This document shows, in pieces, positions 1-64,000 of a stretch of 64,000 nucleotides of DNA (positions are counted from its first letter, which is position 1; each line of letters opens with the position of its first letter). The position numbers and the translations under genes were made by a program. The notes beneath the pieces are model-generated. The model was not told the origin of the DNA, made no database searches, and saw nothing but the letters and a program-made list of their open reading frames with translations. Source of the DNA: an archaeon (GTDB taxonomy: Archaea; Nanobdellota; Nanobdellia; SCGC-AAA011-G17; GW2011-AR17); assembly GCA_018656555.1 (NCBI GenBank), contig JABHZQ010000025.1, positions 21,972 to 85,971 on the forward strand, read 5' to 3'.

Positions 1-2
1 AT

Positions 3-3000
3 CGGACTTCACCTCCTGCACAAGTAGCTTTGACTTTTTATATGAAAGATGAAGATGATCAAGGAAAGGTTGAAGTTGATAATCTAGAATATAAAACTGA
101 TCCAACTATAACTCCACCACCAGCTCCTGAAATACAAGTGAAAAATTTTGTGATTCCATTCCAATCTGGAGATAGTTTGGTTGCAACAGGAAATGCAAAA
201 TTGAAGGGATATATGGGGCCGGGAGATATGCCATTTTTACTTTATACTAGTTATTATAATCCTTCATTTACCGGAGATGGAAAATTAAGAATTGTAGGAA
301 CTAATGATCAGGCAACGGATACCTTGGGTGTAGTTTATAGGAATAATCAAGTTTACTATATGCCCTTTCAAACTTCAGTGGATATAGATTTGAAAGATAC
401 TAGTGCTAATATTAATGGGAATACTCTTGTGATTGGAGGGTTAGCTATTTTGGATTCAGATTTAGGAGTACTTTATGAAGCTGTTCTTACTGAAGATAGT
501 CAAGGTGGGGTTGTGCTGTGGTTATTAGATGCGGATGGAATTGTGGATACGGCACTTTTAGATTCTAGTAATGGGGTTTTAGGATTTAGAGTTAATAATC
601 AAGATGTTGCTGAAATAACTTTTAAAGATAATATAATATTTACTTTTGAAGATTTTGGGTTAAGTGGAGGATATAATCCTAGTTTATTCTACCAAGTTAT
701 AGACACACAAAATGCAGCTAATACTGATGGAGCAATAGATATTACTTTTGATAATTGGAATTTTATGGTTCAGACTGAAGCAGCTTTAGATTGTAGTTCT
801 TTGGATTCTGAACAATGTCAAACTCACCCTTATTGTTACTATAGAGATATGGGGGAGTTTAGTCTTTGTGAAGAAAAAGAGTGTTGGGATTTACCTAATC
901 AAAATGATTGTAGTGATTCACAAAATAAGATTGGCAAGGTTTGTGATTGGGAAGCATCTAGTAGTTCTTTTGATGGTTGGTGTGAGATGAGTAGTTGTTA
1001 TAGTTATGAAGGAACTAATGAAAATACTTGTGTTAATAATGCAGATGGTTTGATTTGTGATTGGCAAGAGTCATGTAGTGGTTGGAAGGAAGAATGTTGG
1101 AGTGTTACTGATTCTTCTACTTGTAATTCCATGAATGGGTGTTTCTGGGGAATGTGTCAGGAACAAGGTTGTTGGAATTATGGAGATATAACTTCTTGTA
1201 CTGCACCAGGAACTAAGGGTTCCAGGGGTGGAAATTGTAAATGGGATGGTGGACAGAATTATTGTTATGAGGATTCTTGTTGGAATATTGAAACAAAGAC
1301 TGCTTGTGAAGCAAGTGCGATGAATTGTGAATATGATGATGCATACAATCAGTGTAGTGAAGTTTCTTGTTCTTCTTATGATTATACTTCAACAAATACT
1401 TGTGAAACTGCAGTAGGTTTAACTTGTAGTTATGATAGTAATACTAATAGATGTAGTTTTATAGATTGTTGGGACAAAGGGGAATCTGCTTGTGGTACTG
1501 CAGTAGGTTGTTCTTGGCAAGCTGTTAGAGGGAATACTGGTGGAGAGTGTAGAGATGTTGATTGTTGGGATTTGAATACAAGAGCTACTTGTGAAGCTAA
1601 AGATGAATGTGTTTTTGATTCAATAAGAAATCAATGTAGTAGGGGTGAAGCAAAAACTTGTGGTGGTTTTGTTAATGAGATGGATTGTATGGATACTCGT
1701 CATTGTTATTGGGATTATGATACAACTACTTGTATGGATCCAAACGATAATGAATATACAAGTATTTTTTCAGCTTGGAGTCCAGGTTGTTATATTTTTA
1801 GTGATTCTACTACTTGTGCAAAAGCTAGTGGTTGTGTTTATGATGAGACAGATGGTTGTATAACTAAAGTTGGACATGATAATGAAGCAGCAATTGATGC
1901 AAATGGATTGGCTTGTTCATATATAACTGATTTAGATCTGTGTACAAGTATTAGTTCTTTGTCTACTTGTTGTGATTGGGTGGGTACTGGTTGTGCAGCT
2001 AGTTATGATCCTAAATGTAGAACTGAAAGAGAGGAATTACCTCAAAACTTAGTAAAATGTTCTGATGCGGGGGCAGTAACTTCAGATATAAAAGCAGCAG
2101 AGAATTTGTGTAGTCAAGTTGCTGGTTCACCTTGGTTTGCACCTTGTGAATGGGATTCTTCTACTGGTCAATGTGGATTTAATGGAGATTCTGTTTTTGG
2201 TGATAGAACTCAATCTTTGTCTTTGATTGATAATGAAGAGATGTGTAAGTTTGGTGGTGGAAAATGGATTGATGAGTTTTATTGTGAGGGAGATGATTCT
2301 ATGCCTGCTGGAAGATGTGAGGCTAAAGGAGATGAGGAGAATAATTGTAATGTAGCTTGTTTTGCTTGTGAAAGTGGGTTTGATGGAAGTCCACATACTA
2401 CTTCACAAGAGTTTAGTGAATATTGTTTTGATTCTGATTTAGGTTATTGTGAACCTACTTTAGATTCTACAGCACCAAATGGATTTGGATATTGTAGTGC
2501 TAAAGAAGAGTTTAAGAATAAAGTAGCTACAGATTGTAAGAGTGATTGTGGTAGTTGTACTTATATGGGTAATCCAAATGCAGCATCACCTTTTGATGGT
2601 TCTGAAAGTTATTATTCCTGTAATACACCCCAATGTTATTGTGAGAATACAGATTCATTTGGAAATGTAAATTGTAAATATGTTAGTGATAGTGATAGTG
2701 ATTTGGGCGGCTATTGTGTTGATTCAACAACTAAAACTTGTCAAGATTCTTGTGATAGATGTTATACTCAGGATGAATGTGTAAATGATGGGAAAAATGT
2801 TTGGGGTGTTAGTGGTTTATGTTCTTGGTCTGGAACTGCAACAGATGGTAGTTGTGGTAGTGCTGGTGGTGGAAATGATGAGGTTTGTTGGGATGCGATA
2901 GATAATGATGAGAATGGAGAGATTGATTGTGGAGATGCTAAATGTTTTACAGATCCTTCTTGTGGATTTGTTTCTGTTACTGATAATTGTCCAAGTTTTA

Positions 3001-6000
3001 CAACTGTAGCTACATGTGAAGCAGCTGGTTGTGAAGCTATTGAAGATTATGGTGGTTTTTTCTGTGATTTTGCAGGAGCAAGATGTTGGGAAAATGATGG
3101 TGATTCAACTGCTTGTACTAATGCTGGATGTGAATTTTCATTAGGTTCTGGTGATGCTAGTGCTTCATGTGAACAAGATTGGGGTAGTGAGATGACTTGT
3201 ATGGAAGCAGAGGATGATGATGCTTGTGGTGGATTGGATGGATGTGTTTTTGAATCTGATGATTGGTGTAATCAACCAGAGGGTGCTGAGTCTGAATGGT
3301 GTGCTGATGGTAAAGCTGGTTGGTGTAAGTCTGAAACCTTTTCAGATGCAAATGTAGAGTGTTGGAGATTCAAAGCTACAAATACTTGTAATGCTCAAGA
3401 TGGTTGTGTATTTATGGCAAGTGACCATGGTGAAACTTGTGAAGTAGATTGGAGTGTAGATTGTCCATCTTTAACTGATAGTTCTAGTTGTATATCTGGT
3501 GGATGTGATTGGGCAGAAGAGGATGGATATAGTTGGTGTAGAGGGAAGTTTGAAAAATGTTTTAGAAAGAATAGTAGAGAACAGTGTTTACAAGATTCAG
3601 ATATTTGTGATTGGAATGAGTGGGGAAATTATTGTGATCCAATTTGTTTCTCTAAGGAGAATGGAGAATGTGAAGCTGTAGATGGTTGTTTGTTAACTTC
3701 TGGTTGGTGTGAGCAGGATTGGAGTGGAAGTGGTTTGAGTTGTTTTGATCTTACAGAAGAGGGGGCTTGTAATTCAGCAGATGGTTGTACTTACAAAGGT
3801 GCAGGTTGGTGTAGTCCTCCTGGGTTTACTGGTGGTAGTGCTTTTGATGAAGGTACTGGTGGAGGAGGGGAGATGGGTTCAATTTGTTGGAAATATGATG
3901 GAACAAATCAAAATGCTTGTGAGAGTAATGCGGATGGTGCTGATTGTTCTTGGTATCAAGAGATTAAACCTTATTGTGATGTAGATTGGTCTGGTAATTG
4001 TTGGGAAAAATGGGATAGTGATTCATGTGGTGCTACAGGTGGATGTACTTGGAATGGTGGGGCTAGTAATTGTGAAAGTACCTTTGATCAATGTTGGGGA
4101 ATAGAAGATAGTGGAACTTGTAATACTAATGCTAATTGTAATTATAATGTTTTGGGTAGTTATTGTGAACCAATTTGTTTTTCTTTGAGTGCTGGTGATT
4201 GTGCTGCAAATGATGATTGTAAATTAATGAGTGGTTGGTGTGAAGCACCAGGAATGGGAGCTATGTTTGATGGTATGGAGAGTGGGATGCCTGTGATGGT
4301 TGCTATGGATGAATGTGGTAGTGAAACTAGTGATCATTTAGATTTATGTGGTATAGGTGTAAAAGATATGGGAGATGCACTTGGTTTTGGTGGAATTGTT
4401 TCAAATATGGGAGATGCTGGTGTGTGTAATAATAAGAAAATTGGGTTTGATGGGGTTGTTGTAGGTAATGGTGATGAGGATTTGAAATTTTATGTTTATA
4501 TTGATTCAGATGGTTCTACAGATGGTGGGTGTGCTTTATCTGATGACAATAGTTTGAAAGGTTATGAATTTATGTTGAAGTATGTTTCAACTTGGAATGA
4601 TGATAATTCTAAAGTAGAAGATACTTTTACTTCTTATAAGTGTGTATCAAGTAAATGGAAGGTTGCAGATATTAGTTTGAGTGCTTGGGATACTAAAATG
4701 TGTAGTGAGATTGGTGGACCTATTATTGCAGTTCAGAAATCTGATCTTGAAAAGTTCCCAGCCCTTTATAATTCGGGTGTAGATATGAGAGTTTCAGTTG
4801 CTACTGCTGGTGATGGTAAAGATGCAAGTGATCCTTCTGATACTGCTGGACCTGGTTGGGTAACACCTGGAGCTTTTGATTTTGAGTTAGCAGGATTTTT
4901 TGATTATGGTGTAGATAGTGCACAGTTTGAAGATATTATGAAAAATGGATATGTAGAATATGAAGATTGTTTTAATTCTATTGATGATGATAATGATGGT
5001 AGTGTAGATTGTGATGATTGGGATTGTGCTGAGTTGAAAATGTGTGAAAATTTAGGGGTAAATGCAGCAGGATATGTTGATAATTCTGCTCCAAAAATTT
5101 CTGGAATTAAAGTAGAAGAGTATACAGATTCAGTAATGGTGATGTATTATTCGGATAAACCAACTACTGGAACTTATTATGATTATGGAACAGATTCTAG
5201 TTGTACAGGTCCAACTACTTCTATTTATGATAAAGGAATTATTAGTGATAATATGAAAGATTATAAGATGTGGCATATTGCTGAGGTGTATGATGATGGG
5301 GGAGTTAATTCATTAGATTCACCATTAACTGCTGATACTGATTATTATTATAAATTAGAAATTTGTGATAAGGCCGGAAAGTGTGCTAAGAGTAAATGTT
5401 CTAAAGTAAGAACTAGTAATGGTAGATGTCCATATTGTAAGTTTGTAACTAAGATTGTAGCACCAGAAGGATGGACTGTTAGTTATGATTTGAATACAGA
5501 TGGAACTTATGAACATATTCAAGGAACTGTTTGTGGTACTAATGCAGGAATGAAAACTAGCTATACAGAAGGAAGGAGTGCTAATGTTATGATAAGTGAT
5601 ACTTCAGGGTATAAAATGATATTTAATGATGTTCATTTAACTAAAACTGGATTGACTAGTGATACAAGAGATATTCAAAGTGAGGGAGCATTGATTGCAA
5701 CTACAGTTAATGATGTTCCTCTGGTGGGTATGGCTTCTTCAACTAGAGATAAAATAATTAATAATTTACACCCAGATAGTTGTCAAATTAGAATACCTTC
5801 TTCTCCAGATTGTAGTGAGTTATGGCACTGTGATGATAGTGGTGCTAATTGTCTTGTAAGAGATGACGCAACACTTGTTTTAGATGAATCTTCTGTTGGA
5901 TTTTGTACTTGGCAGATTCCTTATTGTGAGTTTTCTACTTGGGCTGGTGGGGATGCGGGGTCAGCTGCACCTGTGAGTTCTAGTGATGGTGGTGCTTCTG

Positions 6001-6266
6001 GTGGTTCAGGTGGAGCGGGTGGGACTTCAGCAGTAGCAGAGGAAGAAGAGGAAGAAGAAACAATAAGTGATTTTATTATTGGTGATGATGAAGGTATGGG
6101 TAATTTATTTGAATTTGGTGATTTTGAGATAACACCTTTAGAATTTAAGACTCCTGAAGGGAAAGAAGGAAATTGGTTCTTTGAGTTGTATGGATTATGG
6201 ATAACTATTGGAATATTGGGTGTATTAAGCGTATTGTATATTGTAGTTTCTAGAGTTAGAAGATAA
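3..6266 (+). CDS. Giant Cys-rich cell-surface protein, 5'-truncated by the window edge; Cys/Trp repeats, two DxDxDG-type Ca-binding motifs, FN3-like domain, C-terminal TM anchor
   Basis: The frame of the 30..6266 ORF has no stop back to base 3 (RTSPPAQVA-LTFYMK), so the true start is outside the window. Repeated CW-x7-9-C-x4-6-C-x-W units, CWDAIDNDENGEIDCGDAKC and CFNSIDDDNDGSVDCDDWDC, Gly/Ser and poly-Glu linker, hydrophobic C-terminus ending SRVRR. Confidence 0.8.
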   Translation, partial: RTSPPAQVALTFYMKDEDDQGKVEVDNLEYKTDPTITPPPAPEIQVKNFVIPFQSGDSLVATGNAKLKGYMGPGDMPFLLYTSYYNPSFTGDGKLRIVGTNDQATDTLGVVYRNNQVYYMPFQTSVDIDLKDTSANINGNTLVIGGLAILDSDLGVLYEAVLTEDSQGGVVLWLLDADGIVDTALLDSSNGVLGFRVNNQDVAEITFKDNIIFTFEDFGLSGGYNPSLFYQVIDTQNAANTDGAIDITFDNWNFMVQTEAALDCSSLDSEQCQTHPYCYYRDMGEFSLCEEKECWDLPNQNDCSDSQNKIGKVCDWEASSSSFDGWCEMSSCYSYEGTNENTCVNNADGLICDWQESCSGWKEECWSVTDSSTCNSMNGCFWGMCQEQGCWNYGDITSCTAPGTKGSRGGNCKWDGGQNYCYEDSCWNIETKTACEASAMNCEYDDAYNQCSEVSCSSYDYTSTNTCETAVGLTCSYDSNTNRCSFIDCWDKGESACGTAVGCSWQAVRGNTGGECRDVDCWDLNTRATCEAKDECVFDSIRNQCSRGEAKTCGGFVNEMDCMDTRHCYWDYDTTTCMDPNDNEYTSIFSAWSPGCYIFSDSTTCAKASGCVYDETDGCITKVGHDNEAAIDANGLACSYITDLDLCTSISSLSTCCDWVGTGCAASYDPKCRTEREELPQNLVKCSDAGAVTSDIKAAENLCSQVAGSPWFAPCEWDSSTGQCGFNGDSVFGDRTQSLSLIDNEEMCKFGGGKWIDEFYCEGDDSMPAGRCEAKGDEENNCNVACFACESGFDGSPHTTSQEFSEYCFDSDLGYCEPTLDSTAPNGFGYCSAKEEFKNKVATDCKSDCGSCTYMGNPNAASPFDGSESYYSCNTPQCYCENTDSFGNVNCKYVSDSDSDLGGYCVDSTTKTCQDSCDRCYTQDECVNDGKNVWGVSGLCSWSGTATDGSCGSAGGGNDEVCWDAIDNDENGEIDCGDAKCFTDPSCGFVSVTDNCPSFTTVATCEAAGCEAIEDYGGFFCDFAGARCWENDGDSTACTNAGCEFSLGSGDASASCEQDWGSEMTCMEAEDDDACGGLDGCVFESDDWCNQPEGAESEWCADGKAGWCKSETFSDANVECWRFKATNTCNAQDGCVFMASDHGETCEVDWSVDCPSLTDSSSCISGGCDWAEEDGYSWCRGKFEKCFRKNSREQCLQDSDICDWNEWGNYCDPICFSKENGECEAVDGCLLTSGWCEQDWSGSGLSCFDLTEEGACNSADGCTYKGAGWCSPPGFTGGSAFDEGTGGGGEMGSICWKYDGTNQNACESNADGADCSWYQEIKPYCDVDWSGNCWEKWDSDSCGATGGCTWNGGASNCESTFDQCWGIEDSGTCNTNANCNYNVLGSYCEPICFSLSAGDCAANDDCKLMSGWCEAPGMGAMFDGMESGMPVMVAMDECGSETSDHLDLCGIGVKDMGDALGFGGIVSNMGDAGVCNNKKIGFDGVVVGNGDEDLKFYVYIDSDGSTDGGCALSDDNSLKGYEFMLKYVSTWNDDNSKVEDTFTSYKCVSSKWKVADISLSAWDTKMCSEIGGPIIAVQKSDLEKFPALYNSGVDMRVSVATAGDGKDASDPSDTAGPGWVTPGAFDFELAGFFDYGVDSAQFEDIMKNGYVEYEDCFNSIDDDNDGSVDCDDWDCAELKMCENLGVNAAGYVDNSAPKISGIKVEEYTDSVMVMYYSDKPTTGTYYDYGTDSSCTGPTTSIYDKGIISDNMKDYKMWHIAEVYDDGGVNSLDSPLTADTDYYYKLEICDKAGKCAKSKCSKVRTSNGRCPYCKFVTKIVAPEGWTVSYDLNTDGTYEHIQGTVCGTNAGMKTSYTEGRSANVMISDTSGYKMIFNDVHLTKTGLTSDTRDIQSEGALIATTVNDVPLVGMASSTRDKIINNLHPDSCQIRIPSSPDCSELWHCDDSGANCLVRDDATLVLDESSVGFCTWQIPYCEFSTWAGGDAGSAAPVSSSDGGASGGSGGAGGTSAVAEEEEEEETISDFIIGDDEGMGNLFEFGDFEITPLEFKTPEGKEGNWFFELYGLWITIGILGVLSVLYIVVSRVRR

Positions 6267-6314
6267 TATAAATGTTTTAGTATATGAATACTTAATTAAT
6301 TGTTATTCTAGGAG

Positions 6315-9300
6315 ATGAATATGGCTGAGATGAGCGAACATATGGAGAAGTATTTTGAGGAAATCAATACTCAAGTTCTAGGATGTTATGATATTGCTAA
6401 TAAGGCTAAATCTATGGGTCTTGATCCTGATTCTAGAGTTATGATACCTCTTGCTAAGAATATGGCTGAAAGAGTAGAGGGATTGATTGCTACTGCTGCA
6501 CCAGAGATTGTTGGGAAGGGAGTTCCAGAGAGAATTCATGAGTTAGAAGAAAAGTATGGAAGCCAAGATTGGAGAGTTGCTTTAACTATAGCTGAAGAGG
6601 TTGCAAAAGAGAAGTTTTGTAAGTTTGAGAGTAAGAAGAAAGCAATGGAAGTGGGAATAAGAGTTGGATTTGCTTATGTTACAGTGGGGGTTGTTGCTTC
6701 TCCTTTGGAAGGTTTTGTTGAGTTAAGGATTATGAAAAGAAGGGATGGTAGGGGGGAATATTTTTGTTTGATGTATGGTGGACCAGTAAGAAGTGCCGGT
6801 GGAACTGGTGCTAGTGTTTCTGTTTTAATTGCTGATCATATTAGGAAAAAGATGGGTTATGATGTTTATGATGCAGATGAACAAGAGATTAAAAGAGCAT
6901 ATACTGAGATTTGTGATTATCATGAAAGAGTTACTAATTTGCAGTATTTTCCGTCGGAAGAAGAGATTACATTTTTAATGAAACATTTACCTGTACAAAT
7001 TGGGGGGGATGCTTCTGAAAAGTTTGAAGTTAGTAACTATAAAGATTTACCAAGAATTGATACAAATAGAATAAGAAATGGTTTTTGTTTAGTTATGGCT
7101 GAATGTTTATCTTTGAAAGCTCCTAAGGTTTGGAAGCAGTTAAATAAGTGGGGAGAGGAGATGGGTTTGGATGATTGGTTGTTTGTTAAGGATTTTGTTG
7201 ATTTACAGAAAGAGGTTAAGTCTAAAGGTGGAGGGATTGAGGTTAAGAGTGAAGAAAAAGTAAAACCGGATTTTACTTTTATTAAAGATCTAGTTGCTGG
7301 TAGGCCAGTTATTACTCATCCTTTAAGAAATGGTGGTTGGAGGTTAAGGTATGGTAGGGCAAGAGTTACTGGTTTTTCTGCTGATGGTATTAGTCCTGCT
7401 TCTATGGTTGTGTTAGATGATTTTATTGCTGTGGGTACACAGTTTAAAACTGAGAGACCGGGGAAGTCTACAACTTTAGGAAGTTGTGATATTATTGATG
7501 GGCCAATTGTTAGATTGAAGAATGGAGATGTAAAATATTTACATACTTACTTAGAAGCAAAAGAGGTTATTAAGGATGTTGATGAAGTAATTTATTTGGG
7601 AGACATATTAATCAACTATGGAGATTTTTTGAATAGGGCGCACAAGTTGTTACCTGTTGGTTTTGTCGAGGAGTGGTGGGTTAAGTATTTGGGTGAGGAT
7701 ATTGATTGTTATAATGTTAGTTTTGATGAAGCGGTTAGGTATTCTAGGGAGAAGAATGTACCTTTTTATCCAAGGTATATATTTTATTGGAATTCTATTG
7801 AGAAGGAAGATTTTATTAAATTGTATAAGGTTTTGAAAAGTTCTGCAGTTGAGGAAAATAAAATTATTGTTTCTGATTTTTCTGTTAAAAGAACTTTAGA
7901 ATTGATTGGTTGTGAGCACAAAGTTGTTTCTAATGAATATTTAATTATTCAAGGAGATGTTGCTAATGCTTTGAAAGTTAATCTTGGTGATTTTAAGAAA
8001 GAACTAGTTGAAAAAGAAACTCCTTTGGAAATGGTTAATGAATTATCTGAGTTTAAAATAAAGGATAAACTAGGACATTTTATTGGGGCTAGGATGGGAA
8101 GACCTGAAAAGGCTAAGATGAGAAAGATGCAGGGAAGTCCACATGTTTTATTTCCTATAGGTGATGAGGGGGGAAGGTTAAGATGTTTTCAATCTGCTTT
8201 AGAGGCTGGTAAAGTTACTTCTGAGTTTCCTAAGTTTTATTGTTCTAAATGTGATAAAAATACTATTTATGGTATTTGTGAAGATTGTGGTGAGAGGACT
8301 AAAAGAAAATATTATTGTAGGGGTTGTAGTAAGGAAATGTTTGAAACCCATTGTAGTGAATGTAAAGTTGATACAAAGAAATCTTTTAAACAGAGTATTG
8401 ATATAAAACATTATTTTTACAAGGCTTTGGAAAAGTTGGGTTCTCGTCAGTATCCAGACTTGATTAAAGGAGTTAGAGGTTTGAATAGTAGAGAACAGTT
8501 ACCAGAACATTTAGCTAAAGGAATAATAAGAGCTAAACATGGAATTCATGTGAATAAAGAAGGAACTGTTAGATATGATATGACTGAGTTACCAATTACT
8601 CACTTTAAACCTAAAGAGGTGGGGACAACTATTGAAAGATTGAGAGAGTTGGGGTATACTACAGATATTTCTGGTAAGGATTTAGTTGATGGAGATCAAG
8701 TTTTAGAAATTAAATGTCAGGATGTTGTGTTACCTGCTTGTAAACAAGCTCCTGAATTGGGAGCTGATGAGATTTTATTTAGAGTTGCTAATTTTTTAGA
8801 TGAAACTTTAGTTAAGTTATATAAAATGGAACCTTATTATAATCTAAAGAAAAAGAGTGACTTAGCTGGTAAGTTAATTGTTGCTATGAGTCCTCACACT
8901 TCTGCTGGAATTGTTTGTAGAATTGTAGGATTTGCAAAAGTTCAAGGGTTTTATGCTCATCCTCTTTTGCATAGTATTATGAGAAGAGATTGTGATGGAG
9001 ATGAGGCTGGTTGTATGTTGGTTTTGGATACTTTACTTAATTTTTCAAGAAAATTTTTACCTAATACTCGGGGAGTTACACAAGATGCACCTTTGGTTTT
9101 AACTTCTAAATTAATTCCTTCTGAAGTAGATGATATGGTTTTTGATATGGATATAGCTGCTAGTTATCCTTTGGAATTGTATGAAGCTGCTGAAGAGTAT
9201 AAGAATCCTTGGGATGTTAAGGTTGAATTACTGGGTGATAATTTGGGAAAGGAGAAACAGTATGAAGGAATGATGTTTACTCATGATACTTCAGATATTA

Positions 9301-9737
9301 ATGCTGCAGTGAGAGTTAGTAATTACAAAATATTGCCTTCTATGCGAGAGAAGGTTTTAGGACAGATGGAAATTGCTAGAAAGTTGAGGGCTGTAGATAC
9401 TGATGATGTTGCTAGGTTAATTATTGAAAGGCATTTTATGAGAGATATTAAAGGTAATTTAAGAAAGTTTTCTCAACAGAGTTTTAGATGTGTTAAATGT
9501 AATGAGATTTATAGGAGACCCCCTATGGCTGGAAAGTGTTTGAGTTGTAGTGGTAAGTTAGTTTTTACAATAGCTGAAGGAAGTGTTGTTAAATATTTAG
9601 AGCCAGCTATGGATTTGGCTGAGAAGTATAATTTACCTGCTTATTTGAAACAGACTCTTCATTTAGTTAAAGATAGAATTGATAGTGTGTTTGGTAAGGA
9701 TGATGAAAAACAAGAAGGTTTGAATAAGTGGTTTTAA
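6315..9737 (+). CDS. polC: DNA polymerase D large subunit (DP2)
   Basis: MAERVEGLI, GGPVRSAGGT, GARMGRPEKAK, RRDCDGDE catalytic motif, C-terminal Zn finger FRCVKC..C; no intein visible. Confidence 0.98.
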   Translation: MNMAEMSEHMEKYFEEINTQVLGCYDIANKAKSMGLDPDSRVMIPLAKNMAERVEGLIATAAPEIVGKGVPERIHELEEKYGSQDWRVALTIAEEVAKEKFCKFESKKKAMEVGIRVGFAYVTVGVVASPLEGFVELRIMKRRDGRGEYFCLMYGGPVRSAGGTGASVSVLIADHIRKKMGYDVYDADEQEIKRAYTEICDYHERVTNLQYFPSEEEITFLMKHLPVQIGGDASEKFEVSNYKDLPRIDTNRIRNGFCLVMAECLSLKAPKVWKQLNKWGEEMGLDDWLFVKDFVDLQKEVKSKGGGIEVKSEEKVKPDFTFIKDLVAGRPVITHPLRNGGWRLRYGRARVTGFSADGISPASMVVLDDFIAVGTQFKTERPGKSTTLGSCDIIDGPIVRLKNGDVKYLHTYLEAKEVIKDVDEVIYLGDILINYGDFLNRAHKLLPVGFVEEWWVKYLGEDIDCYNVSFDEAVRYSREKNVPFYPRYIFYWNSIEKEDFIKLYKVLKSSAVEENKIIVSDFSVKRTLELIGCEHKVVSNEYLIIQGDVANALKVNLGDFKKELVEKETPLEMVNELSEFKIKDKLGHFIGARMGRPEKAKMRKMQGSPHVLFPIGDEGGRLRCFQSALEAGKVTSEFPKFYCSKCDKNTIYGICEDCGERTKRKYYCRGCSKEMFETHCSECKVDTKKSFKQSIDIKHYFYKALEKLGSRQYPDLIKGVRGLNSREQLPEHLAKGIIRAKHGIHVNKEGTVRYDMTELPITHFKPKEVGTTIERLRELGYTTDISGKDLVDGDQVLEIKCQDVVLPACKQAPELGADEILFRVANFLDETLVKLYKMEPYYNLKKKSDLAGKLIVAMSPHTSAGIVCRIVGFAKVQGFYAHPLLHSIMRRDCDGDEAGCMLVLDTLLNFSRKFLPNTRGVTQDAPLVLTSKLIPSEVDDMVFDMDIAASYPLELYEAAEEYKNPWDVKVELLGDNLGKEKQYEGMMFTHDTSDINAAVRVSNYKILPSMREKVLGQMEIARKLRAVDTDDVARLIIERHFMRDIKGNLRKFSQQSFRCVKCNEIYRRPPMAGKCLSCSGKLVFTIAEGSVVKYLEPAMDLAEKYNLPAYLKQTLHLVKDRIDSVFGKDDEKQEGLNKWF

Positions 9738-11959
9738 GCTGCTCTTTTTCCTAAACTTGAATAAGTGGTGGGTGTTGCTCTTGTTGCATTTTCTGCTTTT
9801 TCTTCTACTATTTGTGCAAGTTGAGTTATACTGACTCTTTCATTTGGTGCTAATGTTTCTTCTGCTTCTTCTTCTGCAGCTGCTTGAACATAACTTTCTG
9901 CTTCTCCTCTTAATCTACCAATTGTAGATTTTGATGCAGACATTCCAATACTAGATTCTAGAGCTGCAATTCTTTGATCATAGGTTAGTTCTTGATCTGC
10001 AATTATATTATAAGCCATTCCAATATCACCAGAGGATTTTAATGCTTCTTTATTGAATCTTGATACAACTTCTCCCCTAGATCTTGCATAGTTTACTGCT
10101 TCTACAACTTGATCTATTGAACCTGCACCTCTTGTACTATATTGTGAGAGTAAGTTTCCCATTCTTTCATTATAATCTATTTGGTCTGGAGTTAAGCTCA
10201 ATATTGAATTTGTATCTAAACTATAATCTGGAAGAGAGGTTAGGGTGAGTGCATTTTCTCTTTCTCTTAATGATTCTGCTAAGGTTTGTTCTAGGTTTCT
10301 TGAGTTTACTTCTCTTGATAATAATAACATTGCAATTTTTTCAATTTCATTTGGATTTTGTAATTGGGATAGTCTTTGCATACTTTCATAGATTTGATCT
10401 TCTGTAAGGTTTAGATCAATTTTTCCTGCAAGTAGATTTCTTAATGCTTTTGTATTTTTTGTAGAGTTATCTCCATGTTTACCATAACTAGATCCTAGTA
10501 CTTGAGGGTTATCTCCATGATTAAGTATTTCATACCTTAAATTTTCATTTGATCTTTTACCCATTGCATCAACATCATGTAAGACTCCAACTGCTGCAAA
10601 GGTGTTCCAAAGAGTTAATTCTAAATCTTCGGCTTTGATTGTGTGGGCCCCATAAACTTTTCCTTCAAATCCTTGGATTAGTTCTAAGATTTGTTGTTCT
10701 GTTAGATGGGTATCATAAATAGTTACTGTTGTTTCTTGGTCTTGAACTGTTAAACTATTGTTTTGAGGAGTTACTCCTTTGTTTCTGGTTGTGTTTTCTG
10801 CTATTTTTTCTTCAGGTAGTACTGGTGCTATTCCTCTAGCTACTGCAATTTCTCTTGCTTCTTGATCTGTTACTCTTTCTAATCCATAACCCCAAAGATC
10901 TCCAACCATTCCAATGAATCTTATTTTGTCATTTCTTGTTGCAGAGTCTATTTGTGTTTGGTAATCTAGTTTTTGTTGATCATCTAAGAATATAACTCCT
11001 TCTTGTTCTACAAGTCTTGCTATTAAAGTATCTTCTCTAGCTCTTGCTTCTAATTGGTCTCTATATCTTTCATTTCCTATAGAGGTAAGTACTCTTTCAT
11101 GATTATCATGAACATCTGTTCTTATTAATTCAGCTAAGAATTCGCTTATTTTTTGTGGATGAATATAATGTGAACTTACATTTCTTGCTCCAATAACATC
11201 TTCTGGAGCTTCTCCAAAGTATTCTATAAATCTAGATCTTAATGCTTCTCTTCTATCTTCAAGGGCTGCTGTTTGAATTCTTATATTTGTAGGAAGAAGT
11301 TCTTGCCAGTTTTCTCCATATTGGGCAAACATTTGTTCGAAAGTTGTGTTATCTCTTGTTTCTATATCTGCTATTGCTTCTTGTGTTCTTCTTTCTGTAA
11401 GTTCAACAAGTCTTTCATTTTCATCGAACATTCTTTGATATTCTAGAAATGCTCCTTCGTTTGCTTCTACTTTTTTTGCTCTTCTTGGTCTTTGGTCTCT
11501 TGTATCAAGAGTTAGAGCTAGTAGATATCTTCCAGTATCAAGGGAAATTTGATCTTCAGCTCTGTTTAATGCATCTAGATCTATGTTAATTTTTGCTAAT
11601 TTTTCTGATAGTTGATGTACTGAGTATCTGCTTGTTGAGTTGACAAACATTTCTTTTTCACTTTGTATAGATGAGATTGTTCTTACTAGATATTCCGGAC
11701 TTCTTTCTTGTAATCTTTGCATTTGGTCTAGAAGACTTAACCTTTTTAGTTCATGTTCTTCATATCTTTCAAGAATTTCTATTCTTTGAACAGTTGCACT
11801 TCTTCTAATGCTATCACTTTCTTCAGCAGGATCATATGAGACCATTTCTACTCTAACATCTTCATTAGAAGGTACTCTTTGTTCTGCAGCTGCTTCTGTT
11901 GCTAGAACTCCTGCTAGAATGCCTAATCCACTTGTTACAATTCTTCTTATATCCATCAA
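9734..11959 (-). CDS. Hypothetical protein with signal-peptide-like N-terminus, largely helical/coiled-coil
   Basis: 741-aa ORF; MMDIRRIVTSGLGILAGVLATEAAAE resembles a Sec signal; TATA-like CTTATAAA about 22 nt upstream on the minus strand; no family recognised. Confidence 0.7.
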   Translation of the reverse strand: MMDIRRIVTSGLGILAGVLATEAAAEQRVPSNEDVRVEMVSYDPAEESDSIRRSATVQRIEILERYEEHELKRLSLLDQMQRLQERSPEYLVRTISSIQSEKEMFVNSTSRYSVHQLSEKLAKINIDLDALNRAEDQISLDTGRYLLALTLDTRDQRPRRAKKVEANEGAFLEYQRMFDENERLVELTERRTQEAIADIETRDNTTFEQMFAQYGENWQELLPTNIRIQTAALEDRREALRSRFIEYFGEAPEDVIGARNVSSHYIHPQKISEFLAELIRTDVHDNHERVLTSIGNERYRDQLEARAREDTLIARLVEQEGVIFLDDQQKLDYQTQIDSATRNDKIRFIGMVGDLWGYGLERVTDQEAREIAVARGIAPVLPEEKIAENTTRNKGVTPQNNSLTVQDQETTVTIYDTHLTEQQILELIQGFEGKVYGAHTIKAEDLELTLWNTFAAVGVLHDVDAMGKRSNENLRYEILNHGDNPQVLGSSYGKHGDNSTKNTKALRNLLAGKIDLNLTEDQIYESMQRLSQLQNPNEIEKIAMLLLSREVNSRNLEQTLAESLRERENALTLTSLPDYSLDTNSILSLTPDQIDYNERMGNLLSQYSTRGAGSIDQVVEAVNYARSRGEVVSRFNKEALKSSGDIGMAYNIIADQELTYDQRIAALESSIGMSASKSTIGRLRGEAESYVQAAAEEEAEETLAPNERVSITQLAQIVEEKAENATRATPTTYSSLGKRAA

Positions 11960-12025
11960 CAGAAGGGTAGAAAGTTAGTTGTTTATAAGATTTATGATGC
12001 TATTTCTTTTAACTTAATAGTTTAA

Positions 12026-13147
12026 TTACCAAAGTCTTCTTCTTTGTTTTTCTTCTTTGAATCTTTGGTAATTGAATAGATGTCCTGAAATTGAAGCTCC
12101 AGAAACCATTGATGCGATTGCTTCGTGTAGTATATAATCTAAGGAGACAACATCTACATTTGGATAGCCTGAGAAATCATGAGAGATGGAGTCTGTTGTT
12201 ACTAGGTTTAATTTACCTTGTTTAAGTTTTTCAAGTGCATTGTCTGTTAAAACTGGGTGGGCCATTAGTGCATAGACTTGTTTTGCTCCTAATTCCATTA
12301 ATTGTGTTGCTGTTGTTATTAGGGTTCCACCAGAATCTATTATATCATCAGGGATAATAACAATTTTATCTTTTATTTGTTCTATAGGTAGATGAGAGTA
12401 TACTCTTAATCCTCCTACTTCTCCTGGTTTACTTCTGTCTTTTCCACAGTGTCCAAAGTAAACTATTCCCACATCTTCGCAGATTCCCATTACTAATCTT
12501 TCAGCACCTGCATCTGGAGAGAAACCTGCAAGTTGTGCTAATTTTTTCCCAAACTTTTTTTCTAGGTATTCAGAGAATACAACTCTTGTTGTTATTTCTT
12601 CTAATCCTCCTGCAGGGTAGATTGCAGCTAGTTGTCTGAAATGAGGTGAAACTGTGAGTATTTTTGCACCTTGAGATTGATAATTAGATACAATTCTGGA
12701 AAAGCCTCTAACTGAGAGGGGTTCTCTCTGGGGTTCTCCTGTAAGTGCATCTGTTGATTTGCTATCTTGTCTTTGGTAGGTTTGGTGGGGCATTACAAAT
12801 CTTATTGAACTAGCACCGGCTTGGCTTAATGCATCACCAATTATATCTGTTTTTGCTAGTTGACTGTCTGGGAGATAGAGATAATTACCCTCTTCTGGAC
12901 TTCCAGCCCACCTATCAGTTAAACTTAATGGTGAGATAAATACAAAAACATCCCTTCCCCTTACATTTGTATCAATTCTTATTTGATATTCTCTACTTCT
13001 AAATCTATTAACATAAAGATCATCTGGATTAAAGTCATTTAAACCATTTGGAATTTGTTTTTCAGTAAGAAGACCATGCACTTTGCCAGCAAGTTCTCTA
13101 GAAGCATAGTCTGCGAGAATTGTTACTTTTCTAAACTCATCTGACAT
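12026..13147 (-). CDS. prs: Ribose-phosphate pyrophosphokinase (divergent)
   Basis: NVRGRDVFV, YQRQD (cf. YARQDR), SPDAGA, PRPP-binding IIPDDIIDSGGTL, GAKQVYALMAH, VTTDSI. Confidence 0.9.
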   Translation of the reverse strand: MSDEFRKVTILADYASRELAGKVHGLLTEKQIPNGLNDFNPDDLYVNRFRSREYQIRIDTNVRGRDVFVFISPLSLTDRWAGSPEEGNYLYLPDSQLAKTDIIGDALSQAGASSIRFVMPHQTYQRQDSKSTDALTGEPQREPLSVRGFSRIVSNYQSQGAKILTVSPHFRQLAAIYPAGGLEEITTRVVFSEYLEKKFGKKLAQLAGFSPDAGAERLVMGICEDVGIVYFGHCGKDRSKPGEVGGLRVYSHLPIEQIKDKIVIIPDDIIDSGGTLITTATQLMELGAKQVYALMAHPVLTDNALEKLKQGKLNLVTTDSISHDFSGYPNVDVVSLDYILHEAIASMVSGASISGHLFNYQRFKEEKQRRRLW

Positions 13148-13201
13148 GGGATATATTCTAGTTTATTATTATATAAGAATTATTGTAATAAAAAAAGAAA
13201 A

Positions 13202-13477
13202 TTAAAGAAGCTGTTTAATCTTTTCGATATGTTCAGCAACTCTGTTTCCGTTTTCGGTTAAAGAAATGGTTTTAATTCTTCCTTGTTTTTCAAAACTGAC
13301 AAGCTTTGATTTTTCCATTTCTTGAAGTATTTTTACTGCGTGAGAATATGTACAATCCACTTCTTTGGCAAGAACACTTCCATATTTATTTTTATTACTT
13401 TGTCTTAGTGCTACTAATATCATAGCTGGTTTTTTTCTGAAGAAAACTTCGAATATTTCTTTATTTTTTTTAGACAT
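13202..13477 (-). CDS. Winged helix-turn-helix (MarR-like) transcriptional regulator
   Basis: LAKEVDCTYSHAVKILQEMEKSKLVSFEKQGRIKTISLTENG wHTH pattern; GGGGAGGG SD-like element upstream. Confidence 0.8.
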   Translation of the reverse strand: MSKKNKEIFEVFFRKKPAMILVALRQSNKNKYGSVLAKEVDCTYSHAVKILQEMEKSKLVSFEKQGRIKTISLTENGNRVAEHIEKIKQLL

Positions 13478-13622
13478 TTTTTTACCCTCCCCTATGTGCT
13501 CACCTGCTTTTTACTCTCTTTTACAGATAGGAAACTTATGTTGATATTTAAAGCTTGTGTTGTAATTATTGAAAAGTAGTCTTTTCAAAATGTTTAAAAA
13601 GAAAGCTCTGTTTGTTATTCTT

Positions 13623-14894
13623 ATGTTAGAACCTAAATTTATAAGGGAGAATGTGGCCTTTTTAAAGAAGGATTTCAAAAGAAGGAAGGATAATTCTATT
13701 TTGAAGGCCTTGGATAGTTTTATAGTTCTCGACGAGGAAATAAGGAAATTAAAGGTTGAAGTTGATGACTTGAGAAGAAAAAGGAATGAGTATTCTCAAC
13801 AAGTCAATAAGCTTAGAAAAGAGGGAAAGAGTATAGACTCTATTTTGAAGAAGGTTAAGGCTATTCCAGATAAGATTAGGGCTAAGGAGCTGGAATATGC
13901 TGAGAAGGAGAAGGAATTGGCTAGAGTTCATTCTAAATTGCCTAATCCTATGCATAAGGATGTGGAATATGGGAAGAATGATGAAGATAATGTTGAATTG
14001 AAGAAATGGGGTAAGATTCCCAAGTTTGATTTTGAAATTAAGAACCATATTGAGATTTTAGAGAATTTGGGGTTGGTTGATTTTGATATTTCTGCTACCT
14101 TATCAGGTAATGGTTATTATGTATTGAAAGGGGATTTGGCTTTGTTGAATCAAGCAATATTACAATATGCTATTGATTTTATGAACAAAAGAGGATATAC
14201 TTATGTTGAACCTCCTTTGATGATAAGGAAAGATATTTTATTTGCAGCATTGGATCAGGGAGAATTTGATAATAGTATTTATGCAATTGAAGGGGAAGAT
14301 CTTTGTATGATTGGAACTTCAGAACATCCAATTTTGGGTTTACATACAAGGGATATTATTGATGAAGGAGATCTACCTAAGAAATATTTTTCTTATACTA
14401 TGTGTTTTAGGAAAGAGATTGGAAGTCATGGTATTAATGAGAAGGGGTTATGGAGAACTCATCAGTTTAACAAAGTAGAACAGTTTATTTTTTGTGAACC
14501 AGATAAGAGTTGGGAGATGTTTGATGAATTGTTAAAGAACAAAGAGGATTTTTTTCAAAGTTTAGAAATACCTTATAGGTTGGTTAGTTCTTGTACTGGT
14601 GATTTAAGTGTGTGGAAAGCAAAGATGATTGATTTGGAGGCTTGGAGACCAACCACAAAAGATTATGGTGAATTAACTTCATTGAGTAATTGTTTATCTT
14701 ACCAAGCTCAGTCTTTGGGGATTAAATTAAGAAGGAAAGATGGAACTAAGGAGTTAGTACACACTTTGAATAATACTTGTGTTGCTACTTCAAGAGCTTT
14801 GGTTGCAATTGTTGAGAATTTTCAACAGAAAGATGGTTCTATTAAGGTGCCTAAAGTTTTAGTGAAGTATTTGGGTAAGAAGGTTATTAAGTAG
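13623..14894 (+). CDS. serS: Serine--tRNA ligase
   Basis: N-terminal coiled-coil arm, LPNP, IGTSEHP, motif 2 FRKEIG..RTHQFNKVEQF, motif 3 HTLNNT..ATSRALVAIVEN. Start moved to ATG 13623, 22 nt after TTTAAAAA (13593-13600). Confidence 0.97.
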   Translation: MLEPKFIRENVAFLKKDFKRRKDNSILKALDSFIVLDEEIRKLKVEVDDLRRKRNEYSQQVNKLRKEGKSIDSILKKVKAIPDKIRAKELEYAEKEKELARVHSKLPNPMHKDVEYGKNDEDNVELKKWGKIPKFDFEIKNHIEILENLGLVDFDISATLSGNGYYVLKGDLALLNQAILQYAIDFMNKRGYTYVEPPLMIRKDILFAALDQGEFDNSIYAIEGEDLCMIGTSEHPILGLHTRDIIDEGDLPKKYFSYTMCFRKEIGSHGINEKGLWRTHQFNKVEQFIFCEPDKSWEMFDELLKNKEDFFQSLEIPYRLVSSCTGDLSVWKAKMIDLEAWRPTTKDYGELTSLSNCLSYQAQSLGIKLRRKDGTKELVHTLNNTCVATSRALVAIVENFQQKDGSIKVPKVLVKYLGKKVIK

Positions 14895-14932
14895 TTCTTA
14901 AGGACGGGTGGAAAAATCAAGTATTTTTTCAA

Positions 14933-16258
14933 TTATTCTTCTAAGACTTTTAGCTCATTATGAGTATAATCTGCTGGTTTATCTTTTTTATTATATGCTT
15001 CTCTAAAATTTTTATAGAAATCTGTTTTTGCAAGCATATTTAAGAATTTGGATTTTAATTGTTGATTTGCAAGAGCATATTTTGTTGGAGGAAGTTTTAA
15101 TAAAAATCCAACAAATTTCTTTAAAATATCATGAGTAATTGAACGCTCACCATCAAAAAGATAATTTTGTAATCTATTTTTATCTATTGCTTCAAGAATC
15201 ATTAATTCGAAATTATCTTTGGGAACAGGACTAATTTTTTCTTTTCTAATCATGTTTAAGTTGTTATTTGGACAAGAATTAACACAAACTGCACAACCAA
15301 TACAAATATTTTTGTTTATCTTAATATATTTATTCTTACTATTATTAATTTTTATTGCGTCAACTGGACATTTTTCAATACAAACTTCACAAAGAGTACA
15401 ATTTTTCATTGAATTTTTTGCAACAAAATTACTAGTAAGATCTATTCCTGCCCTATATCTTTTATAAAATCCTATTGCTTCACAACAACAAGAACAACAA
15501 TTACATATCCAATTTACGTTTTCTTGAACATTATCACCTATTTGAACAAGTCCTAATTTAATGCATTTATTTAAGTTTTCAAGTGCTTTTTTTTTAGATA
15601 TTTTTTTAGCAATTCCATGTTTATGTAAACTCTCTGCAGCTTTATTAAAAGACATACAAGTATTTTGAGGAAAATCACATTTTTTCCCTTCGTGTTCTTT
15701 TTTATGTCTACAGTAACATCTACCAAGAGTTATACAGCTAGAATTGGAAATAATCTTTTTAGCTTTTTCATAATCTAATATTAATGTTTTTGGTTTAATT
15801 GTATCTTCTTGAACAAAGACCCTGTAAAATAAAGGATATACACTAATTCCTTTTTTTAAATATTCGTCATCTTTATCAAGATAACTTGCCAACAGTTCAG
15901 ATAAAACTTGTTCATTAAATTTTCCATCAGTTCTCATTAAAGCTAATTCAAAAAATCCTACCATTGGTGGTGCTAAAAAATAATAATGTTCTTTTCCATT
16001 ATATAAGTCTAATAATAAACCTTTATCGGCCATCTGATTTAATTCTTTCTTTGTTTCAATTTTATTTTTTTTCCAGAGCTTACTTGCATCTTTAACAGTA
16101 AAAATATTTAATGGAAGAAGGGCAGCATCTTTAGCTTCTTTTTCAGAAAACAACATTTTAAGAATTTCAAATAGAATTTTACTTTCTGGAGCAGATTGGG
16201 GATTCTCATCAAGCCTTTTTTGCAGATTATAATATGCTTTTGATGTTAAATGTCCCAT
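14933..16258 (-). CDS. 4Fe-4S dicluster domain-containing protein (bacterial type)
   Basis: CTLCEVCIEKCP and CIGCAVCVNSCP ferredoxin motifs plus CRCYC and ICNCCSCCC Cys clusters. Confidence 0.85.
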   Translation of the reverse strand: MGHLTSKAYYNLQKRLDENPQSAPESKILFEILKMLFSEKEAKDAALLPLNIFTVKDASKLWKKNKIETKKELNQMADKGLLLDLYNGKEHYYFLAPPMVGFFELALMRTDGKFNEQVLSELLASYLDKDDEYLKKGISVYPLFYRVFVQEDTIKPKTLILDYEKAKKIISNSSCITLGRCYCRHKKEHEGKKCDFPQNTCMSFNKAAESLHKHGIAKKISKKKALENLNKCIKLGLVQIGDNVQENVNWICNCCSCCCEAIGFYKRYRAGIDLTSNFVAKNSMKNCTLCEVCIEKCPVDAIKINNSKNKYIKINKNICIGCAVCVNSCPNNNLNMIRKEKISPVPKDNFELMILEAIDKNRLQNYLFDGERSITHDILKKFVGFLLKLPPTKYALANQQLKSKFLNMLAKTDFYKNFREAYNKKDKPADYTHNELKVLEE

Positions 16259-16479
16259 AATTTAAATGGGCATTATTTATTTATAAATGTTTTTAATACT
16301 AATTTTGGGGGAAGATTATTTCTAATAAAAATTTTAAAACTGAAAGTTTTGACTATCTGTTCTGAAAGGGCTAAGAGCGTGCACGTTTTTAAAACTCAAA
16401 CTCAATTGAACCTAATTCTGTCGTGTTCTTCTAATGTTTAATAGGAAGGTTTATAAACACTCAAGAGTAGTAAAAATAT

Positions 16480-17067
16480 ATGAAATTTTTAGCTGTTGGG
16501 GATATACATGGAGATGTTGATTTGGCTAAGGAATTGGCTAAACAGGCTAGTGAGGAAAAGGTTGATTTTGTAGTTATTTGTGGAGATATATCTAATTCTG
16601 ATGATAATTTTCAAGGGGTTATGGGTTTATTTAAGCAGAAGGTGTTTTTAGTTCCTGGAAATCATGATTCTGAAGCAACTATTGAATTTTTAGCTGAAAT
16701 GTATAAAGGAAAGAATTTGGAAGGTTATGGTTATAAGATGGGAGATGTGGGTTTGTTTGGTTGTGGTTCTGTTAATTTGGGTTTATTCCAAAAGAGTGAG
16801 AATGAAATCTTTGATTTGTTGGGAAGAGGTGCTAAGTATATTAGTGAATGTAGGAAAAAGATTTTAGTTAGTCATGTTCATCCAGCTAATTCTAAGATGG
16901 AAAATTTTGGTTGGGAAGGAAGTAAGGGGTTAAGAGGAGCTATTGATAAATTTAAACCTGATTTTGTTTTATGCTCTCATTTACATGAGGCTGAAGGTAT
17001 TGAAGAGATGATTGGCGATACTAAAGTTATTAATGTGGGTAGAAAGGGTAAAATTATAGAAGTTTAG
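16480..17067 (+). CDS. Metallophosphoesterase (calcineurin-like)
   Basis: GDIHG, CGD, PGNHD, SHVHP, SHLHE motifs; TTTATAAA 22 nt upstream. Confidence 0.9.
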   Translation: MKFLAVGDIHGDVDLAKELAKQASEEKVDFVVICGDISNSDDNFQGVMGLFKQKVFLVPGNHDSEATIEFLAEMYKGKNLEGYGYKMGDVGLFGCGSVNLGLFQKSENEIFDLLGRGAKYISECRKKILVSHVHPANSKMENFGWEGSKGLRGAIDKFKPDFVLCSHLHEAEGIEEMIGDTKVINVGRKGKIIEV

Positions 17068-17075
17068 AAAAAAAT

Positions 17076-17116
17076 AAAAGGCGTGATCAAAAGGGGGAGG
17101 TGTGATCACCTTTTTT
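17076..17116. other. GC-rich stem-loop (possible bidirectional terminator or small RNA); loop carries GGGGGAGGTG / CACCTCCCCC
   Basis: GTGATCA 17083-17089 pairs with TGATCAC 17103-17109; A-run on the left and T-run on the right. Confidence 0.6.
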
Positions 17117-17140
17117 CTTAATATTAGATATCTTATAGTG

Positions 17141-17150
17141 GTTTATAAAC
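17141..17150. promoter_or_regulatory. Palindromic TATA box GTTTATAAAC with no assigned CDS
   Basis: Perfect palindrome; topA already has its own TATA at 17194-17202. Confidence 0.45.
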
Positions 17151-17224
17151 AAAAGGAATAGAAAATATAGATTAGAGCTCTATATTTGGAAACTTTTAAA
17201 TAAGGTTTGAGATTTTTGATAGTG

Positions 17225-19333
17225 ATGACTACACTTATTATAGCAGAAAAGCCAAGTGCTGCAAAGAAAATTGCAGAGGCTTTAGCAGATGGTAAAGTAG
17301 AGAAGAATATCTATATGAAGAAAATACCTTATTATGATATAACTTACAAAAAAAAGAAAATCTATGTTGTTTGTGCTGTGGGTCATTTGTATAATCTAGT
17401 GGAGAGAGAAAAAAAAGGTTGGATTTATCCTGTTTTTGATATTAAATGGGATGAAGCACATAAGATTTCTAAGGGTTCTGCTTTTACTAAGAATTATTTA
17501 GCTTTAATTAAAAAATTAGCTAAAGAATGTAAAGAATTTGTTGTGGCTACAGATTATGATGTTGAAGGAGAGGTTATTGGGTATAATATTGTTAAATATG
17601 CATGTAAAAAAGATGATGCAGAAAGAATGAAGTTTTCTACAACAACTAAAGAGGATTTATTAGATGCTTATGATAAGAGAGAGAAACATCTGGATATTGG
17701 GCAAGCAATGGCTGGGGATACTAGACATCATTTAGATCATTTTTTTGGAATTAATTTATCTAGAGCTTTGACATTATCAGTAAAAAATGCAACCGGTACG
17801 TTTAAGGTTTTATCTAGTGGTCGGGTTCAGGGACCAGCTTTGAAAACTTTGGCTGAAAGAGAATTAGAAATTAATAAATTTGTTCCTGTCCCTTATTGGG
17901 AGATTGAATTGGCTTGTGAGGAATTGAGTGCTTGGCATGAGAAAGGGAAATTTGATGAAAGGAAGAAAGCTGAGGAAATTGTTAAAAAATGTAAAGGTAA
18001 GAAAGCTATTGTTGAAAAAATAGAAAAGAAAAAGTTTAAGCAAGCACCACCAAATCCTTTTGATTTAACTTCTTTGCAGATGGAAGTTTATAGAGTTTTT
18101 AGGATTCAACCTAAAGAGTGTTTGGCTATTGCTCAAGAGCTTTATACTAATTCTTATATTTCATATCCAAGAACTTCTAGTAATCAATTATCTGAAAAAT
18201 TAGGGTTTAAAAAAATCTTGGGAAAGTTAGCTCAACAGAAATGGTATAAACCTTTATGTGATGAATTGGTGAAGGGTAAATTAAAACCAAATAATGGTAA
18301 GAAAACAGATCCAGCTCACCCAGCTATTTATCCTACTGGAGAAGTTCCACAAGGTATTGAAGGTAGAGAGAAAAAGGTTTATGATTTGATTGTTAAGAGA
18401 TTTATGGCTACTTTTGCTGAGCCGGCTTTGAAGGAAACGGTGAATGTTAAAATTGATGTTAATAAAGAAAAGTTTTTGGGTAAAGGTACTAGAACTTTGG
18501 ATGAAGGATGGCATAAATATTATGATCCTTATGTGAAGAAAGATGAAGTTGTGATTGATGTTACTGAAAAACAGGAATTGAAGATTAAGGAGTTGTTCTT
18601 ACATGATAAGGAGACTCAACCACCAAGGAGATATACTCCTGCTTCTATAATTAAGGAATTGGAGAAAAGGAATTTAGGAACTAAGGCAACTAGGTCTGAG
18701 ATTATTGAGCATTTATTTATGAGGAATTATTTGAAGAGAAATGGAAGTATTGAAGTTACTGATTTAGGTTTAGAAACTGTTAGGGTTTTAGAGAAGTATT
18801 GTTCTGATGTTTTAGATGCTGAGTTAACTAGGGGATTTGAAGAGGATATGGAGAAGGTTAGATCTGGTAAGGTCAAGGAGAAGAAGGTTTTGGATGATGC
18901 TCAGAAGTTTTTAACTAAGGTTTTGGCTAAGTTTAAGAAAAAGGAGAAAGAAATTGGGCAAGAGTTGTATGAGTCATATAAAGAAACACAGAAAGTGGAG
19001 AGTTTTGTTATGAAATGTAAGTGTGGAGGGAATCAAAAGATAACTTATTCTCCTCGGTTTAAGAGTTATTTTATTGCTTGTAGTACTTATCCTGAATGTA
19101 AGATAACACATTCTTTACCAAGAGGATTTTTGGCTAAGAGTTCAGATAAGGTTTGTAAGGAATGTGGATTTCCAGAGGTTATGTTAATTTCTAAAGGGAA
19201 AAGGCCTTGGGCTTACTGTATTAATCATGATTGTCCTCAGAAGGTGGCTTGGAGAAAGGAGCATCCTGAGTATTTTGCTAAAAAAGAAGTTAAGGAAAAA
19301 GTTGTTAAGAAAAAAGTTAAGAAGAAGAAATAG
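17225..19333 (+). CDS. topA: DNA topoisomerase I (type IA)
   Basis: TOPRIM LIIAEKPSAA, ATDYDVEGE, SSGRVQGP, active-site YISYPRTSS, LGTKATR, C-terminal Zn ribbons. Start moved to ATG 17225, 22 nt after TTTTAAATA. Confidence 0.97.
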   Translation: MTTLIIAEKPSAAKKIAEALADGKVEKNIYMKKIPYYDITYKKKKIYVVCAVGHLYNLVEREKKGWIYPVFDIKWDEAHKISKGSAFTKNYLALIKKLAKECKEFVVATDYDVEGEVIGYNIVKYACKKDDAERMKFSTTTKEDLLDAYDKREKHLDIGQAMAGDTRHHLDHFFGINLSRALTLSVKNATGTFKVLSSGRVQGPALKTLAERELEINKFVPVPYWEIELACEELSAWHEKGKFDERKKAEEIVKKCKGKKAIVEKIEKKKFKQAPPNPFDLTSLQMEVYRVFRIQPKECLAIAQELYTNSYISYPRTSSNQLSEKLGFKKILGKLAQQKWYKPLCDELVKGKLKPNNGKKTDPAHPAIYPTGEVPQGIEGREKKVYDLIVKRFMATFAEPALKETVNVKIDVNKEKFLGKGTRTLDEGWHKYYDPYVKKDEVVIDVTEKQELKIKELFLHDKETQPPRRYTPASIIKELEKRNLGTKATRSEIIEHLFMRNYLKRNGSIEVTDLGLETVRVLEKYCSDVLDAELTRGFEEDMEKVRSGKVKEKKVLDDAQKFLTKVLAKFKKKEKEIGQELYESYKETQKVESFVMKCKCGGNQKITYSPRFKSYFIACSTYPECKITHSLPRGFLAKSSDKVCKECGFPEVMLISKGKRPWAYCINHDCPQKVAWRKEHPEYFAKKEVKEKVVKKKVKKKK

Positions 19334-19364
19334 ATTTATATACTAGTTTTATATTTTTGTATTT

Positions 19365-19805
19365 ATGAAAAAGATTTTAGTTGGATTGTTTGTAATTTTG
19401 TTATTTTCTATGGTTAGTGCTGATGTATGTCCTTATGGTGCAGAAGAGTGTGATCAGTATTATACGTTTATTCAGGAATATGCTGAGGATGTTGATTTGA
19501 GTGAGATTCCAACTGTGTTTAGATTTTTGTTAGGTGAGCCAGAGATTAATGTTCAACTTAATATGATGGATGGAACTGAGAATGTTTATGGTTTTGTTAT
19601 TGAAGATGATAGAATTACTGGATTTAATCAGGGTGGATATGAAGATGCTTCATATATTATTATTCTAGATGAAGAAGATTTGCTTGAAATAGGTGAGTTT
19701 GGTGATCCGGCTGGTGATATAGAAGAATTGTATGATTCTGGTGAGATTATTATAGAGCCTCAGACTTTGTTTGGGAATGTGGTTGGTTGGTTTGCTGGGT
19801 GGTAA
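19365..19805 (+). CDS. Secreted acidic hypothetical protein
   Basis: Signal peptide MKKILVGLFVILLFSMVSA; very acidic mature region. Confidence 0.7.
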   Translation: MKKILVGLFVILLFSMVSADVCPYGAEECDQYYTFIQEYAEDVDLSEIPTVFRFLLGEPEINVQLNMMDGTENVYGFVIEDDRITGFNQGGYEDASYIIILDEEDLLEIGEFGDPAGDIEELYDSGEIIIEPQTLFGNVVGWFAGW

Positions 19806-20355
19806 GACCTTGTCCAGTTATTACAAAATTTACTTTTAGATTGTTTGTAAATAATGTTCTTTTGTCAAAATGATCTTTTTGTAATTCTATTGTATATTTT
19901 GAAAAGTTTCCCCATAAGTGGTTTGCTAATGGTTTGCATAGGTTGTCTTTACAGTAGACTTGGGAAGTTAGTAGAACTGGTATTTTTAGATCTCTTAGGA
20001 ATTGTAGTTGTTTTATTGTTGGAGGAGTTACATTTAATTTTTCTTGAACTTTTTTCCGGTAATATTTTGTAAAAGAGTCAATTACTATTAGTGAGATGTT
20101 TTTTGTTTTTTGAAGGTTTTTTACTGCTTTGTATTGTTCTGAGTAGCTTGTTGCTTTTATTAGGATTATATTGTCTAGATTGATATTTGGGTTCATTTCT
20201 AGAAGTCTATCTGTTGTGAAAGTATTTTCAGTATCTATGAATATTGTTTTTCCTGGATTTGCAGCTGTTTTTTGAAGACAAAGGGTGGTTTTCCCAGAAG
20301 CACTTGGGCCATAAACTAGAGTTATATTATTAGGAAAATTTAATTCAGATAGCAT
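19750..20355 (-). CDS. radB: RadB-like RecA-family ATPase
   Basis: Walker A YGPSASGKTT, FIDTENTF, Walker B LIVIDS, VLLTSQV; short, without the RadA N-domain. Confidence 0.8.
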   Translation of the reverse strand: MLSELNFPNNITLVYGPSASGKTTLCLQKTAANPGKTIFIDTENTFTTDRLLEMNPNINLDNIILIKATSYSEQYKAVKNLQKTKNISLIVIDSFTKYYRKKVQEKLNVTPPTIKQLQFLRDLKIPVLLTSQVYCKDNLCKPLANHLWGNFSKYTIELQKDHFDKRTLFTNNLKVNFVITGQGLTTQQTNQPHSQTKSEAL

Positions 20356-20460
20356 ATGTTTTTTGTGTTGTTATTTGTTAAATGTTTTGTGGTAAAATAT
20401 CCGCTAAACCTTTATAAAACACCATACCGTAAGGCTTATTAATCTGGATTTAAAAAGAAA

Positions 20461-22734
20461 ATGAGTATGAATGATGTTAAATTGAAGGTAATGGAGGCTC
20501 TTCAAGAGGAGGCTTATAAAGGGATAGTTCGGATAGATGGGGAAACAATGAGAGAGATAGGGGTTAGAGTGGGAGATATTGTTGAAATTGTGGGTGGAAG
20601 GACTACTGTGGGTATTGTGGATAGGGCTTATCCTACAGATGTAGGGCAGACTGTTATTAGGATGGATGGAATTCTTAGGAGAAATGCTAAAACTGGGATT
20701 GGTGAGGTTGTTAGTGTTCGTAGGGCTGAAGTTAAAGAGGCTAAGAGTCTGATTGTTGCTCCTGCTCAACAAGGGGTTAGAGTTAAGATTGATCCTGTTA
20801 TATTTAAGAGAAGTTTGTTAGGAAGGGCAGTTGTAAAAGGAGATATTTTGACTTTGGGAGGAACTACTAGGAGAAGAGAGGCAATGGCAGATAGTCCTTT
20901 TTCTGATGATATGTTCCAAATGTTTGATGATAATTTTATGGGAAGTTTTGGTTTGGCAGGATTGAGATTTATTGTTGCTGATTCAAAACCCAACCAAGCT
21001 GTGATTATTACTGAATCTACAGATATTAAGGTTAGTTCTAAACCAGTGGAGATTGTTGAGGAGAGAGTTCCAGATGTTACTTATGAGGATATTGGTGGGT
21101 TGGAAGAAGAGATAAAAAAAGTTAGAGAGATGGTTGAGTTGCCTTTGAAGCATCCTGAATTGTTTGAAAGATTAGGGGTTGAACCACCTAGGGGAGTTTT
21201 GTTACATGGTTCTCCTGGAACTGGAAAAACACTTTTGGCTAGAGCTGTTGCTAATGAGAGTGATTCTAATTTTGTTTTAATTAATGGTCCTGAAGTTGTT
21301 TCAAAGTTTGTTGGTGAAGCTGAGAAAAAGATAAGACAGATTTTTGAGGATGCCGAGAAAAAGTCACCTTCAATTGTTTTTATCGATGAGATAGATGCTA
21401 TTGCTTCTAAAAGGGAGGAGAGTTATGGTGAGGTTGAGAAGAGGATAGTTGCTCAGTTGTTGGCAACAATGGATGGGATGAAGACTAGAGGAAAGGTAGT
21501 TGTAATTGCTGCAACTAATAGACCTAATGCTATTGATCCAGCACTTAGAAGACCTGGAAGGTTTGATAGAGAGATTGTTATTGGTGTTCCTTCTAAAAAG
21601 GGTAGACTAAGTATTTTAAAAATTCATACAAGAAATATGCCTTTGAGAGAGGTAACTTTGAAGAAATGGGCTGATAAAACTCATGGTTTTGTTGGTGCTG
21701 ATTTGGCTGCTTTGTGTAAAGAGGCAGCAATGAATGTTATTAGGAGATTGTTACCTGATTTTAATTTGAAAGAGAATAGTGTTATTGATAAGAAAATATT
21801 AGAGAAGTTGATAATTACTGAGAAAGATTTTGAGGCAGCAATGAAAGTTGTTACGCCTTCAGCTATGAGAGAAGTTTTAGTTGAGATCCCATCTGTTTCT
21901 TGGAAAGATATTGGTGGATTGGAAGATTTGAAACAAGAGTTGAAAGAGGCTGTTGAGTGGCCTTTGAAATATACTGCTAAGTTTAGAAGGATGGGAATTA
22001 GACCTCCAAAAGGAGTTTTGATGTATGGTCCTCCTGGTTGTGGTAAGACTCTTTTGGCTAAGGCTGTAGCGTCAGAATCTGAAGCTAATTTTATTTTAGT
22101 TAAGGGGCCAGAGTTGTTGAATAAATGGGTTGGAGAATCAGAGAAAGGGATTAGGGAAATATTCAAGAAGGCTAGGATGAGTGCACCTACCATTATATTC
22201 TTTGATGAAATAGATGCTATTGCTTCTAGGAGAGGGAATAGTATGGGAAATAATGTTACTGAGAGAATGGTTAATACTTTGTTAACTGAGATTGATGGTT
22301 TGGAAGAGTTAAATGATGTTGTTGTAATTGCTGCAACTAATAGACCAGATATTGTAGATCCTGCTCTTTTGAGGCCAGGAAGGTTTGATAGGATTATTTT
22401 TACTCCAGTTCCCGACGATAAGTCTAGAGAGGAAATTTTTAAGATTCATACTAAAGGAATGCCACTTGCTAAAGATGTTAGTATTAAAGCATTGGTTGAA
22501 AAGATGAATAATTATGTTGGTAGTGATATTGAAGGGGTTGCAAGAGAGGCAGGTATGTTGGCTTTGAGAGAGAATCTGAATGCTAAAGAAATAGGTATGA
22601 AACATTTTGAGGAAGCTGTTGGTAAAATTAAACCTTCTATTAGGCAGGAAGATGTTAAGAAGTATAAAGCTATTGAAGAGAGTTATATCCGAACTGCAAG
22701 AGGAGCAGCTATAAAAGAGAATTATTTTGGTTAA
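20461..22734 (+). CDS. cdc48: Cdc48/VCP/VAT family AAA+ ATPase
   Basis: N-domain plus two AAA modules: [35 protein letters not shown] and [34 protein letters not shown]. Confidence 0.97.
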
Positions 22735-22779
22735 AGATAATTAAGTTTATATATAAGTTCGTGTCTTATCTATTTTGAG

Positions 22780-24144
22780 GTGTTTTGGATGAAAAACTAT
22801 ATGAAAGTTTTTCTTTTTTTGACTATACTTTTATTTTCTTTTGGAATAGCTAGTGCTAACGTTTGGGAATTTATTACTGGTTATGCCGCTGCAGATCAAG
22901 ATGATCAAAAGGAAGAGGGTGGATTTTTTAGTGGAATTTTTAGTTTTGGGGGATCTGATGAATCTTCAGATGAAGAACCTAGGACTTTTGGACAAAGACT
23001 AAGGGGAATATTTAGTTGGAGTTCTGATAGAGATTCTGGAGGGATTCAAGATTTAGCTGGTGCTCAACAAACTGGACCTGGAGGTTCAGATAGTAGTGAT
23101 TCACCCGATGTTGATCCTATGGATCCAGAGCAGAGACCTGGTTTTGGTTTTGTTGATGAGGGAGAAACTCCTGGGATGCCTTCTGCTAGAAGTGCAGAAG
23201 AGGCGCTTAGTGGAGAACAAGATATACATATTTCACAAATTGGAGGAAGTGCAGAGTGTACTGATTCAGATGGTGGAGATGAAAAATTGATTTTTGGAGT
23301 TGTTACTATTCCTGGAAATCAATTTAGAGCAGAAACTGAATATAGTGATTATTGTTTTTATAATTATAATGCTGGTGAGTCTTCGACTCTTGATTGTGAT
23401 AGTGGATATTGTAGTCACAGAGAGTATGAATGTTCAGGTACATCTGTTAATGTAATTGATACATTTGATGTTATTTGTGATGGTGGAGTACTTGCTGATT
23501 CAGATTCTGATGGAGTAGGAGATCATGAGGATAACTGTCCAACAAATAGTAATCAAGATCAATTGAATAGTGATAGTGATGAGTTTGGAGGAGATGTTTG
23601 TGATGATTGTCCATTAGATTCAGATAATGATTTAGATGGTGATGGATTTTGTTCTAATTTAGATAATTGTCCAGATGATGCCAATGCTGATCAAGTAGAT
23701 TTGAATGGAAATGGTGTTGGTGATGTTTGTGATAGTGAAGCCTTACCTGATTTTAATCTTTATCGAGTTAGTGGATCTGAAGCTGCATTCTATCCTTATA
23801 CATATTTGGGCGAAAGTTATACTAAAGTAGTTTATAGAGTTTCTATATCTAATGATGGTATTGCTTGTTTTGACTTGTCTGAAAATGGCGGATTAAGTTC
23901 AAGAGTTGATTACTCAGAAACATCATCTATAAGATATGCCTTGCAAGGTCAAGCATTTTCTGGAGAACTTTGTCCAGGAGATAACACTTATGTAACTTTG
24001 ACTATTTTGTTAGAGGGGGATGTCCTAAATCAAGGTGGAGAACAGATTACAGTAGAAATTAATCAACAAGGTGGAAATGGTGCTGCATTTGTTGAAGAAA
24101 GTGACTACACAAATAATGAGAGAACAATATTTTTGACTCTTTAA
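22780..24144 (+). CDS. Secreted protein with thrombospondin type-3-like Ca-binding repeats and C-terminal CARDB/Ig-like domain
   Basis: Signal peptide; DSDSDGVGDHEDNCPTNSNQDQLNSDSDEFGGDVCD and DLDGDGFCSNLDNCPDDANADQVDLNGNGVGDVCD; ends VEESDYTNN. Confidence 0.8.
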   Translation: MFWMKNYMKVFLFLTILLFSFGIASANVWEFITGYAAADQDDQKEEGGFFSGIFSFGGSDESSDEEPRTFGQRLRGIFSWSSDRDSGGIQDLAGAQQTGPGGSDSSDSPDVDPMDPEQRPGFGFVDEGETPGMPSARSAEEALSGEQDIHISQIGGSAECTDSDGGDEKLIFGVVTIPGNQFRAETEYSDYCFYNYNAGESSTLDCDSGYCSHREYECSGTSVNVIDTFDVICDGGVLADSDSDGVGDHEDNCPTNSNQDQLNSDSDEFGGDVCDDCPLDSDNDLDGDGFCSNLDNCPDDANADQVDLNGNGVGDVCDSEALPDFNLYRVSGSEAAFYPYTYLGESYTKVVYRVSISNDGIACFDLSENGGLSSRVDYSETSSIRYALQGQAFSGELCPGDNTYVTLTILLEGDVLNQGGEQITVEINQQGGNGAAFVEESDYTNNERTIFLTL

Positions 24145-24150
24145 CTTTTT

Positions 24151-25017
24151 TTATTTTCTTTTTGTTAGAATTACAGGTTTGTCTTTAACAAGTACTGTAT
24201 GTTCTGCTTGAGATACTAATCCTTTTGATGCTTCTGGAAGTTGACAGTATTGTTTTATTATTCCTTGATTTTCTAGGATTTTTAATGTGAATGCTGATTG
24301 GGGGAATTTATTTTGTAGCCATCTTTTACAGAATGGTAAAGTGGAGTATTCTTTTTCTATGTAGTTTAATATTTTTTTTGAGGTTGGATCTCTTAATGGT
24401 TTTTTCTTTATTAGTCTGTAAATCGAGGATGGTTTTCCTTCTCCTACTTTTCCTTTTCCATCTGTTGCAAAGGGTTCTATTGCAATAACCATACCTTCTT
24501 CTAGTTCTGCTGTATTTCCATTATCATAATTTGGGATTGTTACACCCGCATGTAGATCATATCTTTTTATTTGGTGACCTGAAAGATTTTTTATTGGTGA
24601 GAAATTGTAAGAGGTAATAACATCTTGGACAACTGCTCCAATTTTTCTTATTTGTACACCTGGACGTGCGAATTTGATTGCTTCTTTTAGTGCTTCTTCT
24701 GAAGCTTTGATTAATTCTTTATTTGGACCAATTGTTAGGGCTGTATCTGAGATGTATCCATCAATATGGGCACCCATATCTATTTTTAGAATATCAGTTT
24801 CATTTAAGATGAATTTATCTTCTTTTACTGGAGTGTAATGTGCAGCCATATGGTTAATAGATAGGTTTATGGGGAATGCTGGTTTTGCACCTAGTTCTAA
24901 GATTTTTTTATCTATTTTTTCAGCTAGATCAAGTAAGAGTATTCCTGGCTTTGCTTGTGATTTTGCAAATGTTAAAATTTCTGCTCCAATTTTTCCAGCT
25001 TTAATCCATTCTTCCAT
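24151..25017 (-). CDS. map: Methionine aminopeptidase type II
   Basis: AFPINLSINHMAAHY, KIDMGAHIDGYISDTA, NLSGH, IAIEPFAT, QAEHT. Confidence 0.97.
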   Translation of the reverse strand: MEEWIKAGKIGAEILTFAKSQAKPGILLLDLAEKIDKKILELGAKPAFPINLSINHMAAHYTPVKEDKFILNETDILKIDMGAHIDGYISDTALTIGPNKELIKASEEALKEAIKFARPGVQIRKIGAVVQDVITSYNFSPIKNLSGHQIKRYDLHAGVTIPNYDNGNTAELEEGMVIAIEPFATDGKGKVGEGKPSSIYRLIKKKPLRDPTSKKILNYIEKEYSTLPFCKRWLQNKFPQSAFTLKILENQGIIKQYCQLPEASKGLVSQAEHTVLVKDKPVILTKRK

Positions 25018-25027
25018 GGGTTGAGAA

Positions 25028-25456
25028 TTATTTCTTTGTTTTTAATTTTTTGGGTGCAGTAAGTTTTTTGTTTTCATACATGTATTTCTTCATTGTGGCT
25101 ACATCTTTTAGTAGCTGTCTTATTCCCCTCTCTGCTTTTCTGTCTACTGTATAGTCATATTTTACTTGTATCCTATCTCTTTCTGCTTGTCTGTTTTGGC
25201 TCATTAAGATTATTGGAGCTTGTAATGCGGCTAAGCAGGAAAGTGTTAGATTTAAGATTATGAATGGCCAGGGATCCCAGTGGTTGATGAATGCTAGGGA
25301 GTTTAAAATGATCCAAACAAAGATCAAACCTATTACTGAGAGAATAAATGACCAAGAACCACAGAAAGTGGTAACTTTATCGGCTGCTTTTTGGCCTATA
25401 GTAAGTTCTTTTATAATAATTGGATGTCCTTTCTTCTTCTTCACCACTTTTTTCAT
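25028..25456 (-). CDS. DUF1003 family membrane protein
   Basis: ADKVTTFCGSWSF and DPWPFIILNLTLSCLAALQAPIILMSQNRQ signature. Confidence 0.88.
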   Translation of the reverse strand: MKKVVKKKKGHPIIIKELTIGQKAADKVTTFCGSWSFILSVIGLIFVWIILNSLAFINHWDPWPFIILNLTLSCLAALQAPIILMSQNRQAERDRIQVKYDYTVDRKAERGIRQLLKDVATMKKYMYENKKLTAPKKLKTKK

Positions 25457-25537
25457 ATTATTTACTGGGAGAATTAAATATTTAAAGCTTTTGAAATATA
25501 TGAAAAAATTTATATAGGGTTATTCTTTAGAATAATT

Positions 25538-26500
25538 ATGGCAGTATTGACTTTTTTTTGGATTGGAATTTTTGTTGTAAGTTTACTGGTGTTATTAAAG
25601 AGTTCTGATTATTTTACAACTGCTGCTGAGAAGATTGGTCTTTTGTTGGGAATGCCAGCTTTTATTGTGGGGGTTACTATTGTTGCAATAGGTACTTCTT
25701 TGCCTGAATTGATTTCTTCATTTTTTGCTGTTGCTGCTGGAAATTCTGAGATGGTAGCAGGTAATGTTGTGGGTTCTAATATTGCAAATATTCTTTTGAT
25801 TTTGGGTTTTGTTGCTATTGTGGGTAGAAAGGTTGAAACTAAGTATGAAATATTAAAAGTTGATTTGCCTATATTTTTTGCTTCTGCTTTGTTTGTTTTT
25901 ATATCTTGTATGGATGGAGTTTTTAATTTTTGGGAGGGTATTATTGGTATTTTGGGGGTTATTGTTTATTTTTCTTTTGCAGTAAATTCAGCTAAAAAGT
26001 CAGGTTCAAAACAAAAGATTACAAAGAAGGAGAAGAAAACTGCTAAGAAAGAAGGATTTTGGTCACAGATTGGTATAATGTTGATTGCTGGAATTTTTAT
26101 TTTTCTTGGAGCAAAGTATGTTGTTGCTTCTGTGATAAATTTGTCTACTATTTTTAATATTGGTACTGAAGTTATTGCTATAAGTGCGGTTGCAATTGGT
26201 ACTTCATTACCTGAGTTAATGGTGGGTTATCAAGCGGCTAAGAGGGGTAATGCTGGTTTGGCATTTGGTAATGTTTTGGGATCAAATATTTTTAATTCAT
26301 TTGCAGTATTAGGAATTCCTGCACTTTTTGGAGCTATTGTTATACCCTCTGCAATTGTTCAATTTAGTATCCCTGTAATGATTGGAGTAAGTTTATTATA
26401 CTTCTTTATGATACAAGATAAGCAGTTAACTATTTGGGAAGGTTTGATTTTGTTATTGGCATATATCCTTTATTTGGCTAAAATATTTGCTCTGTTCTAA
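25538..26500 (+). CDS. Ca2+/Na+(K+) antiporter, YrbG/CaCA family
   Basis: Two alpha repeats, GTSLPEL..GNVVGSNIANI and GTSLPEL..GNVLGSNIFN; about 10 TM segments. Confidence 0.93.
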   Translation: MAVLTFFWIGIFVVSLLVLLKSSDYFTTAAEKIGLLLGMPAFIVGVTIVAIGTSLPELISSFFAVAAGNSEMVAGNVVGSNIANILLILGFVAIVGRKVETKYEILKVDLPIFFASALFVFISCMDGVFNFWEGIIGILGVIVYFSFAVNSAKKSGSKQKITKKEKKTAKKEGFWSQIGIMLIAGIFIFLGAKYVVASVINLSTIFNIGTEVIAISAVAIGTSLPELMVGYQAAKRGNAGLAFGNVLGSNIFNSFAVLGIPALFGAIVIPSAIVQFSIPVMIGVSLLYFFMIQDKQLTIWEGLILLLAYILYLAKIFALF

Positions 26501-26533
26501 AATTTTATAAAGGAGGTATTGTTATTCTCAATT

Positions 26534-28801
26534 ATGATTGGATTTATTGTTGATGCTACCTATAGGATAATGGATGGAAGGGCTTATGTTTGTCTTTTTG
26601 GTAGATTGGAGAATGGGGAGAGTTTTTTGACTGTTAATTATATCAGGCCTTATTTCTTTATTTTGAAGAAAGATTTGAAGAAAGCCTTGAAAGTTGAGAA
26701 CTTTGAGTATGAAGAAGTGGAGTTTAAGACTTTTGATGAGCAAGAAGTTGTTAAGATTTTGTTAGATATACCTAAAGATGTTCCTGAGTTGAGGAAAGGG
26801 TTTGATGAAGAAGGAATAAAAACTTTTGAAGCGGACATTAGGTTTGTTAGAAGATTTTTGATGGATAGAGATATTCAAGGTTATGTTGATATTGATGGGG
26901 ATCATGATTACAGTGAAGGAGTAGATAGGTTTTATAGAGAACCTGAATTGAAAAAGGGAAAGGGGAAAATAGATTTGAAATTGTTTTCTATGGATATTGA
27001 GACTAATCCTAAAGCGACTAAGATTTATTCTGTTTCTATTGTTTGTGGGGATTATAAGAAAGTTTTAGTTGTTAGTGATAAGAAATTAAAAAATGCGATT
27101 AATTGTAGGAATGAAGAAGAGTTATTAGAAAAGTTTTTTACTTTACTTTATGATTTGGATCCAGATGTAATTACTGGATGGAATTTACTTGATTTTGATT
27201 TGAAGGTTATTAGAGATAGATGTAAGAAACATGAGATTGCTTTTGCTTTTGGCAAGGATAATTCTCCTTCTAGGTTGGTTATTAAGAAAGGATTTTTTGA
27301 AAGCTCTACAATGAAAGCTACTGGAAGACAGGTTATCGATGCTATGGATTTTTTGAAGAGGAGTTTTGTTAAGTTATCTGATTATAAATTAGATACTGCT
27401 GCCCAACATTTTTTAGGAGAGAAGAAATCTGTTGAGTTTAAAGATAAAGGTAAAGAAATTACTGATATGTATGAGAATGATACTCAGACTTTTGTTGATT
27501 ATAATCTTAAGGATTCTCAATTAGTTGTTGATATTTTAGATAAAAGTGGGATTTTATCTTTGACAGTTAAAAGAAGTGAGTTGACTGGGCTTTTGATGTC
27601 AGAGGTTAGTGGGAGTATTGCTTCTTTGGATTCTGTTTATTTGAAAAGGTTAAGAAAGAAAGGTTATGTTGTTTCTTCTCTTGTTTATGTTGAGAAGGAA
27701 GAAAGAATTAAAGGTGGATTTGTTATGGATCCTAAAGTTGGAATATATGATAATATTCTTGTGTTGGATTTTAAGTCTTTGTATCCTTCTTTGATGAGAA
27801 CTTTTAATATTGATCCTCTTGCTTTTGGTAAGAAAGGGATTAAGGCTCCTAATGGTGCTACTTTTTCTTTGGAAAGAAGTATTATGCCAGAGATTATTGA
27901 GGAGTTGTTGAAGGTTCGGGAAGAGTATAGGAAGAAGAAGGATGAGATTGGTAGATATGCTGTTAAGATTTTGATGAATTCTTTTTTTGGAGTTTTTGCT
28001 TCTCCTAATTGTAGGTTTTTTAATTTGGATATGGCTAATGCAATTACTTCTTTTGCACAGTTTTTTATTAAGAAGACTGCTGATGAGTTGAAGAAGAGAG
28101 GTTATGAGGTAATCTATTCTGATACAGATTCTTGTTTTGTTGTTTCTGGTGAGGAGAAGGAAGAAGATGCTGCTAAGATAGGTAAGAAATTAGAGAAAGA
28201 GATGAATGAATTTTATGATGAATTTATTAAAAAAGAGTTTAAGGTTGATAGTTATTTAGAGTTAGAGTATGAGAAATGTTATACTAAGTTTTTGATGCCT
28301 AAGTTAAGAGGGAAGGAAGGAGGAGCTAAGAAAAGGTATGCTGGTTTGGTTGATGGTAAGTTGGAGATTACTGGGATGGAAGCTGTGAGGGGGGATTGGA
28401 CTCCTTTGGCTAAAAGGTTTCAAGTGGAGTTGTTGAATAGAGTGTTTAAAGGAGAGAATGTTAAAAAGTTTGTTACTGATTTTGTTGCTAAGTTGAAAAA
28501 AGGTAAGTTTGATGATCAATTGGTTTATAGCAAGAGTATTAGGAAGCCTTTGGAGGAATATGTTAAAACTACTCCTCCCCACATTAAAGCGGCCAGGAAG
28601 TTGGATAAGTTTGAAGGTACAAGAATAAAGTATGTTATTACTTCTGAAGGTCCAGAACCTGTTGAAAGAGTTAAAGGGCATTTAGATTATACTCATTATT
28701 TGAATAAGCAAGTAAAACCTATTGCAGAATCTATTCTTGTGTTTTTTGAATTGAATTTTGATGAGTTATTGACTGGGCAGAGGGATTTATTTAGTTATTA
28801 G
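26534..28801 (+). CDS. polB: Family B DNA polymerase with intact 3'-5' exonuclease
   Basis: ExoI MDIET, ExoII GWNLLDFD, ExoIII YNLKD; Pol motifs DFKSLYPS, KILMNSFFG, YSDTDS, KKRYAG. Start moved to ATG 26534, 23 nt after TTTTATAA. Confidence 0.95.
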   Translation: MIGFIVDATYRIMDGRAYVCLFGRLENGESFLTVNYIRPYFFILKKDLKKALKVENFEYEEVEFKTFDEQEVVKILLDIPKDVPELRKGFDEEGIKTFEADIRFVRRFLMDRDIQGYVDIDGDHDYSEGVDRFYREPELKKGKGKIDLKLFSMDIETNPKATKIYSVSIVCGDYKKVLVVSDKKLKNAINCRNEEELLEKFFTLLYDLDPDVITGWNLLDFDLKVIRDRCKKHEIAFAFGKDNSPSRLVIKKGFFESSTMKATGRQVIDAMDFLKRSFVKLSDYKLDTAAQHFLGEKKSVEFKDKGKEITDMYENDTQTFVDYNLKDSQLVVDILDKSGILSLTVKRSELTGLLMSEVSGSIASLDSVYLKRLRKKGYVVSSLVYVEKEERIKGGFVMDPKVGIYDNILVLDFKSLYPSLMRTFNIDPLAFGKKGIKAPNGATFSLERSIMPEIIEELLKVREEYRKKKDEIGRYAVKILMNSFFGVFASPNCRFFNLDMANAITSFAQFFIKKTADELKKRGYEVIYSDTDSCFVVSGEEKEEDAAKIGKKLEKEMNEFYDEFIKKEFKVDSYLELEYEKCYTKFLMPKLRGKEGGAKKRYAGLVDGKLEITGMEAVRGDWTPLAKRFQVELLNRVFKGENVKKFVTDFVAKLKKGKFDDQLVYSKSIRKPLEEYVKTTPPHIKAARKLDKFEGTRIKYVITSEGPEPVERVKGHLDYTHYLNKQVKPIAESILVFFELNFDELLTGQRDLFSY

Positions 28802-28810
28802 GAGAATAAG

Positions 28811-29062
28811 ATGTTAATAGATATATTAGGATATGTTGCAGGAAGTTTAGTAGTTATTTCTTTGTTGCCACAGACAATAAAGAGTTGGAAAACTAGGTCT
28901 ACTAAGGATTTATCTTTGTGGAGGTATATTATTTATGCTATTGGTTTGATTTTATGGATAACTTATGCTGTAATTATTGGGAATGGTCCAGTTGCAGTTA
29001 TGAATAGTGTTGGATTATTATTGGCTTTGTCAATTTTGTTTTTGAAGATTAAGTATGGTTAA
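28811..29062 (+). CDS. SemiSWEET / PQ-loop family transporter
   Basis: 83 aa, 3 TM segments, LLPQTIKSWKTRSTKDLS..LWITY motif. Confidence 0.9.
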   Translation: MLIDILGYVAGSLVVISLLPQTIKSWKTRSTKDLSLWRYIIYAIGLILWITYAVIIGNGPVAVMNSVGLLLALSILFLKIKYG

Positions 29063-29688
29063 TTAATTGTTTCTAAATGGTGATTTTCTGGTTTGAATAT
29101 ATAACAATTTGCTGAATCAAAATATCCACACCTGAACTTTTCTAAAGGTATACCTGTTCTTTTGGATAGCATATATGCATAGAAGTAGACTTGTGTAGAT
29201 GCATATTTTTCTTTTGATGCGTTTGGTTTGTAATCCCAAATCCAGATTTTGTCATTTTCTATTCTAACTAAATCTATATGGCCAGTTAATGGATTTTCTG
29301 AGTTGAATAGGTTTTTGTAAGTGTCAAGTTCTTCTGGTTGTAACCATAATGGGACTTCTATTGCTATTGTATTTGTGTCATTTTCTAACATGAACATTTG
29401 AACTTTTGAATGGTTTGATTTGTATCTTTCTGAGTTTTTATCTAATCCTAGTTTTGTTAGATTACATACTTCATGATTGTTAACATCTGTTAGATTTAAT
29501 TGATTTAATGGGAATTTTAGGTGTGAAGATCTGGGTTCTACTTGGAAATAATCATTAGGACAGTTATCAAAAGTGTCATATAAGTAGGAGATAAGTTCTG
29601 GAAATGTTTCACATAGTTGTTTTGTTTTAGGTTCATGGACTCTGTAGTAGTAGAACCAGCCATGTTTGAAAGAAATTTGTTTTATCAT
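29059..29688 (-). CDS. PD-(D/E)XK nuclease family protein
   Basis: AIEVPLW..LTGHIDLVRI..WIWDYKP..TQVYFYA matches a RecB-like E..D..(D/E)YK..QxxxY core. Confidence 0.8.
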   Translation of the reverse strand: MIKQISFKHGWFYYYRVHEPKTKQLCETFPELISYLYDTFDNCPNDYFQVEPRSSHLKFPLNQLNLTDVNNHEVCNLTKLGLDKNSERYKSNHSKVQMFMLENDTNTIAIEVPLWLQPEELDTYKNLFNSENPLTGHIDLVRIENDKIWIWDYKPNASKEKYASTQVYFYAYMLSKRTGIPLEKFRCGYFDSANCYIFKPENHHLETIN

Positions 29689-29756
29689 TCTCTTTTATTG
29701 TGTTTAGAACAGAAATATTATTAAATCTTTAGGTAATTGAATAGATAGGTGATAAT

Positions 29757-30074
29757 ATGGCAGAAGATGATCAATGGGTAAATGTAAAAATACAGCAAAC
29801 AAGCGAGGGTGGGGGGATAGGGGGGCGTAAGTTAAGATGGAAGCTTTCTGCAGATAATTATGTGCCACAAACTTTTAGTCCTAATTTTAGTTCTTTAAAA
29901 TTAGCTGTTAAAGAGTTTATTAATTATTTGAAGGCAAGACCCAATATTGTGAGAGCAAGATTGGGAGATAAGAATATAGCTGAGCCAATATTGGGCTCAT
30001 TAAGTGGGTCTCAATTAGAAGAGATTAAAGAGATGCTAATTGCACATAATAATAATCCAAGGAGAGGTATGTAA
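29757..30074 (+). CDS. Hypothetical protein
   Basis: 105-aa ORF with SD-like AGGTGAT upstream; no family recognised. Confidence 0.6.
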   Translation: MAEDDQWVNVKIQQTSEGGGIGGRKLRWKLSADNYVPQTFSPNFSSLKLAVKEFINYLKARPNIVRARLGDKNIAEPILGSLSGSQLEEIKEMLIAHNNNPRRGM

Positions 30075-30078
30075 TAAA

Positions 30079-30495
30079 ATGGGAGTAAGGTTATATCCAC
30101 TAAAAAATCCTCAAATTTCTGCAGAGGAAATAAAGACATTATTTTTAGAACTTAATCCCGAATTTCTTTCTCCAAATCAAGTTGCTCCAAAGGGAGAGCG
30201 TATGTATTTTGGACCCTATAGGATAGGAATAAAAGATGTAAATCCTAGGAAATCTAGATTTGAGGTTGCTTCTGATTTGAAAGGTCTTCGTGCTGCTATT
30301 GATGTTTTGATGAACTTTGCTAGGAAGAAAAAATGGAGACTTGAATTAAGATCTGTAAATACTGCAGGACATAAGATATTATTTTTGGATTTTAGTAAGG
30401 AACTAGGTATAGGTAGGATGCTTGCACCTTCTCAATTTAATGAGTTAAGGGAATTTGTTAAAAACCATAGTCAAAATTGTGCAATTCCTGAATAA
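30079..30495 (+). CDS. Hypothetical protein
   Basis: In-frame ATG 30079 of the 30040 ORF lies 4 nt after the previous stop and downstream of GGAGAGGT. Confidence 0.6.
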   Translation: MGVRLYPLKNPQISAEEIKTLFLELNPEFLSPNQVAPKGERMYFGPYRIGIKDVNPRKSRFEVASDLKGLRAAIDVLMNFARKKKWRLELRSVNTAGHKILFLDFSKELGIGRMLAPSQFNELREFVKNHSQNCAIPE

Positions 30496-30536
30496 TATAC
30501 CAAAGCTTTTTATATTTTTAATTTGTTTTTTCTCTG

Positions 30537-31538
30537 ATGGGAATTAAATTAGGGGATTTAGTTGAGAAAAAGGATGTAAAATGGGATTCTTTGCAAGGTA
30601 AGACTCTTGCTATTGATGCTTCTAATGTATTGTATCAGTTTGCTTCTTCTATAAGACAGCAAGATGGAACTCCTTTGATGAATAAAGAGGGAAAAGTTAC
30701 TTCTCATTTAGTTGGTTTGTTTTCTAGAGTTCCGAATATGGTTCAAAAGGGAATAAAGCCAGTGTTTGTTTTTGATGGAGAGCCACCACAGTTAAAAGCC
30801 TTAACTCAACAGAAGAGAAGAGAGAATAAAGATAAGGCAAAAGAGAAATATATGGAAGCTGCTGCTAAAGAGGATGAGAATTTGATGGAGTTTTACTCTA
30901 AACAATTTACTGGAATGAATCAAGAGATGTTTGATGAGGCTAAGGAGTTGTTGGAGGCAATGGGATTACCTACTGTTCAGGCTCCTTCTGAAGCTGAAGC
31001 TCAATGTGCTTATATGTGTAAGAAGAAAAAGGTTTATGCTGTAGGGAGTCAAGATTATGATACTTTGTTATTTGGAGGACCCAAACTAATACAGAATTTG
31101 ACTTTATCACAAAAAAGAAAGGTTTCTGGTGGAAGGTATGTGTTGATAGCTCCTTATTTGATTGAGTTGAAACAGGTATTAGATAGTTTAGAGTTGAATC
31201 AAGAGGAATTAATACTTTGGGCAATATTAGTTGGTACTGATTATAATCCTGGAGGAGTTAAGGGAATTGGTCCTAAGAAGGCTTTGAAGTTGATACAGTC
31301 TGGAAAGAAACCAGAATTAATATTTGATGAGCTTGAATGTAATTTTGATTGGAAAGTTATATTTGATACATTTAAACATATTCCAGTTAGTGATGTTAAT
31401 TTGAAGTTTGGAGAATTGGATGTTGATAGAATTAAAGAGATTTTGATTGAGAGGCATGATTTTACAGAGACTAGAGTGGATAATGTTTTAGAGAAATTAC
31501 AGAAGAAGGAAAAAGAGAGTTTGAAGAAGTGGTTCTAA
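30537..31538 (+). CDS. fen: Flap endonuclease 1
   Basis: LAIDASNVLYQF, VFVFDGEPP, APSEAEAQCA, SQDYDTLLFG, GTDYNPGGVKGIGPKKA, PIP-like C-terminus ESLKKWF. Confidence 0.97.
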   Translation: MGIKLGDLVEKKDVKWDSLQGKTLAIDASNVLYQFASSIRQQDGTPLMNKEGKVTSHLVGLFSRVPNMVQKGIKPVFVFDGEPPQLKALTQQKRRENKDKAKEKYMEAAAKEDENLMEFYSKQFTGMNQEMFDEAKELLEAMGLPTVQAPSEAEAQCAYMCKKKKVYAVGSQDYDTLLFGGPKLIQNLTLSQKRKVSGGRYVLIAPYLIELKQVLDSLELNQEELILWAILVGTDYNPGGVKGIGPKKALKLIQSGKKPELIFDELECNFDWKVIFDTFKHIPVSDVNLKFGELDVDRIKEILIERHDFTETRVDNVLEKLQKKEKESLKKWF

Positions 31539-31540
31539 CA

Positions 31541-31582
31541 CAAACTCTTTCAGAGTTTGATCAGAGGAGAGGGCTGAAGCCC
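31541..31582. other. Two adjacent hairpins after fen (possible terminator or protein-binding site)
   Basis: CAAACTCT-TTC-AGAGTTTG (31541-31559) and GGGC-TGAA-GCCC (31571-31582). Confidence 0.45.
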
Positions 31583-31600
31583 AATAGTTTTATAAGGAAA
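31579..31600 (+). repeat. 22-bp direct repeat copy 1, contains the TATA box of the downstream gene
   Basis: GCCCAATAGTTTTATAAGGAAA, identical at 31963-31984. Confidence 0.9.
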
Positions 31601-31619
31601 GTTTGGTTTGTATTATTCT

Positions 31620-31943
31620 ATGGTTCATGAAACTCATGTTTTACATCATCATCATAAGAATAGAAGAAAGAAATCTAAATCTAAATTAATTTATTATGTT
31701 GATAAGTTAGTTTATGCGGGTGGTATTTTTGGTTGGATTATGACTCTGCCCCAAGTTTTAAAAATATGGGTGAATCAAAATGCAAGTGGTGTTTCTTTTT
31801 TATCTTGGCTTTCGTATACTCTTCTAGGTGCTTTGTGGATATTTTACGGGATTTTACATAAAGACAGAAGGCTTATTGTGGTTTATTCTGGGTTTGTAGT
31901 ATTGAATGCTTTGGTTGTTATTGGAACTTTAATTTATGGGTAA
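31620..31943 (+). CDS. SemiSWEET / PQ-loop family transporter (second, divergent paralog)
   Basis: TLPQVLKIWVNQNASGVSFLSW..LWIFYG; ATG 31620 is 24 nt after TTTTATAA. Confidence 0.85.
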   Translation: MVHETHVLHHHHKNRRKKSKSKLIYYVDKLVYAGGIFGWIMTLPQVLKIWVNQNASGVSFLSWLSYTLLGALWIFYGILHKDRRLIVVYSGFVVLNALVVIGTLIYG

Positions 31944-31962
31944 AAGGTATTTTATATATTTG

Positions 31963-31984
31963 GCCCAATAGTTTTATAAGGAAA
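31963..31984 (+). repeat. 22-bp direct repeat copy 2, contains the TATA box of the downstream gene
   Basis: GCCCAATAGTTTTATAAGGAAA; runs into AATGTTAGTTTTTT (31983-31996), which recurs at 32789-32802. Confidence 0.9.
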
Positions 31985-32002
31985 TGTTAGTTTTTTGTTC
32001 TT

Positions 32003-32785
32003 ATGGAAGATAGGATTAGAAAGATCTGTGAAAATCTTGAAAAGGAAAAGAAAATTAAGATTCTTTTTGCTGTAGAGAATGGGAGTAGGGCCTGGGGGAT
32101 GGATAGTTTAGATAGTGATTTTGATGTTAGGTTTGTTTTTTTTAGACCCCTTAAAGAATATATTCAAATTAATAATCCCACTGATGTCATTACTATTGCT
32201 TTTGATAAGGATGGAAATTCTTGTCAGGTAGAGGGTTCTTATATTGATATGTCTGGTTTTGATGTTTTTAAGTATGTTAGGATGTTATCTTCTTCAAATC
32301 CTACAACTATTGAATGGTTGATGAGTCCTATTGTTTATCATGGAGAGCAGAATAAGACTTTTAAGGAATTTGCTATAAATAATTTTAATCCTATTGCTTT
32401 GTATCATCATTATAAATCTATGTGTAGGAATAATTATGTTAAGTATCTTAAATCTGGGAGTTTTGTAACTTATAAAAAATATCTTTATGCATATAGGGGT
32501 TTAATTAATGCAAAATGGGTAGTTCATAAGAAGTCTCTTCCTCCAATAGTTTTTCTTGATACATTAAATGAAATGGAAGAAATAATTCCTGGGAAAATAT
32601 TAAAAAAACTTAAGGAGATAATAAAATTAAAATCTTCTGGAGAGGAAAAGGATATAATTCAAAATATTGTGGAAATGGATGATTATATTGAAGGGTTTCT
32701 TAAAGATAATTCTGAAGCCCCAACTGAGAAATCCCATTCTACTGTGAATGACTTAAATGAAGAATTGAGAAGGATAATTTTATAA
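32003..32785 (+). CDS. Pol-beta superfamily nucleotidyltransferase, YcgL/RlaP-like
   Basis: FAVENGSRAWG..DSDFDVRF (cf. ESGSRAWG..DSDYDVRF), EWLMSPIVY, YKKYLYAYR. Confidence 0.85.
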   Translation: MEDRIRKICENLEKEKKIKILFAVENGSRAWGMDSLDSDFDVRFVFFRPLKEYIQINNPTDVITIAFDKDGNSCQVEGSYIDMSGFDVFKYVRMLSSSNPTTIEWLMSPIVYHGEQNKTFKEFAINNFNPIALYHHYKSMCRNNYVKYLKSGSFVTYKKYLYAYRGLINAKWVVHKKSLPPIVFLDTLNEMEEIIPGKILKKLKEIIKLKSSGEEKDIIQNIVEMDDYIEGFLKDNSEAPTEKSHSTVNDLNEELRRIIL

Positions 32786-32808
32786 ATTAATGTTAGTTTT
32801 TTCTTATT

Positions 32809-33531
32809 ATGGTAGCATATGATGTTATTGGAGATATTTTGATTGTTGGAGAGGATGTTACTAATGAGAAATGTGAAGAATTATTAGAGAAGAAAAATAT
32901 TAATGTGGTTCTTAGGAAGAAAGGGATTCACCATGGAGAGTTTAGAACTCAGGATATGGAAGTTGTTTGTGGTGAGAAGAGGAAGGAGACTTTGTATAAA
33001 GAGAATGGGGTTCAGTTGAAGTTGGATGTGGAGAAGTGCTATTTTTCTCCTAGGTTGGGTACTGAGAGAATGAGGATTGCTTCTTTGGTTAAGGAAGGAG
33101 AGAAGGTTTTGGTATTGTTTTCTGGAGTTGGTCCTTATTGTATTGTGTTGGCAAAGAATACAGAAGCTGTTAAGATTGTAGGTGTTGAGAAGAATAAGGT
33201 TGCTCATGATTATGCTGTTTGGAATTGTAGAAAATATCCTTATGTTAAGTTGTTTAATGAAGATGCTAAGGATTTTAGTTTTGATGAAAAGTTTGATAGG
33301 GTGTTGATGCCTTTGCCAAAGAGTGCAGAGGATTTCTTAGATGTTGCTTTAAAATGTGTTAAGAAGAAAGGAATTGTACATTTTTATGATTTTTTACATG
33401 AGAATGATATTCCTGATGTTGCTTTGGAGAAAATTAAGAGTAAGTGTAAATGTAAGGTGTTAGATGTTGTTAAGTGTGGGCAGTATTCTCCTGGAAAGTT
33501 TAGGATTTGTGTTGATTTTCAGGTTTTATAA
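32809..33531 (+). CDS. trm5: tRNA m1G37 methyltransferase, Trm5/Met-10+ family (short form)
   Basis: YDVIGDI, ETLYKENG, YFSPRLGTER, LFSGVGPY, RVLMPLPKSA, GIVHFY. Confidence 0.85.
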   Translation: MVAYDVIGDILIVGEDVTNEKCEELLEKKNINVVLRKKGIHHGEFRTQDMEVVCGEKRKETLYKENGVQLKLDVEKCYFSPRLGTERMRIASLVKEGEKVLVLFSGVGPYCIVLAKNTEAVKIVGVEKNKVAHDYAVWNCRKYPYVKLFNEDAKDFSFDEKFDRVLMPLPKSAEDFLDVALKCVKKKGIVHFYDFLHENDIPDVALEKIKSKCKCKVLDVVKCGQYSPGKFRICVDFQVL

Positions 33532-33569
33532 TATAAAATTTTATAAAGTAAATTTTATTTTTATTTTTT

Positions 33570-34514
33570 ATGGCAGATAAGGGAGATATATTTGTTTCTT
33601 ATGATGCAATGGATGCATTATGGAGAAATAGTATGATTAGGATGTTTGGAGAAAATGTACCTGTAGATTTTACTGGTGCAAGGTATGAAGGAATTTATCC
33701 TGGTTATGGAGAGGAAATTGCTGCTTATGTTGAAGCCCAATCTAATAAGAGGGTCTATGCTTTAAAACAGATAGGCTTTTCTTCAGAAGATAGAGTTATT
33801 GATTTTGGATGTGGTTGGGGTAATATGTTAAATGAAGTTGAAAATTGGGGTGGTAGAGCTATTGGGTTGTCTCTTTCACCTGCTCAAGTTGCTTATTGTC
33901 AAGAGATGGGTTTGGATGCGAGGTTGATGGATTGGAATGATTATCGTCCAGATAGACAATTTGATGGGGCTGTTTCTATTGGTGCTTTTGAACATTTTTG
34001 TTCTATTGATGCATTTAGGGCTGGAAGACAAATGGAAGTTTATCATAAATTTTTTGAATTGGTACATGATTGTTTAAAACCCCAAAGGGGTTTTTATTTA
34101 CAAACTATGATTTTTGGAGGAAAGGGAGTTCCGGATTTAGATGTAGATATTGATCCAAGAGCTCCAATGAATTCACCTAGAAGAATAATTGCACAGTGGA
34201 AAGCTTATTTTCCTGGTTCTTATTTACCTCATAATGAAGAACAGATTGTTGAAGCTGCTTCTGATTTTTTTGATTTGACTAGGAGTGAAGATGGTAGGGA
34301 AGATTATGTTGAAACTGCAAGAGTCTGGTTAGAAGCTATTAATGCTCCTGGTGGATTGGAAAAATGGTTAGAATGGGCTACATTTGCATTTAAGGGTTTA
34401 GGTAGAGATGAACTTTTAACTAGATTACAATCAGTAAGAGAAGATGCTTTTTCAAGAGGGTTTGCTTATGATATTATAGGCCATAGAAGGTTAACTTTTG
34501 TTAGGAAGGATTAA
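33570..34514 (+). CDS. Cyclopropane-fatty-acyl-phospholipid synthase / mycolic-acid-methyltransferase-like SAM methyltransferase
   Basis: EAQ..K, IDFGCGWG, GLSLSPAQ, VSIGAFEHF, YFPGSYLP, DYVETARVW. Confidence 0.82.
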   Translation: MADKGDIFVSYDAMDALWRNSMIRMFGENVPVDFTGARYEGIYPGYGEEIAAYVEAQSNKRVYALKQIGFSSEDRVIDFGCGWGNMLNEVENWGGRAIGLSLSPAQVAYCQEMGLDARLMDWNDYRPDRQFDGAVSIGAFEHFCSIDAFRAGRQMEVYHKFFELVHDCLKPQRGFYLQTMIFGGKGVPDLDVDIDPRAPMNSPRRIIAQWKAYFPGSYLPHNEEQIVEAASDFFDLTRSEDGREDYVETARVWLEAINAPGGLEKWLEWATFAFKGLGRDELLTRLQSVREDAFSRGFAYDIIGHRRLTFVRKD

Positions 34515-35058
34515 AACTGATTGCAATTATATATATTTCTTTAGAAGATTCTCTTGTTGCTTTTGGGACATAGGTTTTTACAAGCTTGAAAAAAGGTTTT
34601 ATTTCTTTTACTAGGATTTGTGTTTCTTGGCTTTGGAATGTTTTTACAAGAAAGTTTCCATTTTTTTTCAAATTGGTTTTTGCTGCATCCCAAGATTGTT
34701 TTGTTAGGTCATAAGATTTTTGTTGATCTATATTTCTTATTCCTGTTGTTTTTGGGGCTATGTCGGATAGAACAACATTGAATTTCTTTTCTGTTTTGAA
34801 ATCATTAATATCTTGTTGTATGAATTCTACACCTTTAATTGATTTTACAGAGACTATGTCTATTCCTAGTATAAATCCGGATGTTAACTTTTTTACAACT
34901 TGTAACCAAGAACCAGGAGCACAACCAATATCTAGTACTGTGTCTTTTGGTTTGATTAGTTTATATTTTTCTTGTATTTCTAATAATTTGAAAGAGGATC
35001 TAGCTCTGTAGCCTTGTTGTTTTGCTTTATTAAAGTAAGAATCTTTTCTTTTGTACAT
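34501..35058 (-). CDS. rlmE: 23S rRNA Um2552 methyltransferase (RlmE/FtsJ)
   Basis: AKQQGYRARSSFKLLEI, LDIGCAPGSW, VLSDIAP, GNFLVKTF, ESSKEIY. Confidence 0.95.
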   Translation of the reverse strand: MYKRKDSYFNKAKQQGYRARSSFKLLEIQEKYKLIKPKDTVLDIGCAPGSWLQVVKKLTSGFILGIDIVSVKSIKGVEFIQQDINDFKTEKKFNVVLSDIAPKTTGIRNIDQQKSYDLTKQSWDAAKTNLKKNGNFLVKTFQSQETQILVKEIKPFFKLVKTYVPKATRESSKEIYIIAISFNPS

Positions 35059-35059
35059 T

Positions 35060-36397
35060 TTAATCTAATCCTAGATGTTGAGATCTTTTGTATTTTAGTG
35101 CTGTTGGTGCTTCTCCTCCGTGCCAGGTGAACCTAGGACGGACTCTCATTGGAAATAATCTTTCAGAATTATCATCTAGGACTATTGCAGCTCCTTTTTC
35201 TCCTGGGAGCATGTTTAGATAACCAGTAAGTGTTTCCCCTAAATAGGATTGCATCATGGAGTTTAGTGCATCCACATCTCTTCTTGCTGTAAGTCTATGT
35301 GCAAGAACTATATCTGATTGAGTCATAACATCTGAGTGGATCTTTCCTGGTTGTTGTGTGATTAATAATAATGATAAACCTGGTTGTCTTCCTTCTCTTA
35401 GGATTGTAACTAGTGCATCTGTTGCTGCTGTTTTTCCTTCTGCAGGAAGCATTTCGTGTGCTTCATCAATAATAAACCAGATTAATGGTTTTTGTTCTTC
35501 TCTTGTTTCTTCTTCTAGTTGGAAATAACTGTAACCAGTTTTGATTGCTTCTATTTCTTCTAATTTTCTTGAAATCATTCTTTCTATGAATATTTTGTTT
35601 GCAATTAATCCAATTACTAAGGATTTTACACCCCATCCACCTTCTTCTGTTGCATATGCAGATACATCAAGAACTGAAACTTTTCCACCTTCAATTAGAA
35701 CATCTATTTTTGTTCCTTCTTCAGCGAATAATCCCCATCTTTTTGCTACTTTTAATCTGTTGATCGCTTCATTTTTTGTGTTGTTTTCAAATGAATCATC
35801 TTTTTGCATTGCTTCTATCATGTGATCTATATCATATTGATATATTTTATTTTCTGCGAGATCTCCAAGAGTTTTTTCAATTAGGATTGAAACTGGGTTT
35901 GAAGGTTCTAATCCAAATGCAAGTCTCCAATCTTCCCCTGAAAGCTCAGATGCTTTGATTGCAAACTTTTCATCTACGGGTATTCCATCTTCTTTTGCTT
36001 TGTCATAATAACCAATTGGTGCGAATATCTTTATTTTTTCAAGACCTTTGGGTTTTAATCCCCACATTTCTAGTAAATCTGAATCTTTTTCATTACCATA
36101 TTTCATTGTCCAATAGATTCCCATTGTGTCAAGCATGATTATTGATAGGTTTTTTGATACTTCATCGGGTAGATCTATCATTCCTTCTGCAATAACTCCT
36201 GCTGAGTATGACTTTCCTCCACCTCTTTTACCTACGACAAAAACAACATGAGAACGAATTACATCCATATATATTGGATTGGACATAGAGGTTGTTTGAC
36301 CCATTTTAACATAGGTTTTACCTAATAGAATTGTTCCTTTTGAACCAAATTTTTTCTTATCTGATTCATTTCTTCCTATAACAACATCAAAAGGCAT
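35060..36397 (-). CDS. HerA/VirB4-like P-loop ATPase (DUF87)
   Basis: Walker A VVGKRGGGKS, Walker B FIIDEAH, REGRQPG, TQQPG, RVRPR. Confidence 0.85.
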   Translation of the reverse strand: MPFDVVIGRNESDKKKFGSKGTILLGKTYVKMGQTTSMSNPIYMDVIRSHVVFVVGKRGGGKSYSAGVIAEGMIDLPDEVSKNLSIIMLDTMGIYWTMKYGNEKDSDLLEMWGLKPKGLEKIKIFAPIGYYDKAKEDGIPVDEKFAIKASELSGEDWRLAFGLEPSNPVSILIEKTLGDLAENKIYQYDIDHMIEAMQKDDSFENNTKNEAINRLKVAKRWGLFAEEGTKIDVLIEGGKVSVLDVSAYATEEGGWGVKSLVIGLIANKIFIERMISRKLEEIEAIKTGYSYFQLEEETREEQKPLIWFIIDEAHEMLPAEGKTAATDALVTILREGRQPGLSLLLITQQPGKIHSDVMTQSDIVLAHRLTARRDVDALNSMMQSYLGETLTGYLNMLPGEKGAAIVLDDNSERLFPMRVRPRFTWHGGEAPTALKYKRSQHLGLD

Positions 36398-36431
36398 AGT
36401 ATTTCAATAATTAGAATTAATATAAAGTTTT

Positions 36432-37442
36432 CTAGAGTTTATAACCTTCTTGTTCATTTAAGCTAGTTAATGCTTCTTCTGATCTTGGGATTTCTTCATC
36501 TGTGAATATTAATTGATTTTCTTGTTCTATGAATATTTCTGAAATTTCAGTTAGTGTTACATATTCAACTTTTCCAGATTCTACATAAGTATCTAATTCA
36601 GTGAAAAAATTGTCCCACCACTCAAGTCTAGTTTCATAGTACTCATAACTAGATTCTTTAGCTGTCCATTTGTCATCTATTGTTGATGCTTTTGATGCTT
36701 TGAAGTGTCTTGGGTTTGTGAATACAGCATAAGTATTAATTTGATTTTCTTTTCTGTTGTTTATTGCATTTTCTATGTAGTTTATACTGTTAGCATATTC
36801 TCCATGGCCTATGTAGATATAATCTCCATTTTTATCATGTTGAGTCCAATCTTCTCTTGAAGGTCTCCAAACATTACCTGCTATTACCTCTCCTAGTTCA
36901 TGGCCAGCTAGAGATACCCCCCATAATGTTGTGAAGTCTGGATAGTAAGTATCAAAGTATTCCATTTTTTCATAGATTTCATCTTCTGTTAATCCTGAAG
37001 CTATTTGTGTTGGTGTTCCACCTGCTGAAATTATATCTTCTCTTACTTCTGAATATAATATATGTGATTCGTGTGCATGAGCATCTATTTCATGTCCCAT
37101 TGATTCTAGATCTGTGAAAAAAGTAGGATCATAAAGTTCTACTCCATTTGCAAAAGTCCAATCAGTACCAAAGTTTATTTTTACTCCATGATTTTGTGCT
37201 ATTTCAGCTAATTCTCTCATTGTCATTGTTGCATGTAAAAGGAGTTCTTCATCTCCATCATAGTCCATGTTATTTTCTTTTTCTACTCCATATTTGTTAA
37301 TGTCTTCTTCAGTATGTATTACAAAGGTAAAGTATAGTGGAGAGGTGAATGGTTCTGGTTCTTCAGGTAATAAGATTAGGGTTGTGAGTAATAATATTGG
37401 AATTAGGAGTAAAGGAATGAGTAATGTTTTCTTTTTCTTCAT
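36432..37442 (-). CDS. Membrane-anchored protein, probable polysaccharide-deacetylase-like (NodB/GH57-type barrel) metallohydrolase
   Basis: N-terminal TM; FVIHTEED, GVKINF and GHEIDAHAH resemble the CE4-like metal-binding pattern. Confidence 0.55.
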   Translation of the reverse strand: MKKKKTLLIPLLLIPILLLTTLILLPEEPEPFTSPLYFTFVIHTEEDINKYGVEKENNMDYDGDEELLLHATMTMRELAEIAQNHGVKINFGTDWTFANGVELYDPTFFTDLESMGHEIDAHAHESHILYSEVREDIISAGGTPTQIASGLTEDEIYEKMEYFDTYYPDFTTLWGVSLAGHELGEVIAGNVWRPSREDWTQHDKNGDYIYIGHGEYANSINYIENAINNRKENQINTYAVFTNPRHFKASKASTIDDKWTAKESSYEYYETRLEWWDNFFTELDTYVESGKVEYVTLTEISEIFIEQENQLIFTDEEIPRSEEALTSLNEQEGYKL

Positions 37443-37486
37443 TTTGTTTACAAAGGTTTTTAAATTTTTAAAGGTTTGTTATTTTT

Positions 37487-38842
37487 ATGAAAAAAGGTTT
37501 TATTTATGGTGGTGCAGGAGTATTAGCTATTGTTGCTGTTGTTATTGCTTTGGCTGGAGGGGAGTTAGAGTGTGATGATAATGGTGATGGGATTGTTGAT
37601 GCTGAGGAATTAGAAATTTGTAGTCCCGGTTATATTGTAACTCAAATTAATACAGAAGAGAATGGGAAGATTGCTGTGAGGATAGATATACCTGATGAAC
37701 TTAGATATGGGGATGAAGCTCCAATAGTTGTTGTTGCTTCTACTTGGTTTGTTGAAAAGTATAATGATGAACAGAGTGAGTTTCACTTGATTTATAATCC
37801 TGTAGATGTTGGTGCTGTATCTGTTACTAATTTATGGCCTGGTAAGTATGATAAAAATACTGGAGTTGTTAGTGAAGGAGAGTATGATTTTGGTGGTGAG
37901 GATAGTTTGGCTGCTTTGAGAGATACAATTAGATTTTCTTTAGGTGAAATTCCAGATGTTAATGGAAAGTATTTACATGAATTGATTGAAGTTGATGTTC
38001 TTTATGATAATGTAGGAATGTTTGCTTCTTCCCATGCGGGGGTGGTTGCTACAAATGTTATGGCTTATTATGGAGAGGATTTACAATCTTTGAAGTATTT
38101 TGTTGGAAGAGAGAATCCTACCATGGCAGAGATGTATCCTTTGGAGATTGGACATTTTGATGAAGTTAAAAATAAAGTTTATAATCCTTATTATGATTAT
38201 AAGGGCTATACCTCCACTTCTATTGATGTTGATTATTCTGAAGTAACTTGGGTTGAGCAAGAGGAAGGGGGAAGGCCAGCCTTTGGAGATTATGTTTTAG
38301 ATTATAAGGGGCCACAGATAGATGGGAAATCTTATTTTTCACAAGCACTTACTCATGCTTTGTATGATAATGAAGCCTTTGATGAATGGCCAGATAATAT
38401 TGCAACTGTTGAAGAGGTGGATGAGTTTTGGCCTTATAGAATTACTGTGAATAACTACGATAAGATTGGAGAGAAGTTACCTGAATTGAAAGTGTTACTT
38501 CCTTTTGCTGCTGCTGATCATGTCCAAGCTGCTGATGATAAACCCCATATAAGGCAAGCTTATGATGGGTTTCATAAAACTGCTGGTTTGTGGACTAGGT
38601 TGAATTGTGATATTTCTTATGTTCAATCTGAGATTCATTCTAGTGCTGATGAAAATTTTCCTGATAATGATGCAAACAATGAACCAGATAGTTGGTATTT
38701 GGAAATTGAGGATTGGGGATTTCCAGATAAGTTGAATAATGAATTGACAGCTAGAACTGTTCCTTTGGCTGGTGTTGCAGAGATGGCTGATAGAGTTTAT
38801 TATGATAATTGGGATGATAATCTGGATGAAGTTTTGCAGTAA
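37487..38842 (+). CDS. Membrane-anchored/secreted protein, possible alpha/beta hydrolase fold
   Basis: N-terminal TM; DDNGDGIVDAEE Ca-binding loop; nucleophile-elbow-like GMFASSHAG; late His in ADHVQ. Confidence 0.5.
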   Translation: MKKGFIYGGAGVLAIVAVVIALAGGELECDDNGDGIVDAEELEICSPGYIVTQINTEENGKIAVRIDIPDELRYGDEAPIVVVASTWFVEKYNDEQSEFHLIYNPVDVGAVSVTNLWPGKYDKNTGVVSEGEYDFGGEDSLAALRDTIRFSLGEIPDVNGKYLHELIEVDVLYDNVGMFASSHAGVVATNVMAYYGEDLQSLKYFVGRENPTMAEMYPLEIGHFDEVKNKVYNPYYDYKGYTSTSIDVDYSEVTWVEQEEGGRPAFGDYVLDYKGPQIDGKSYFSQALTHALYDNEAFDEWPDNIATVEEVDEFWPYRITVNNYDKIGEKLPELKVLLPFAAADHVQAADDKPHIRQAYDGFHKTAGLWTRLNCDISYVQSEIHSSADENFPDNDANNEPDSWYLEIEDWGFPDKLNNELTARTVPLAGVAEMADRVYYDNWDDNLDEVLQ

Positions 38843-38874
38843 TTTTTATATAGTCTGATTCTTTGTAAGTTTTT

Positions 38875-39597
38875 ATGAAAAGGTTGGAAAAGTTAAGACT
38901 GACTGTGAAAAGTAAAGATTCTAATATTGCTTTTGCAGATTTTACAGAGGTGTATGATGTTGAAGTTACAATTGGTAAAAGTAATTGTAGTATAAATATT
39001 AATTCTCCAAAAGTTGCTGCTATCCAAGGAGTGTTTGGTATGAAAGAGAAGGGTATTTTGTTTTTTTATGTTAGGAAGGGGGGTGTTGTTTATTTTAATC
39101 GTGGGAGAAGATGGATAAGGGCAAATGAAGGATCTAAGGTGGAATTGAATAAAGGAAATAGGCTTGGTTTTTTAGGTCCTGGAATTGAACCGGTTGGAGA
39201 GATTGATGATGTAACTGTTGAAGTTTCTATTGTTGAGATAATAACTGAAAATGTTCCTCAATTAGTTTTGAGGTGGGGAACTTTTGGTGCGAGGGTAGGT
39301 GAAATGCAAAGACAAGGTTTTGATAGGGATTTAGAGATTAAGGTTGGTGCTGTTGGAGGTAATGATATTATTTTAGATGATGGACATGTTTCTGGAAAGC
39401 ATGGAATGTTTAAAGTGGAGGGAAGTGTTTGGTATTATTATGATTTAAGCAGCACAATGGGTTCTTGGATTTATCAAGGGGGGCATTGGCATCAAGTAGC
39501 TGGGAAGATTCAAGTTTTTAAAGATACAAGGATTGTTTTTCTTGGAGAGGGGAGAAGACCAGTTTTTAAAATTGAGGTAGAAACTTTTAATGGGTGA
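38875..39597 (+). CDS. Tandem FHA-like domain protein (degenerate)
   Basis: IKVGAVGGNDIILDDGHVSGKHGMF..YYDLSSTMGSWI is an FHA pattern; weaker N-terminal copy TIGKSNCSININSPKVAAIQG. Confidence 0.75.
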   Translation: MKRLEKLRLTVKSKDSNIAFADFTEVYDVEVTIGKSNCSININSPKVAAIQGVFGMKEKGILFFYVRKGGVVYFNRGRRWIRANEGSKVELNKGNRLGFLGPGIEPVGEIDDVTVEVSIVEIITENVPQLVLRWGTFGARVGEMQRQGFDRDLEIKVGAVGGNDIILDDGHVSGKHGMFKVEGSVWYYYDLSSTMGSWIYQGGHWHQVAGKIQVFKDTRIVFLGEGRRPVFKIEVETFNG

Positions 39598-39953
39598 TTA
39601 ATATGGAACCTGGACCTTCAATTTTTTTAGAGATTACAGATGAACGTGAAACTTATACTAGAGAATACTATTTGAGTAGGGATTTGGAGATTGGTGGTCA
39701 TGCTTATGGTATTCATATTGATAGCCCTCATGTTTCTAATGTTCATGGGAAGATTTTTTTGAGAGGAGGTCATGTTATTTACCAGGGGAATCCAAGATGT
39801 GAAACTTACTTGGGAAGATTGGGAGGGTTTACTACAATAGGTACTAATCCTGTTCAATTGGGAGTAAGGGATGTTTTACAAGTTAGATTTTCTGGGAAGG
39901 TTGTGCTTTCTATTACTGTTAAGGGCTTTAAACAAATGAGGAAAGCTGTTTAG
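39594..39953 (+). CDS. Single FHA-like domain protein (degenerate)
   Basis: EIGGHAYGIHIDSPHVSNVHGKIF..PVQLGVRDVLQV; 4-nt overlap with the upstream gene. Confidence 0.7.
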   Translation: MINMEPGPSIFLEITDERETYTREYYLSRDLEIGGHAYGIHIDSPHVSNVHGKIFLRGGHVIYQGNPRCETYLGRLGGFTTIGTNPVQLGVRDVLQVRFSGKVVLSITVKGFKQMRKAV

Positions 39954-39988
39954 GAAGTTTTTTAAATTAGAATTTGTTTTTTATAGTT

Positions 39989-40831
39989 ATGATTGAGAAC
40001 CATATTAAGACTGTAATTTTATTGGGGGTATTAACTGGTGTTTTTTTGGGAGTGGGATATTTATTGGGATCAAATACTGGGTTAGCTTTTGGTTTAGCTT
40101 TTGCTGTTTTGATTAATTTTGGTGCTTATTTCTTTTCAGATAAGATTGTTTTAGCTATGTATAGAGCTAAAGAGGTTAAAGAGAAGGATAATCCTGAATT
40201 ATATAGAATTGTTAAGGAAGTTGTGCATTTGGCTCAAATTCCAATGCCTAAGTTGTATATTGTAAATAGTGCAAATCCTAATGCTTTTGCTACTGGAAGA
40301 AATCCAAAGAATAGTGCTGTTGCTGTGACCACTGGGATTTTGGATCTATTAGATAATAGTGAGTTGAAGGGAGTTATAGCTCATGAGCTTTCTCATATTA
40401 AGAATAGAGATATTCTTGTTTCAACTATTGCAGCTACAATTGCAGGTGTTATTTCTTATGTAGGTATGTTTGCAAGATGGGGTGCTATTTTTGGTGGGGG
40501 CGATAATAATAACAATAATATAGTTAGTTTGTTGGTATTAGGGATAATTACTCCAATAATGGCAGTTATTATTCAGTTGGCTATTTCAAGAACTAGAGAG
40601 TATATGGCTGATGAGAGTGCTGCTAAGATTTTGCATAGTCCTAATGGTTTGATTGGAGCTTTGGAGAAATTACATAATGGTGCTAAAAGACATCCTTTGA
40701 AGTTTGGTTCTAAAGCTGGTGCTTCTTTGTTTATTGTTAACCCTTTTTCTGCTAAGGGGTTTTTTTCTTGGTTGAGTACTCATCCACCTATGAATAAAAG
40801 AATTGAAAGATTGAAAGATCTTAATTTCTAA
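39989..40831 (+). CDS. htpX: Zinc metalloprotease HtpX (M48)
   Basis: PNAFATGRNP, AVTTG, GVIAHELSH, SRTREYMAD, STHPP. Start moved to ATG 39989, 22 nt after a TATA-like box. Confidence 0.95.
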   Translation: MIENHIKTVILLGVLTGVFLGVGYLLGSNTGLAFGLAFAVLINFGAYFFSDKIVLAMYRAKEVKEKDNPELYRIVKEVVHLAQIPMPKLYIVNSANPNAFATGRNPKNSAVAVTTGILDLLDNSELKGVIAHELSHIKNRDILVSTIAATIAGVISYVGMFARWGAIFGGGDNNNNNIVSLLVLGIITPIMAVIIQLAISRTREYMADESAAKILHSPNGLIGALEKLHNGAKRHPLKFGSKAGASLFIVNPFSAKGFFSWLSTHPPMNKRIERLKDLNF

Positions 40832-40856
40832 ATTGTTTATTTTAAAAATCGATATC

Positions 40857-40908
40857 TTTATATATTCTAATATAAGTTAAATAGCTTATATAAGTTATAA
40901 AGTTTATA
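40857..40908 (+). promoter_or_regulatory. Promoter with repeated/inverted TATAAG elements, candidate operator of the HTH gene
   Basis: ATATAAG-N8-CTTATAT (40870-40891), palindrome CTTATATAAG (40885-40894), then TTATAAAG and TTTATAA before the ATG. Confidence 0.5.
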
Positions 40909-41100
40909 ATGGGTTTGACTGAGAAAGAGGTAGAGGTATTAAGATTAAAGAGGAAAGGGTTTACTCAGATTCAAATAGCTAAAAGATTAAAGATTTCTCA
41001 ACCAGCTGTTTCTTTTTTTTATAGAAATGCAATGAATAAGATTAGAGATAGTTATGAAACTGTTAAGTTGGCTAAAAAATTGAAGGTGAAAGATGAGTAA
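40909..41100 (+). CDS. Small HTH DNA-binding protein (LuxR/sigma70-region-4/Tfx-like)
   Basis: LTEKEVEVLRL..GFTQIQIAKRLKISQPAVS; its stop overlaps the next start. Confidence 0.85.
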   Translation: MGLTEKEVEVLRLKRKGFTQIQIAKRLKISQPAVSFFYRNAMNKIRDSYETVKLAKKLKVKDE

Positions 41101-44100
41101 GAGAGATTCACTTAGGACTATTGTAGTTATGATTTTAGCTATAGTTAGTTTGTGTTTTTTATCTTATACTGGTATGTATTTTGTTGAGCCTGATCTGGTA
41201 TATTTTGATTTGAATGAGAGTTGGGATTTAAATGGTAGTTTTGTTAGAGTTAGTCTGAATGATGAAGTTTATGATTATGATATTTATGTATTGATAGATC
41301 AAGTGTTTGTAGATTTAAGTGATGTTGAATTTAATTCTACTGGTGAGGGTTATGTTGATCTAATTGTTAATGAAGAAGTTGTTGATTCTATGAGTTTTTA
41401 TGTTTTAGATAATCTGGTTAATGAGACAAAAGATATTATTGCAGAACCAACTAATGAGACTATTTTAGATAATCCAGTAGAAGAGATTCTTGGTGGTCAG
41501 GAAGAAGTTATTGAAACAATGGATGAGACTAATCCTCCATCACATACTGCACCTATTTTGAATAGTACTGGAAGTAATTTGACAACTAATAATTTAACTG
41601 TTTTTAATCAGAGTACTGATGATTTAGATGGAGATCCAGTTAAGAATATTTATAATTGGTATAGAAATGGAGTTAGTTTGGCTGTCTTGAATATGCCTAT
41701 GGAAGGAGAGGTTTCTAATATGACAAATGTTAGAGATTATTCGGGGAATGGTAATAATGGGACTAATATTAGTGCAATTTGGAATAGGTTTGGTGGTTAT
41801 GATGGTTATGGTGCTTTTGAGTTTGATGGGATTGATGATTGGATTAATGTGGGCTATGATGATACATTAAATATTACTGAAGATTTATCTATTTCTTATT
41901 GGATAAAAAATTCAACAAACAATAATGCAGCCACTACTGATTGGGTAATTACTCGAGGAGATAGTTGGAATAATTTTAATTGGGGAATAGTCAAATCAAC
42001 TGGAGTTCTTGGAAAATTCCAATTTAGAATAACCCCTTATTGTAATGGGACGGGGGCAAGTGCTGGAAATTTCTATATTCAGGATGATAATTGGCATCAT
42101 GTTGCTGTTGCATATGAGAGTAGTGATGGAACTTACAATGTATGGGTTGATGGGGTTGTAAATTTAACTGCAGATACTTCTCTTGAAACATTGTGTTCTA
42201 CTACTAATGATTTGTATATTGGGGGAGGAATTACAAGTCGTTATTTTAATGGTTCTTTAGATGATGTAATGATTTTTAATAGAACTTTAACACCTCAACA
42301 GGTTGCTGCTCTTTATTTGAATCAATCTAATAGAATTGTTTCAAAAGAAACTACTGTTGGTGAGACCTGGAATGCTACTGTTACTCCTAATGATGGTTTT
42401 ATTGATGGGGAAACTCTTTGGACTGGTATTTTAGAAATTGTTTCTAATAATGCGCCGACACATACTACTCCTATTTTGAATTCTTCTTTAGGTACTAATT
42501 TGACAACTGAAAATTTAACTGTATATAATCAAAGTACTGCTGATGCTGATGGAGATAGAGTTAAGAATATTTATAATTGGTATGCGGAAAATGTAAGTCT
42601 TACTTTGTTGAATATGCCTTTTGAAGGTCATAGTTCTAATTTGACTCATGTTAAAGATTATTCTCCTTATGGAAATAATGGTACTAATTATAGTGCAGAA
42701 TGGAGTTCAACAAGTGGGTATGATGGTTATGGGTCTTTTGAATTTGAAGAATCAGATTATATTAATATGGGAGATAATGTAGATATTGGCACAAGTACTG
42801 ATATGTCTATTTCAACATGGATAAAAACTTCAACTAGAAATCAAGAGATTTTAGCTAAATCTGCAGGATCTACACCTTTGTATAGATTACAAGTAACAAC
42901 TGGTGGAGCAATATTAGGAAGAGTTAATGATGGTTCTAATAATGTAGCTTCAACTGGAACAACAAATGTTAGTGATGGTGCTTGGCATCATATTGTTTGG
43001 ACTTTGGATAGAGAGGATGAACAAGTAATTTATGTTGATGGGGTTGAAGAAGATAGAGATGATATTTCTGCAGTGGGAGATTTAGACAATTCTGGTATTT
43101 TAGCTATTGGAAGATTTGGTTCTTCTGCTACAAGTTATTTTAATGGTTCAATTGATGAGGTTATTATTTTTAATGCATCTCTAAGTGGGGATCAAGTTTT
43201 AGCTTTGTATCAAAATAGAACTGATCTGATACATTCTAGTATGACTGAAAAAGATATTGAGTGGAACGTTACAATTACACCTAATGATGGTTTTGTTGAT
43301 GGAGAGACTTTAAGTGTGGGATATTTAAGGATTCTTAATTCTCCAGTTATTCATGATGATCCTTTGTTAAATTCAACTTTAGGTACAAACTTAACTTCAG
43401 AAAATTTAACAGTTTATATTGTGGATCCAACTGATCCTGATGATGATAGTTATAATAATATTGTTAATTGGTATAGAAATGGGGCACCATTTAATATTTT
43501 GAATATTCCTCTAGAGGGAGAAGAGAGTAATTTAACAAGTGCAAAAGATTATTCTGGGTATAATAATAATGGTTCTATTATTTTAGATGGGGCTGGTGTT
43601 GGTTTGACTTGGAATAGAACTGGGGGTTATGATGGTGGAGGATCTTATGAGTTTGATGGTATTGATGATTATATTGCTATTAATGATCAGGATATGTTTG
43701 ATTTTGAGGATGAGAACTTTACAATTTCCCTTTGGATGAAATCTGATGCTGATGCAAGTATTAGTACTGCTATGAGGATTATTGGAAAGGGTAGAGTGGG
43801 TAGTGATATTGGGTATGATGTTTATTATCAACCAAGTAATGATAGAATTGGTTTTGGAGATGTGTCTGGAAGTGTTTATGTGTCTAGTCTTAGTGTTAAT
43901 GATGGTAATTGGCACCATATTGCTGTTAGATATATGCAAGGTAATTATTATGAGATTTATTATGATGGAGTAAATCAGACTATTTCTGGTTCGGGAACTT
44001 TAAATGGATTTGATGCTACAAGTGCACCCTTGACTATTGGAACTAGAATTTATGGGACTCCTGTTCATTTGTATAATGGTTCTGTTGATGAAGTTAGGAT

Positions 44101-47100
44101 TTTTAATTATACTTTGACACCAGAGGAGATTTTATTTTTAGCTAAGTATAGTACTAGTTTGATATCTTCATATGGAACAAGTAATGGTGAAGTATGGAAT
44201 GCTACTTTGACTCCTAATGATGGTTATGCTGATGGAGATACTAAATGGAGTAATAGTCTAGAGATTTTGGGTGGTTGTGTTGATGCTGATGGAGATGGTT
44301 GGAATGCAAGTGGGGCTGGTTGTGGTGTAGCTGATTGTGATGATAGTGATCCAATTACTAGACCTCTTGTAGATGGAGAGGTTCCTGTTAATGGTACTTT
44401 GAATAATTTAACTACAAGTATTATTATGTGTAATAATACTTATAATTTTGATATTTATGGTGCACCAACAGTTGCAAGAGCTATTCAAACACAAGCCGCT
44501 AATTTGCTTATTGACTGTAATGGTTCTTATTTGTTAGGTAATGCAACGGCAAGAGGTATGGCTATAGCACCATCACATGATAATATTACAATAAGGAATT
44601 GTGTAATTGATAATTTTACTGCAGCTTTTAGAGGAACAGATTTTAATTTTGGAGATGATGTATTTATTGATAATATTGTTGTAGGAACTACAGTAAATCA
44701 AACTATTGCTGGAAATAATGCAGATCGTTGGACTGTTTTTAATTCCACTTTGGCAGGAAATAAGAAAGGTGATGTGGGGATTGATATGTATTCAACTACA
44801 GTGATTAATTTTACACATAATATTGTGAATATGAGAATGAGAATAACATCAACTAATTCAGTTGTAAGGAGTAATAATTTTAACTATCCAGTTGATATTT
44901 ATGGGACTGGTACAGTTGCAGCATATAATAATTTTTCAGATGATGTAGGGATGTATGGGACAGGGAATAATACTTATGAGTTTAGTAATTTTTCTTCTGG
45001 GGATTTAGCTTTGTATCCTTCAGGGTCACTTTATTTTAGAAATAATACTGTGAGACCTAATGTTTCTTCTTTCCAGATGAATGGAGATGGTTTTGAAATT
45101 GAGGATAATGTTTTTGAGACTCCTAATGTGGCTAGAAATGCTTATTTTGGACTTCAACCCTGGGGTAATCCTGTAATGGCAAATTATTTAGTTAAAGATA
45201 ATTGGATTAATTCAACTGGAACTTTAGAGACTTTTAGACATGTTTTTTCAGTTGCAACAGGAAATATAACTTTTGTTAATAATACAATTTATACTCCCCT
45301 AAATAATTCCATAAGACTTTCTAATATTACTGGTTTTGTCAATATTAGTTATAATAATTTTGTTAGGGGTGGAAGGGGTGTTGATTTGGGTAATGTTTAT
45401 GATGGTGGTGAGATAAAGATTTATGCAAATAACTTTACAAATATTACAAATACTTCTATTACACTATATGATTTTACTGATTTTAATATAAGTAATAATT
45501 ATTTTTACAAAAATGGGTTTGCAATTTATTTAGATAATGTAAGTAATGGAGATATTGCTTATAATAACTTTACAAATACTTGGTTTAATGGTGTGGAAGG
45601 TGTTGGAACAGCAATAACTGGTAGGAATGTTACTTATTCAAGGTTTACAAAGAATTATTTTTATACTAGTGAAGACGGAGATATTCAAATTGGTAATTCA
45701 AGTTATAATAATTTAACTTATAATACAATTCAAGATACTTCTGGAGGAGATAATATCTTGTTTTCAGGTAAGGGTATTTTTAATATTTTTTCCCATAATT
45801 ATTTTGGAGGGGGAGGGAGTCCAGCCCTAACTTTATATGGTGATGATAATACTGTTTATAATAATACCATTTATGACCAAAGTTTAGGTATTTATATTAT
45901 TGGTAATAGTGCGAATGTTTCTAGTAATAATATAAGTTTGATTACTTCTGGTGAAAGTACTGCAGCTATAACTTTTTTAGTTTCAAATATGGGATCTATT
46001 TCTCGGAATAATATAAGTCATACAGATAGGGGTATCTATTTTTCAACTGCTGATAATATGACTTTATTTGATAATTATATTTATAATATGACCTTTGAGG
46101 GAATTCATTTATTGAATGGTAATAATCATACTATTTTTAATAACAATATTACTCTGGCCAGTAATTTTGCAATTGTTATGAATTCAAGTGAAGGTAATGT
46201 GATTTATAATAATTATTTTAATGCTGTTGTTCCTACTTGGGATAATAATACCAATTATTGGAATACCACAGAGCAGACAGGGCCCAATATTTTTGGTGGG
46301 ACAGATATGGGGGGTAATTATTTTAGTAACTATACTGGATATGATCATGATAATGATGGAATAGGAGATAATTTTGATTATGGAATTACTGCAGGAGCTA
46401 TGTTGGATTATCTTCCTTTGATAAATACTTGGGGCAATACTGTTCCAACCCAAAGTGCACCTGTATTAAATAGTACTTTTGGAACTAATTATACTACAGA
46501 AAATTTGACTACTTATAGCCAAGGAGTTAGTGATCTTGATGGAGATTTAATTAAGAAGATTACTAATTGGTATTTGAATGGTACTTCTTTATTAGTTTTG
46601 AATATGCCTTTTGAAGGTGAGATAAGTAATCAAACCAATGTTAAAGATTATTCAAGTTATGGTAGTAATGGAACTAATTATAGTGCTATGTGGAATAGAA
46701 CTGGTGGTTATGATGGTTATGGGGCTTTTGAGTTTGATGGAGATAATGATTATTTGATTATTCCTTCTTCTGAGAATTTAAATTTAACAGATGCTATTTC
46801 TGTAGAGGCGAGGTTTTTGATAAAAACTCCTTGTGAGAATTATGCTAGAATACTTTCTAAAGAAATTAATGATGTTAGTAATATTGATGATAGTTTCCTT
46901 TTGGGTTTTGATATTTCTTGTAATGATATTGCATTTCAAGTGTTTAATGAATCTCAAGAAGCAAGTACAGCTTTGACTAGTGGAGATATTTTATCTTCAG
47001 ATACTTGGTATCATGTTGTTGGAACTTATGAAATGGATGTAGGTACAAAAGTATATGTTAATGGTAATTTGAGTACTTCTGCAGAAGGATTTGGATCTAT

Positions 47101-48475
47101 GCAATTAAGTTCTGTTCCTTTAGCAATAGGTTCTCATTCAGATGCATCAGCTAATGATTTTAATGGAACAATTGATGAGGTAAGAATATGGAATGTTACC
47201 CTTTCATCAAATCAGATTAGGGAGTTGTATGAGAATAATTCTTTAATGGTTTCTCAGGAAACTAGCAAAGAAGAGGTTTGGAGATCTTGTATAATGGCTA
47301 ATGATGGTTATGCAGATGGACTAGAGAGTTGTAGTGGTAATTTGACTATTAGAAATTCTATTCCGGGTGTAAGTGTTAATATAACTTCTTATAGTTCTAG
47401 TAATGTTTCAACTTCAGATATTTACTCTAATTGGAGTATGAGTGATTTGGATGGAGAGCAATCTCAAGAGAATGAAACTAAGTGGTATAAGGATGATGTT
47501 TTAGAGAGTGATTTGACAAATTATTCCCTTATTGATGCTGGAAATTTAAGTGCTACAGAAGTTTGGAAGGTTTCAATTAGAGTTTATGATGGGGAAGAGT
47601 GGAGTTCTTGGACTAATGGTTCTATTACTTTGACAGAGACTTCTGCTGGACCCGATCCTACACCTACTTCTGGTGGAGGAGGTGGTGGATCTGGTGGAGG
47701 TATAGGGGTTTTGGATTTTGATTATGGATTAGAGGTAGAACCTGAAAGTCTTTATTATGAGATGACAAAGAATGAAGCAATAACTGATAGTTTAACATTT
47801 ACTAATTTAATGATTTTTGATCAGGATGTAGAATTACAAGTTAGTGGGGTTAGAGAGTTTGTAGATTTAGAGCAAGAAGAATTTACTTTAGAGCAAGAGG
47901 AAGAAAAAGATATTGAAGTGTTTGTTATTTCGGGAGAAGAATTAGGAACATTTACTGGGAACATTGGTGTTCAAGGGAATAATACTCAAATAGATATACC
48001 TGTTATTATTGGAGTAGAATCTTTGAATGTTTTGTTTGATGCTAGTATTGATTTGCCTTTAGGTCTTGATTTAATTTCTCCAGGAGATACATTACCTACA
48101 CAAATTACTATATTTAGTGTTGGATCTCCAAGAAAAGTTGATGTTATTTTGAATTATTATTTGAAAGATATGAATAATAATATAATTTGGGAGAAATCAG
48201 AGACTATAGCTGTAGAAGATCAAGTTTCATTTGAAACTTTATTTGAAATACCTGATAATTTAAGGGCTGGATCTTATGTTTTGGCTTTAGATGTTGTCTA
48301 TAGTACTTCAGTTGCAACCTCTTCAACTATGTTTACTGTGATGGATGAAGGGGGGGCTTTGATTTCATTTGAGAAGAATCAAGCAGTGTTATTGTTTATG
48401 ATTGTTTTGATGGTTGTTTTGATAGCTGGTGTGTTGGTATTACATTATGCTTTTTTGACTAGGTGGAATAGATAA
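41093..48475 (+). CDS. Giant surface protein: four LamG/concanavalin-A modules, right-handed beta-helix (NosD/CASH-like), Ig-like stalk, C-terminal TM
   Basis: N-terminal signal; four PILNS..NLTTENLT..DxDGD..NWY + LamG (WHHIAV, FNGSIDEVxIFN) units; DADGDG..DCDDSDP motif; Asn-ladder beta-helix ending GGNYFSNYTGYDHDNDGIGD; many NxS/T sequons; C-terminal hydrophobic segment. Confidence 0.9.
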   Translation: MSKRDSLRTIVVMILAIVSLCFLSYTGMYFVEPDLVYFDLNESWDLNGSFVRVSLNDEVYDYDIYVLIDQVFVDLSDVEFNSTGEGYVDLIVNEEVVDSMSFYVLDNLVNETKDIIAEPTNETILDNPVEEILGGQEEVIETMDETNPPSHTAPILNSTGSNLTTNNLTVFNQSTDDLDGDPVKNIYNWYRNGVSLAVLNMPMEGEVSNMTNVRDYSGNGNNGTNISAIWNRFGGYDGYGAFEFDGIDDWINVGYDDTLNITEDLSISYWIKNSTNNNAATTDWVITRGDSWNNFNWGIVKSTGVLGKFQFRITPYCNGTGASAGNFYIQDDNWHHVAVAYESSDGTYNVWVDGVVNLTADTSLETLCSTTNDLYIGGGITSRYFNGSLDDVMIFNRTLTPQQVAALYLNQSNRIVSKETTVGETWNATVTPNDGFIDGETLWTGILEIVSNNAPTHTTPILNSSLGTNLTTENLTVYNQSTADADGDRVKNIYNWYAENVSLTLLNMPFEGHSSNLTHVKDYSPYGNNGTNYSAEWSSTSGYDGYGSFEFEESDYINMGDNVDIGTSTDMSISTWIKTSTRNQEILAKSAGSTPLYRLQVTTGGAILGRVNDGSNNVASTGTTNVSDGAWHHIVWTLDREDEQVIYVDGVEEDRDDISAVGDLDNSGILAIGRFGSSATSYFNGSIDEVIIFNASLSGDQVLALYQNRTDLIHSSMTEKDIEWNVTITPNDGFVDGETLSVGYLRILNSPVIHDDPLLNSTLGTNLTSENLTVYIVDPTDPDDDSYNNIVNWYRNGAPFNILNIPLEGEESNLTSAKDYSGYNNNGSIILDGAGVGLTWNRTGGYDGGGSYEFDGIDDYIAINDQDMFDFEDENFTISLWMKSDADASISTAMRIIGKGRVGSDIGYDVYYQPSNDRIGFGDVSGSVYVSSLSVNDGNWHHIAVRYMQGNYYEIYYDGVNQTISGSGTLNGFDATSAPLTIGTRIYGTPVHLYNGSVDEVRIFNYTLTPEEILFLAKYSTSLISSYGTSNGEVWNATLTPNDGYADGDTKWSNSLEILGGCVDADGDGWNASGAGCGVADCDDSDPITRPLVDGEVPVNGTLNNLTTSIIMCNNTYNFDIYGAPTVARAIQTQAANLLIDCNGSYLLGNATARGMAIAPSHDNITIRNCVIDNFTAAFRGTDFNFGDDVFIDNIVVGTTVNQTIAGNNADRWTVFNSTLAGNKKGDVGIDMYSTTVINFTHNIVNMRMRITSTNSVVRSNNFNYPVDIYGTGTVAAYNNFSDDVGMYGTGNNTYEFSNFSSGDLALYPSGSLYFRNNTVRPNVSSFQMNGDGFEIEDNVFETPNVARNAYFGLQPWGNPVMANYLVKDNWINSTGTLETFRHVFSVATGNITFVNNTIYTPLNNSIRLSNITGFVNISYNNFVRGGRGVDLGNVYDGGEIKIYANNFTNITNTSITLYDFTDFNISNNYFYKNGFAIYLDNVSNGDIAYNNFTNTWFNGVEGVGTAITGRNVTYSRFTKNYFYTSEDGDIQIGNSSYNNLTYNTIQDTSGGDNILFSGKGIFNIFSHNYFGGGGSPALTLYGDDNTVYNNTIYDQSLGIYIIGNSANVSSNNISLITSGESTAAITFLVSNMGSISRNNISHTDRGIYFSTADNMTLFDNYIYNMTFEGIHLLNGNNHTIFNNNITLASNFAIVMNSSEGNVIYNNYFNAVVPTWDNNTNYWNTTEQTGPNIFGGTDMGGNYFSNYTGYDHDNDGIGDNFDYGITAGAMLDYLPLINTWGNTVPTQSAPVLNSTFGTNYTTENLTTYSQGVSDLDGDLIKKITNWYLNGTSLLVLNMPFEGEISNQTNVKDYSSYGSNGTNYSAMWNRTGGYDGYGAFEFDGDNDYLIIPSSENLNLTDAISVEARFLIKTPCENYARILSKEINDVSNIDDSFLLGFDISCNDIAFQVFNESQEASTALTSGDILSSDTWYHVVGTYEMDVGTKVYVNGNLSTSAEGFGSMQLSSVPLAIGSHSDASANDFNGTIDEVRIWNVTLSSNQIRELYENNSLMVSQETSKEEVWRSCIMANDGYADGLESCSGNLTIRNSIPGVSVNITSYSSSNVSTSDIYSNWSMSDLDGEQSQENETKWYKDDVLESDLTNYSLIDAGNLSATEVWKVSIRVYDGEEWSSWTNGSITLTETSAGPDPTPTSGGGGGGSGGGIGVLDFDYGLEVEPESLYYEMTKNEAITDSLTFTNLMIFDQDVELQVSGVREFVDLEQEEFTLEQEEEKDIEVFVISGEELGTFTGNIGVQGNNTQIDIPVIIGVESLNVLFDASIDLPLGLDLISPGDTLPTQITIFSVGSPRKVDVILNYYLKDMNNNIIWEKSETIAVEDQVSFETLFEIPDNLRAGSYVLALDVVYSTSVATSSTMFTVMDEGGALISFEKNQAVLLFMIVLMVVLIAGVLVLHYAFLTRWNR

Positions 48476-48528
48476 AAAGGTTTATATATTTAATTACATA
48501 ATAAAAGAATGAAAAAGGGTGAAAGGTA

Positions 48529-50769
48529 TTGAAAGGCAAATTTAGTAATAGAAGTTTACTTCCTTTTGTATTGATTATTGTAGTGCTAATAGTTTTATTA
48601 TTTTTTTCATTATTCTTATCTCAAAGCTCTATTTTATCTAGAGAGGTAGGGTTTTCTCAGAGTGAATTGAATGTTAATGAAGTTTTAGTTAAGGTTATGT
48701 TAAAACAAGGAGATTTTTTTGAAAGATCAATTCAAATAACTAATGATGGAGGTTCTGCTGAATCTGTATCTGTTTCGATAAGTGGTTTAGAGGATTTACT
48801 TTATTTGGATGAAAATAGTTTTACAATAGAACAAGGACAGGTTAAAACTTTAGATTTGAATTTTGTTTCTGTTTTGGAAGGATCTTATTTTGATCCAGGA
48901 GTTTACATTGGGGGTTTAAATTTCCAATATGGGGAAGAAGAGGTGAGCTTACCTATTATTGTTGAAATTGAGTCTTCTGAAACTTTGTTTGATATGAATC
49001 TAGATTTTTCAGTAAATGATAGATATGTGGTTTTGGGTGGAACAGCTTTAGCAGATATAACTGTTTACAATTTTGCAGAACTAGATTTAGCTACTGTTGA
49101 TATGGTTTATGTTGTATCGGATGCCAATGGTAATAGGCTGTTAACTGAAGAGGAGAATTTAGTTGTTGAAACTCAAGCTTCTGTTTCTAAGTCTATTTTT
49201 GTTCCTGATAATTTTGCAGAAGGAAAATATATCTTTTATTCTACTGTAAGTTATGGTGATTCTGTTGGGACTGCGAGTTATATTTTTGATGTTGCTTCTG
49301 GTGAACCAGATAGTAAGTTAAATTTAGGTTCAATTTGTGCTCCAGAAGATCCTTTATGTTGGATTTCTTTGGTTATTTTAATAATTTTGATATTTTTTAT
49401 TGGGGCATATGCTTATTTTTATCTTGGTTCCTTTTTGTATAAAAAAGTAAGTTTGGATGAGAAAAAGATTACTGATAAAAAGGTTAGAAAACAAGGTCCA
49501 ATTTTATATTTTTTTGTATTGCTTGTAATTATTATATTGGTGATTGTTATGTTTTATTTGTCTAATTTTATGAGTATTCAGTCTTTGGTTGGTTCATTTT
49601 CTAATATGCCTGTGGGTGTTTTGTGGGCAATTCTTATTTTGCTTGCACTAATGGTTGTTTTAGTAATTTTGAATACAGTTTTTGGTTTACTTAATAGTTT
49701 GAGTAATTATTTTTCTAAGTCGGGTGGGAAAGAGGAAGAAAGAAGAAAATCTGAGCTTGTTAAGGAAATTATTGAAAGAAGAAGAAAGGTGGAATTGAGA
49801 ACTTCTGAAGAGAGTTTAAGAAAGCAAGAGGTGCCAGAGAAGAAAGAGGGATCATTTTTTACTCCAATTAAGCTTTATTTTGCAGATAGGAGAAAAGAGA
49901 AAGAGAAAAGAAGAAAAGCTGCTGAGAGGAAGAGAGCATTGATGAGAAGAGAGGAAGAGATGAGAAAGCAAGAGCAGGAAAGGATGAGGTTGGCTGCTGA
50001 GAGGAAGAGAGTTTTAGAGATTAAGAGAAGAGAAGCTGCTGAGAGGAGAAGAAAGGAAGAGGCTGCTAAAAAGAAAAAGGTGGGTGTATTTGCTTCTATT
50101 TCTGGTTATTTTGCAAGAAGGAAGAAGGAGAAGGAAAGGAAGAGGAATTTAGAATTAAAGAATAAAAAGGAAGAGCATAGTAAAAAGAGTAAAGAGGAAT
50201 TAAGGAAGGATAGGGAGATTCAATTAAGTTTACAAAAGGAGTGGGATGTTAATGAGGGGAGAAGAAAGGTAGAAGAACGAAAGGTTAGAGCGGCTGAAAT
50301 AGAGTTAGAAAAGGCAGAAAGAAATAAACAGATGCAGATTGAAAGAGAGATACAAGAAGTGAGACTTAAGAAAAAAGAGGATAAAAGAAGGAAGAAAGAA
50401 AAGAAAAAATTAGAAAGGGTTAGGAAGAAGAGAAGAAAAGGACCTTTATTTGGATTTGGTGGGAAAAAGAAGGCAAGAGAAGAGGTAAAAGAAGTTAAAA
50501 AGAAAGCTGAAAAGACAATTGATGTTAAATCTGTGGATCCAAGAGAGAAAATTGTACAGTTAATGAAAAATTGTTCCTTAAATATTAAGCGTAGAAATTA
50601 CTTGATGGCAGAGAGCAATTATGAACAAATAAAACCTATGTATGCTAAATTGAATTCTGATGAGCAGAGGTATTATTATCCAAATTTAGTTAGATTACAA
50701 AACCAGATGGTTATGTTAAAGATGGAGTTAGTTAGAGAGAAATTACAGAAAAGAAGATTTAGGGTCTAA
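48529..50769 (+). CDS. Four-TM membrane protein with extracellular double Ig-like module and long K/R/E-rich cytoplasmic tail
   Basis: TTG start with SD-like GGGTGA 6 nt upstream; TM1, ~210-aa beta-rich module, three more TMs, highly charged helix, C-terminal helical domain. Confidence 0.8.
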   Translation: MKGKFSNRSLLPFVLIIVVLIVLLFFSLFLSQSSILSREVGFSQSELNVNEVLVKVMLKQGDFFERSIQITNDGGSAESVSVSISGLEDLLYLDENSFTIEQGQVKTLDLNFVSVLEGSYFDPGVYIGGLNFQYGEEEVSLPIIVEIESSETLFDMNLDFSVNDRYVVLGGTALADITVYNFAELDLATVDMVYVVSDANGNRLLTEEENLVVETQASVSKSIFVPDNFAEGKYIFYSTVSYGDSVGTASYIFDVASGEPDSKLNLGSICAPEDPLCWISLVILIILIFFIGAYAYFYLGSFLYKKVSLDEKKITDKKVRKQGPILYFFVLLVIIILVIVMFYLSNFMSIQSLVGSFSNMPVGVLWAILILLALMVVLVILNTVFGLLNSLSNYFSKSGGKEEERRKSELVKEIIERRRKVELRTSEESLRKQEVPEKKEGSFFTPIKLYFADRRKEKEKRRKAAERKRALMRREEEMRKQEQERMRLAAERKRVLEIKRREAAERRRKEEAAKKKKVGVFASISGYFARRKKEKERKRNLELKNKKEEHSKKSKEELRKDREIQLSLQKEWDVNEGRRKVEERKVRAAEIELEKAERNKQMQIEREIQEVRLKKKEDKRRKKEKKKLERVRKKRRKGPLFGFGGKKKAREEVKEVKKKAEKTIDVKSVDPREKIVQLMKNCSLNIKRRNYLMAESNYEQIKPMYAKLNSDEQRYYYPNLVRLQNQMVMLKMELVREKLQKRRFRV

Positions 50770-51061
50770 AGACTTCTAATTTACCTAATTTTCCAGAAGT
50801 TATTTGTAGAATTCCTTGAAATTCTGATGAATATCCATTGGTTATTTTTATTTTATCTCCAATTTTTACTCTGTCTACATCCTCATTCCAAAGAGTTACA
50901 CATATTTTACCCGTATCATCAAAACCTAGAGCAGTTATAACTCTTCCAGAGGTTCCAAATTTGCTAAAACTTCTTTCATCTCCAAAATCTTTTATTGTTA
51001 ACTCTACATCTATTTTTCTTTGTTTGGGTTTTATGTCTTTTACTTTCATTTGTTTAGCCAA
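50759..51061 (-). CDS. Single OB-fold ssDNA-binding protein (SSB/RPA-like)
   Basis: DDTGKICVTLWNE, GDKIKITNGY..EFQG..QIT.GK.G pattern of archaeal single-OB SSBs. Confidence 0.85.
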   Translation of the reverse strand: MAKQMKVKDIKPKQRKIDVELTIKDFGDERSFSKFGTSGRVITALGFDDTGKICVTLWNEDVDRVKIGDKIKITNGYSSEFQGILQITSGKLGKLEVFRP

Positions 51062-52203
51062 GAAATTTCATCTTCACCCAAATTTAGTTCTGATATCATT
51101 TCTGGATTATTGAGTATGTTTTTAAGATATGGAAAGGTATCTTGAAGTGCTCTTTTCCTAGAACAGTGAGTTGCATCTGCAAGTTTTTCAGAGATTGTTA
51201 ATTTTTTGCCATTTCTCATTTTTGCTTGCCAGAGTTTTAATATTCTTGTTGTTCTTGTATATTTTATAGATGAATTTTTATTTTGTTTTTTGGCGTTTGC
51301 TATTCCAGCTGAGAGATGTGAATGGATGTATACAAGAAATCTCCAATATTGCCATCTTCTTATTCTTCCCCTAAACACATCTGCTTTTGATAATAAGGGA
51401 TAGGCTTTTTTTAATTCATCTGAATCATATTCTTTTGGTAGGTTTTCATCTACCCAGAGAAAAATTTCATCTGTATTTAGTGTTGTTTTGCTAAAGATGT
51501 TGTTTGTTACTTTGATATCTTTTTCTTGTAATACTTTTTGTAGACAGAAGGTTATTTCTTCTGTTTTATCTCTTTCACCATTATCTTCTAAGATTAATTT
51601 GTTGTTGATTATATTTGTTTGTAGATCATTAATTGCTGCTCTTATATCTCCTTTTGATTTTTCTGCTATTATTTGAATATCTGCTGGATCAAATTCTACT
51701 TTTTCTTGTGATGCAATGTATTGTAATTTTGCCATTATTTTATTTTTAGGCAGGTTAGCGAATTCAATTAATTGTGTTTTTTTCCTTAATGTGGAGAGTT
51801 TATCAATCCATGGATTTGTACAAGTGAATATTACAGGATAAGGACTTTTGGAAATTAAAGAGACTAGGGCAGGTAAGCATCCTCTGTCTTTTGTTCCAGA
51901 TATTGCATCTATATCATCTATTAGAACTATTTTACCTTGGTGGAATAGGCTTTGTTGATTTATTGCATTCCCAATTATTTGGGTTATCGCATCTTTGTTT
52001 CTGGTTTGTGATGAATTTATTTCTATTACTTCATAATTGAGTTCTTTGGCTAAAGTGTAGATGATTGTTGTTTTTCCAGTTCCAGTTGAACCATAGAGAA
52101 GTAGGGGTCTTTTGAGATTTGTTTTTATTTGGTTGATAGCTATCTCTTGTCCTATAACCTCTTTACTTGATTGAGGTTTGTATTTTTCAGTCCAGGGTAA
52201 CAT
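51046..52203 (-). CDS. rfcL: Replication factor C large subunit
   Basis: WTEKYKP, YGSTGTGKTT, IEINSS, LIDDID, GDIRAAINDLQ, ADVFRGRIRRWQYWRF. Confidence 0.93.
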   Translation of the reverse strand: MLPWTEKYKPQSSKEVIGQEIAINQIKTNLKRPLLLYGSTGTGKTTIIYTLAKELNYEVIEINSSQTRNKDAITQIIGNAINQQSLFHQGKIVLIDDIDAISGTKDRGCLPALVSLISKSPYPVIFTCTNPWIDKLSTLRKKTQLIEFANLPKNKIMAKLQYIASQEKVEFDPADIQIIAEKSKGDIRAAINDLQTNIINNKLILEDNGERDKTEEITFCLQKVLQEKDIKVTNNIFSKTTLNTDEIFLWVDENLPKEYDSDELKKAYPLLSKADVFRGRIRRWQYWRFLVYIHSHLSAGIANAKKQNKNSSIKYTRTTRILKLWQAKMRNGKKLTISEKLADATHCSRKRALQDTFPYLKNILNNPEMISELNLGEDEISWLNK

Positions 52204-53383
52204 TTTTTATTTTTATTGGATGACCTAATTTTTTTAGGTTTTTCTCAATTATAATTACAGCCTCTTTAATATTCTCTTTTTTAGTGTTATCAAGTTCTCC
52301 TGTTGTCTTAATTATTTTAAGTTCTATTTCTTTTAGTTCCTTTGTTACTTCTTCTAATTTTTCTTCAAATTTATTTTCTTTCATAGTTTTTTGGTTACTT
52401 GATAAATTTTCACTTAATTCCTTGGTTTTTTCCTTGTATACATCACTATATTCTATTAGGGCTGTTATTTGTTTATTTGTTTTTTCTGGATTTTTAAGAA
52501 TTATTTCTTTACTATCTATATTTTCTTTTAGTTGTTTTAGAATTTGTTTTAATTTTTCTGGATTTTTAGCTATGAATTTTTGATCTTTTAAAGACTCAAG
52601 TGTTTTTTGATCATCTTTTAATAGTTTTCTTAGGCTGTGCTCTAAAGGAGTATATTTGCTTAGAAGTTCTGAGTTTAGATTAGTGATGTTTTCTAGTATT
52701 TCTTTATTCTTGTATTTTAATAATTCATATTTTTTAAACTCTGGGCTAGTTCTCAATGTTTCTATTTTTTGGTTTATTGATTTTTCTTTTTGATCTAATG
52801 TTTCTTTTTCTTTGTTTAATTTATGGTGCTTTTCATCTACTTCTTTATTTTTTATAACATTATCATTTATTTCTTTTATTTTTAGATGAATTTCTTCTAT
52901 TTCCTTAAGATTATGTTTTTCTAGGGTTTCTGATATTTTTTTTACAGAACTGTCAAGGTGTTGTAGGGCTTTTCTTATTTCTTCTAATTCTTGCCCAACT
53001 AGGGTTTTTATGATATGATAATTTCTTATTGTTCTTTTGTTTAAGTTTTTTAGTTTATCATCAAATTCTTTAGTGTAATTAGTTAATGATTCATAATCTA
53101 GTTTTTTTGGTTCATCTATTTTATTTAAGAATGATTTTAGTGCAGTGATATATGTTTTTTTATTGGTTTTTACTGCGTTTTCTATTCTTTTGGCATTGTC
53201 TTTTGTTTTTGCTTTACTTAATTGGGACATTGCTTCTTCTAATGAGAATTTTGCGAGCTTGAATTCATTTAGTTCTTTATCGAGGGAGAATTCTATATTA
53301 TTAACCAGCCAAGAACTTAATTCGTTAAATGATATATCTTTTATTTCCTCTTTTTTTTGAAATAGTTTTTTTAGGAAGTTCAT
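52187..53383 (-). CDS. Coiled-coil hypothetical protein between rfcS and rfcL
   Basis: 398-aa K/E/L-rich heptad protein overlapping both neighbours. Confidence 0.75.
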   Translation of the reverse strand: MNFLKKLFQKKEEIKDISFNELSSWLVNNIEFSLDKELNEFKLAKFSLEEAMSQLSKAKTKDNAKRIENAVKTNKKTYITALKSFLNKIDEPKKLDYESLTNYTKEFDDKLKNLNKRTIRNYHIIKTLVGQELEEIRKALQHLDSSVKKISETLEKHNLKEIEEIHLKIKEINDNVIKNKEVDEKHHKLNKEKETLDQKEKSINQKIETLRTSPEFKKYELLKYKNKEILENITNLNSELLSKYTPLEHSLRKLLKDDQKTLESLKDQKFIAKNPEKLKQILKQLKENIDSKEIILKNPEKTNKQITALIEYSDVYKEKTKELSENLSSNQKTMKENKFEEKLEEVTKELKEIELKIIKTTGELDNTKKENIKEAVIIIEKNLKKLGHPIKIKNVTLD

Positions 53384-54324
53384 TTTGCGAAATTTGCTAA
53401 TAGTGCTTCTAGTTGTATAAATTCATCAGAGCCTTCAACCATTCTAAATTCTATTTCTCCACATTTGTCAATTAGGTCTAATTTTCTAGTGTCATCTAAT
53501 TCTTCAATTTTTAGTATTTCTTGTTGTATTTGTTTTACTGTATCAAGGCCTGAAAGACCATGATTTAACATTGTTTGGAGTAATTTATTTCTGGCATCGA
53601 TGAATTTCTTATTAATAGCTAAGGATAAGACTTCTTTTATTTCTTTCGGTTGGGCTGCTGAAACTAGTGAATAGATGATTTCATTGTTTATTTCTTTGGT
53701 AATTGAAGCAGAGCTTTGTAAGATATTGGTAATTCTTCTTACATCTCCTCCAGTAATTGTTACAAGTTCTTTGATTGCGTTTTCAGCTATCTCTAGGCCT
53801 TCTCCTTTTGCAATATTTTCAACATAATCTTTTACTTCTTCTTCATTTAATGGTTTGAATCTGAATACGGTACATCTACTTTGGATTGGATCTATTATTT
53901 TAGATGAAAAGTTACAAGAAAGGATGAATCGTGTGCCCAGAACAAAGTTTTCCATTGTTCTTCTTAATGCTTGTTGTGCTTCTTTTGTTAATGAATCACA
54001 TTCATCTAGGAAAATTATTTTAAAAGGGACATCGCCCATTCCTTTTGTTTTTGCAAAATCTTTAATTGTGTTTCTTACAACATCAATACCTCTTTCATCA
54101 GATGCATTTAATTCTAAGAAGTTTTGTTTCCATGATTCTTTGAATAGTTGTCTAGCTACAATTAATGCTAATGTTGATTTTCCTACACCCGCTGGACCAG
54201 AGAATAATAGGTGGGGCATGTTTTTTTGATCAACAAAAGCTTTGACTCTTTCAACTATTTGTTTTTGACCTTTTATATCCTCAAAAGAGTGAGGACGATA
54301 CTTTTCAGTCCATATTGATGACAT
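53380..54324 (-). CDS. rfcS: Replication factor C small subunit
   Basis: WTEKYRP, FSGPAGVGKS, LELNASDERGIDVVR, LDECD, ALRRTME, IQSRC. Confidence 0.97.
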   Translation of the reverse strand: MSSIWTEKYRPHSFEDIKGQKQIVERVKAFVDQKNMPHLLFSGPAGVGKSTLALIVARQLFKESWKQNFLELNASDERGIDVVRNTIKDFAKTKGMGDVPFKIIFLDECDSLTKEAQQALRRTMENFVLGTRFILSCNFSSKIIDPIQSRCTVFRFKPLNEEEVKDYVENIAKGEGLEIAENAIKELVTITGGDVRRITNILQSSASITKEINNEIIYSLVSAAQPKEIKEVLSLAINKKFIDARNKLLQTMLNHGLSGLDTVKQIQQEILKIEELDDTRKLDLIDKCGEIEFRMVEGSDEFIQLEALLANFAK

Positions 54325-54372
54325 AGAATTATAAATAAGAAAGAGGTTTATAAGTTTTTATGTAATTATGAT

Positions 54373-54579
54373 TTACTCTTCGCTAGCTTCTTCTACAACC
54401 TCTCCGAAAGCCATTTTTTTGAGAACTCTGGTGATTTTTACTTTAACTGTCTCACCTTCTTTAACCCCTGGAACAATAATCACAAAATTATCCATTTTTG
54501 CAATTCCATCACCTTTAGCTCCGGTACTTTCTATTGTTAGGTCAACTATATCTCCTTCTTGAATTGATTGGTTATCCAT
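54373..54579 (-). CDS. Single TRAM-domain RNA-binding protein
   Basis: GDIVDLTIESTGAKGDGIAKMDNFVIIVPG..GETVKVKITRV..AFGEVV. Confidence 0.9.
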   Translation of the reverse strand: MDNQSIQEGDIVDLTIESTGAKGDGIAKMDNFVIIVPGVKEGETVKVKITRVLKKMAFGEVVEEASEE

Positions 54580-54653
54580 TTTTTTAATTCCTCATATATA
54601 GATTAATTGAATATTTTTAAGAACTTTAAACTTTATAAAATTAATTAAAAAAA

Positions 54654-55976
54654 TTAAAAAGAAGGTAAGTTGGTGTTTAGTGCCATTTCAAGATTTGCCC
54701 ACCAAGGAATTGGAGTTTCTGTTATGTTGGACAACATTGTATGGATACTCGCACTATTGTTACTATCGTCACTTTCAAAGATTAGATCATTAGGATCCAT
54801 ATCCACTTCAAGTGAGACTAAACCAAACTTGGTAGCTTGTAGTAATGGATGATCATCTAAATCTACTTGATATGAGTAGTAATCAGTATCTCCAGCACTT
54901 AGTTCTTCTGTAAGTTTGATTCTTTTTGTAGTTTCATAGTTGTGAACAGATGTTCCAAATGTTACATCCATTTCTATTCCTTCAAGATTGAAGTTACCTT
55001 CATTATGGTAGTCTACCCAAAATGTTAGAATGTTATCATCTTTATAGACTCTAATTTCTTCGATACTTATATCTGCAAGGAAATAGTCTTCTTCTATGGT
55101 TTCAGTTACTGTGTATTCATTGTTATCTTCATTTGTTTCTGAATATACATTATCTGGATCTGCTGTAAAAATACAGGAGATTTCTACATCGTCAGCTGTT
55201 GAAAGTGCGATTTGAGTATCTTCATTAAATGTAAATTCTATTGGTTTAGTTTCACTAGCAGTAAGATCTGTGATTGTTGCTAATGATTCGGTATAATAGT
55301 TTCCATCAATGTATAATTCAGCTTTTAATGAAAGTGAACCAATTAGATCATCAATATCTTGATTTGTGATATCTGCTGTGAAAACTAGTTCTTTTCCATT
55401 ATTATTAAATCCTGTGAAACTAGCGGATGGAATTGTTACATCATAATCTTCACTTTGGACTAATGGATCATCATCATCATCAGTATTGTCATCATCATCA
55501 TCATCATTTGTGTTGTCATCATCATCACCATCAACTGGATCATCATCATCATCTGCATCTACATATACTGTAAAGGTAACTGTGTCTTCACATTCATCAT
55601 CTGATGCTGTAATTGATACTTTGTATTCTCCTACATGATCTTCTAGAGGAGTCCATTCCATTTTGTTCTTATCTACTTCTGCATCGGGTAGATTTGAGAA
55701 TGTATAGGTAATAGAGTCACCGTCATCATCATCTGCATAGGCTAGAACTGTTAATTTATCACCCACAGTCATATCTACATCACTAACTGATTCAAGAACT
55801 GGGCAACTATTTGTTGATATTTCGTCATCATCACCATCATCAATAATTATTGTTAATGGATTTTCAGTAGGTTCTTCTTCAGCTTGGAGATCCATAATTC
55901 CTGAGTATATGAATATACCTCCAATTGCAAGAAGAACTAATAGGATTAAAATTCCAATAATTTTTTCGGCTTTCAT
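54654..55976 (-). CDS. Membrane-anchored surface protein with Ig/cadherin-like and two CARDB-like domains, poly-Asp linker
   Basis: N-terminal TM; ADDDDGDSITY..EWTP..GEYKVSITASD; ADPDNVYSETNEDNN and DPNDLIFESDDSNN CARDB-type ends. Confidence 0.75.
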   Translation of the reverse strand: MKAEKIIGILILLVLLAIGGIFIYSGIMDLQAEEEPTENPLTIIIDDGDDDEISTNSCPVLESVSDVDMTVGDKLTVLAYADDDDGDSITYTFSNLPDAEVDKNKMEWTPLEDHVGEYKVSITASDDECEDTVTFTVYVDADDDDDPVDGDDDDNTNDDDDDDNTDDDDDPLVQSEDYDVTIPSASFTGFNNNGKELVFTADITNQDIDDLIGSLSLKAELYIDGNYYTESLATITDLTASETKPIEFTFNEDTQIALSTADDVEISCIFTADPDNVYSETNEDNNEYTVTETIEEDYFLADISIEEIRVYKDDNILTFWVDYHNEGNFNLEGIEMDVTFGTSVHNYETTKRIKLTEELSAGDTDYYSYQVDLDDHPLLQATKFGLVSLEVDMDPNDLIFESDDSNNSASIHTMLSNITETPIPWWANLEMALNTNLPSF

Positions 55977-55986
55977 TTATTTCTCC

Positions 55987-56283
55987 TTATTTTTTACCAA
56001 TGTAACTCCAACAAAGGTAAGGTATGTTGTTTTTAGCCTCTTTTTTAAGTGTTAATTTTCCACCTTTTTTTATGTCGAAACCTGCGAAAGGTCCGATCTG
56101 GGATCGTAAGAAGTAATTTCCTTGTTTCCAATTTTTAGTTGTTTTCTTTAGGAAATTTTGAAATTCTGTTTTGGTTTTAAGATTTTCTGGCCTAAGCTTT
56201 AATTTTGGATTAGCTTTGTATTGTATTGAAAATTCGGGCCTAACTTCCATAACCATCATGGGTTTATTGAGTATTTCTTCCAT
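55987..56283 (-). CDS. Hypothetical protein
   Basis: 98-aa basic ORF, TATA-like element upstream, same orientation as neighbours. Confidence 0.6.
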   Translation of the reverse strand: MEEILNKPMMVMEVRPEFSIQYKANPKLKLRPENLKTKTEFQNFLKKTTKNWKQGNYFLRSQIGPFAGFDIKKGGKLTLKKEAKNNIPYLCWSYIGKK

Positions 56284-56402
56284 TTTTACAACTTAAAAGT
56301 AGTAAGTTCTCATTTATAAGTCTTTTGGTTTGTTACGCTTTTAAAGTGGTAAATATGGGCAAATGGGAACATATATAAATAGGTTTGAATAAAAATGACA
56401 TT

Positions 56403-59400
56403 ATGTATGATTTTAAGAAAACAGAGGAAGAAGTGCTCTCTTTTTGGGAAAAGAATAAGGTTTTTGATAAATTAAGGAAAAAAAACAAAGGGAAGAAAAA
56501 GTGGAGTTTTCTTGATGGCCCAATAACAGCTAATAATCCTATGGGTGTGCATCATGCGGAAGGTAGAACCTATAAGGATCTTTTTCAAAGATTTAAGGCA
56601 ATGCAAGGTTTTGATCAAAGATACCAAAATGGATTCGATTGTCAGGGTCTGTGGGTTGAGAGAGAGGAGGAAAAGGCCCTTGGATTAAGAGATAAGGTAG
56701 ATATAGAGAAATTTGGTATACTTAATTTTGCAAAAGCTTGTCGTAAAAGGGTTGAACATTATTCTAATGTACAAAGAGACCAATCAATTAGATTAGGACA
56801 ATGGATGGATTGGGAAAATTCTTATTATACTATGACTGATAGTAATAATCTTCATAATTGGATGTTATTAAAGTTTTATTTTGATAAGGGTTGGCTATAC
56901 AAGGGAAAGGATGTTGTTCCTTGGTGCTGGAGGTGTGGTACTGCAAGTTCTAAACATGATATTATTACTGAAGGGTATAAAGAAGTAACTCATAAGGCGC
57001 TATTTATGCAGTTTCCGATTAAAGGAAAGAAAAATGAATATTTTTTAATTTTTACTACTACTCCTTGGACTCTTCCCGGAGATGTGGCAATTGCAGTTAA
57101 TGAAGAGGTTGTTTATGTTCAAGCTAAACAAGGAGATAAATATTTTTGGTTGGCTGAAGCAAGATTAAAGGAACTTAAGGGAGATTATATTGTTCTTGAG
57201 CAAAAAACAGGAAAAGAGTTAGAGGGTTGGGAATATGAGATGCCCTATAAAGCTTTTGAAGCTCAAAAAAAAGCACCTCATAAAGTGGTTTTATGGGATT
57301 TGGCCTCTGAGACAGAAGGTACAGGAATTGTTCATATTGCTCCTGGTTCAGGTGCTGAAGATCATGAGTTAGGGAAAAAGATAGATTTACCTTCTGTTGA
57401 TCTTTTGGATGATTCTGGAGTTTATTTAGATAATTTTGGTAATTTTTCTGGAAAGTTATATTCTAAAGTGAATGCAGAAGTAATTGAAGATATGAAAAAA
57501 AGAGGATTTATCTATAAAGTTGAACCTTTTTTACATAGGTATCCACATTGTTGGAGATGTTCTGAGGAATTGGTTTTTAGATTGGTTGATGAATGGTACA
57601 TTAAATGTGAAGAGATGAGACCTAAATTAATTAAAGAAAATAGAAAAATAAATTGGTTTCCTAAATATGGGAAAGAAAGACAGGAAGAATGGTTTAACAA
57701 TATGAGTGATTGGTTGATTTCTAGAAAGAGATATTGGGGATTACCTTTACCCATATGGGAATGTGAATGTGGAGAGATTGAAGTTATTGGAAGTTTAGAT
57801 GAATTAAGGAAAAAAGCAGTTGATAAGAAAAAAGTTGATAATCTTAAGGAGATACATAGACCTTGGGTTGATGAAATAAAAATAAAATGTAAAAAATGTG
57901 GAAAAAAAGTTTCAAGAGTTGAAGATGTTGGTGATGCTTGGCTTGATGCTGGAATTGTTCCTTTTTCAACAATGGGTCCTTATTTAGAAGATAAGAAAGA
58001 ATGGAAGAATTGGTTCCCTTCTGATTTTATTTGTGAAAATATGCCTGGGCAATATAGGGGTTGGTTTAATGCTTTAATGTGGTCTTCTGTAGCCTTAACT
58101 GGAAAAGCACCATTTAAGTCAATACTTGGATATGAATCTGTAAAAGACGAAAAGGGAGAGGAGATGCATAAAAGTAAAGGAAATGCTATTTGGTTTGATG
58201 ATGCTGTTGAAAAGATGGGTGCTGACTCAATGAGATTACTTTATTGTTTGCAGGATCCAACTAGAGAACTGAAATTTGGTTTTAATGCTGTAAAAGAACC
58301 TAGGCAGAATTTAAATATATTGTATAATTTGAGTAATCTTATACCTAAGAGTACTAAAAAAAATATTTCTAAAATTGAAGATAAATGGATAATGAGTAGA
58401 ATAAATTCTTTGATAAAAGGGGTTACAGAAGAATTAGAAAATATTCATCCCCATTTGGCAATTAGGAAGATGACTGATTTTTGGTTGAATGATTTAAGTC
58501 GGGGTTATATACAATTAGTTAGAGAGAGAGTTGCACAAGGAGATAAAGAAGTTGCTTTTGTTTTGAGTCAAGTTTATTTAACCTTGCTTAAATTGAGTGC
58601 ACCAATAATCCCATTCATAACTGAAAGTATTTATCAAAATTTAAAGGACAAATTAAAATTAAAAGAAGAGAGTATTCATCTTTGTGATTGGCCAAAATTT
58701 GATATAAAATTAATTGATGAAGAATTAGAAACTAAATTTAAAATTTCTGGGGAAATCATACAAGGTATTTTATTTGCAAGAGAGAAAGCTAAAAAAGGTG
58801 TTCGTTGGCCATTAAAGAGAGTTACTGTGGTTAGTAGAGATATGAATGTTAAAAAAACAGTAGTAGAGATGAGTGATTTGATTTTGAAACAAGTTAATAT
58901 TAAAGAGATTGAAGTTTTGGATAAGATGGAAGGAGTCAAGTTAGATATTAGTGTTAATAGGAATGCAGTTGGTAGGGATTTTAAGAGGGATTCTAAAGGG
59001 GTAATGGAGAAGTTGGATGAAGCCAAGTTGAAGAAATTGGTTGATAAAGGAGAATTAAAAATTGGTAAGTTTAAGTTGAATGAAAGTCATGTTTATATTA
59101 AAGAGGAAATTCCTAAGGACTTAGTAGGTTCTAATTTTAATAAAGGAAGTGTATATTTAGATGTTAAGTTAGATGAAGAACTTGAGAGAGAGGGATATAC
59201 AAGAGAGGTTATTAGATTTATTCAGAGTATGAGGCGGGATGAAGGTTTGGTAAAAAGTGATAATATTGAATTGTTCATTACTGGTGATTATGATATTTCT
59301 GATTTTGCTGAAGATATTAAAGTAAAAGTTGGAGCTTCTAAGATTGATTTTGATGTGAAGAAGACTAAGGTTGTTAATGAGTTTAAAATAAAGGGTAAGA

Positions 59401-59432
59401 AGTTTAAAGTTGGATTTAGTAAAATTAAATAG
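56403..59432 (+). CDS. ileS: Isoleucine--tRNA ligase, IleRS2/archaeal type with non-canonical GVHH and EMHKS signatures
   Basis: FLDGPITAN, GFDCQGL, WTLPG (as FTTTPWTLPG), GTGIVHIAPG, DWLISRKRYWG, EGYTREVIR. ATG 56403 is 23 nt after TATATAAA. Confidence 0.95.
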   Translation: MYDFKKTEEEVLSFWEKNKVFDKLRKKNKGKKKWSFLDGPITANNPMGVHHAEGRTYKDLFQRFKAMQGFDQRYQNGFDCQGLWVEREEEKALGLRDKVDIEKFGILNFAKACRKRVEHYSNVQRDQSIRLGQWMDWENSYYTMTDSNNLHNWMLLKFYFDKGWLYKGKDVVPWCWRCGTASSKHDIITEGYKEVTHKALFMQFPIKGKKNEYFLIFTTTPWTLPGDVAIAVNEEVVYVQAKQGDKYFWLAEARLKELKGDYIVLEQKTGKELEGWEYEMPYKAFEAQKKAPHKVVLWDLASETEGTGIVHIAPGSGAEDHELGKKIDLPSVDLLDDSGVYLDNFGNFSGKLYSKVNAEVIEDMKKRGFIYKVEPFLHRYPHCWRCSEELVFRLVDEWYIKCEEMRPKLIKENRKINWFPKYGKERQEEWFNNMSDWLISRKRYWGLPLPIWECECGEIEVIGSLDELRKKAVDKKKVDNLKEIHRPWVDEIKIKCKKCGKKVSRVEDVGDAWLDAGIVPFSTMGPYLEDKKEWKNWFPSDFICENMPGQYRGWFNALMWSSVALTGKAPFKSILGYESVKDEKGEEMHKSKGNAIWFDDAVEKMGADSMRLLYCLQDPTRELKFGFNAVKEPRQNLNILYNLSNLIPKSTKKNISKIEDKWIMSRINSLIKGVTEELENIHPHLAIRKMTDFWLNDLSRGYIQLVRERVAQGDKEVAFVLSQVYLTLLKLSAPIIPFITESIYQNLKDKLKLKEESIHLCDWPKFDIKLIDEELETKFKISGEIIQGILFAREKAKKGVRWPLKRVTVVSRDMNVKKTVVEMSDLILKQVNIKEIEVLDKMEGVKLDISVNRNAVGRDFKRDSKGVMEKLDEAKLKKLVDKGELKIGKFKLNESHVYIKEEIPKDLVGSNFNKGSVYLDVKLDEELEREGYTREVIRFIQSMRRDEGLVKSDNIELFITGDYDISDFAEDIKVKVGASKIDFDVKKTKVVNEFKIKGKKFKVGFSKIK

Positions 59433-59760
59433 TTTCTATAACAAACATGGTTGTTCCTGATTCTGGAGGGAATACAGAGTTACCTTCTACAAGATCAGCT
59501 CCACCTAGAAGTTCTCTTACTCTATCAGTTATTTCACTTTGTCTTTTGCCTTCTCTTATGGATAATTTTAGAACTGGATTTCTACCTGATCCACCATAAT
59601 CAACTACTAACTCTTCTCTACCCCATTGAGTTGTTGAACTTATTGGTGTGGGAAGAGATCCTACAGACATTACTGGTATTTCTTGGGCAGTTAAGTAGGT
59701 TCTTAGACCTAAGAGTCCTATACCTACTTGTTCTCTTGCTAGTTGATTAGGATATTCCAT
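59425..59760 (-). CDS. Hypothetical protein
   Basis: 111-aa ORF with a TATA box (59782-59791) about 22 nt upstream on the minus strand. Confidence 0.6.
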   Translation of the reverse strand: MEYPNQLAREQVGIGLLGLRTYLTAQEIPVMSVGSLPTPISSTTQWGREELVVDYGGSGRNPVLKLSIREGKRQSEITDRVRELLGGADLVEGNSVFPPESGTTMFVIETI

Positions 59761-59846
59761 TTTTTTGAGGATTTATTGGGAATTTATAAAAGTTTGCTTA
59801 GTAATGAGATAATATTGTGGAGTTTAGTCCCCTTTTGGAGACAGTT

Positions 59847-59909
59847 CTATTTATAAATAGCTTTATAAAGGTTTTTATATTATTGGGTTTATAATGTTTA
59901 TATTGGAGG
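59847..59909 (+). promoter_or_regulatory. tbp upstream region: cluster of TATA boxes plus SD (GGAGG 59905-59909)
   Basis: Palindromes CTATTTATAAATAG (59847-59860) and CTTTATAAAG (59861-59870); further TTTTATAT, TTTATAAT, TTTATATT. Confidence 0.5.
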
Positions 59910-59918
59910 CATATTAAA

Positions 59919-60467
59919 ATGGTTGCAAAAAAGGAAGTTAAAATTCAAAATATTGTTGCTACAACAAATTTGGGAAGGCCTATACCTTTAGTTAAATTGG
60001 CAGAGACCCTTTCAAATACAGAATATAATCCAGAACAGTTTCCAGGATTGGTTATGAGAATAAAAGATCCTAAGACATCTGCATTGATTTTTAGTTCTGG
60101 TAGGGTTGTTTGTACTGGTGCTAAGTCTATGGCAAAGGTTAGAGAATCTGTTAAGCAAATTATTAAAAATATAGAAAAAATAAATGTTCAAATTACTGTT
60201 AAACCTAAATGTACTGTACAGAATATGGTTGCTTCAGGTAGTATTGGTATTGATTTAAATTTAAACTCTTTAGCTATTGAGTTACCACATACTGAATATG
60301 AACCAGAACAGTTTCCTGGGCTGGTGTATAAGTTACCTGATACAAGAGCTACTTTCTTATTGTTTAGTAATGGAAAGATTGTTTGTACTGGAACACGATC
60401 AGAGAAGAAGTTGCATGAAGCAGTTGACCTTTTGATTAAAGAACTGGCAAAGATTGGTTATAAATAA
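59919..60467 (+). CDS. tbp: TATA-box-binding protein
   Basis: Two repeats: IQNIVAT..EYNPEQFPGL..LIFSSGRVVCTG and VQNMVAS..EYEPEQFPGL..LLFSNGKIVCTG. Confidence 0.98.
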   Translation: MVAKKEVKIQNIVATTNLGRPIPLVKLAETLSNTEYNPEQFPGLVMRIKDPKTSALIFSSGRVVCTGAKSMAKVRESVKQIIKNIEKINVQITVKPKCTVQNMVASGSIGIDLNLNSLAIELPHTEYEPEQFPGLVYKLPDTRATFLLFSNGKIVCTGTRSEKKLHEAVDLLIKELAKIGYK

Positions 60468-60469
60468 AA

Positions 60470-61600
60470 ATGAAGAAATATTTATTTTTTATTTTAATTC
60501 TATTATTATTTGTTAGTGCATGTACATATGTGCCTGAATGTGGTAATGGAATTTTGGATGTTGGTGAAGATGAAGAGAGTTGTTGTTTAGATGCTGGGTG
60601 TGAGGGTTCTGATGCTTGTGAAAATAATGTTTGTATTCTGACCGAGTGTGGTGAATACCAAGAATTAGTTGGAAATGAATGTATTGATTTGGAATGTTAT
60701 GTTAATAGTGATTGTGCAAATGATGAGTTTTGTGATAGCAATATATGTGAAGATTTAATTTGTGATAGTTGTGAGTATGTTTCTGATCATGAATGTGAGG
60801 AGTATTCTTGTTGCGAAGATGATGAGTGTGATGATAGAGATGATGATACTATTGATATTTGTGAACATACTGAAGAGGGCGATTCTTATTGTTTGAATAC
60901 TGAGATAGAATATGAATGCACTAGAGATTCTCATTGTGATGATGATGAAGAATGCGACCACAACGAATGTGTTGAATTAGAATGTACTACTGATAGTGAT
61001 TGTAATGATGATGAAGAATGTGTAAGTAATGAGTGTGAAGAAGTATCAGAGTGCAGTGTAGCTACTGATTGTGATCAAGGTTATGAATGTTCAAGTGAAG
61101 AATGTGTTGCTCAATCTCAAACTGATTGTGGAGATGACTGGGATTGTTTACTTACTCAATCTGAGAGCTGTTCTCTTGCTAGCTATGACTTTTTCGTGGT
61201 AACTGATATGTTTGGAGTGGAACAGACAACTAGTTCATATTATGAACTTCAAGGTTATGAAAATGGAATGTGTGAGTTTTATGTAAGTTATGTAGATTTG
61301 CAAGTAGAGTATAGTGATGAAGTGATGCAAAATTTGATTGATGGTGGAATGACAATGGAAGAGGCTCAACAACAAGAGGATGAGTTGAATGACTTGTATG
61401 ATGGATTAGAGGGTAGAGAGGGAAGTTGTATGTTTGCAACTGATGATTTAGGAAATTTAATTGAGAATTGGAGTAATGGACAATTTTCTGGTGGTGTAAG
61501 CTGTAGTCTTGTAGATGGTGAATGGCAAGATTGTACTTATTCTGGAGATTGGGAAGTTGCTGAAGATTGTCAAGGAGAATATTTCAATCCAAATCTTTAA
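60470..61600 (+). CDS. Cys-rich acidic putative lipoprotein
   Basis: Lipobox-like LLFVSAC; CGNGILDVGEDEESCCLDAGC; tandem EC..DSDC.DDEEC..NEC repeats. Confidence 0.75.
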   Translation: MKKYLFFILILLLFVSACTYVPECGNGILDVGEDEESCCLDAGCEGSDACENNVCILTECGEYQELVGNECIDLECYVNSDCANDEFCDSNICEDLICDSCEYVSDHECEEYSCCEDDECDDRDDDTIDICEHTEEGDSYCLNTEIEYECTRDSHCDDDEECDHNECVELECTTDSDCNDDEECVSNECEEVSECSVATDCDQGYECSSEECVAQSQTDCGDDWDCLLTQSESCSLASYDFFVVTDMFGVEQTTSSYYELQGYENGMCEFYVSYVDLQVEYSDEVMQNLIDGGMTMEEAQQQEDELNDLYDGLEGREGSCMFATDDLGNLIENWSNGQFSGGVSCSLVDGEWQDCTYSGDWEVAEDCQGEYFNPNL

Positions 61601-61604
61601 TTTT

Positions 61605-61925
61605 TTATTTTTTTAATTCTTCAGACAATAGTGTTGCAAGCTTTTTTATTCTTTTTTGATATTTATTCGCCTGAGTTAATGTTTTAATGAACCACTCTTT
61701 TTCACTTGGTTCAGGTGTTTTACCTGCTGCTATTCTTTCCTTGATTCCATTTAAACTTCTAAGGAAAAGATCAGAAACATTCATTAGTTCTTGGAATTGA
61801 TTTTTTTCTCCTTCTAAGTTAGCTACACCTATTCCTCCAGTGAATTGCATAAGTAGTTCACTAGCTTCTGTGAATTTGTCTTCTTGAATTAATTTAATAG
61901 CTTGATTTAGGGTTTCTTCTACCAT
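61605..61925 (-). CDS. Hypothetical helical protein
   Basis: 106-aa ORF with a TATA-like box upstream. Confidence 0.6.
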   Translation of the reverse strand: MVEETLNQAIKLIQEDKFTEASELLMQFTGGIGVANLEGEKNQFQELMNVSDLFLRSLNGIKERIAAGKTPEPSEKEWFIKTLTQANKYQKRIKKLATLLSEELKK

Positions 61926-61958
61926 GAGTTATTAGAATGATTGTTGGTTTATAAGTAT

Positions 61959-62225
61959 TTATTTTTTCCAATATTTATGGGCTTCTTTTTCCATTATTTC
62001 TAATCTGGTGTAATAATCTGGAAATTTATTAAGATGGGCTAGGGCTATTTTTCCGGTTGTTAAAGCATCATCATTAGTGACATTTGTTATTTTGTTGTCA
62101 AAGCCATGTTCTAGTTCTACATTCATTCCTTCTCTGAATTGGTCTAGATCAAATTTTTTCCATTTGATACCTAGCTTATTGCCTATTTCTTTTGCTACTT
62201 TTTTAGTGAAGTATTTTTTTGCCAT
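61959..62225 (-). CDS. DUF5661 family protein
   Basis: FREGMNVELEHG..TNDD..TGKIALAHL..PDYYTRL signature. Confidence 0.85.
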   Translation of the reverse strand: MAKKYFTKKVAKEIGNKLGIKWKKFDLDQFREGMNVELEHGFDNKITNVTNDDALTTGKIALAHLNKFPDYYTRLEIMEKEAHKYWKK

Positions 62226-62569
62226 TATTTATGAACTTTAAGATGAATTTGTAGGTCATTACCATAAAATCCTAGAACTATACTGTAAATTTCTTCAGGG
62301 GTTCCTTCATTTTCTACAGAGGTATTTAATACATTATGGCGTTTAGCAATACCACTTTCTATTATTTTTTTTCTAACATGGGGAAATAAAGCTGGAGCTT
62401 TTATATCATATTCTAGAACAAATACAATACCACCATCTGTTTCTTTAAGCAGGGTTATATCTTCTAATTCTTTCAAAGATTCAATTCTTTGAATTTCAGG
62501 AACATTTAATCTCAAATATTTTATTCCTTCTTTTTTATATCCTTCTAGATGTTTACTAAATAAATTCAT
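62225..62569 (-). CDS. Hypothetical protein
   Basis: 114-aa ORF; TAATG overlap with the DUF5661 gene. Confidence 0.6.
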   Translation of the reverse strand: MNLFSKHLEGYKKEGIKYLRLNVPEIQRIESLKELEDITLLKETDGGIVFVLEYDIKAPALFPHVRKKIIESGIAKRHNVLNTSVENEGTPEEIYSIVLGFYGNDLQIHLKVHK

Positions 62570-62609
62570 AATTAGAAAGGAGTAAATTAGATTTTATATA
62601 CTTTTTGAT

Positions 62610-63026
62610 TTAGAAATAGTCTTCATAACAAAAACTTCTTCCTTTAAATGTACAAGTTCCTTTTTCATCAATAATATTACCTCCAAAGAATTGACGATAT
62701 TCACTGATTAAATGATTACAGTCACTACACCTTTTAAAATCAGTTCCAATTTCTACTTCGAATTGTTTTTCATTAATTTTAGTTAACTTGTGAGGGACTG
62801 TTGCTTTTTCTTTAAAATAATTGTAGATGGTTTCTATGAATCTGTTATCTGAAAGAGCTTCTGAAAGGGTGATTTGAAGAACACATTTTTTTGGTGCTGA
62901 AAAGTTTACTACCTCTCTTTTTACACAAATACATCTTTGTTTTTTTAACTTTTCTTTGTTTTCTTCTTTTTTTCTATTCATATGTTCTGGAAGTTTCATG
63001 CTTCCATCTGGGTTGAATTCCATCAT
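62610..63026 (-). CDS. Hypothetical protein with several Cys (possible Zn binding)
   Basis: 138-aa ORF, MEFNPDGSMKLP start, CSDC and further Cys. Confidence 0.65.
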   Translation of the reverse strand: MMEFNPDGSMKLPEHMNRKKEENKEKLKKQRCICVKREVVNFSAPKKCVLQITLSEALSDNRFIETIYNYFKEKATVPHKLTKINEKQFEVEIGTDFKRCSDCNHLISEYRQFFGGNIIDEKGTCTFKGRSFCYEDYF

Positions 63027-63162
63027 GGAGTTTTAAGTTCTTAAGGAGTTTATATTGTTTTGGGAATTACTTTTTTTAAAAATATATTTTCTAGTATATA
63101 CTTGAAGATTTTACATAAAAATCATATAAATCTTTATAATTAAGATATTTCCTTTATAGATT

Positions 63163-64000
63163 ATGAATATTGATGCATCTGAACAGATAGAGAAATTTCA
63201 GGATTTTATTGAGCAGAACTATGAAAAAGATCTACACGAGAGGTTAAACAAGGGTACTAATTTTATTGTGTTTGATTTTTTTAAGTTGGCTGAATATGAT
63301 CCCAAGATAGCAGATCAATTGTTAGAAGAGCCTGAAGAGACTATTAAGGCTGCAGAGTTAGCTTTAGAACAGTTTGAAGTTAAGAAAGGATTTAGAGTTA
63401 GGTTTCAGAGTTTACCAAAAAGTCAAGAGATTTTTATTAGAAATATTAGGAGTAAACATCTTAAGAGGTTTATTGCTGTTGAAGGAATTATTAGGCAATC
63501 ATCAGAGGTAAGGCCTCAAGTGGTTACTGCAAAGTTTGAGTGTCCTTCTTGTGGTAATACAATTACTATGCCTCAAGTGGATCAACAGTTTAGAGAGCCA
63601 ACAAGGTGTACTTGTGGAAGAAAAGGAAGGTTTAGGTTATTAGATAAAGATTTAGTTGATGTTCAAAGATTGGTTGTTGAGGAGAGTCCAGAGAATTTAT
63701 CTGGAGGGGCACAACCAAAGAGATTACAGATTTTTTTAAGAGAAGATTTAGTTGAACCTAGGATGGAGAAGAAAACAACACCAGGTACAAGAGTGTTGGT
63801 TAATGGTTTGGTTTTTGAGGTCCCTATTCAAACAAGAACTGGTGGAACTTCTACTAGATTTGATATTGCAATGCATGCTAATTTTATTGAACCACTTGAA
63901 GAAGATTTTTCAGATATTCAAGTTTCTGTTGAGGATGAACAAGAGATTAAGATATTAGCAAAAGATCCTAGAATTTATGAGAGGTTAATAGCGAGTGTTG
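63163..64000 (+). CDS. mcm: MCM replicative helicase, N-terminal part (3'-truncated; missing from the ORF track)
   Basis: My translation from ATG 63163: MNIDASEQIEKFQDF..IRNIRSKHLKRFIAVEGIIRQSSEVRPQV..FECPSCG..CTCG..DVQRLVVEESPE..AQPKRLQIFLREDLV; frame stays open to the window end. Confidence 0.95.
   Translation, partial: MNIDASEQIEKFQDFIEQNYEKDLHERLNKGTNFIVFDFFKLAEYDPKIADQLLEEPEETIKAAELALEQFEVKKGFRVRFQSLPKSQEIFIRNIRSKHLKRFIAVEGIIRQSSEVRPQVVTAKFECPSCGNTITMPQVDQQFREPTRCTCGRKGRFRLLDKDLVDVQRLVVEESPENLSGGAQPKRLQIFLREDLVEPRMEKKTTPGTRVLVNGLVFEVPIQTRTGGTSTRFDIAMHANFIEPLEEDFSDIQVSVEDEQEIKILAKDPRIYERLIASV

Follow-up and report, generated by a model that had tools for sequence, protein, structure and literature searches.

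Three groups of small RNAs come closest to the locus described here. In Alphaproteobacteria, the cuckoo RNAs (alpha-r14/CcsR1-4/NfeR1) have an anti-Shine-Dalgarno-like, C-rich loop as their only conserved feature, with stems that covary freely, and pairing with Shine-Dalgarno (SD) sequences has been proposed as their mechanism (PMC4615179). RsaE is an sRNA with a UCCC motif that binds the SD and prevents formation of the initiation complex, and the C-rich box has been proposed as the signature of a class (PMC2790875). Among the archaea, sRNA162 of Methanosarcina mazei is a trans-acting sRNA with identified mRNA targets (PMC3510493). A literature search made without DPANN-specific terms returned no DPANN counterpart of sRNA162 and no other DPANN regulatory RNA, and Rfam holds no match to the hairpin presented below, either at the gathering threshold or at E values up to 10; the regulatory RNAs of DPANN archaea thus appear essentially uncharted. 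The host archaea have not been cultivated, and their tiny genomes contain few recognisable regulators.

Here we analyse a hairpin unit located between a metallophosphoesterase gene and topA in such an archaeon. The window, that is, the whole stretch of 64,000 nucleotides that was analysed, is part of a 1.08-Mb genome (G000, contig C5; 32% G+C), and its close TopA homologues carry the source labels Woesearchaeota, Nanoarchaeota or Nanoarchaeia archaeon. The unit is real, conserved and previously uncatalogued, and sequence comparison indicates that it is most probably a small RNA gene with an anti-SD loop.

Layout of the locus

The features of the locus are as follows (window positions).

16480-17067, plus strand: metallophosphoesterase gene (Pfam Metallophos), with its stop codon at 17065-17067.
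17068-17079, minus strand: U-run (UUUUAUUUUUUU), the predicted terminator; it is an A-run on the plus strand and adjoins the stop codon of the convergent phosphoesterase gene.
17083-17089, minus strand: 3' arm of the stem (UGAUCAC), GTGATCA on the plus strand.
17090-17102, minus strand: 13-nt loop CACCUCCCCCUUU, with the conserved core ACCUCCCC at 17094-17101.
17103-17109, minus strand: 5' arm of the stem (GUGAUCA), TGATCAC on the plus strand; eight other sequences replace this arm in relatives, with pairing always kept.
17110-17118, minus strand: A-rich 5' leader of the predicted RNA; the plus-strand TTCTTAATA over the predicted start and first leader bases is invariant in the four g1 sequences.
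17111-17116, plus strand: T-run flanking the hairpin.
17119, minus strand: predicted transcription start, an A preceded by T, 30 nt from the first T of the TATA box, as in 140 leaderless genes.
17120-17141, minus strand: 22-nt spacer between TATA box and start, variable in sequence; its 18-nt variable core has the same length in 4/4 g1 sequences.
17142-17149, minus strand: palindromic TATA box TTTATAAA of the putative small RNA unit, invariant in four congeners and lying within GTTTATAAAC (17141-17150).
17150-17158, minus strand: pyrimidine-rich element TTCCTTTTG (RNA-sense) at the place of the BRE; the pattern TTCYTTTYN is kept in g1, g10 and g11.
17165-17185, no strand: palindrome ATATAGA-N7-TCTATAT, the probable topA operator, between the two TATA boxes and inside the 45-bp block.
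17188-17202, plus strand: canonical BRE (GGAAA) and TATA box (TTTAAATA, 17195-17202) of the leaderless topA gene, divergent from the unit and 30 nt before the ATG.
17225-19333, plus strand: topA (Toprim and Topoisom_bac), with its ATG at 17225.

The hairpin, its neighbouring A- and T-runs, the second palindromic TATA box and the TATA box of topA are all located where the preliminary description of the window had placed them. The hairpin pattern occurs only once in the 1.08-Mb genome, and the copy in the loop is the sole occurrence of ACCTCCCC in the window. The 82 kb of intergenic sequence contain about 20 distinct inverted repeats of at least 7 bp with at least three G-C pairs, of which the hairpin is one. 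An origin of the locus by promoter duplication or capture was considered and rejected: the 157-bp spacer that contains the hairpin has no second copy in the genome, the single 26-nt near-match being situated inside a coding region.

Some further features of the genome were noted in passing. The plus-strand GC skew is very strong (~0.4) across most of the window and lower where the genes are on the minus strand. A perfect hairpin, CAAACTCTTTCAGAGTTTG, at 31541-31559 of the window recurs exactly at two other places in the genome (contigs C5 and C25). Outside the window, at about position 32004 of contig C4, an intergenic hairpin (TCAGGTC/GACCTGA, loop GAGGAGGAGGG) lies between two plus-strand genes.

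The loop matches the 16S rRNA tail

The 16S rRNA of this organism ends in GGATCACCTCCT, with GGAUCACCUCCU as the anti-SD. Read on the minus strand, the loop contains CACCUCC, which is an exact 7-nt match to this tail, as had been proposed from the archaeal 16S end. CACCUCC is all that the two share at this point, as the conserved loop core continues into CC, whereas the 16S rRNA continues into U. The wider proposal that the hairpin mimics the 16S tail holds for the loop, in which ACCUCCC(C) is conserved, but not for GAUCAC, the second stretch of likeness: this match requires a 2-nt insertion, is located in the stem and is limited to genus g1, the stem being replaced in other genera. As to pairing with 23S rRNA, GGGGAGGT in 23S yields only 8 complementary bases.

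In line with the folding that had been anticipated, the predicted 51-nt minus-strand RNA has a folding energy of -9.2 kcal/mol (z = -2.8). A 71-nt minus-strand stretch reaches z = -3.4, compared with z = -1.5 on the plus strand. The hairpin folds on either strand, and the mean energies over instances of the unit, -8.7 kcal/mol for the RNA sense and -9.05 kcal/mol for the opposite strand, do not discriminate between the two; folding energy is uninformative in this respect, since on the plus strand U is available as a pairing partner for the G-rich loop.

The unit is conserved in related archaea

We found 13 instances of the unit in at least four genera (g1, g15, g10 and g11) of one Woesearchaeota-type family; the TopA relatives P0002-P0006 (73-83% identity) lie outside the set of compared loci. 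Within the genus, two other species (G001 and G002) and the metagenome contig L047 keep the loop GGGGAGGT, TTCTTAATA, the TATA box and the 45-bp block, and in these three sequences and in G000 the 18 nt between TTCTTAATA and the TATA box vary in sequence while their length is fixed. In G002 the GTGATCA arm is lost, and AAAAAAGAG pairs with CTCTTTTTT instead.

We regard G016, which belongs to another genus (g15), as the decisive comparative case. Upstream of its topA gene, the unit has a 9-bp stem of wholly different sequence and a 13-nt loop that again contains GGGGAGGTG; no plus-strand T-run follows the hairpin, after which come TTTATAAA and the palindrome. A separate plus-strand hairpin with a T-run precedes the unit.

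Pattern searches delimit the distribution of the unit. Among 240 genomes of the order, the motif-plus-TATA pattern was present in 9/36 genomes of the family versus 3/203 elsewhere, and further pattern searches gave extra copies in g10 and g11. The element is absent from more distant genera that have a phosphoesterase-topA spacer of 40-60 nt. When a 20-mer taken from the conserved block was matched against the 240 genomes, allowing 3 mismatches, only chance-level matches appeared outside g1; of its 25 exact matches in metagenome contigs, one is a true homologue. In G018 (g17), G014 (g13) and G008 (g7), the motif is accompanied by a TATA box but not by a clear enclosing hairpin.

MAFFT aligns the conserved loop core but leaves the stems out of register, so the stems were scored with a hand-made structural table and descriptor-like pattern searches. 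The 13 instances have nine unrelated stem sequences, always paired, with 5-12 contiguous pairs and no internal mismatch; the pairs comprise 103 Watson-Crick and 6 G.U pairs and zero A.C. At random intergenic positions, a stem of at least 7 bp is found by chance in 15% of cases, of at least 9 bp in 3% and of at least 10 bp in 1.3%. The loop core ACCUCCC, in turn, is present in 13/13 instances, always within the loop and usually nearer its 5' side; the full ACCUCCCC is present in 12/13, the exception being G012a, which has ACCUCCCA. It should be noted that the instances share kinship, so these counts overstate their independence. The loop conservation, upstream TATA box and stem covariation for which the preliminary description had suggested looking in relatives are hence all found, the first two in each of the 13 instances. 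Comparison at the sequence level therefore establishes a conserved structure with covariation, a strand, and promoter-like and terminator-like geometry.

An archaeal C/D box sRNA was also considered for this hairpin and rejected: GUGAUCA differs from the C box RUGAUGA, there is no CUGA (D box), and the arms are swapped for unrelated sequences in other genera.

The genes next to the unit change. On the hairpin side, there is a phosphoesterase gene in G000, G001 and G002, a protein kinase gene (Pfam Pkinase) in g10 (G011 and G020), small ORFs in g15 (G016) and other unrelated genes in g11. In L047, homology begins right at the stop codon of the upstream gene, the C-terminus of which looks by eye like that of a kinase, not of a phosphoesterase, its 72-aa fragment being without a Pfam kinase match. 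The gene that diverges from the unit on its TATA side is topA in g1, g15, g10 and G012, the last of which carries two copies of the unit, and a membrane-protein gene in place of topA in three g11 genomes (G021, G064 and G069). As the unit stays while the flanking genes change, it acts like an independent gene rather than the terminal part of a neighbouring one.

Two rearrangements at these loci may be recorded here. In g10, a kinase gene (L069:723-1472 and L070:938-1831, Pfam Pkinase) separates the phosphoesterase gene from the unit, and contig L047 has the kinase-like gene end described above at the equivalent place (L047:1951-2166). G000 and G002 lack the gene there, with the end point of the deletion at the stop codon. 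An insertion in G020 has placed a lipoprotein-like gene (L070:412-819; N-terminus MKKIILLLTLLLLVGC) between topA and the conserved block.

Orientation of the unit

Of the 12 instances for which stems were called automatically, 10 show, on the RNA-sense strand, a T-run of at least four no more than 14 nt past the hairpin. The run is also present in the two exceptions: in G001 the automatic stem swallows it, and T7 follows when the short GAUCA stem is used, and in G016 T7 comes after a second hairpin. On the opposite strand, a T-run after the hairpin is found only in G000. These numbers bear on the proposal that the hairpin is a plain bidirectional terminator, or an intrinsic-type terminator of the upstream plus-strand phosphoesterase gene. 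G000 by itself would agree with it, as 15 nt separate the hairpin from the stop codon and six T (in CTTTTTTCTT) come after it on the plus strand. However, the plus-strand T-run is missing or degraded in 11/12 instances, G016 has its own plus-strand hairpin with T-run ahead of the unit, and the unit persists beside different upstream genes; moreover, two-base A.C mismatches would break the plus-strand stems in g11, and the conservation of the loop would be left unexplained. The comparative data thus largely refute this proposal, which we consider very unlikely to be correct.

The wobble pairs provide another indication. Read on the minus-sense strand, all six are G.U, and the other strand would have A.C in their place; counted as independent events (5 G.U versus 0 A.C), the asymmetry has a two-sided p of 0.06 and is suggestive only. 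Taken together, the orientation signals support the minus strand as the sense strand of the putative RNA.

The opposite assignment, a functional plus-strand RNA, had been offered in two forms: a decoy resembling an SD, or a standby site, within the 3' UTR of the gene upstream, and a hidden ribosome-binding site of a 19-codon ORF (17102-17161). GGAGGTG is indeed a perfect SD on the plus strand, GGGGGAGGUG can fold with CACCUUUUUU through G.U pairs, and the ORF exists. Nevertheless, the 0-2 nt between its GTG and the SD are too few, its frame is broken by indels in the T-run in the two sister species G001 and G002, and the other genera have no such ORF. In addition, there is neither a plus-strand promoter nor a consistent upstream gene, and on this strand the g11 stems carry A.C mismatches. 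The decoy form is contradicted by these last observations, and either form of a plus-strand RNA seems to us scarcely credible.

Promoter and terminator signals

The signals of the genome were profiled from the flanks of 1094 predicted ORFs. At about one quarter of the starts, TTTAWAWA is positioned 30 nt (or 28-32 nt) ahead, so these genes are leaderless, and GGAGG is present at -16 to -10 in ~7% of starts. A matrix derived from 140 leaderless promoters consists of an A-rich BRE (MRAAA, -37 to -33), a TATA box from -30, and T(-1)A(+1), and the rule that applies genome-wide is that the first T of TTTAWA lies 30 nt before +1. Read leftwards from the palindromic TATA box, this rule puts the minus-strand +1 at 17119, which agrees with the start near 17118 that had been predicted from a spacing of 22-24 nt.

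The topA promoter scores 12.9 bits with the matrix, which is typical of real promoters. The TATA box of the unit has a perfect core, but its BRE scores -5.3 bits versus a median of +3.2, which is below 99-100% of 142 leaderless promoters; no A-rich BRE is present in either orientation. Such a BRE is found in about 99% of the promoters of this genome, and the tRNA promoters also carry a canonical one. The putative promoter of the unit is therefore atypical, and no other promoter in the genome has the layout of TTCCTTTTG followed by a TATA box. The preliminary description had spoken of an orphan promoter; if it is one, it is of an unusual kind, without the BRE of nearly all others.

A TATA-like box lies 29-57 nt upstream of the stem in all 13 instances. 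In a non-circular search, the family was scanned for ACCTCCCC followed by a T-run, the TATA box not being required. TTTAWAWA was present 31-57 nt upstream of the stem in 10/11 hairpin-enclosed sites versus 1/11 sites without a hairpin (Fisher p = 3e-4, or 1e-3 after collapsing close kin), the background being 1.3% of random positions with a TTTAWAWA-type octamer at such a distance. The stem never starts before the predicted +1 in the instances tabulated, and the T-A step is present at +30 in 8/12 of them. Thus, of the features that mark an independent transcription unit, the TATA distance, the T-A start and the U-run are conserved, and the BRE is absent.

Hairpin-type terminators are not enriched in the genome (8 found versus 7.2 expected), and T-runs after stop codons are also not enriched, being no commoner than A-runs; hence, the hairpin is not part of the routine punctuation of this genome. 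This is relevant to the view that the unit is a by-product terminator or insulator, i.e., that weak leftward firing of the BRE-less TATA box is stopped before it proceeds antisense into the upstream gene, giving an RNA without function in trans. The missing BRE would fit this view, and so would the usual position of the unit opposite another, divergent promoter and the lack of a specific target (see below). Such an element would not need a fixed loop, however, and yet the ACCUCCC core persists in every instance over nine stems. Nor would it need a hairpin: a U-run alone is generally held to be sufficient for archaeal termination, and the genome is otherwise without hairpin terminators. We therefore consider the by-product view unlikely.

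A candidate operator of topA

The palindrome ATATAGA-N7-TCTATAT has conserved arms and a varying centre in g1, g15, g10 and g17. It is unique in the genome and is absent from those g11 copies of the unit that do not adjoin topA. It lies directly upstream of the topA BRE and is a probable operator controlling topoisomerase I, or at least a candidate for one.

With such a palindrome nearby, the unit might itself be a DNA-level element of the topA regulatory region, with GGGGAGGTG as a protein-binding box or the inverted repeat extruded as a cruciform. It adjoins the strongly conserved 45-bp block that contains the operator-like palindrome, and its loop motif is conserved as a sequence. The arms, on the other hand, are conserved in their pairing only, and G.U pairs would be meaningless in duplex DNA; copies of the unit exist away from topA and without the palindrome, and the geometry of T-run and TATA box would have to be a coincidence. 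A role at the DNA level consequently appears quite improbable.

Proposed function of the RNA

Our preferred reading, which we hold to be probable though with modest confidence, is that the unit is a self-contained minus-strand gene for a small RNA of ~50 nt, which exposes an anti-SD-type loop and probably blocks translation of some mRNAs. The TATA-only promoter at 17142-17149 would drive transcription from a start near 17119, and the U-run at 17068-17079 would end the RNA. The predicted product of ~45-52 nt (window:17068-17119:-), or ~80 nt in G016, would consist of a 9-10-nt A-rich leader, the hairpin (17083-17109) and the U-run. Its hairpin would expose the C-rich loop with the core ACCUCCCC, which overlaps the anti-SD tail of 16S rRNA, and the exposed loop may base-pair with G-rich ribosome-binding sites (GGGGAGGU-like), thereby keeping the small ribosomal subunit off SD-led mRNAs in the way of bacterial sRNAs with C-rich loops. 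Transcription of the unit, its pairing partners and its effect are inferences. As most genes of this genome are leaderless, SD-led mRNAs are a minority here.

The predicted pairing energies of the loop and of the real anti-SD over 1088 start regions are correlated (r = 0.83), and for 51 of these regions the predicted duplex with the loop is at least as stable as -12 kcal/mol. Heading the list of predicted targets are the genes for ribosomal protein S5, ftsZ, a GATase and an S-layer-like protein, and the prediction is unspecific. No conserved specific target emerged: ftsZ and the S5 gene, the two top targets tested, lose complementarity across genera, and in the S5 gene the GGGGGA-type box is not kept across genera. 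The G-run ribosome-binding site of ftsZ (GGGGGA, 9-10 nt before the ATG; L138:60-103, orthologues L142-L144) was observed in g1 and g10 and not in g15 or g11. Thus, the 16S-mimic sRNA put forward in the preliminary description has gained a conserved loop, a conserved TATA box, a covarying stem and minus-strand signals, but not a specific conserved target.

A more far-reaching version of the same idea is that the ~50-nt anti-SD mimic acts as a global switch, titrating all SD-led mRNAs or a protein that binds the 16S 3' end and so favouring leaderless translation, with its BRE-less promoter coupled to the divergent topA promoter through supercoiling or a shared operator. We think it improbable that this version as a whole is right. 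Dim2 and Nob1 are factors that bind the 16S 3' end, and a role of the RNA as a decoy for such proteins is conceivable.

Comparison with known systems and implications

In terms of architecture, the unit resembles a bacterial intrinsic terminator in that a hairpin is followed at once by a U-run. It differs in that what lies upstream on the same strand is not a gene but a TATA box, 29-57 nt from the stem, and in that its loop is under selection. With the class of C-rich/anti-SD-loop sRNAs it has in common an unpaired, SD-complementary C-rich motif and a conserved structure with compensatory changes.

If verified, this reading would have several implications. Because most mRNAs in this genome are leaderless, the RNA could discriminate between two classes of messengers. 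The unit also offers metatranscriptome studies a short and concrete target with predicted 5' and 3' ends, and it draws attention to an unusual BRE-less promoter beside topA.

Like the unit, the cuckoo RNAs have a C-rich loop that in part equals the anti-SD, compensatory changes in their stems and a terminator after the hairpin. Unlike the unit, they are bacterial, have the motif CCUCCUCCC and two to four hairpin modules, and often occur in tandem clusters, whereas the unit has one hairpin, the motif ACCUCCCC and an archaeal promoter. Membership of the cuckoo family (Rfam alpha-r14 and relatives) was accordingly rejected, as the motif is not CCUCCUCCC, the hairpin is single and there is no covariance-model match; the relation is one of analogy only. 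RsaE/RoxS and other UCCC-motif sRNAs of Staphylococcus and Bacillus likewise have an unpaired C-rich motif, but RsaE/RoxS-type sRNAs are ~100 nt long, carry several motifs and have been demonstrated experimentally, whereas the RNA of the unit is a predicted one of ~50 nt with one motif. sRNA162, which reportedly acts by masking a ribosome-binding site, is archaeal like the unit; it is unrelated in sequence, longer, composed of two domains and euryarchaeal. The unit is homologous to none of these RNAs. If our reading of it is correct, the masking of ribosome-binding sites by C-rich loops, which is known from Firmicutes and Alphaproteobacteria, would exist in a DPANN lineage as well.

Follow-up and report, generated by a model that had tools for sequence, protein, structure and literature searches.

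Insertion hot spots, or flexible genomic islets, of bacterial pangenomes are fixed intervals between core genes in which the cargo differs by lineage. The target-site duplications of transposons and casposons, like att repeats, are direct repeats that flank inserted DNA, target-site duplications being typically shorter than 22–54 bp. Integrons, including the archaeal ones, consist of single-gene units in one orientation at one site, with a content that varies between close relatives; their attC sites are recognised as imperfect inverted repeats with RYYYAAC...GTTRRRY cores, at least two of them within 4 kb (PMC9668308). In promoter capture or reuse, the same short promoter comes to stand upstream of non-homologous genes through local duplication with microhomology at the junctions, and the incoming gene gains expression without a promoter of its own (PMC3575422, PMC6614815); experiments in bacteria have demonstrated capture through duplications or deletions mediated by microhomology (PMC6614815). 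The genomes of DPANN archaea are tiny and tightly packed, and how they gain genes without breaking the neighbouring ones is poorly understood.

The window analysed here is the whole stretch of 64,000 nt taken from an uncultivated tiny archaeon of Woesearchaeota type (GCA_018656555.1, contig JABHZQ010000025.1, positions 21,972–85,971 of the forward strand). Two single genes, encoding a SemiSWEET and an RlaP-family nucleotidyltransferase, sit between the core genes fen and trm5, which form the left and the right edge, respectively, of a variable slot (Table 1). Judged by the empty and differently filled sites of relatives, the locus is a real case of promoter capture at an insertion hot spot and not a new integron-like system, and it reveals no new class of mobile element.

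Table 1. Features in and around the fen–trm5 slot, in window coordinates.
Feature	Coordinates	Strand	Remarks
fen (flap endonuclease 1)	30537..31538	+	Pfam XPG_N, XPG_I; synteny kept in all relatives
Double-hairpin motif, directly after the fen stop	31536..31584	+	right end overlaps repeat copy 1
P1, promoter repeat copy 1 (predicted promoter)	31579..31600	+	TATA box TTTTATAA at 31588-31595; precedes SemiSWEET
Inserted SemiSWEET segment	31602..31946	+	18-nt TATA-less leader, ORF 31620-31943 (107 codons), stop context TAAA
P2, predicted RlaP promoter	31963..32006	+	22-nt copy 2 (31963-31984) plus 39-nt unit ATAGTTTTATAAGGAAATGTTAGTTTTTTGTTCTTATGG (31968-32006)
RlaP-family nucleotidyltransferase	32003..32785	+	Pfam PF10127, E=1.4e-53
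P3, predicted trm5 promoter	32774..32812	+	second copy of the 39-nt unit, 33/39 to P2; TATA 32778-32785
trm5 (tRNA m1G37 methyltransferase family)	32809..33531	+	Pfam TRM5-TYW2_MTfase
CMAS-like SAM methyltransferase, in the next variable slot (trm5–ftsJ)	33570..34514	+	Pfam CMAS; promoter P4

The preliminary description of this DNA had reported an exact 22-bp repeat on both sides of SemiSWEET, a 22/25 match on both sides of RlaP, and a TATA box 23–24 nt before each of the three ATGs, and all three observations hold. The 22-mer, GCCCAATAGTTTTATAAGGAAA, has just these two matches in the window, even with three mismatches allowed, and shuffled sequences are expected to contain none. Around RlaP, TTTTATAAGGAAATGTTAGTTTTTT (31972–31996) and TTTTATAAATTAATGTTAGTTTTTT (32778–32802) agree at 22 of 25 positions, and the pair grows to 42 nt at 83% in the repeat search, with 33 of 39 positions identical over the full unit. 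From the end of TTTTATAA to the ATG there are 24 nt for SemiSWEET and 23 nt for both RlaP and trm5; since 23 nt is also the commonest value (10 of 23) for promoters with a TATA box across the window, this spacing is the norm of the genome and is not peculiar to these genes. We read the repeats as three tandem copies of one predicted promoter, each placed 23–24 nt before an ATG. The TATA-to-ATG spacing suggests that SemiSWEET, RlaP and trm5 are each probably made as leaderless mRNA. Words of the locus were absent from three metatranscriptome runs of the same study, which has no bearing on expression.

The resemblance goes beyond the promoter consensus and lies upstream of non-homologous genes (22/22 and 33/39). 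Among 27 TATA-bearing promoters, or 351 pairs, the longest shared exact word belongs to P1–P2 (22 nt), followed by words of 15, 14 (P2–P3) and 12 nt. By identity over 51 nt, P2–P3 ranks first (38), P3–P4 is tied for second (34) and P1–P2 is fourth (33), so that all three adjacent pairs fall within the top four of the 351. Matches of this kind are thus not as frequent between random promoters, the possibility that the preliminary description had raised against itself. The similarity of P3 and P4 (34/51) does not establish common descent, the sequences being T-rich and the PolB and CMAS promoters sharing a 15-mer by consensus alone. Across AT-rich loci, every one of the sampled loci being centred on fen, words of at least 14 nt were common to 3 of 121 adjacent same-strand pairs versus 1 of 1968 non-adjacent ones (Fisher p=7e-4); adjacent promoters were in general no more alike than others in this sample (Mann-Whitney p=0.92), and the effect was confined to the fen–trm5 interval.

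Relatives preserve empty, partly filled and differently filled versions of the slot. In L014, L094 and L097, fen and trm5 abut or overlap, with neither spacer nor scar. In L095/L096 the site is empty with one promoter copy, in a fen–trm5 spacer of 75 nt whose left half aligns with P1 of the window and whose right half aligns with P3 (L095), and the P0003 contig likewise has a spacer only. The order fen–repeat–SemiSWEET–repeat–trm5 is found in L112 (a 357-kb scaffold), in L013 and in a 21.7-kb Logan contig, which has 0 differences from L013 (same stretch, same species). A single-copy progenitor of the repeated promoter is accordingly represented twice, by the L095 spacer and by the trm5 promoter of L112. 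The end of L013 was tried as an RlaP promoter and rejected, as L112 shows a trm5 promoter there, in a species that has no RlaP at the locus. Other cargo comprises orf110 plus RlaP in L093, SemiSWEET plus orf339 in L104 and, in the more distant Woesearchaeota L016, L017, L018 and L035, membrane proteins, the cargo of these four and of L104 being unrelated; in the L018 slot, a 118-codon gene lies between the two copies of a further exact promoter repeat of 22 nt. The same core-gene interval thus holds different cargo across lineages, and the fen–trm5 junction is an insertion hot spot across Woesearchaeota. Both situations that had been predicted for relatives, an empty site with one promoter copy and a site with different cargo, were therefore found, and the contrary case, one gene order in every relative with promoters that do not match, does not hold. 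In the FEN tree, the outgroups L014, L094 and L097 have abutting genes, while spacer or cargo occurs in a clade made of (window, L013) and (L093, (P0003, L095)). The direction of events would follow from parsimony over this single-gene tree: because fen and trm5 of the outgroups abut with no promoter between them, the trm5 promoter would itself be derived.

The sole trm5 promoter of L112 (4354–4392, 39 nt) aligns by blastn to the 39-nt units of both P2 and P3, and P2 equals it through ATGG; therefore, the promoter would have been duplicated around RlaP, with the gene set exactly at the trm5 ATGG inside a 39-nt duplication. The final codons of RlaP, ATA ATT TTA TAA, are at the same time the TATA box of P3. 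RlaP homologues end in R-[KR]-I-[IV]-L followed by 1–4 residues, while the window copy stops right after the L, inside TTTTATAA. The right junction appears to lie in ATA(G/A)TTTTA, a sequence found both in the conserved C-terminal codons and in the TATA box; the remaining candidate junctions have short identities of only 3–8 nt. In other genomes RlaP is located elsewhere, adjoining a 2'-5' RNA ligase gene or PGK, with unrelated promoters; the predicted promoter did not come along with the gene. Hundreds of homologues, 60–78% identical, exist in DPANN archaea, and the earlier view of both inserts as accessory genes fails here, RlaP being a widespread gene that was relocated and not a rare accessory one. 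It is present in the window and L093 and missing at the locus from L112 and L095, a distribution that calls for two precise losses or else for two gains at an identical position.

The SemiSWEET is a single PQ-loop domain protein by weak matches (PF03083, 25.3 bits with a cut-off of 23.7; PF04193, 23.9 with a cut-off of 22), and it is 30% identical to a second SemiSWEET at 28811–29062. Homology to the L101-type SemiSWEET begins at 31602, one base past the repeat, and ends at the stop. The L112/L013 repeat around this gene measures 54 nt at 85%, with 38/41 identical in the first 41 nt, and in L112 it also covers ~25 nt of fen 3' flank that are not promoter sequence. Gene conversion or constraint would have to account for a match of 22/22 between P1 and P2 in the window when that in L112 is 38/41. 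Retro-insertion of a leaderless mRNA was rejected, as the SemiSWEET segment carries ~16–18 nt upstream of the predicted start site.

The origin of this arrangement that we regard as probable is microhomology-mediated duplicative insertion at a long-standing fen–trm5 hot spot, in which promoter-duplicating events were kept by selection and precise deletions came later. Two promoterless ORF-sized segments, RlaP and SemiSWEET, would have entered a single short promoter upstream of trm5. In each event the right end of the insert would have joined the chromosome upstream of the left-end join, and therefore the stretch between the two would have been copied: in the RlaP event 39 nt that run from the TATA box through to ATGG, and in the SemiSWEET event 22 nt here or 41–54 nt in the sister species, reaching from the fen 3' flank to a point just beyond the TATA box. 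The RlaP right junction would comprise ~9–12 nt where the I-(I/V)-L-stop codons coincide with the promoter ATAGTTTTATAA, and its left junction ATG(G); for SemiSWEET, the left junction would lie in or beside the TATA box and the right one at TTT. Such short identities would mark illegitimate recombination mediated by microhomology, whether through template switching or through break repair, and the predicted junctions do not point to a dedicated recombinase. Every gene, the essential resident trm5 included, would keep a TATA box, and the pattern would recur because selection in a near-spacerless genome would keep only promoter-duplicating insertions. The direct repeats would then permit precise loss by homologous recombination, through which L112 (without RlaP) and L095 (without both genes) may have kept one intact promoter. 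The preliminary description had likewise proposed that single genes were inserted with duplication of the promoter; the empty site of L095/L096, the SemiSWEET-only state of L112/L013 and the mapping of the L112 promoter all support this. It had also foreseen excision, and no excised alleles or circles were seen in six metagenome runs that span the site (X1–X4 from the window population, X7 and X8 from sister species), a search of assembled contigs, which drop rare variants; X9 and X11 do not span the site.

Described cases of promoter capture and reuse resemble the locus in the short promoter shared by non-homologous genes, its local duplication, the putative microhomology at the junctions and the predicted expression gained by a gene that brings no promoter. 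The present case differs in being a natural one, from a DPANN archaeon whose promoters are of the TATA type and whose mRNAs are probably leaderless; besides, the duplication flanks an ORF-precise insertion and preserves the resident promoter too, the one site would have undergone it two or more times in succession, and relatives still carry the locus in empty, half-filled and filled form. As in flexible islets, one interval holds different cargo in different lineages, but here the genome is very compact and single ORFs are added or replaced precisely as ORFs, the promoter duplications are visible, and there are neither mobile-element genes nor tRNA targets. Direct repeats flank the inserted DNA as they do in target-site duplications or att repeats, but with 22–54 bp they vary in length from event to event (22, 39 and 41–54 nt) and come with no terminal inverted repeats, transposase, Cas1, integrase or tRNA target: the repeat search returned no inverted repeats bounding the inserts, and no transposase or Cas1 was encoded in the ORFs scanned. 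An integron-like outcome with no integrase in view had been proposed; the outcome stands (single-gene units, one orientation, one site, variable content), as does the want of an integrase, while the defining features of integrons are absent. No integrase, transposase or recombinase was detected by Pfam in 30 ORFs of the window and the annotated neighbours within +/-6 kb, and no attC core pair was present on either strand of 31400–33700, the repeats between genes being direct. Where integrons have IntI, attC hairpins and one shared Pc, the boundaries here are direct promoter repeats, each ATG is preceded by a predicted promoter with its own TTTTATAA, and we found no evidence of site-specific recombination.

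The double-hairpin motif beside fen bears on whether a dedicated cassette system could be at work, with site-specific recombination at the promoter core or at this motif by a recombinase encoded elsewhere, which would make it a functional analogue of integrons in which every cassette acquires its own promoter. The motif consists of AAACTCT-TTC-AGAGTTT, GATCAGAGGAGAG and GGGC-TGAA-GCCC, with a predicted fold and, in L095/L112, C-G to T-A covariation. This repeat is dispersed, near-identical copies lying downstream of mcm in L098 and between genes in L099. Logan contigs of four runs break at the motif, core 31-mers have 2–3x the flanking depth, and three contigs of the same depth end in it; the contig breaks at 31543/31568 were tried as an insertion polymorphism and rejected, since the dispersed motif causes them. 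Searching 27 sources with a covariance model of the motif added no copies, and neither the motif nor 31400–32100 matched a known RNA family in Rfam. We hold the cassette system to be unlikely. It would gain from a multi-copy element beside the insertion point that is more conserved between species than coding DNA (35/36 versus 84%), from the partial motif copy inside the L112 duplication, from another contig of the L013-type genome with two motif copies ~795 nt apart in direct orientation, and from the identical placement of RlaP, at ATGG downstream of the GCCCAATAG...AATGTTAGTTTTTT promoter, in the non-sister lineages of the window and L093. SemiSWEET following fen in two distant lineages, with synonymous sites less diverged than those of fen, would fit as well. 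However, the motif is missing from the cargo-bearing L093, L101 and L104, the RlaP and L018 duplications have none, and duplication boundaries vary between events and do not match the motif, one duplication (A') starting in a hairpin loop. Moreover, the repeats run in direct orientation, neither an inverted-repeat site nor an attC-like core pair was found, the ORFs scanned in the window lack an integrase or transposase, and the six runs yielded neither circles nor empty alleles in their contigs. In its most developed form, such a Woesearchaeota mechanism, integrase-independent or with an unrecognised enzyme, would move ORF-sized segments in and out at promoters; its recombination site may be the dispersed double-hairpin motif and/or a TATA-proximal core, a resident promoter copy may be given automatically to each cassette for leaderless expression, and cassettes such as SemiSWEET may circulate between co-occurring species. 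Taken jointly, these propositions are improbable.

The distribution of SemiSWEET allows another explanation without any insertion, which we consider slightly more doubtful still: fen–SemiSWEET–X–trm5 would be the ancestral order, as in L101/L104, empty relatives would be deletions, which direct repeats make easy, and promoter identity would reflect gene conversion. SemiSWEET also lies directly after fen in the distant lineage L100–L106 (FEN 63% identical), so that it could be ancestral with many losses, or site-targeted, and the higher P1–P2 identity in the window than in L112 suggests homogenisation. Nevertheless, all nearer relatives are without SemiSWEET (L097, L093, L095, P0003, L014 and L094), three of them with the scarless junctions described above, the FEN tree nests the SemiSWEET-bearing lineages among those with empty sites, the fen 3' flank in the L112 repeat is unexplained by conversion between promoters, and RlaP is located elsewhere in other Woesearchaeota. 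In addition, SemiSWEET appears younger than its flanks at synonymous sites, third-position identity being 0.74 for SemiSWEET versus 0.55 for fen, and 0.93 versus 0.81. Finally, convergence on a genome-wide consensus, or co-regulation through the operator of one factor, would dispense with duplication and could cite the stereotyped promoters (TTTATAA ~23 nt before the ATG), the 15-nt match between the non-adjacent PolB and CMAS promoters, AATTTGTTTTTT-like spacers recurring at fen and at 39989, and an TTAGTTTTTTCTT element kept across species and therefore under constraint, but it is highly improbable and already contradicted by the comparisons of filled and empty sites. Against it, too, the 22-mer contains the non-consensus GCCCAATAG, the L112 repeat runs into the fen 3' flank, two promoters of the window align to a single one of L112, the promoters of RlaP homologues in other genomes are unrelated, and adjacent promoters are not generally more alike.

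With duplicative insertion at the hot spot as the preferred reading, the locus retains a natural allele series (abutting genes, an empty one-promoter site, one insert, two inserts) that shows, base by base, how a new ORF would come to follow a TATA box already in place, with a duplicate of the promoter serving the resident gene, and how the same repeats could later allow clean loss. For gene flux in archaeal genomes that are leaderless and poor in spacers, it provides a concrete model that can be tested, and it marks the fen–trm5 junction as a conserved hot spot.

Variation between lineages is also seen in the intervals PolB–PDDEXK, PDDEXK–fen and trm5–ftsJ near the slot. The last of these is empty in L014 and L097, holds a GNAT gene in the P0003 contig, and is occupied in L095/L112 by a KTI12-like gene of the opposite strand.

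Pfam searches confirmed FEN and Trm5, and identified the two genes between them as a SemiSWEET (SemiSWEET-107, a weak match, yet above threshold) and an RlaP-family nucleotidyltransferase (E=1e-53). The promoters, assigned here from sequence, carry the repeats reported in the preliminary description. The 22-nt word GCCCAATAGTTTTATAAGGAAA reads identically on both sides of SemiSWEET (31579-31600 and 31963-31984); these are its only two matches in the window with up to three mismatches allowed, and the number of copies expected in shuffled sequence is 0. The flanks of RlaP (31972-31996 and 32778-32802) are indeed identical at 22 of 25 positions, and in a repeat search this pair extends to 42 nt at 83% identity. 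The distance from the end of TTTTATAA to the ATG is 24, 23 and 23 nt for the three genes, also as described; since 23 nt is the modal spacing among the TATA-bearing promoters of the window, near-leaderless spacing is the norm of this genome.

The prospect, raised earlier, that such matches are as frequent between random promoters of this AT-rich DNA (window G+C 33%) was not borne out. Among the 351 pairs formed by 27 TATA-bearing promoters, the longest common word is that of the SemiSWEET and RlaP promoters (P1 and P2, 22 nt), followed by words of 15 nt (PolB/CMAS, pure extended-TATA consensus), 14 nt (P2 and the trm5 promoter P3) and 12 nt. Over 51 nt, P2-P3 is the most similar pair (38 identities), the pair of P3 and the promoter of the CMAS-like gene (P4) shares second place (34), and P1-P2 comes fourth (33). 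Words of at least 14 nt occur in 3/121 adjacent same-strand gene pairs and in 1/1968 other pairs from the window and other AT-rich loci, the comparison loci all being selected around fen (Fisher p=7e-4); adjacent promoters in general show no extra similarity over others (p=0.92), and the top five adjacent pairs by similarity all belong to the fen-trm5 interval. The third adjacent pair with such a word is in this interval of L018, a distant Woesearchaeon (FEN 48%), where a 118-codon membrane-protein gene (2940-3400, minus strand) stands between exact 22-nt promoter repeats TTTATAAAAATAGTTTTCTTAA; this locus shows the same architecture independently of the window.

In order to compare the interval, relatives were collected via FEN homologues. 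Same-species contigs all keep the window gene order, while more distant loci supplied both of the expected states, an empty site with one promoter copy (L095/L096) and different cargo (L093, L016-L018, L035, L104). The L095 spacer reads ...AAACTTTTTCAAAGTTTGATCAAAGGAGTAAAGTCCACTAACTTTATAAGTAATTATTAGTTTTTTCTTTGTATGG-trm5; its single promoter is collinear with P1 on the left and with P3 on the right, and P2 holds both halves of an L095-type promoter. In the sister species L112, the 54-nt repeat (85% identity; 38/41 over the first 41 nt) spans from TTTCA(A/G)AGTTTGATCAAAGGAGAGG in the fen 3' flank to beyond the TATA box. P2 equals the L112 trm5 promoter as far as ATGG, except for one indel, and by blastn L112 4354-4392 matches window 31968-32006 as well as 32774-32812. 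Thus, one L112 promoter corresponds to two window sites, and the window differs from L112 by the presence of RlaP and of a 39-nt promoter unit in duplicate, which upholds the proposed promoter duplication at trm5. RlaP retains the promoter GCCCAATAGGTTTATAAGTAAATGTTAGTTTTTTCTTAGTATGG in L093; RlaP homologues elsewhere adjoin a 2'-5' RNA ligase gene or PGK and have unrelated promoters, so that the P2/P3 promoter is of local origin and did not arrive together with RlaP.

Gene content of the fen-trm5 interval and neighbouring slots in the window and its relatives (FEN, identity to the window)
Feature	Location	Content	Context
Abutting genes	L014 (FEN 76%), L094 (70%), L097 (81%)	fen and trm5 abutting or overlapping; no spacer, no promoter	fen-trm5
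Empty site	L095/L096 (FEN 80%)	75-nt spacer, one promoter	fen-trm5
Spacer	P0003 contig (FEN 81%)	104-nt spacer	fen-trm5
One gene	L112, L013, 21.7-kb Logan contig identical to L013 (FEN 97%)	SemiSWEET only, between 54-nt repeats	fen-trm5
Two genes	L093 (FEN 81%)	orf110 and RlaP	fen-trm5
Other cargo	L016, L017, L018, L035, L104 (FEN 48-63%)	unrelated, either strand	fen-trm5
Gene order	e.g. L104 2972-6279	fen-SemiSWEET-orf339-trm5	L100-L106 lineage
Variable slot	window 28759-29069 vs L112 349-1670	SemiSWEET-83 vs NUMOD3 protein and cupin	PolB-DUF87 core block
Variable slot	window 29710-30490 vs L112 2316-2879	orf105 and orf138 vs orf177	PolB-DUF87 core block
Variable slot	window 33528-34510 vs L112 5108-5624	CMAS-like methyltransferase vs KTI12-like gene, other strand	PolB-DUF87 core block
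Double-hairpin motif	window 31536-31584	CACAAACTCTTTCAGAGTTTGATCAGAGGAGAG and GC hairpin, ~45 nt	directly 3' of fen stop

RlaP homologues have 1-4 further residues after a C-terminal ...R-[KR]-I-[IV]-L, and the window protein ends in ...RRIIL with its stop inside TTTTATAA. As the promoter ATAGTTTTATAA reads I-V-L-stop in frame, the right junction falls within a 9-12-nt identity between gene end and TATA box. The left junction is the start codon, the N-terminus being MK... in homologues and ME... after ATGG in the window and L093. Homology of SemiSWEET to the L101/L104 copies begins at 31602, one base past the 22-mer, and stops at TAAATTT. In both events the right end of the insert is joined upstream of its left end, hence the duplication. 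Much as the C-terminal codons of RlaP supply the TATA box of trm5, the conserved trm5 C-terminus (FQVL-stop, GTTTTATAA; window 33517-33569) itself yields a TATA-like box, located 13 nt ahead of the TATA box that serves the CMAS-like gene.

The FEN tree, (L097, ((window, L013), (L093, (P0003, L095)))) with L014 and L094 outside and supports of 95-100%, makes abutting fen and trm5 the likely ancestral state; the order of events depends on this one gene tree. The presence of RlaP in the window and L093 and its absence from L112 and L095/P0003 would call for either a single acquisition with two exact losses or two acquisitions at precisely the same base. At 74% over 74 residues, RlaP has diverged about as far as FEN, and this favours a single, old gain with subsequent losses. 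Precise excision through the repeats, as suggested previously, agrees with the spacer-only and SemiSWEET-only genomes, which on this single-gene tree look like products of recombination between promoter repeats, but contigs of six site-spanning metagenome runs contain no joint skipping SemiSWEET or RlaP, weak evidence since contigs suppress rare alleles; those of two further sister-species runs do not cover the gene. In the RNA data, three metatranscriptome runs, no sequence of the locus occurs.

The closest named relatives of the window are Woesearchaeota MAGs, and contigs identical to it come from Saanich Inlet metagenomes. RlaP has hundreds of homologues (60-78% identity) in Woesearchaeota and Nanoarchaeota; it is a common gene that has been moved to a new place. 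SemiSWEET-107 has few homologues (15); those of L100-L106, with 67-78% identity, lie directly 3' of fen, in a lineage whose FEN shares only 63% identity with that of the window. Third-codon-position identity is higher for SemiSWEET than for fen (0.74 vs 0.55 against L101; 0.93 vs 0.81 against L013), which is suggestive only, 107 codons being compared, of a more recent lateral exchange among co-occurring Woesearchaeota lineages. A second SemiSWEET (83 aa, 28811-29062), only 30% identical to SemiSWEET-107, lies 10 nt 3' of PolB, has a Shine-Dalgarno-like AGGAG instead of a TATA box, and is not present in L014, L094, L093 and L112.

The PolB-PDDEXK, PDDEXK-fen and trm5-ftsJ intervals hold different single genes too, even between the window and L112, whose fen DNA is 92% identical, and homology resumes at ORF boundaries or stop codons. 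The promoter of the L112/L013 cargo gene orf177 is nearly identical to the L093 fen promoter (GGAAATGTTTATAA(A/G)GTTTTATT...; L112 2300-2360 and 2885-2930, L093 5960-6003). orf177 and fen share the initial ATGGGAAT, and fen itself has a different promoter in L112/L013; a similar promoter take-over may have occurred at the fen start.

The most economical reading would be microhomology-mediated duplicative insertion at a hot spot, via template switching or break repair, with selection for insertions after which both trm5 and the newcomer have a TATA box of their own, and later homologous deletion between the repeats. In E. coli experiments, promoters were captured by microhomology-mediated duplication or deletion (PMC6614815), and promoter reuse before unrelated genes is widespread (PMC3575422). 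The likeness to integrons drawn in the preliminary description concerns the outcome only; all three defining features fail at the locus: Pfam scans of 30 window ORFs and neighbouring genes revealed no IntI integrase, the criteria of PMC9668308 no attC sites, and there are no promoterless cassettes behind one Pc. A dedicated cassette system at this locus, for which the renewed use of identical positions and the dispersed motif adjoining the insertion site would speak, we regard as improbable; the motif lies inside the L112 duplication and outside those of RlaP and L018.

The depth of the core 31-mers of this motif is 2-3x that of the flanks, and the motif forms the end of three contigs of equal depth. 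On these two counts it is a dispersed repeat present in at least three copies in the window's genome, which explains the Logan contig breaks at 31543/31568. Another copy lies 3' of the mcm stop in L098 (2449-2500; 35/36 identical, flanking DNA only 84%), and one is intergenic in the low-abundance relative L099 (2474-2522, minus strand; 43/43), so that the motif is better conserved between species than flanking coding DNA. In L095 and L112, its first stem shows covariation (C-G to T-A). Rfam gave no match to the motif, and a covariance model no further copies in 27 sources. In Logan contigs of the metagenome runs X1-X4 and X7, which have loose ends at window 31536 and L013 7401, one copy adjoins an exact match to the final 26 nt of the annotated L099 RNase P RNA (L099 1962-1987). 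In the L013-type genome, one contig carries two motif copies ~795 nt apart in direct orientation.

Follow-up and report, generated by a model that had tools for sequence, protein, structure and literature searches.

The window analysed here, 64,000 nucleotides of DNA from a Nanobdellota archaeon, raises the question of whether a giant surface protein and the membrane protein encoded just downstream of it are parts of one device. A sequence-only reading of the locus had proposed that the two share a membrane-proximal module, that this module joins them into a two-chain receptor with a lectin head and a cytoplasmic effector or scaffold, and that a small upstream helix-turn-helix (HTH) gene controls the pair. 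All three open reading frames lie as that reading described them (Table 1). The stop of the HTH gene overlaps the start of the giant gene by 8 nt, while 53 nt separate the 2460-aa giant from its 746-aa partner, which starts with TTG.

Table 1 Features of the locus (positions in the window; aa, residues of the encoded protein)
Feature	Positions	Strand	Evidence
LuxR/GerE-type HTH protein, 63 aa, resembling the Tfx N-terminal domain	40909..41100	+	Pfam GerE, NCBIfam Tfx
Head chain, 2460-aa giant surface protein	41093..48475	+	Pfam Laminin_G_3 x4, NosD, Beta_helix; self-BLAST
Three consecutive LamG/ConA-like lectin units, aa 140-455, 453-751, 751-1059	41510..44269	+	self-BLAST, Pfam
Cys-rich segment and right-handed beta-helix (NosD-like), ~aa 1060-1780	44270..46432	+	Pfam
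Fourth LamG unit, aa 1785-2086	46445..47350	+	self-BLAST, Laminin_G_3
Poly-Gly linker GGGGGGSGGG between head and module, aa 2194-2203	47672..47701	+	sequence
Head-type (B-type) module copy, giant aa 2216-2423	47738..48361	+	BLASTP, HMM envelope, AF2
Giant C-terminal TM anchor, aa 2432-2450, then 10 residues	48386..48442	+	hydropathy scan
TATA-box-like element TTTATATA in the giant-partner spacer	48481..48488	+	sequence read directly
Tail chain (partner), 746-aa membrane protein	48529..50769	+	hydropathy scan, AF2 full-length model, homologues
Tail-type (A-type) module copy, partner aa 49-262	48673..49314	+	BLASTP, HMM envelope
Cys loop CAPEDPLC (aa 270-277) at the membrane face, with TM2, TM3, TM4	49336..49668	+	hydropathy, sequence
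K/R/E-rich cytoplasmic tail	49714..50538	+	composition, AF2
Three-helix C-terminal domain of tail chains, partner aa 671-745	50539..50763	+	alignment, AF2

The alignment first made by eye between the stalk of the giant and the ectodomain of the partner reflects true homology. BLASTP aligns the two regions at 28% identity over 178 aa (E 8e-21, single comparison), and a phmmer search of all six-frame ORFs of the window finds the module only in these two proteins (E 4e-20 and 3e-19). The hhalign comparison that had been suggested is also significant, with tail-type and head-type module alignments from other genomes matching at a probability of 100% (E 2e-57, 210 columns); the HMM envelopes are slightly wider than the limits drawn by eye. 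An AlphaFold2 (AF2) model of the giant's module is all beta and forms two sandwich domains (mean pLDDT 91.2, pTM 0.85), and the full-length model of the partner places strands at aa 47-256. Module identity is 56% within the A type, 47% within the B type and 28% between them, and judged by sequence the two types are ancient paralogues. Copies at the same locus are only 23-33% identical, so their adjacency has been kept since an old duplication.

Outside the module the two chains are built very differently. The giant runs from an N-terminal TM/signal anchor (aa 10-28) through three LamG units, a Cys-rich/beta-helix region, a fourth LamG unit and a Gly linker to its module and a second TM helix, after which a hydropathy scan leaves 10 residues inside the cell; it does, as had been claimed, almost lack a cytoplasmic tail. 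Pfam recognizes Laminin_G_3 four times (E 3.4e-75). Units 1 to 3 (Laminin_G_3, G_2 and G_1) share 39-46% pairwise identity in self-BLAST, and the fourth, whose best Laminin_G_3 stretch is aa 1882-2042, is 42% identical to unit 1. The beta-helix region matches NosD (E 2.4e-19, aa 1569-1749) and, in four stretches, Beta_helix (E 5.9e-16). The head carries 110 N-X-S/T sequons, against about 48 expected for the giant, and the modules of both chains carry none, a pattern consistent with modules that present a packed protein-protein surface.

The partner follows the order TM1, module, Cys loop, TM2-4 and a 351-aa charged helical tail (TM helices at aa 10-28, 276-294, 325-343 and 362-380 by hydropathy scan), which agrees with its earlier description as a chain with no adhesive head, three extra TM helices and a tail of about 350 aa. 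Homologues include P0001-P0005, P0010 and P0011. TM3 and TM4 are missing from some orthologues (P0003, P0004 and P0005 have a single TM helix after the module), which leaves the topology the same. The tail has a net charge of +56 and is modelled by AF2 as long helices (aa 445-515 and 536-636) interrupted by three aromatic-basic islands (aa 442, 520 and 639), and a motif related to these islands, [FL][FL]H[KR][IL]GL[YV]KTxEEK, is enriched in the tails of the family (57 observed vs 4.3 in shuffles). The three-helix domain at its end is kept in about 40 tail chains (alignment A3), is modelled at a pLDDT of 90-94 over aa ~670-730 and matches no Pfam or PDB family. Searches of the tail against Pfam and other families revealed no recognizable effector or signaling domain. 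Of the two roles offered for it, a scaffold or tether is therefore likelier than an effector; in build the tail is charged and helical.

A common anchor or stalk domain could by itself account for the homology of giant and partner. The two might then be independent surface or membrane proteins that never touch, left side by side by a tandem duplication and kept there for co-regulation, a possibility that we regard as doubtful. The module is indeed found in thousands of proteins with many architectures: the family comprises 5006 representative clusters at 50% identity (membership threshold E<=1e-3), and of the top 154 representatives only P0113 lacks a TM helix after the module. Against independence stands the recurrence of the pair. 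From two independent seeds, tail-type modules in GTDB genomes and head-type modules in metagenomes, 75 adjacent same-strand head-then-tail pairs were pooled from Woesearchaeota/Nanoarchaeota MAGs and metagenomes. The first seed gave 41 loci in which the gene just upstream, on the same strand, also carries a module, and the second many further pairs. The carriers, as labelled in databases, are Woesearchaeota/Nanoarchaeota and one Aenigmatarchaeota MAG, all DPANN. Flanks are rearranged, and the pair is kept more tightly than every flanking gene; the best other neighbour family is present at 30 of 52 loci, in varying position and orientation.

The order of the pair is fixed and its complementarity strict. 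The first gene supplies a variable head, a poly-Gly linker (present in head-type and not in tail-type representatives), the module and a TM helix, and little follows (a median of 42 aa beyond the module, IQR 37-47, over the 75 pairs). The second lacks a head, with a median of 40 aa ahead of the module, and ends in a K/R/E-rich helical cytoplasmic tail with a median of 398 aa. The idea of paired head and tail chains thus has genomic support that extends beyond this window. About 18 module genes are solitary. The lectin nature of the head holds for this locus, with its four LamG units, but is not general, since 28 loci carry a small head of about 115 aa instead.

Spacing and solitary genes cut both ways. 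Stop and start codons overlap by a few nucleotides in 18 of 74 pairs (by 4 nt in 15), which counts against independent proteins, and 32 of the 74 are at most 60 nt apart. Many Woesearchaeal pairs are separated by 100-900 nt. In the window, TTTATATA lies in the spacer upstream of a GGTGA placed 8 nt before the partner's TTG, and this region may serve the partner as a promoter of its own, a point in favour of independence. With this TATA-like box and the wider gaps elsewhere, strict co-transcription is not assured. Tail-type genes without a nearby head gene occur (L044, L047, L048 and L050), and downstream of two giant head-type genes, L125 and L126, a GTPase gene takes the place of the tail gene, so either chain can occur with no partner gene beside it. 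One MAG even holds both a pair (L036) and a lone tail-type gene (L048). However, 10 of the 23 genes scored solitary unite a head and a cytoplasmic segment (at least 87 aa after the module) on one chain, and a natural fusion (P0042) reads head-module-TM-loop-TM-half module-TM-tail, a layout consistent with modules that sit side by side.

If the modules do meet, they might form the base of an S-layer-like envelope in Woesearchaeota and Pacearchaeota, either as its lattice or as its membrane-proximal part. Both chains would then be bulk components of the envelope, with heads as decoration and tails that fix the lattice inward and shape the cell. We think this unlikely, and it overlaps our preferred explanation, which also implies module-module contact. 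The module has no above-threshold match in Pfam, NCBIfam or PDB, and its one hint of a family is a sub-threshold similarity to NF033506, 'PACE-CTERM putative S-layer protein' (model positions 380-588 of 627; E 1e-8 for P0019 and 2e-4 for the giant's C-terminus), with scores of 20-34 bits, far under the 110-bit cutoff. The lack of sequons on the modules would suit a lattice, as would the location of the cassette among housekeeping genes (RFC, IleRS, TBP, a PP-loop ATPase and a GTPase) and its fast divergence relative to them (partner 79% identity, RFC-S 98%). The best Foldseek match to the module, the matrix-scaffolding tandem FnIII protein RbmA (TM-score 0.59, E 8e-8), points the same way. Heads that range from about 115 to more than 3000 aa, however, are hard to fit into a regular lattice.

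The HTH gene bears on the sensor model of the sequence-only reading, in which a ligand bound by the lectin head would send a signal through the partner's tail to an effector and on to the HTH regulator. The HTH protein matches Pfam GerE (E 4.9e-11, 42.5 bits, cutoff 23.5) and aligns with the N-terminal 58 residues of Tfx (NCBIfam TIGR00721, E 1.3e-12), at 47.8 bits under the cutoff of 60.25; Tfx itself has ~137-145 aa and a C-terminal domain that is missing here. TATA-like boxes lie upstream of the gene at 40857 and 40886. Its translational coupling to the giant gene, its retention in L001 and in a related JGI contig and the confirmed two-chain transmembrane topology all fit a sensor. Yet an HTH gene precedes the pair only in the window and its close relatives, namely L001 and the JGI contig (there as a 155-aa protein), and the great majority of pairs lack one; in most, a divergently transcribed 215-228-aa membrane protein sits there instead. 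The HTH gene is thus outside the conserved unit. In the window's lineage the cassette has gained this gene and may be regulated by it. The HTH product has just 63 aa with no sensor or partner-binding domain, the tail matches no kinase, phosphatase, cyclase, anti-sigma or DNA-binding family, and a spread of tail lengths from about 100 to more than 1300 aa is expected of a spacer or scaffold rather than a signaling domain. A sensor is accordingly the least credible explanation and, in our judgement, quite improbable.

Our preferred explanation, in which we place about half of our confidence, is that the giant and partner genes represent one instance of a two-gene envelope cassette conserved in Woesearchaeota-type DPANN. 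Both chains sit in the cytoplasmic membrane, each with a paralogous, sequon-free module on the outer face. The first supplies everything outward, four LamG units and a beta-helix on a poly-Gly tether, predicted to be heavily N-glycosylated, and essentially nothing inside. The second adds nothing outward beyond its module and, inward, a long, positive, mostly alpha-helical tail with aromatic-basic islands and a three-helix end; this tail may associate with the membrane. In the most likely arrangement the two modules would lie against each other, whether in a hetero-oligomer or within a lattice; co-assembly of this kind is what we infer. It would link an exposed binding head mechanically to a scaffold or tether beneath the membrane, and the outcome would be a structural complex for adhesion or for the envelope, not a signaling receptor. 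Its recurrence in 75 DPANN loci makes the pair a good candidate for a core device of the envelope or of attachment. A head-then-tail pair with an ancient shared stalk is new to the databases and literature searched: as the sequence-only reading had supposed, none of the families in Pfam, NCBIfam and PDB and none of the papers found there names such a system.

Several known systems resemble parts of the cassette. RbmA of Vibrio cholerae (PDB 4kkp, 4be6) shares the tandem FnIII/Ig-like pair and a role in protein-protein and matrix scaffolding, but it is secreted, bacterial, without a TM anchor and only 13-15% identical to the module, and the likeness is generic for tandem beta-sandwiches because hydin/ASH and macroglobulin domains score similarly. 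NF033506 of Pacearchaeota is the only curated model to touch the module, and the aligned part likewise lies just before a C-terminal anchor; there a sorting signal of another kind takes the place of a plain TM helix, and we know of no paired tail chain for these proteins. The SPEARE-type proteins of nanohaloarchaea are giant, LamG- and beta-helix-containing, glycosylation-rich predicted adhesins of host-dependent, nano-sized DPANN, and so resemble the head; the double-Ig module, poly-Gly tether and downstream tail gene were not found in their descriptions. Integrin-type heterodimers offer a functional analogy, with two membrane chains, membrane-adjacent beta-sandwich 'leg' domains, an outer ligand-binding head and a tail that engages an internal scaffold. 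They are not homologous, and the archaeal cassette differs in splitting head and tail between chains and in its very long charged helix. In the SlaA/SlaB system of the Sulfolobales, SlaA has no TM anchor, the coiled coil of SlaB is outside the cell, and there is neither a paralogous module common to both chains nor a long cytoplasmic tail; the names are absent among the Pfam/NCBIfam matches, and the cassette is set apart from them here by description, not sequence. Yet SlaA and SlaB, too, are encoded by adjacent genes, and together they build an archaeal envelope from one chain exposed at the surface and one stalk chain, anchored in the membrane, with beta-sandwich domains.

Three consecutive ORFs on the plus strand fill positions 40909 to 50769 of the window: a short HTH gene, the gene of a giant head chain, and the gene of its partner, the tail chain. 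The spacer between giant and partner (48476-48528) holds a TATA-like TTTATATA and a GGTGA ahead of the TTG start. Archaeal housekeeping genes surround them, including those for PolD DP2, PolB, Cdc48, a topoisomerase, the large and small RFC subunits, IleRS and SerRS, with TBP annotated only in the syntenic contigs of relatives. Several other genes listed in the table deserve mention. Two long ORFs match no Pfam family at E<=1e-4, and the longer, which begins almost at the window edge, may be another giant. An FHA-domain protein is preceded by an ORF without a Pfam match, and an M48 peptidase gene lies directly upstream of the HTH gene, as it does in one related JGI contig. Between the two RFC genes, and overlapping both, is a gene without a Pfam match whose arrangement is conserved in three related loci (L001, L055 and L056); it may encode an undescribed clamp-loader-associated protein. 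GC skew across the window is strongly positive (0.35-0.5) at plus-strand genes and near zero or negative at minus-strand genes, which points to a clear excess of G over C on coding strands in a genome of 27-38% GC.

Features of the window and of related loci (L numbers), with candidate peptides from the tail chain
Feature	Location	Strand	Remarks
HTH protein	40909-41100	+	63 aa; Pfam GerE
Giant (head chain)	41093-48475	+	2460 aa; start overlaps HTH stop by 8 nt
Partner (tail chain)	48529-50769	+	746 aa; TTG start; 53 nt downstream of giant stop
Degenerate tail-motif variant in partner	49852-49896, 50086-50127		window
Tail peptides			SFFTPIKLYFADRRK; consensus FLHKIGLYKTPEEK; candidate membrane-touching segments
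ORF, possible giant	30-6266	+	2078 aa
ORF	9734-11959	-	741 aa
ORF before FHA gene	37487-38842	+	451 aa
FHA-domain protein	38875-39597	+	240 aa
M48 peptidase	39974-40831		
RFC large subunit	51046-52203		
ORF between RFC genes	52187-53383	-	398 aa
RFC small subunit	53380-54324		
Head-type giant with intein	L016:2-9604		3201 aa; intein at aa ~1259-1623
Tandem tail-type ORF	L054:8000-12361		two complete tail-type units
First-beta-sandwich ORFs	L061:1956-2399, L078:5062-5502, L081:3912-4361		~147-150 aa
Protein upstream of head gene	L017:7566-8210	-	215-228 aa across loci

The sequence-only reading had described a giant with almost no cytoplasmic tail and a partner with extra TM helices and a long tail, and this topology was borne out. 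The giant has an N-terminal TM helix and ends in a plain C-terminal TM helix followed by 10 residues inside the cell. In the partner, TM helices lie at aa 10-28, 276-294, 325-343 and 362-380, and the tail measures 351 aa. Laminin_G_3 (PF13385) is found in four stretches of the giant above the gathering score (E 3.4e-75, 251.7 bits against a cutoff of 27.6), and self-BLAST also confirmed four LamG repeat units. Two beta-helix families likewise score above gathering, NosD (PF05048) with 70 bits against 23.6 and Beta_helix (PF13229) with 58.9 bits against 25.9. The giant carries 110 N-X-S/T sequons where about 48 would be expected from its composition, of which one lies in its module, and the partner ectodomain has none. 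This pattern fits an exposed, glycan-coated head over a packed, protein-contacting stalk.

The claim that the membrane-proximal part of the giant resembles the whole ectodomain of the partner holds at both the pairwise and the profile level. BLASTP aligns the two with 28% identity over 178 aa (E 8e-21), and head-type and tail-type profiles, both built from other genomes, match with a probability of 100% over 210 columns (E 2e-57). With either module as query, phmmer picks out only its counterpart among all six-frame ORFs of the window (E ~1e-19 to 1e-20), and no further copies were found elsewhere in the 64 kb. AlphaFold2 models the giant module as two beta-sandwich domains (pLDDT 91.2, pTM 0.85), for which Foldseek returns only generic tandem Ig/FnIII relatives, namely RbmA (TM 0.59), ASH/hydin and macroglobulin domains. 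The module matches no Pfam-A family above the gathering score, with only Ig-like families below threshold (Cep192_D6 at 17.7 bits against a cutoff of 35, Cep192_D3, HYDIN-like and Wzt_C), nothing above threshold in NCBIfam, and no PDB sequence significantly (best E 0.2). A large family did emerge when 1.84 billion representative proteins were searched exhaustively by profile: 5006 clusters pass E<=1e-3, and 1091 of these pass E<=1e-30; word-indexed protein searches returned few matches. Of the 154 best clusters, only P0113 lacks a TM helix after the module. Two architectures dominate the family. Head-type chains start with a signal or TM segment, followed by a variable head, a poly-Gly linker and the module, and end in a TM helix with a short tail. 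Tail-type chains lack the Gly linker; they start with a TM helix and the module, continue with one to three more TM helices and end in a tail rich in K/R/E, 150-1300 aa long.

How often do the two types occur together? We defined a cassette as two adjacent module genes on the same strand, of which the first bears a head and no tail and the second a long tail and no head. The window pair is such a cassette, with 2215 aa before and 37 aa after the module in the giant and 48 aa before and 484 aa after it in the partner. Proteins closely related to the partner, with 41-57% identity along most of their length, are encoded in the same HTH-giant-partner context; this is weak evidence for pairing, because the whole neighbourhood is syntenic there. 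Locus searches were seeded with type-specific alignments, A2 (tail-type, GTDB species genomes) and A5 (head-type, metagenomes). The tail-type seed gave 49 loci, most in records titled Woesearchaeota or Nanoarchaeota/Nanoarchaeia, one titled Aenigmatarchaeota and sixteen titled 'uncultured Methanosarcinales', a title we take as a default label. At 41 tail-gene loci the gene directly before the tail gene, on the same strand, also bears a module; among the other neighbours the best conserved is a PP-loop ATPase, which occurs at 30 of 52 loci, in varying position and both orientations. The independent head-type seed recovered many metagenomic loci in which a head gene is directly followed by a tail gene. 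Pooled, the loci contain 75 pairs. In their first genes the part before the module has a median length of 142 aa (up to 2215) and the part after it one of 42 aa (IQR 37-47, TM helix included); in their second genes the medians are 40 aa before and 398 aa after (IQR 153-719). Among the 74 pairs with a measured intergenic distance, 18 overlap by a few nucleotides (15 of them by 4 nt) and 32 lie at 60 nt or less. The order is reversed only in L051. Paired head and tail architectures thus recur well beyond the window, in GTDB genomes and metagenomes alike, and their fixed order and complementary build support the suggestion that head chain and tail chain belong together. Pairing as a mere by-product of synteny was rejected, since across 51 loci the pair is kept and the flanks change. 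At 24 Woesearchaeal loci a protein of 215-228 aa, with one TM helix and an internal duplication, is encoded divergently just upstream of the head gene; it has no Pfam match and no homologue in the window.

The two module types are paralogues of long standing: on average, tail-type copies are 56% identical to one another, head-type copies 47%, and copies of different type 28%. Copies at the same locus share only 23-33%, so recent duplication or gene conversion was rejected, and adjacency has been kept over a long divergence. The mirror-tree correlation of the two types is high (r 0.90), but since it is mostly a product of shared phylogeny, it was not counted in favour of interaction. The cassette pair diverges much faster than its neighbours: against L056, a MAG titled Candidatus Woesearchaeota, the RFC small subunit is 97.8% and the partner 78.6% identical, and against L001 the values are 83% and 41%. 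The near-identity of the RFC subunit to that MAG makes the placement of the window in DPANN sound.

The rule has exceptions, and these bear on the possibility that head and tail chains are two independent proteins sharing an anchor domain. Among module genes flanked by 1.5 kb or more on each side, about 18 are solitary. Tail-type genes stand without a nearby head gene in four loci (L044, L047, L048 and L050), and in two others (L125 and L126) giants are followed by a GTPase gene instead. At the same time, 10 of 23 genes scored as solitary combine a head and a cytoplasmic segment (at least 87 aa after the module) in a single chain. Among these one-chain proteins the shorter tails, which reach about 90-110 aa beyond the module, frequently terminate in the motif AYxxGYIxxxxYxxxKxRI, which we take to resemble SHOCT; SHOCT gave no Pfam match in two representatives (P0018 and P0019) at E<=0.01, and the motif is absent from the window's two proteins. 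One natural fusion of 648 aa (P0042) runs head, module, TM, loop, TM, half module, TM and tail, a predicted topology that puts both modules outside the cell, side by side. Two further proteins, P0009 (1448 aa) and the product of an ORF in L054, each contain two complete tail-type units in tandem. Taken with the 75 pairs, we consider two independent proteins a rather unlikely explanation. Directly upstream of solitary module genes, three loci carry ORFs that match only the module's first beta-sandwich.

The heads, judged by sequence, are exchangeable. A small head of about 115 aa, with SSYK-like repeats and a Cys-rich knot, is common to 28 loci; giants with four LamG units plus Ig domains serve as heads in L010, L016 and L054, and beta-helix giants in L042 and L001, the latter with a Cys-rich segment in place of the module's first half. 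Even among the window's near relatives the head chain measures 1503, >1756, 2460 or 2954 aa. The giant of L016, a related MAG, contains an intein (Pfam Intein_splicing, Hint), for which a predicted surface adhesin is an unusual host protein.

In the tails K makes up about 20% of residues, R 10% and E 18%, and the net charge is positive (median +48, window +56). As expected for so long a tail, AlphaFold2 models the full partner with low overall confidence (pLDDT 67). The model shows helices of 70 and 100 residues with low-confidence aromatic-basic islands between them, and a confident C-terminal three-helix domain (pLDDT 90-94). This domain is conserved among tail chains and has no family match in Pfam or the PDB, where the best hit of its profile (E 0.002) is to unrelated helical proteins. 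Many tails, such as those of P0030, P0064 and P0065, carry one to three copies of [FL][FL]H[KR][IL]GL[YV]KTxEEK, with 57 observed against 4.3 in shuffled tails; in the window's clade the variant is (S/V)FxxIxxYFA(K/R)RKKEKE. We infer that these motifs may act as amphipathic, membrane-touching staples. No Pfam, NCBIfam or PDB entry matches the tail above threshold, and Pfam and NCBIfam reveal in the partner no cytoplasmic output or transmitter domain of two-component or anti-sigma-type systems.

Control by the HTH gene had been proposed as part of the system. The HTH protein matches LuxR/GerE (PF00196) above the gathering score (42.5 bits against 23.5, residues 2-46). A member of Tfx (TIGR00721) has to match the whole model of about 137 aa, C-terminal domain included, and to exceed the curated cutoff. 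The 63-aa protein falls short, with 47.8 bits against 60.25 and coverage of only model positions 7-64 of 137. Its gene is restricted to the window's close relatives; it was rejected as a conserved third cassette component, and the proposed control is not supported. A signalling receptor is on these grounds highly improbable, as the tail has no signalling domain, its length varies more than ten-fold, and the HTH gene is so restricted. Of the 'effector or scaffold' role suggested for the tail, a scaffold, or a spacer, looks the likelier. For the same three reasons we favour a structural adhesion or envelope complex, a reading to which we give an even chance, and in which the paralogous modules would presumably bind each other. 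An S-layer-like lattice with the module as its base, a reading that partly overlaps this structural complex, we regard as unlikely. The sole curated model that touches the module is NF033506, the PACE-CTERM putative S-layer protein of Pacearchaeota. Its matches are partial, at 20.1 bits for the giant C-terminus and 34.3 bits for P0019, far under the cutoff of 110.

In DPANN archaea, which are mostly uncultured and whose surface proteins are mostly unannotated, host or surface attachment and envelope composition are largely unknown. An odd gene pair has now become a searchable family with thousands of members, a module profile, two paralogous subtypes and a head-then-tail rule. It offers concrete targets for metaproteomics, for the interpretation of cryo-ET, for complex structure prediction and for heterologous expression, and, if the chains co-assemble, a novel way in which archaea join an exchangeable adhesin to the inside of the cell. 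It is possible, and we propose it tentatively, that the cassette is the core attachment device that spans the envelope in Woesearchaeota-type DPANN. The rapidly changing, interchangeable heads, whether a small knob or a LamG or beta-helix giant, would bind surfaces of the host or of a substrate, heteromeric double-Ig stalks would couple them to a membrane-stapled, charged helical skeleton inside the cell, and this skeleton would transmit force or organise the contact site. As the sequence-only reading had supposed, family databases, solved structures and the literature that could be searched yielded no counterpart with such a layout. Taken singly, the components are ordinary (Ig-like stalks, TM anchors, lectin domains, charged helices), and the giant adhesin alone is a further example of an already known protein type. 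What appears to be new is the system, in which two conserved, paired membrane proteins with paralogous stalks divide head and tail between them, with a function that we infer; the cassette would then be an archaeal functional analogue of a heterodimeric adhesion receptor.
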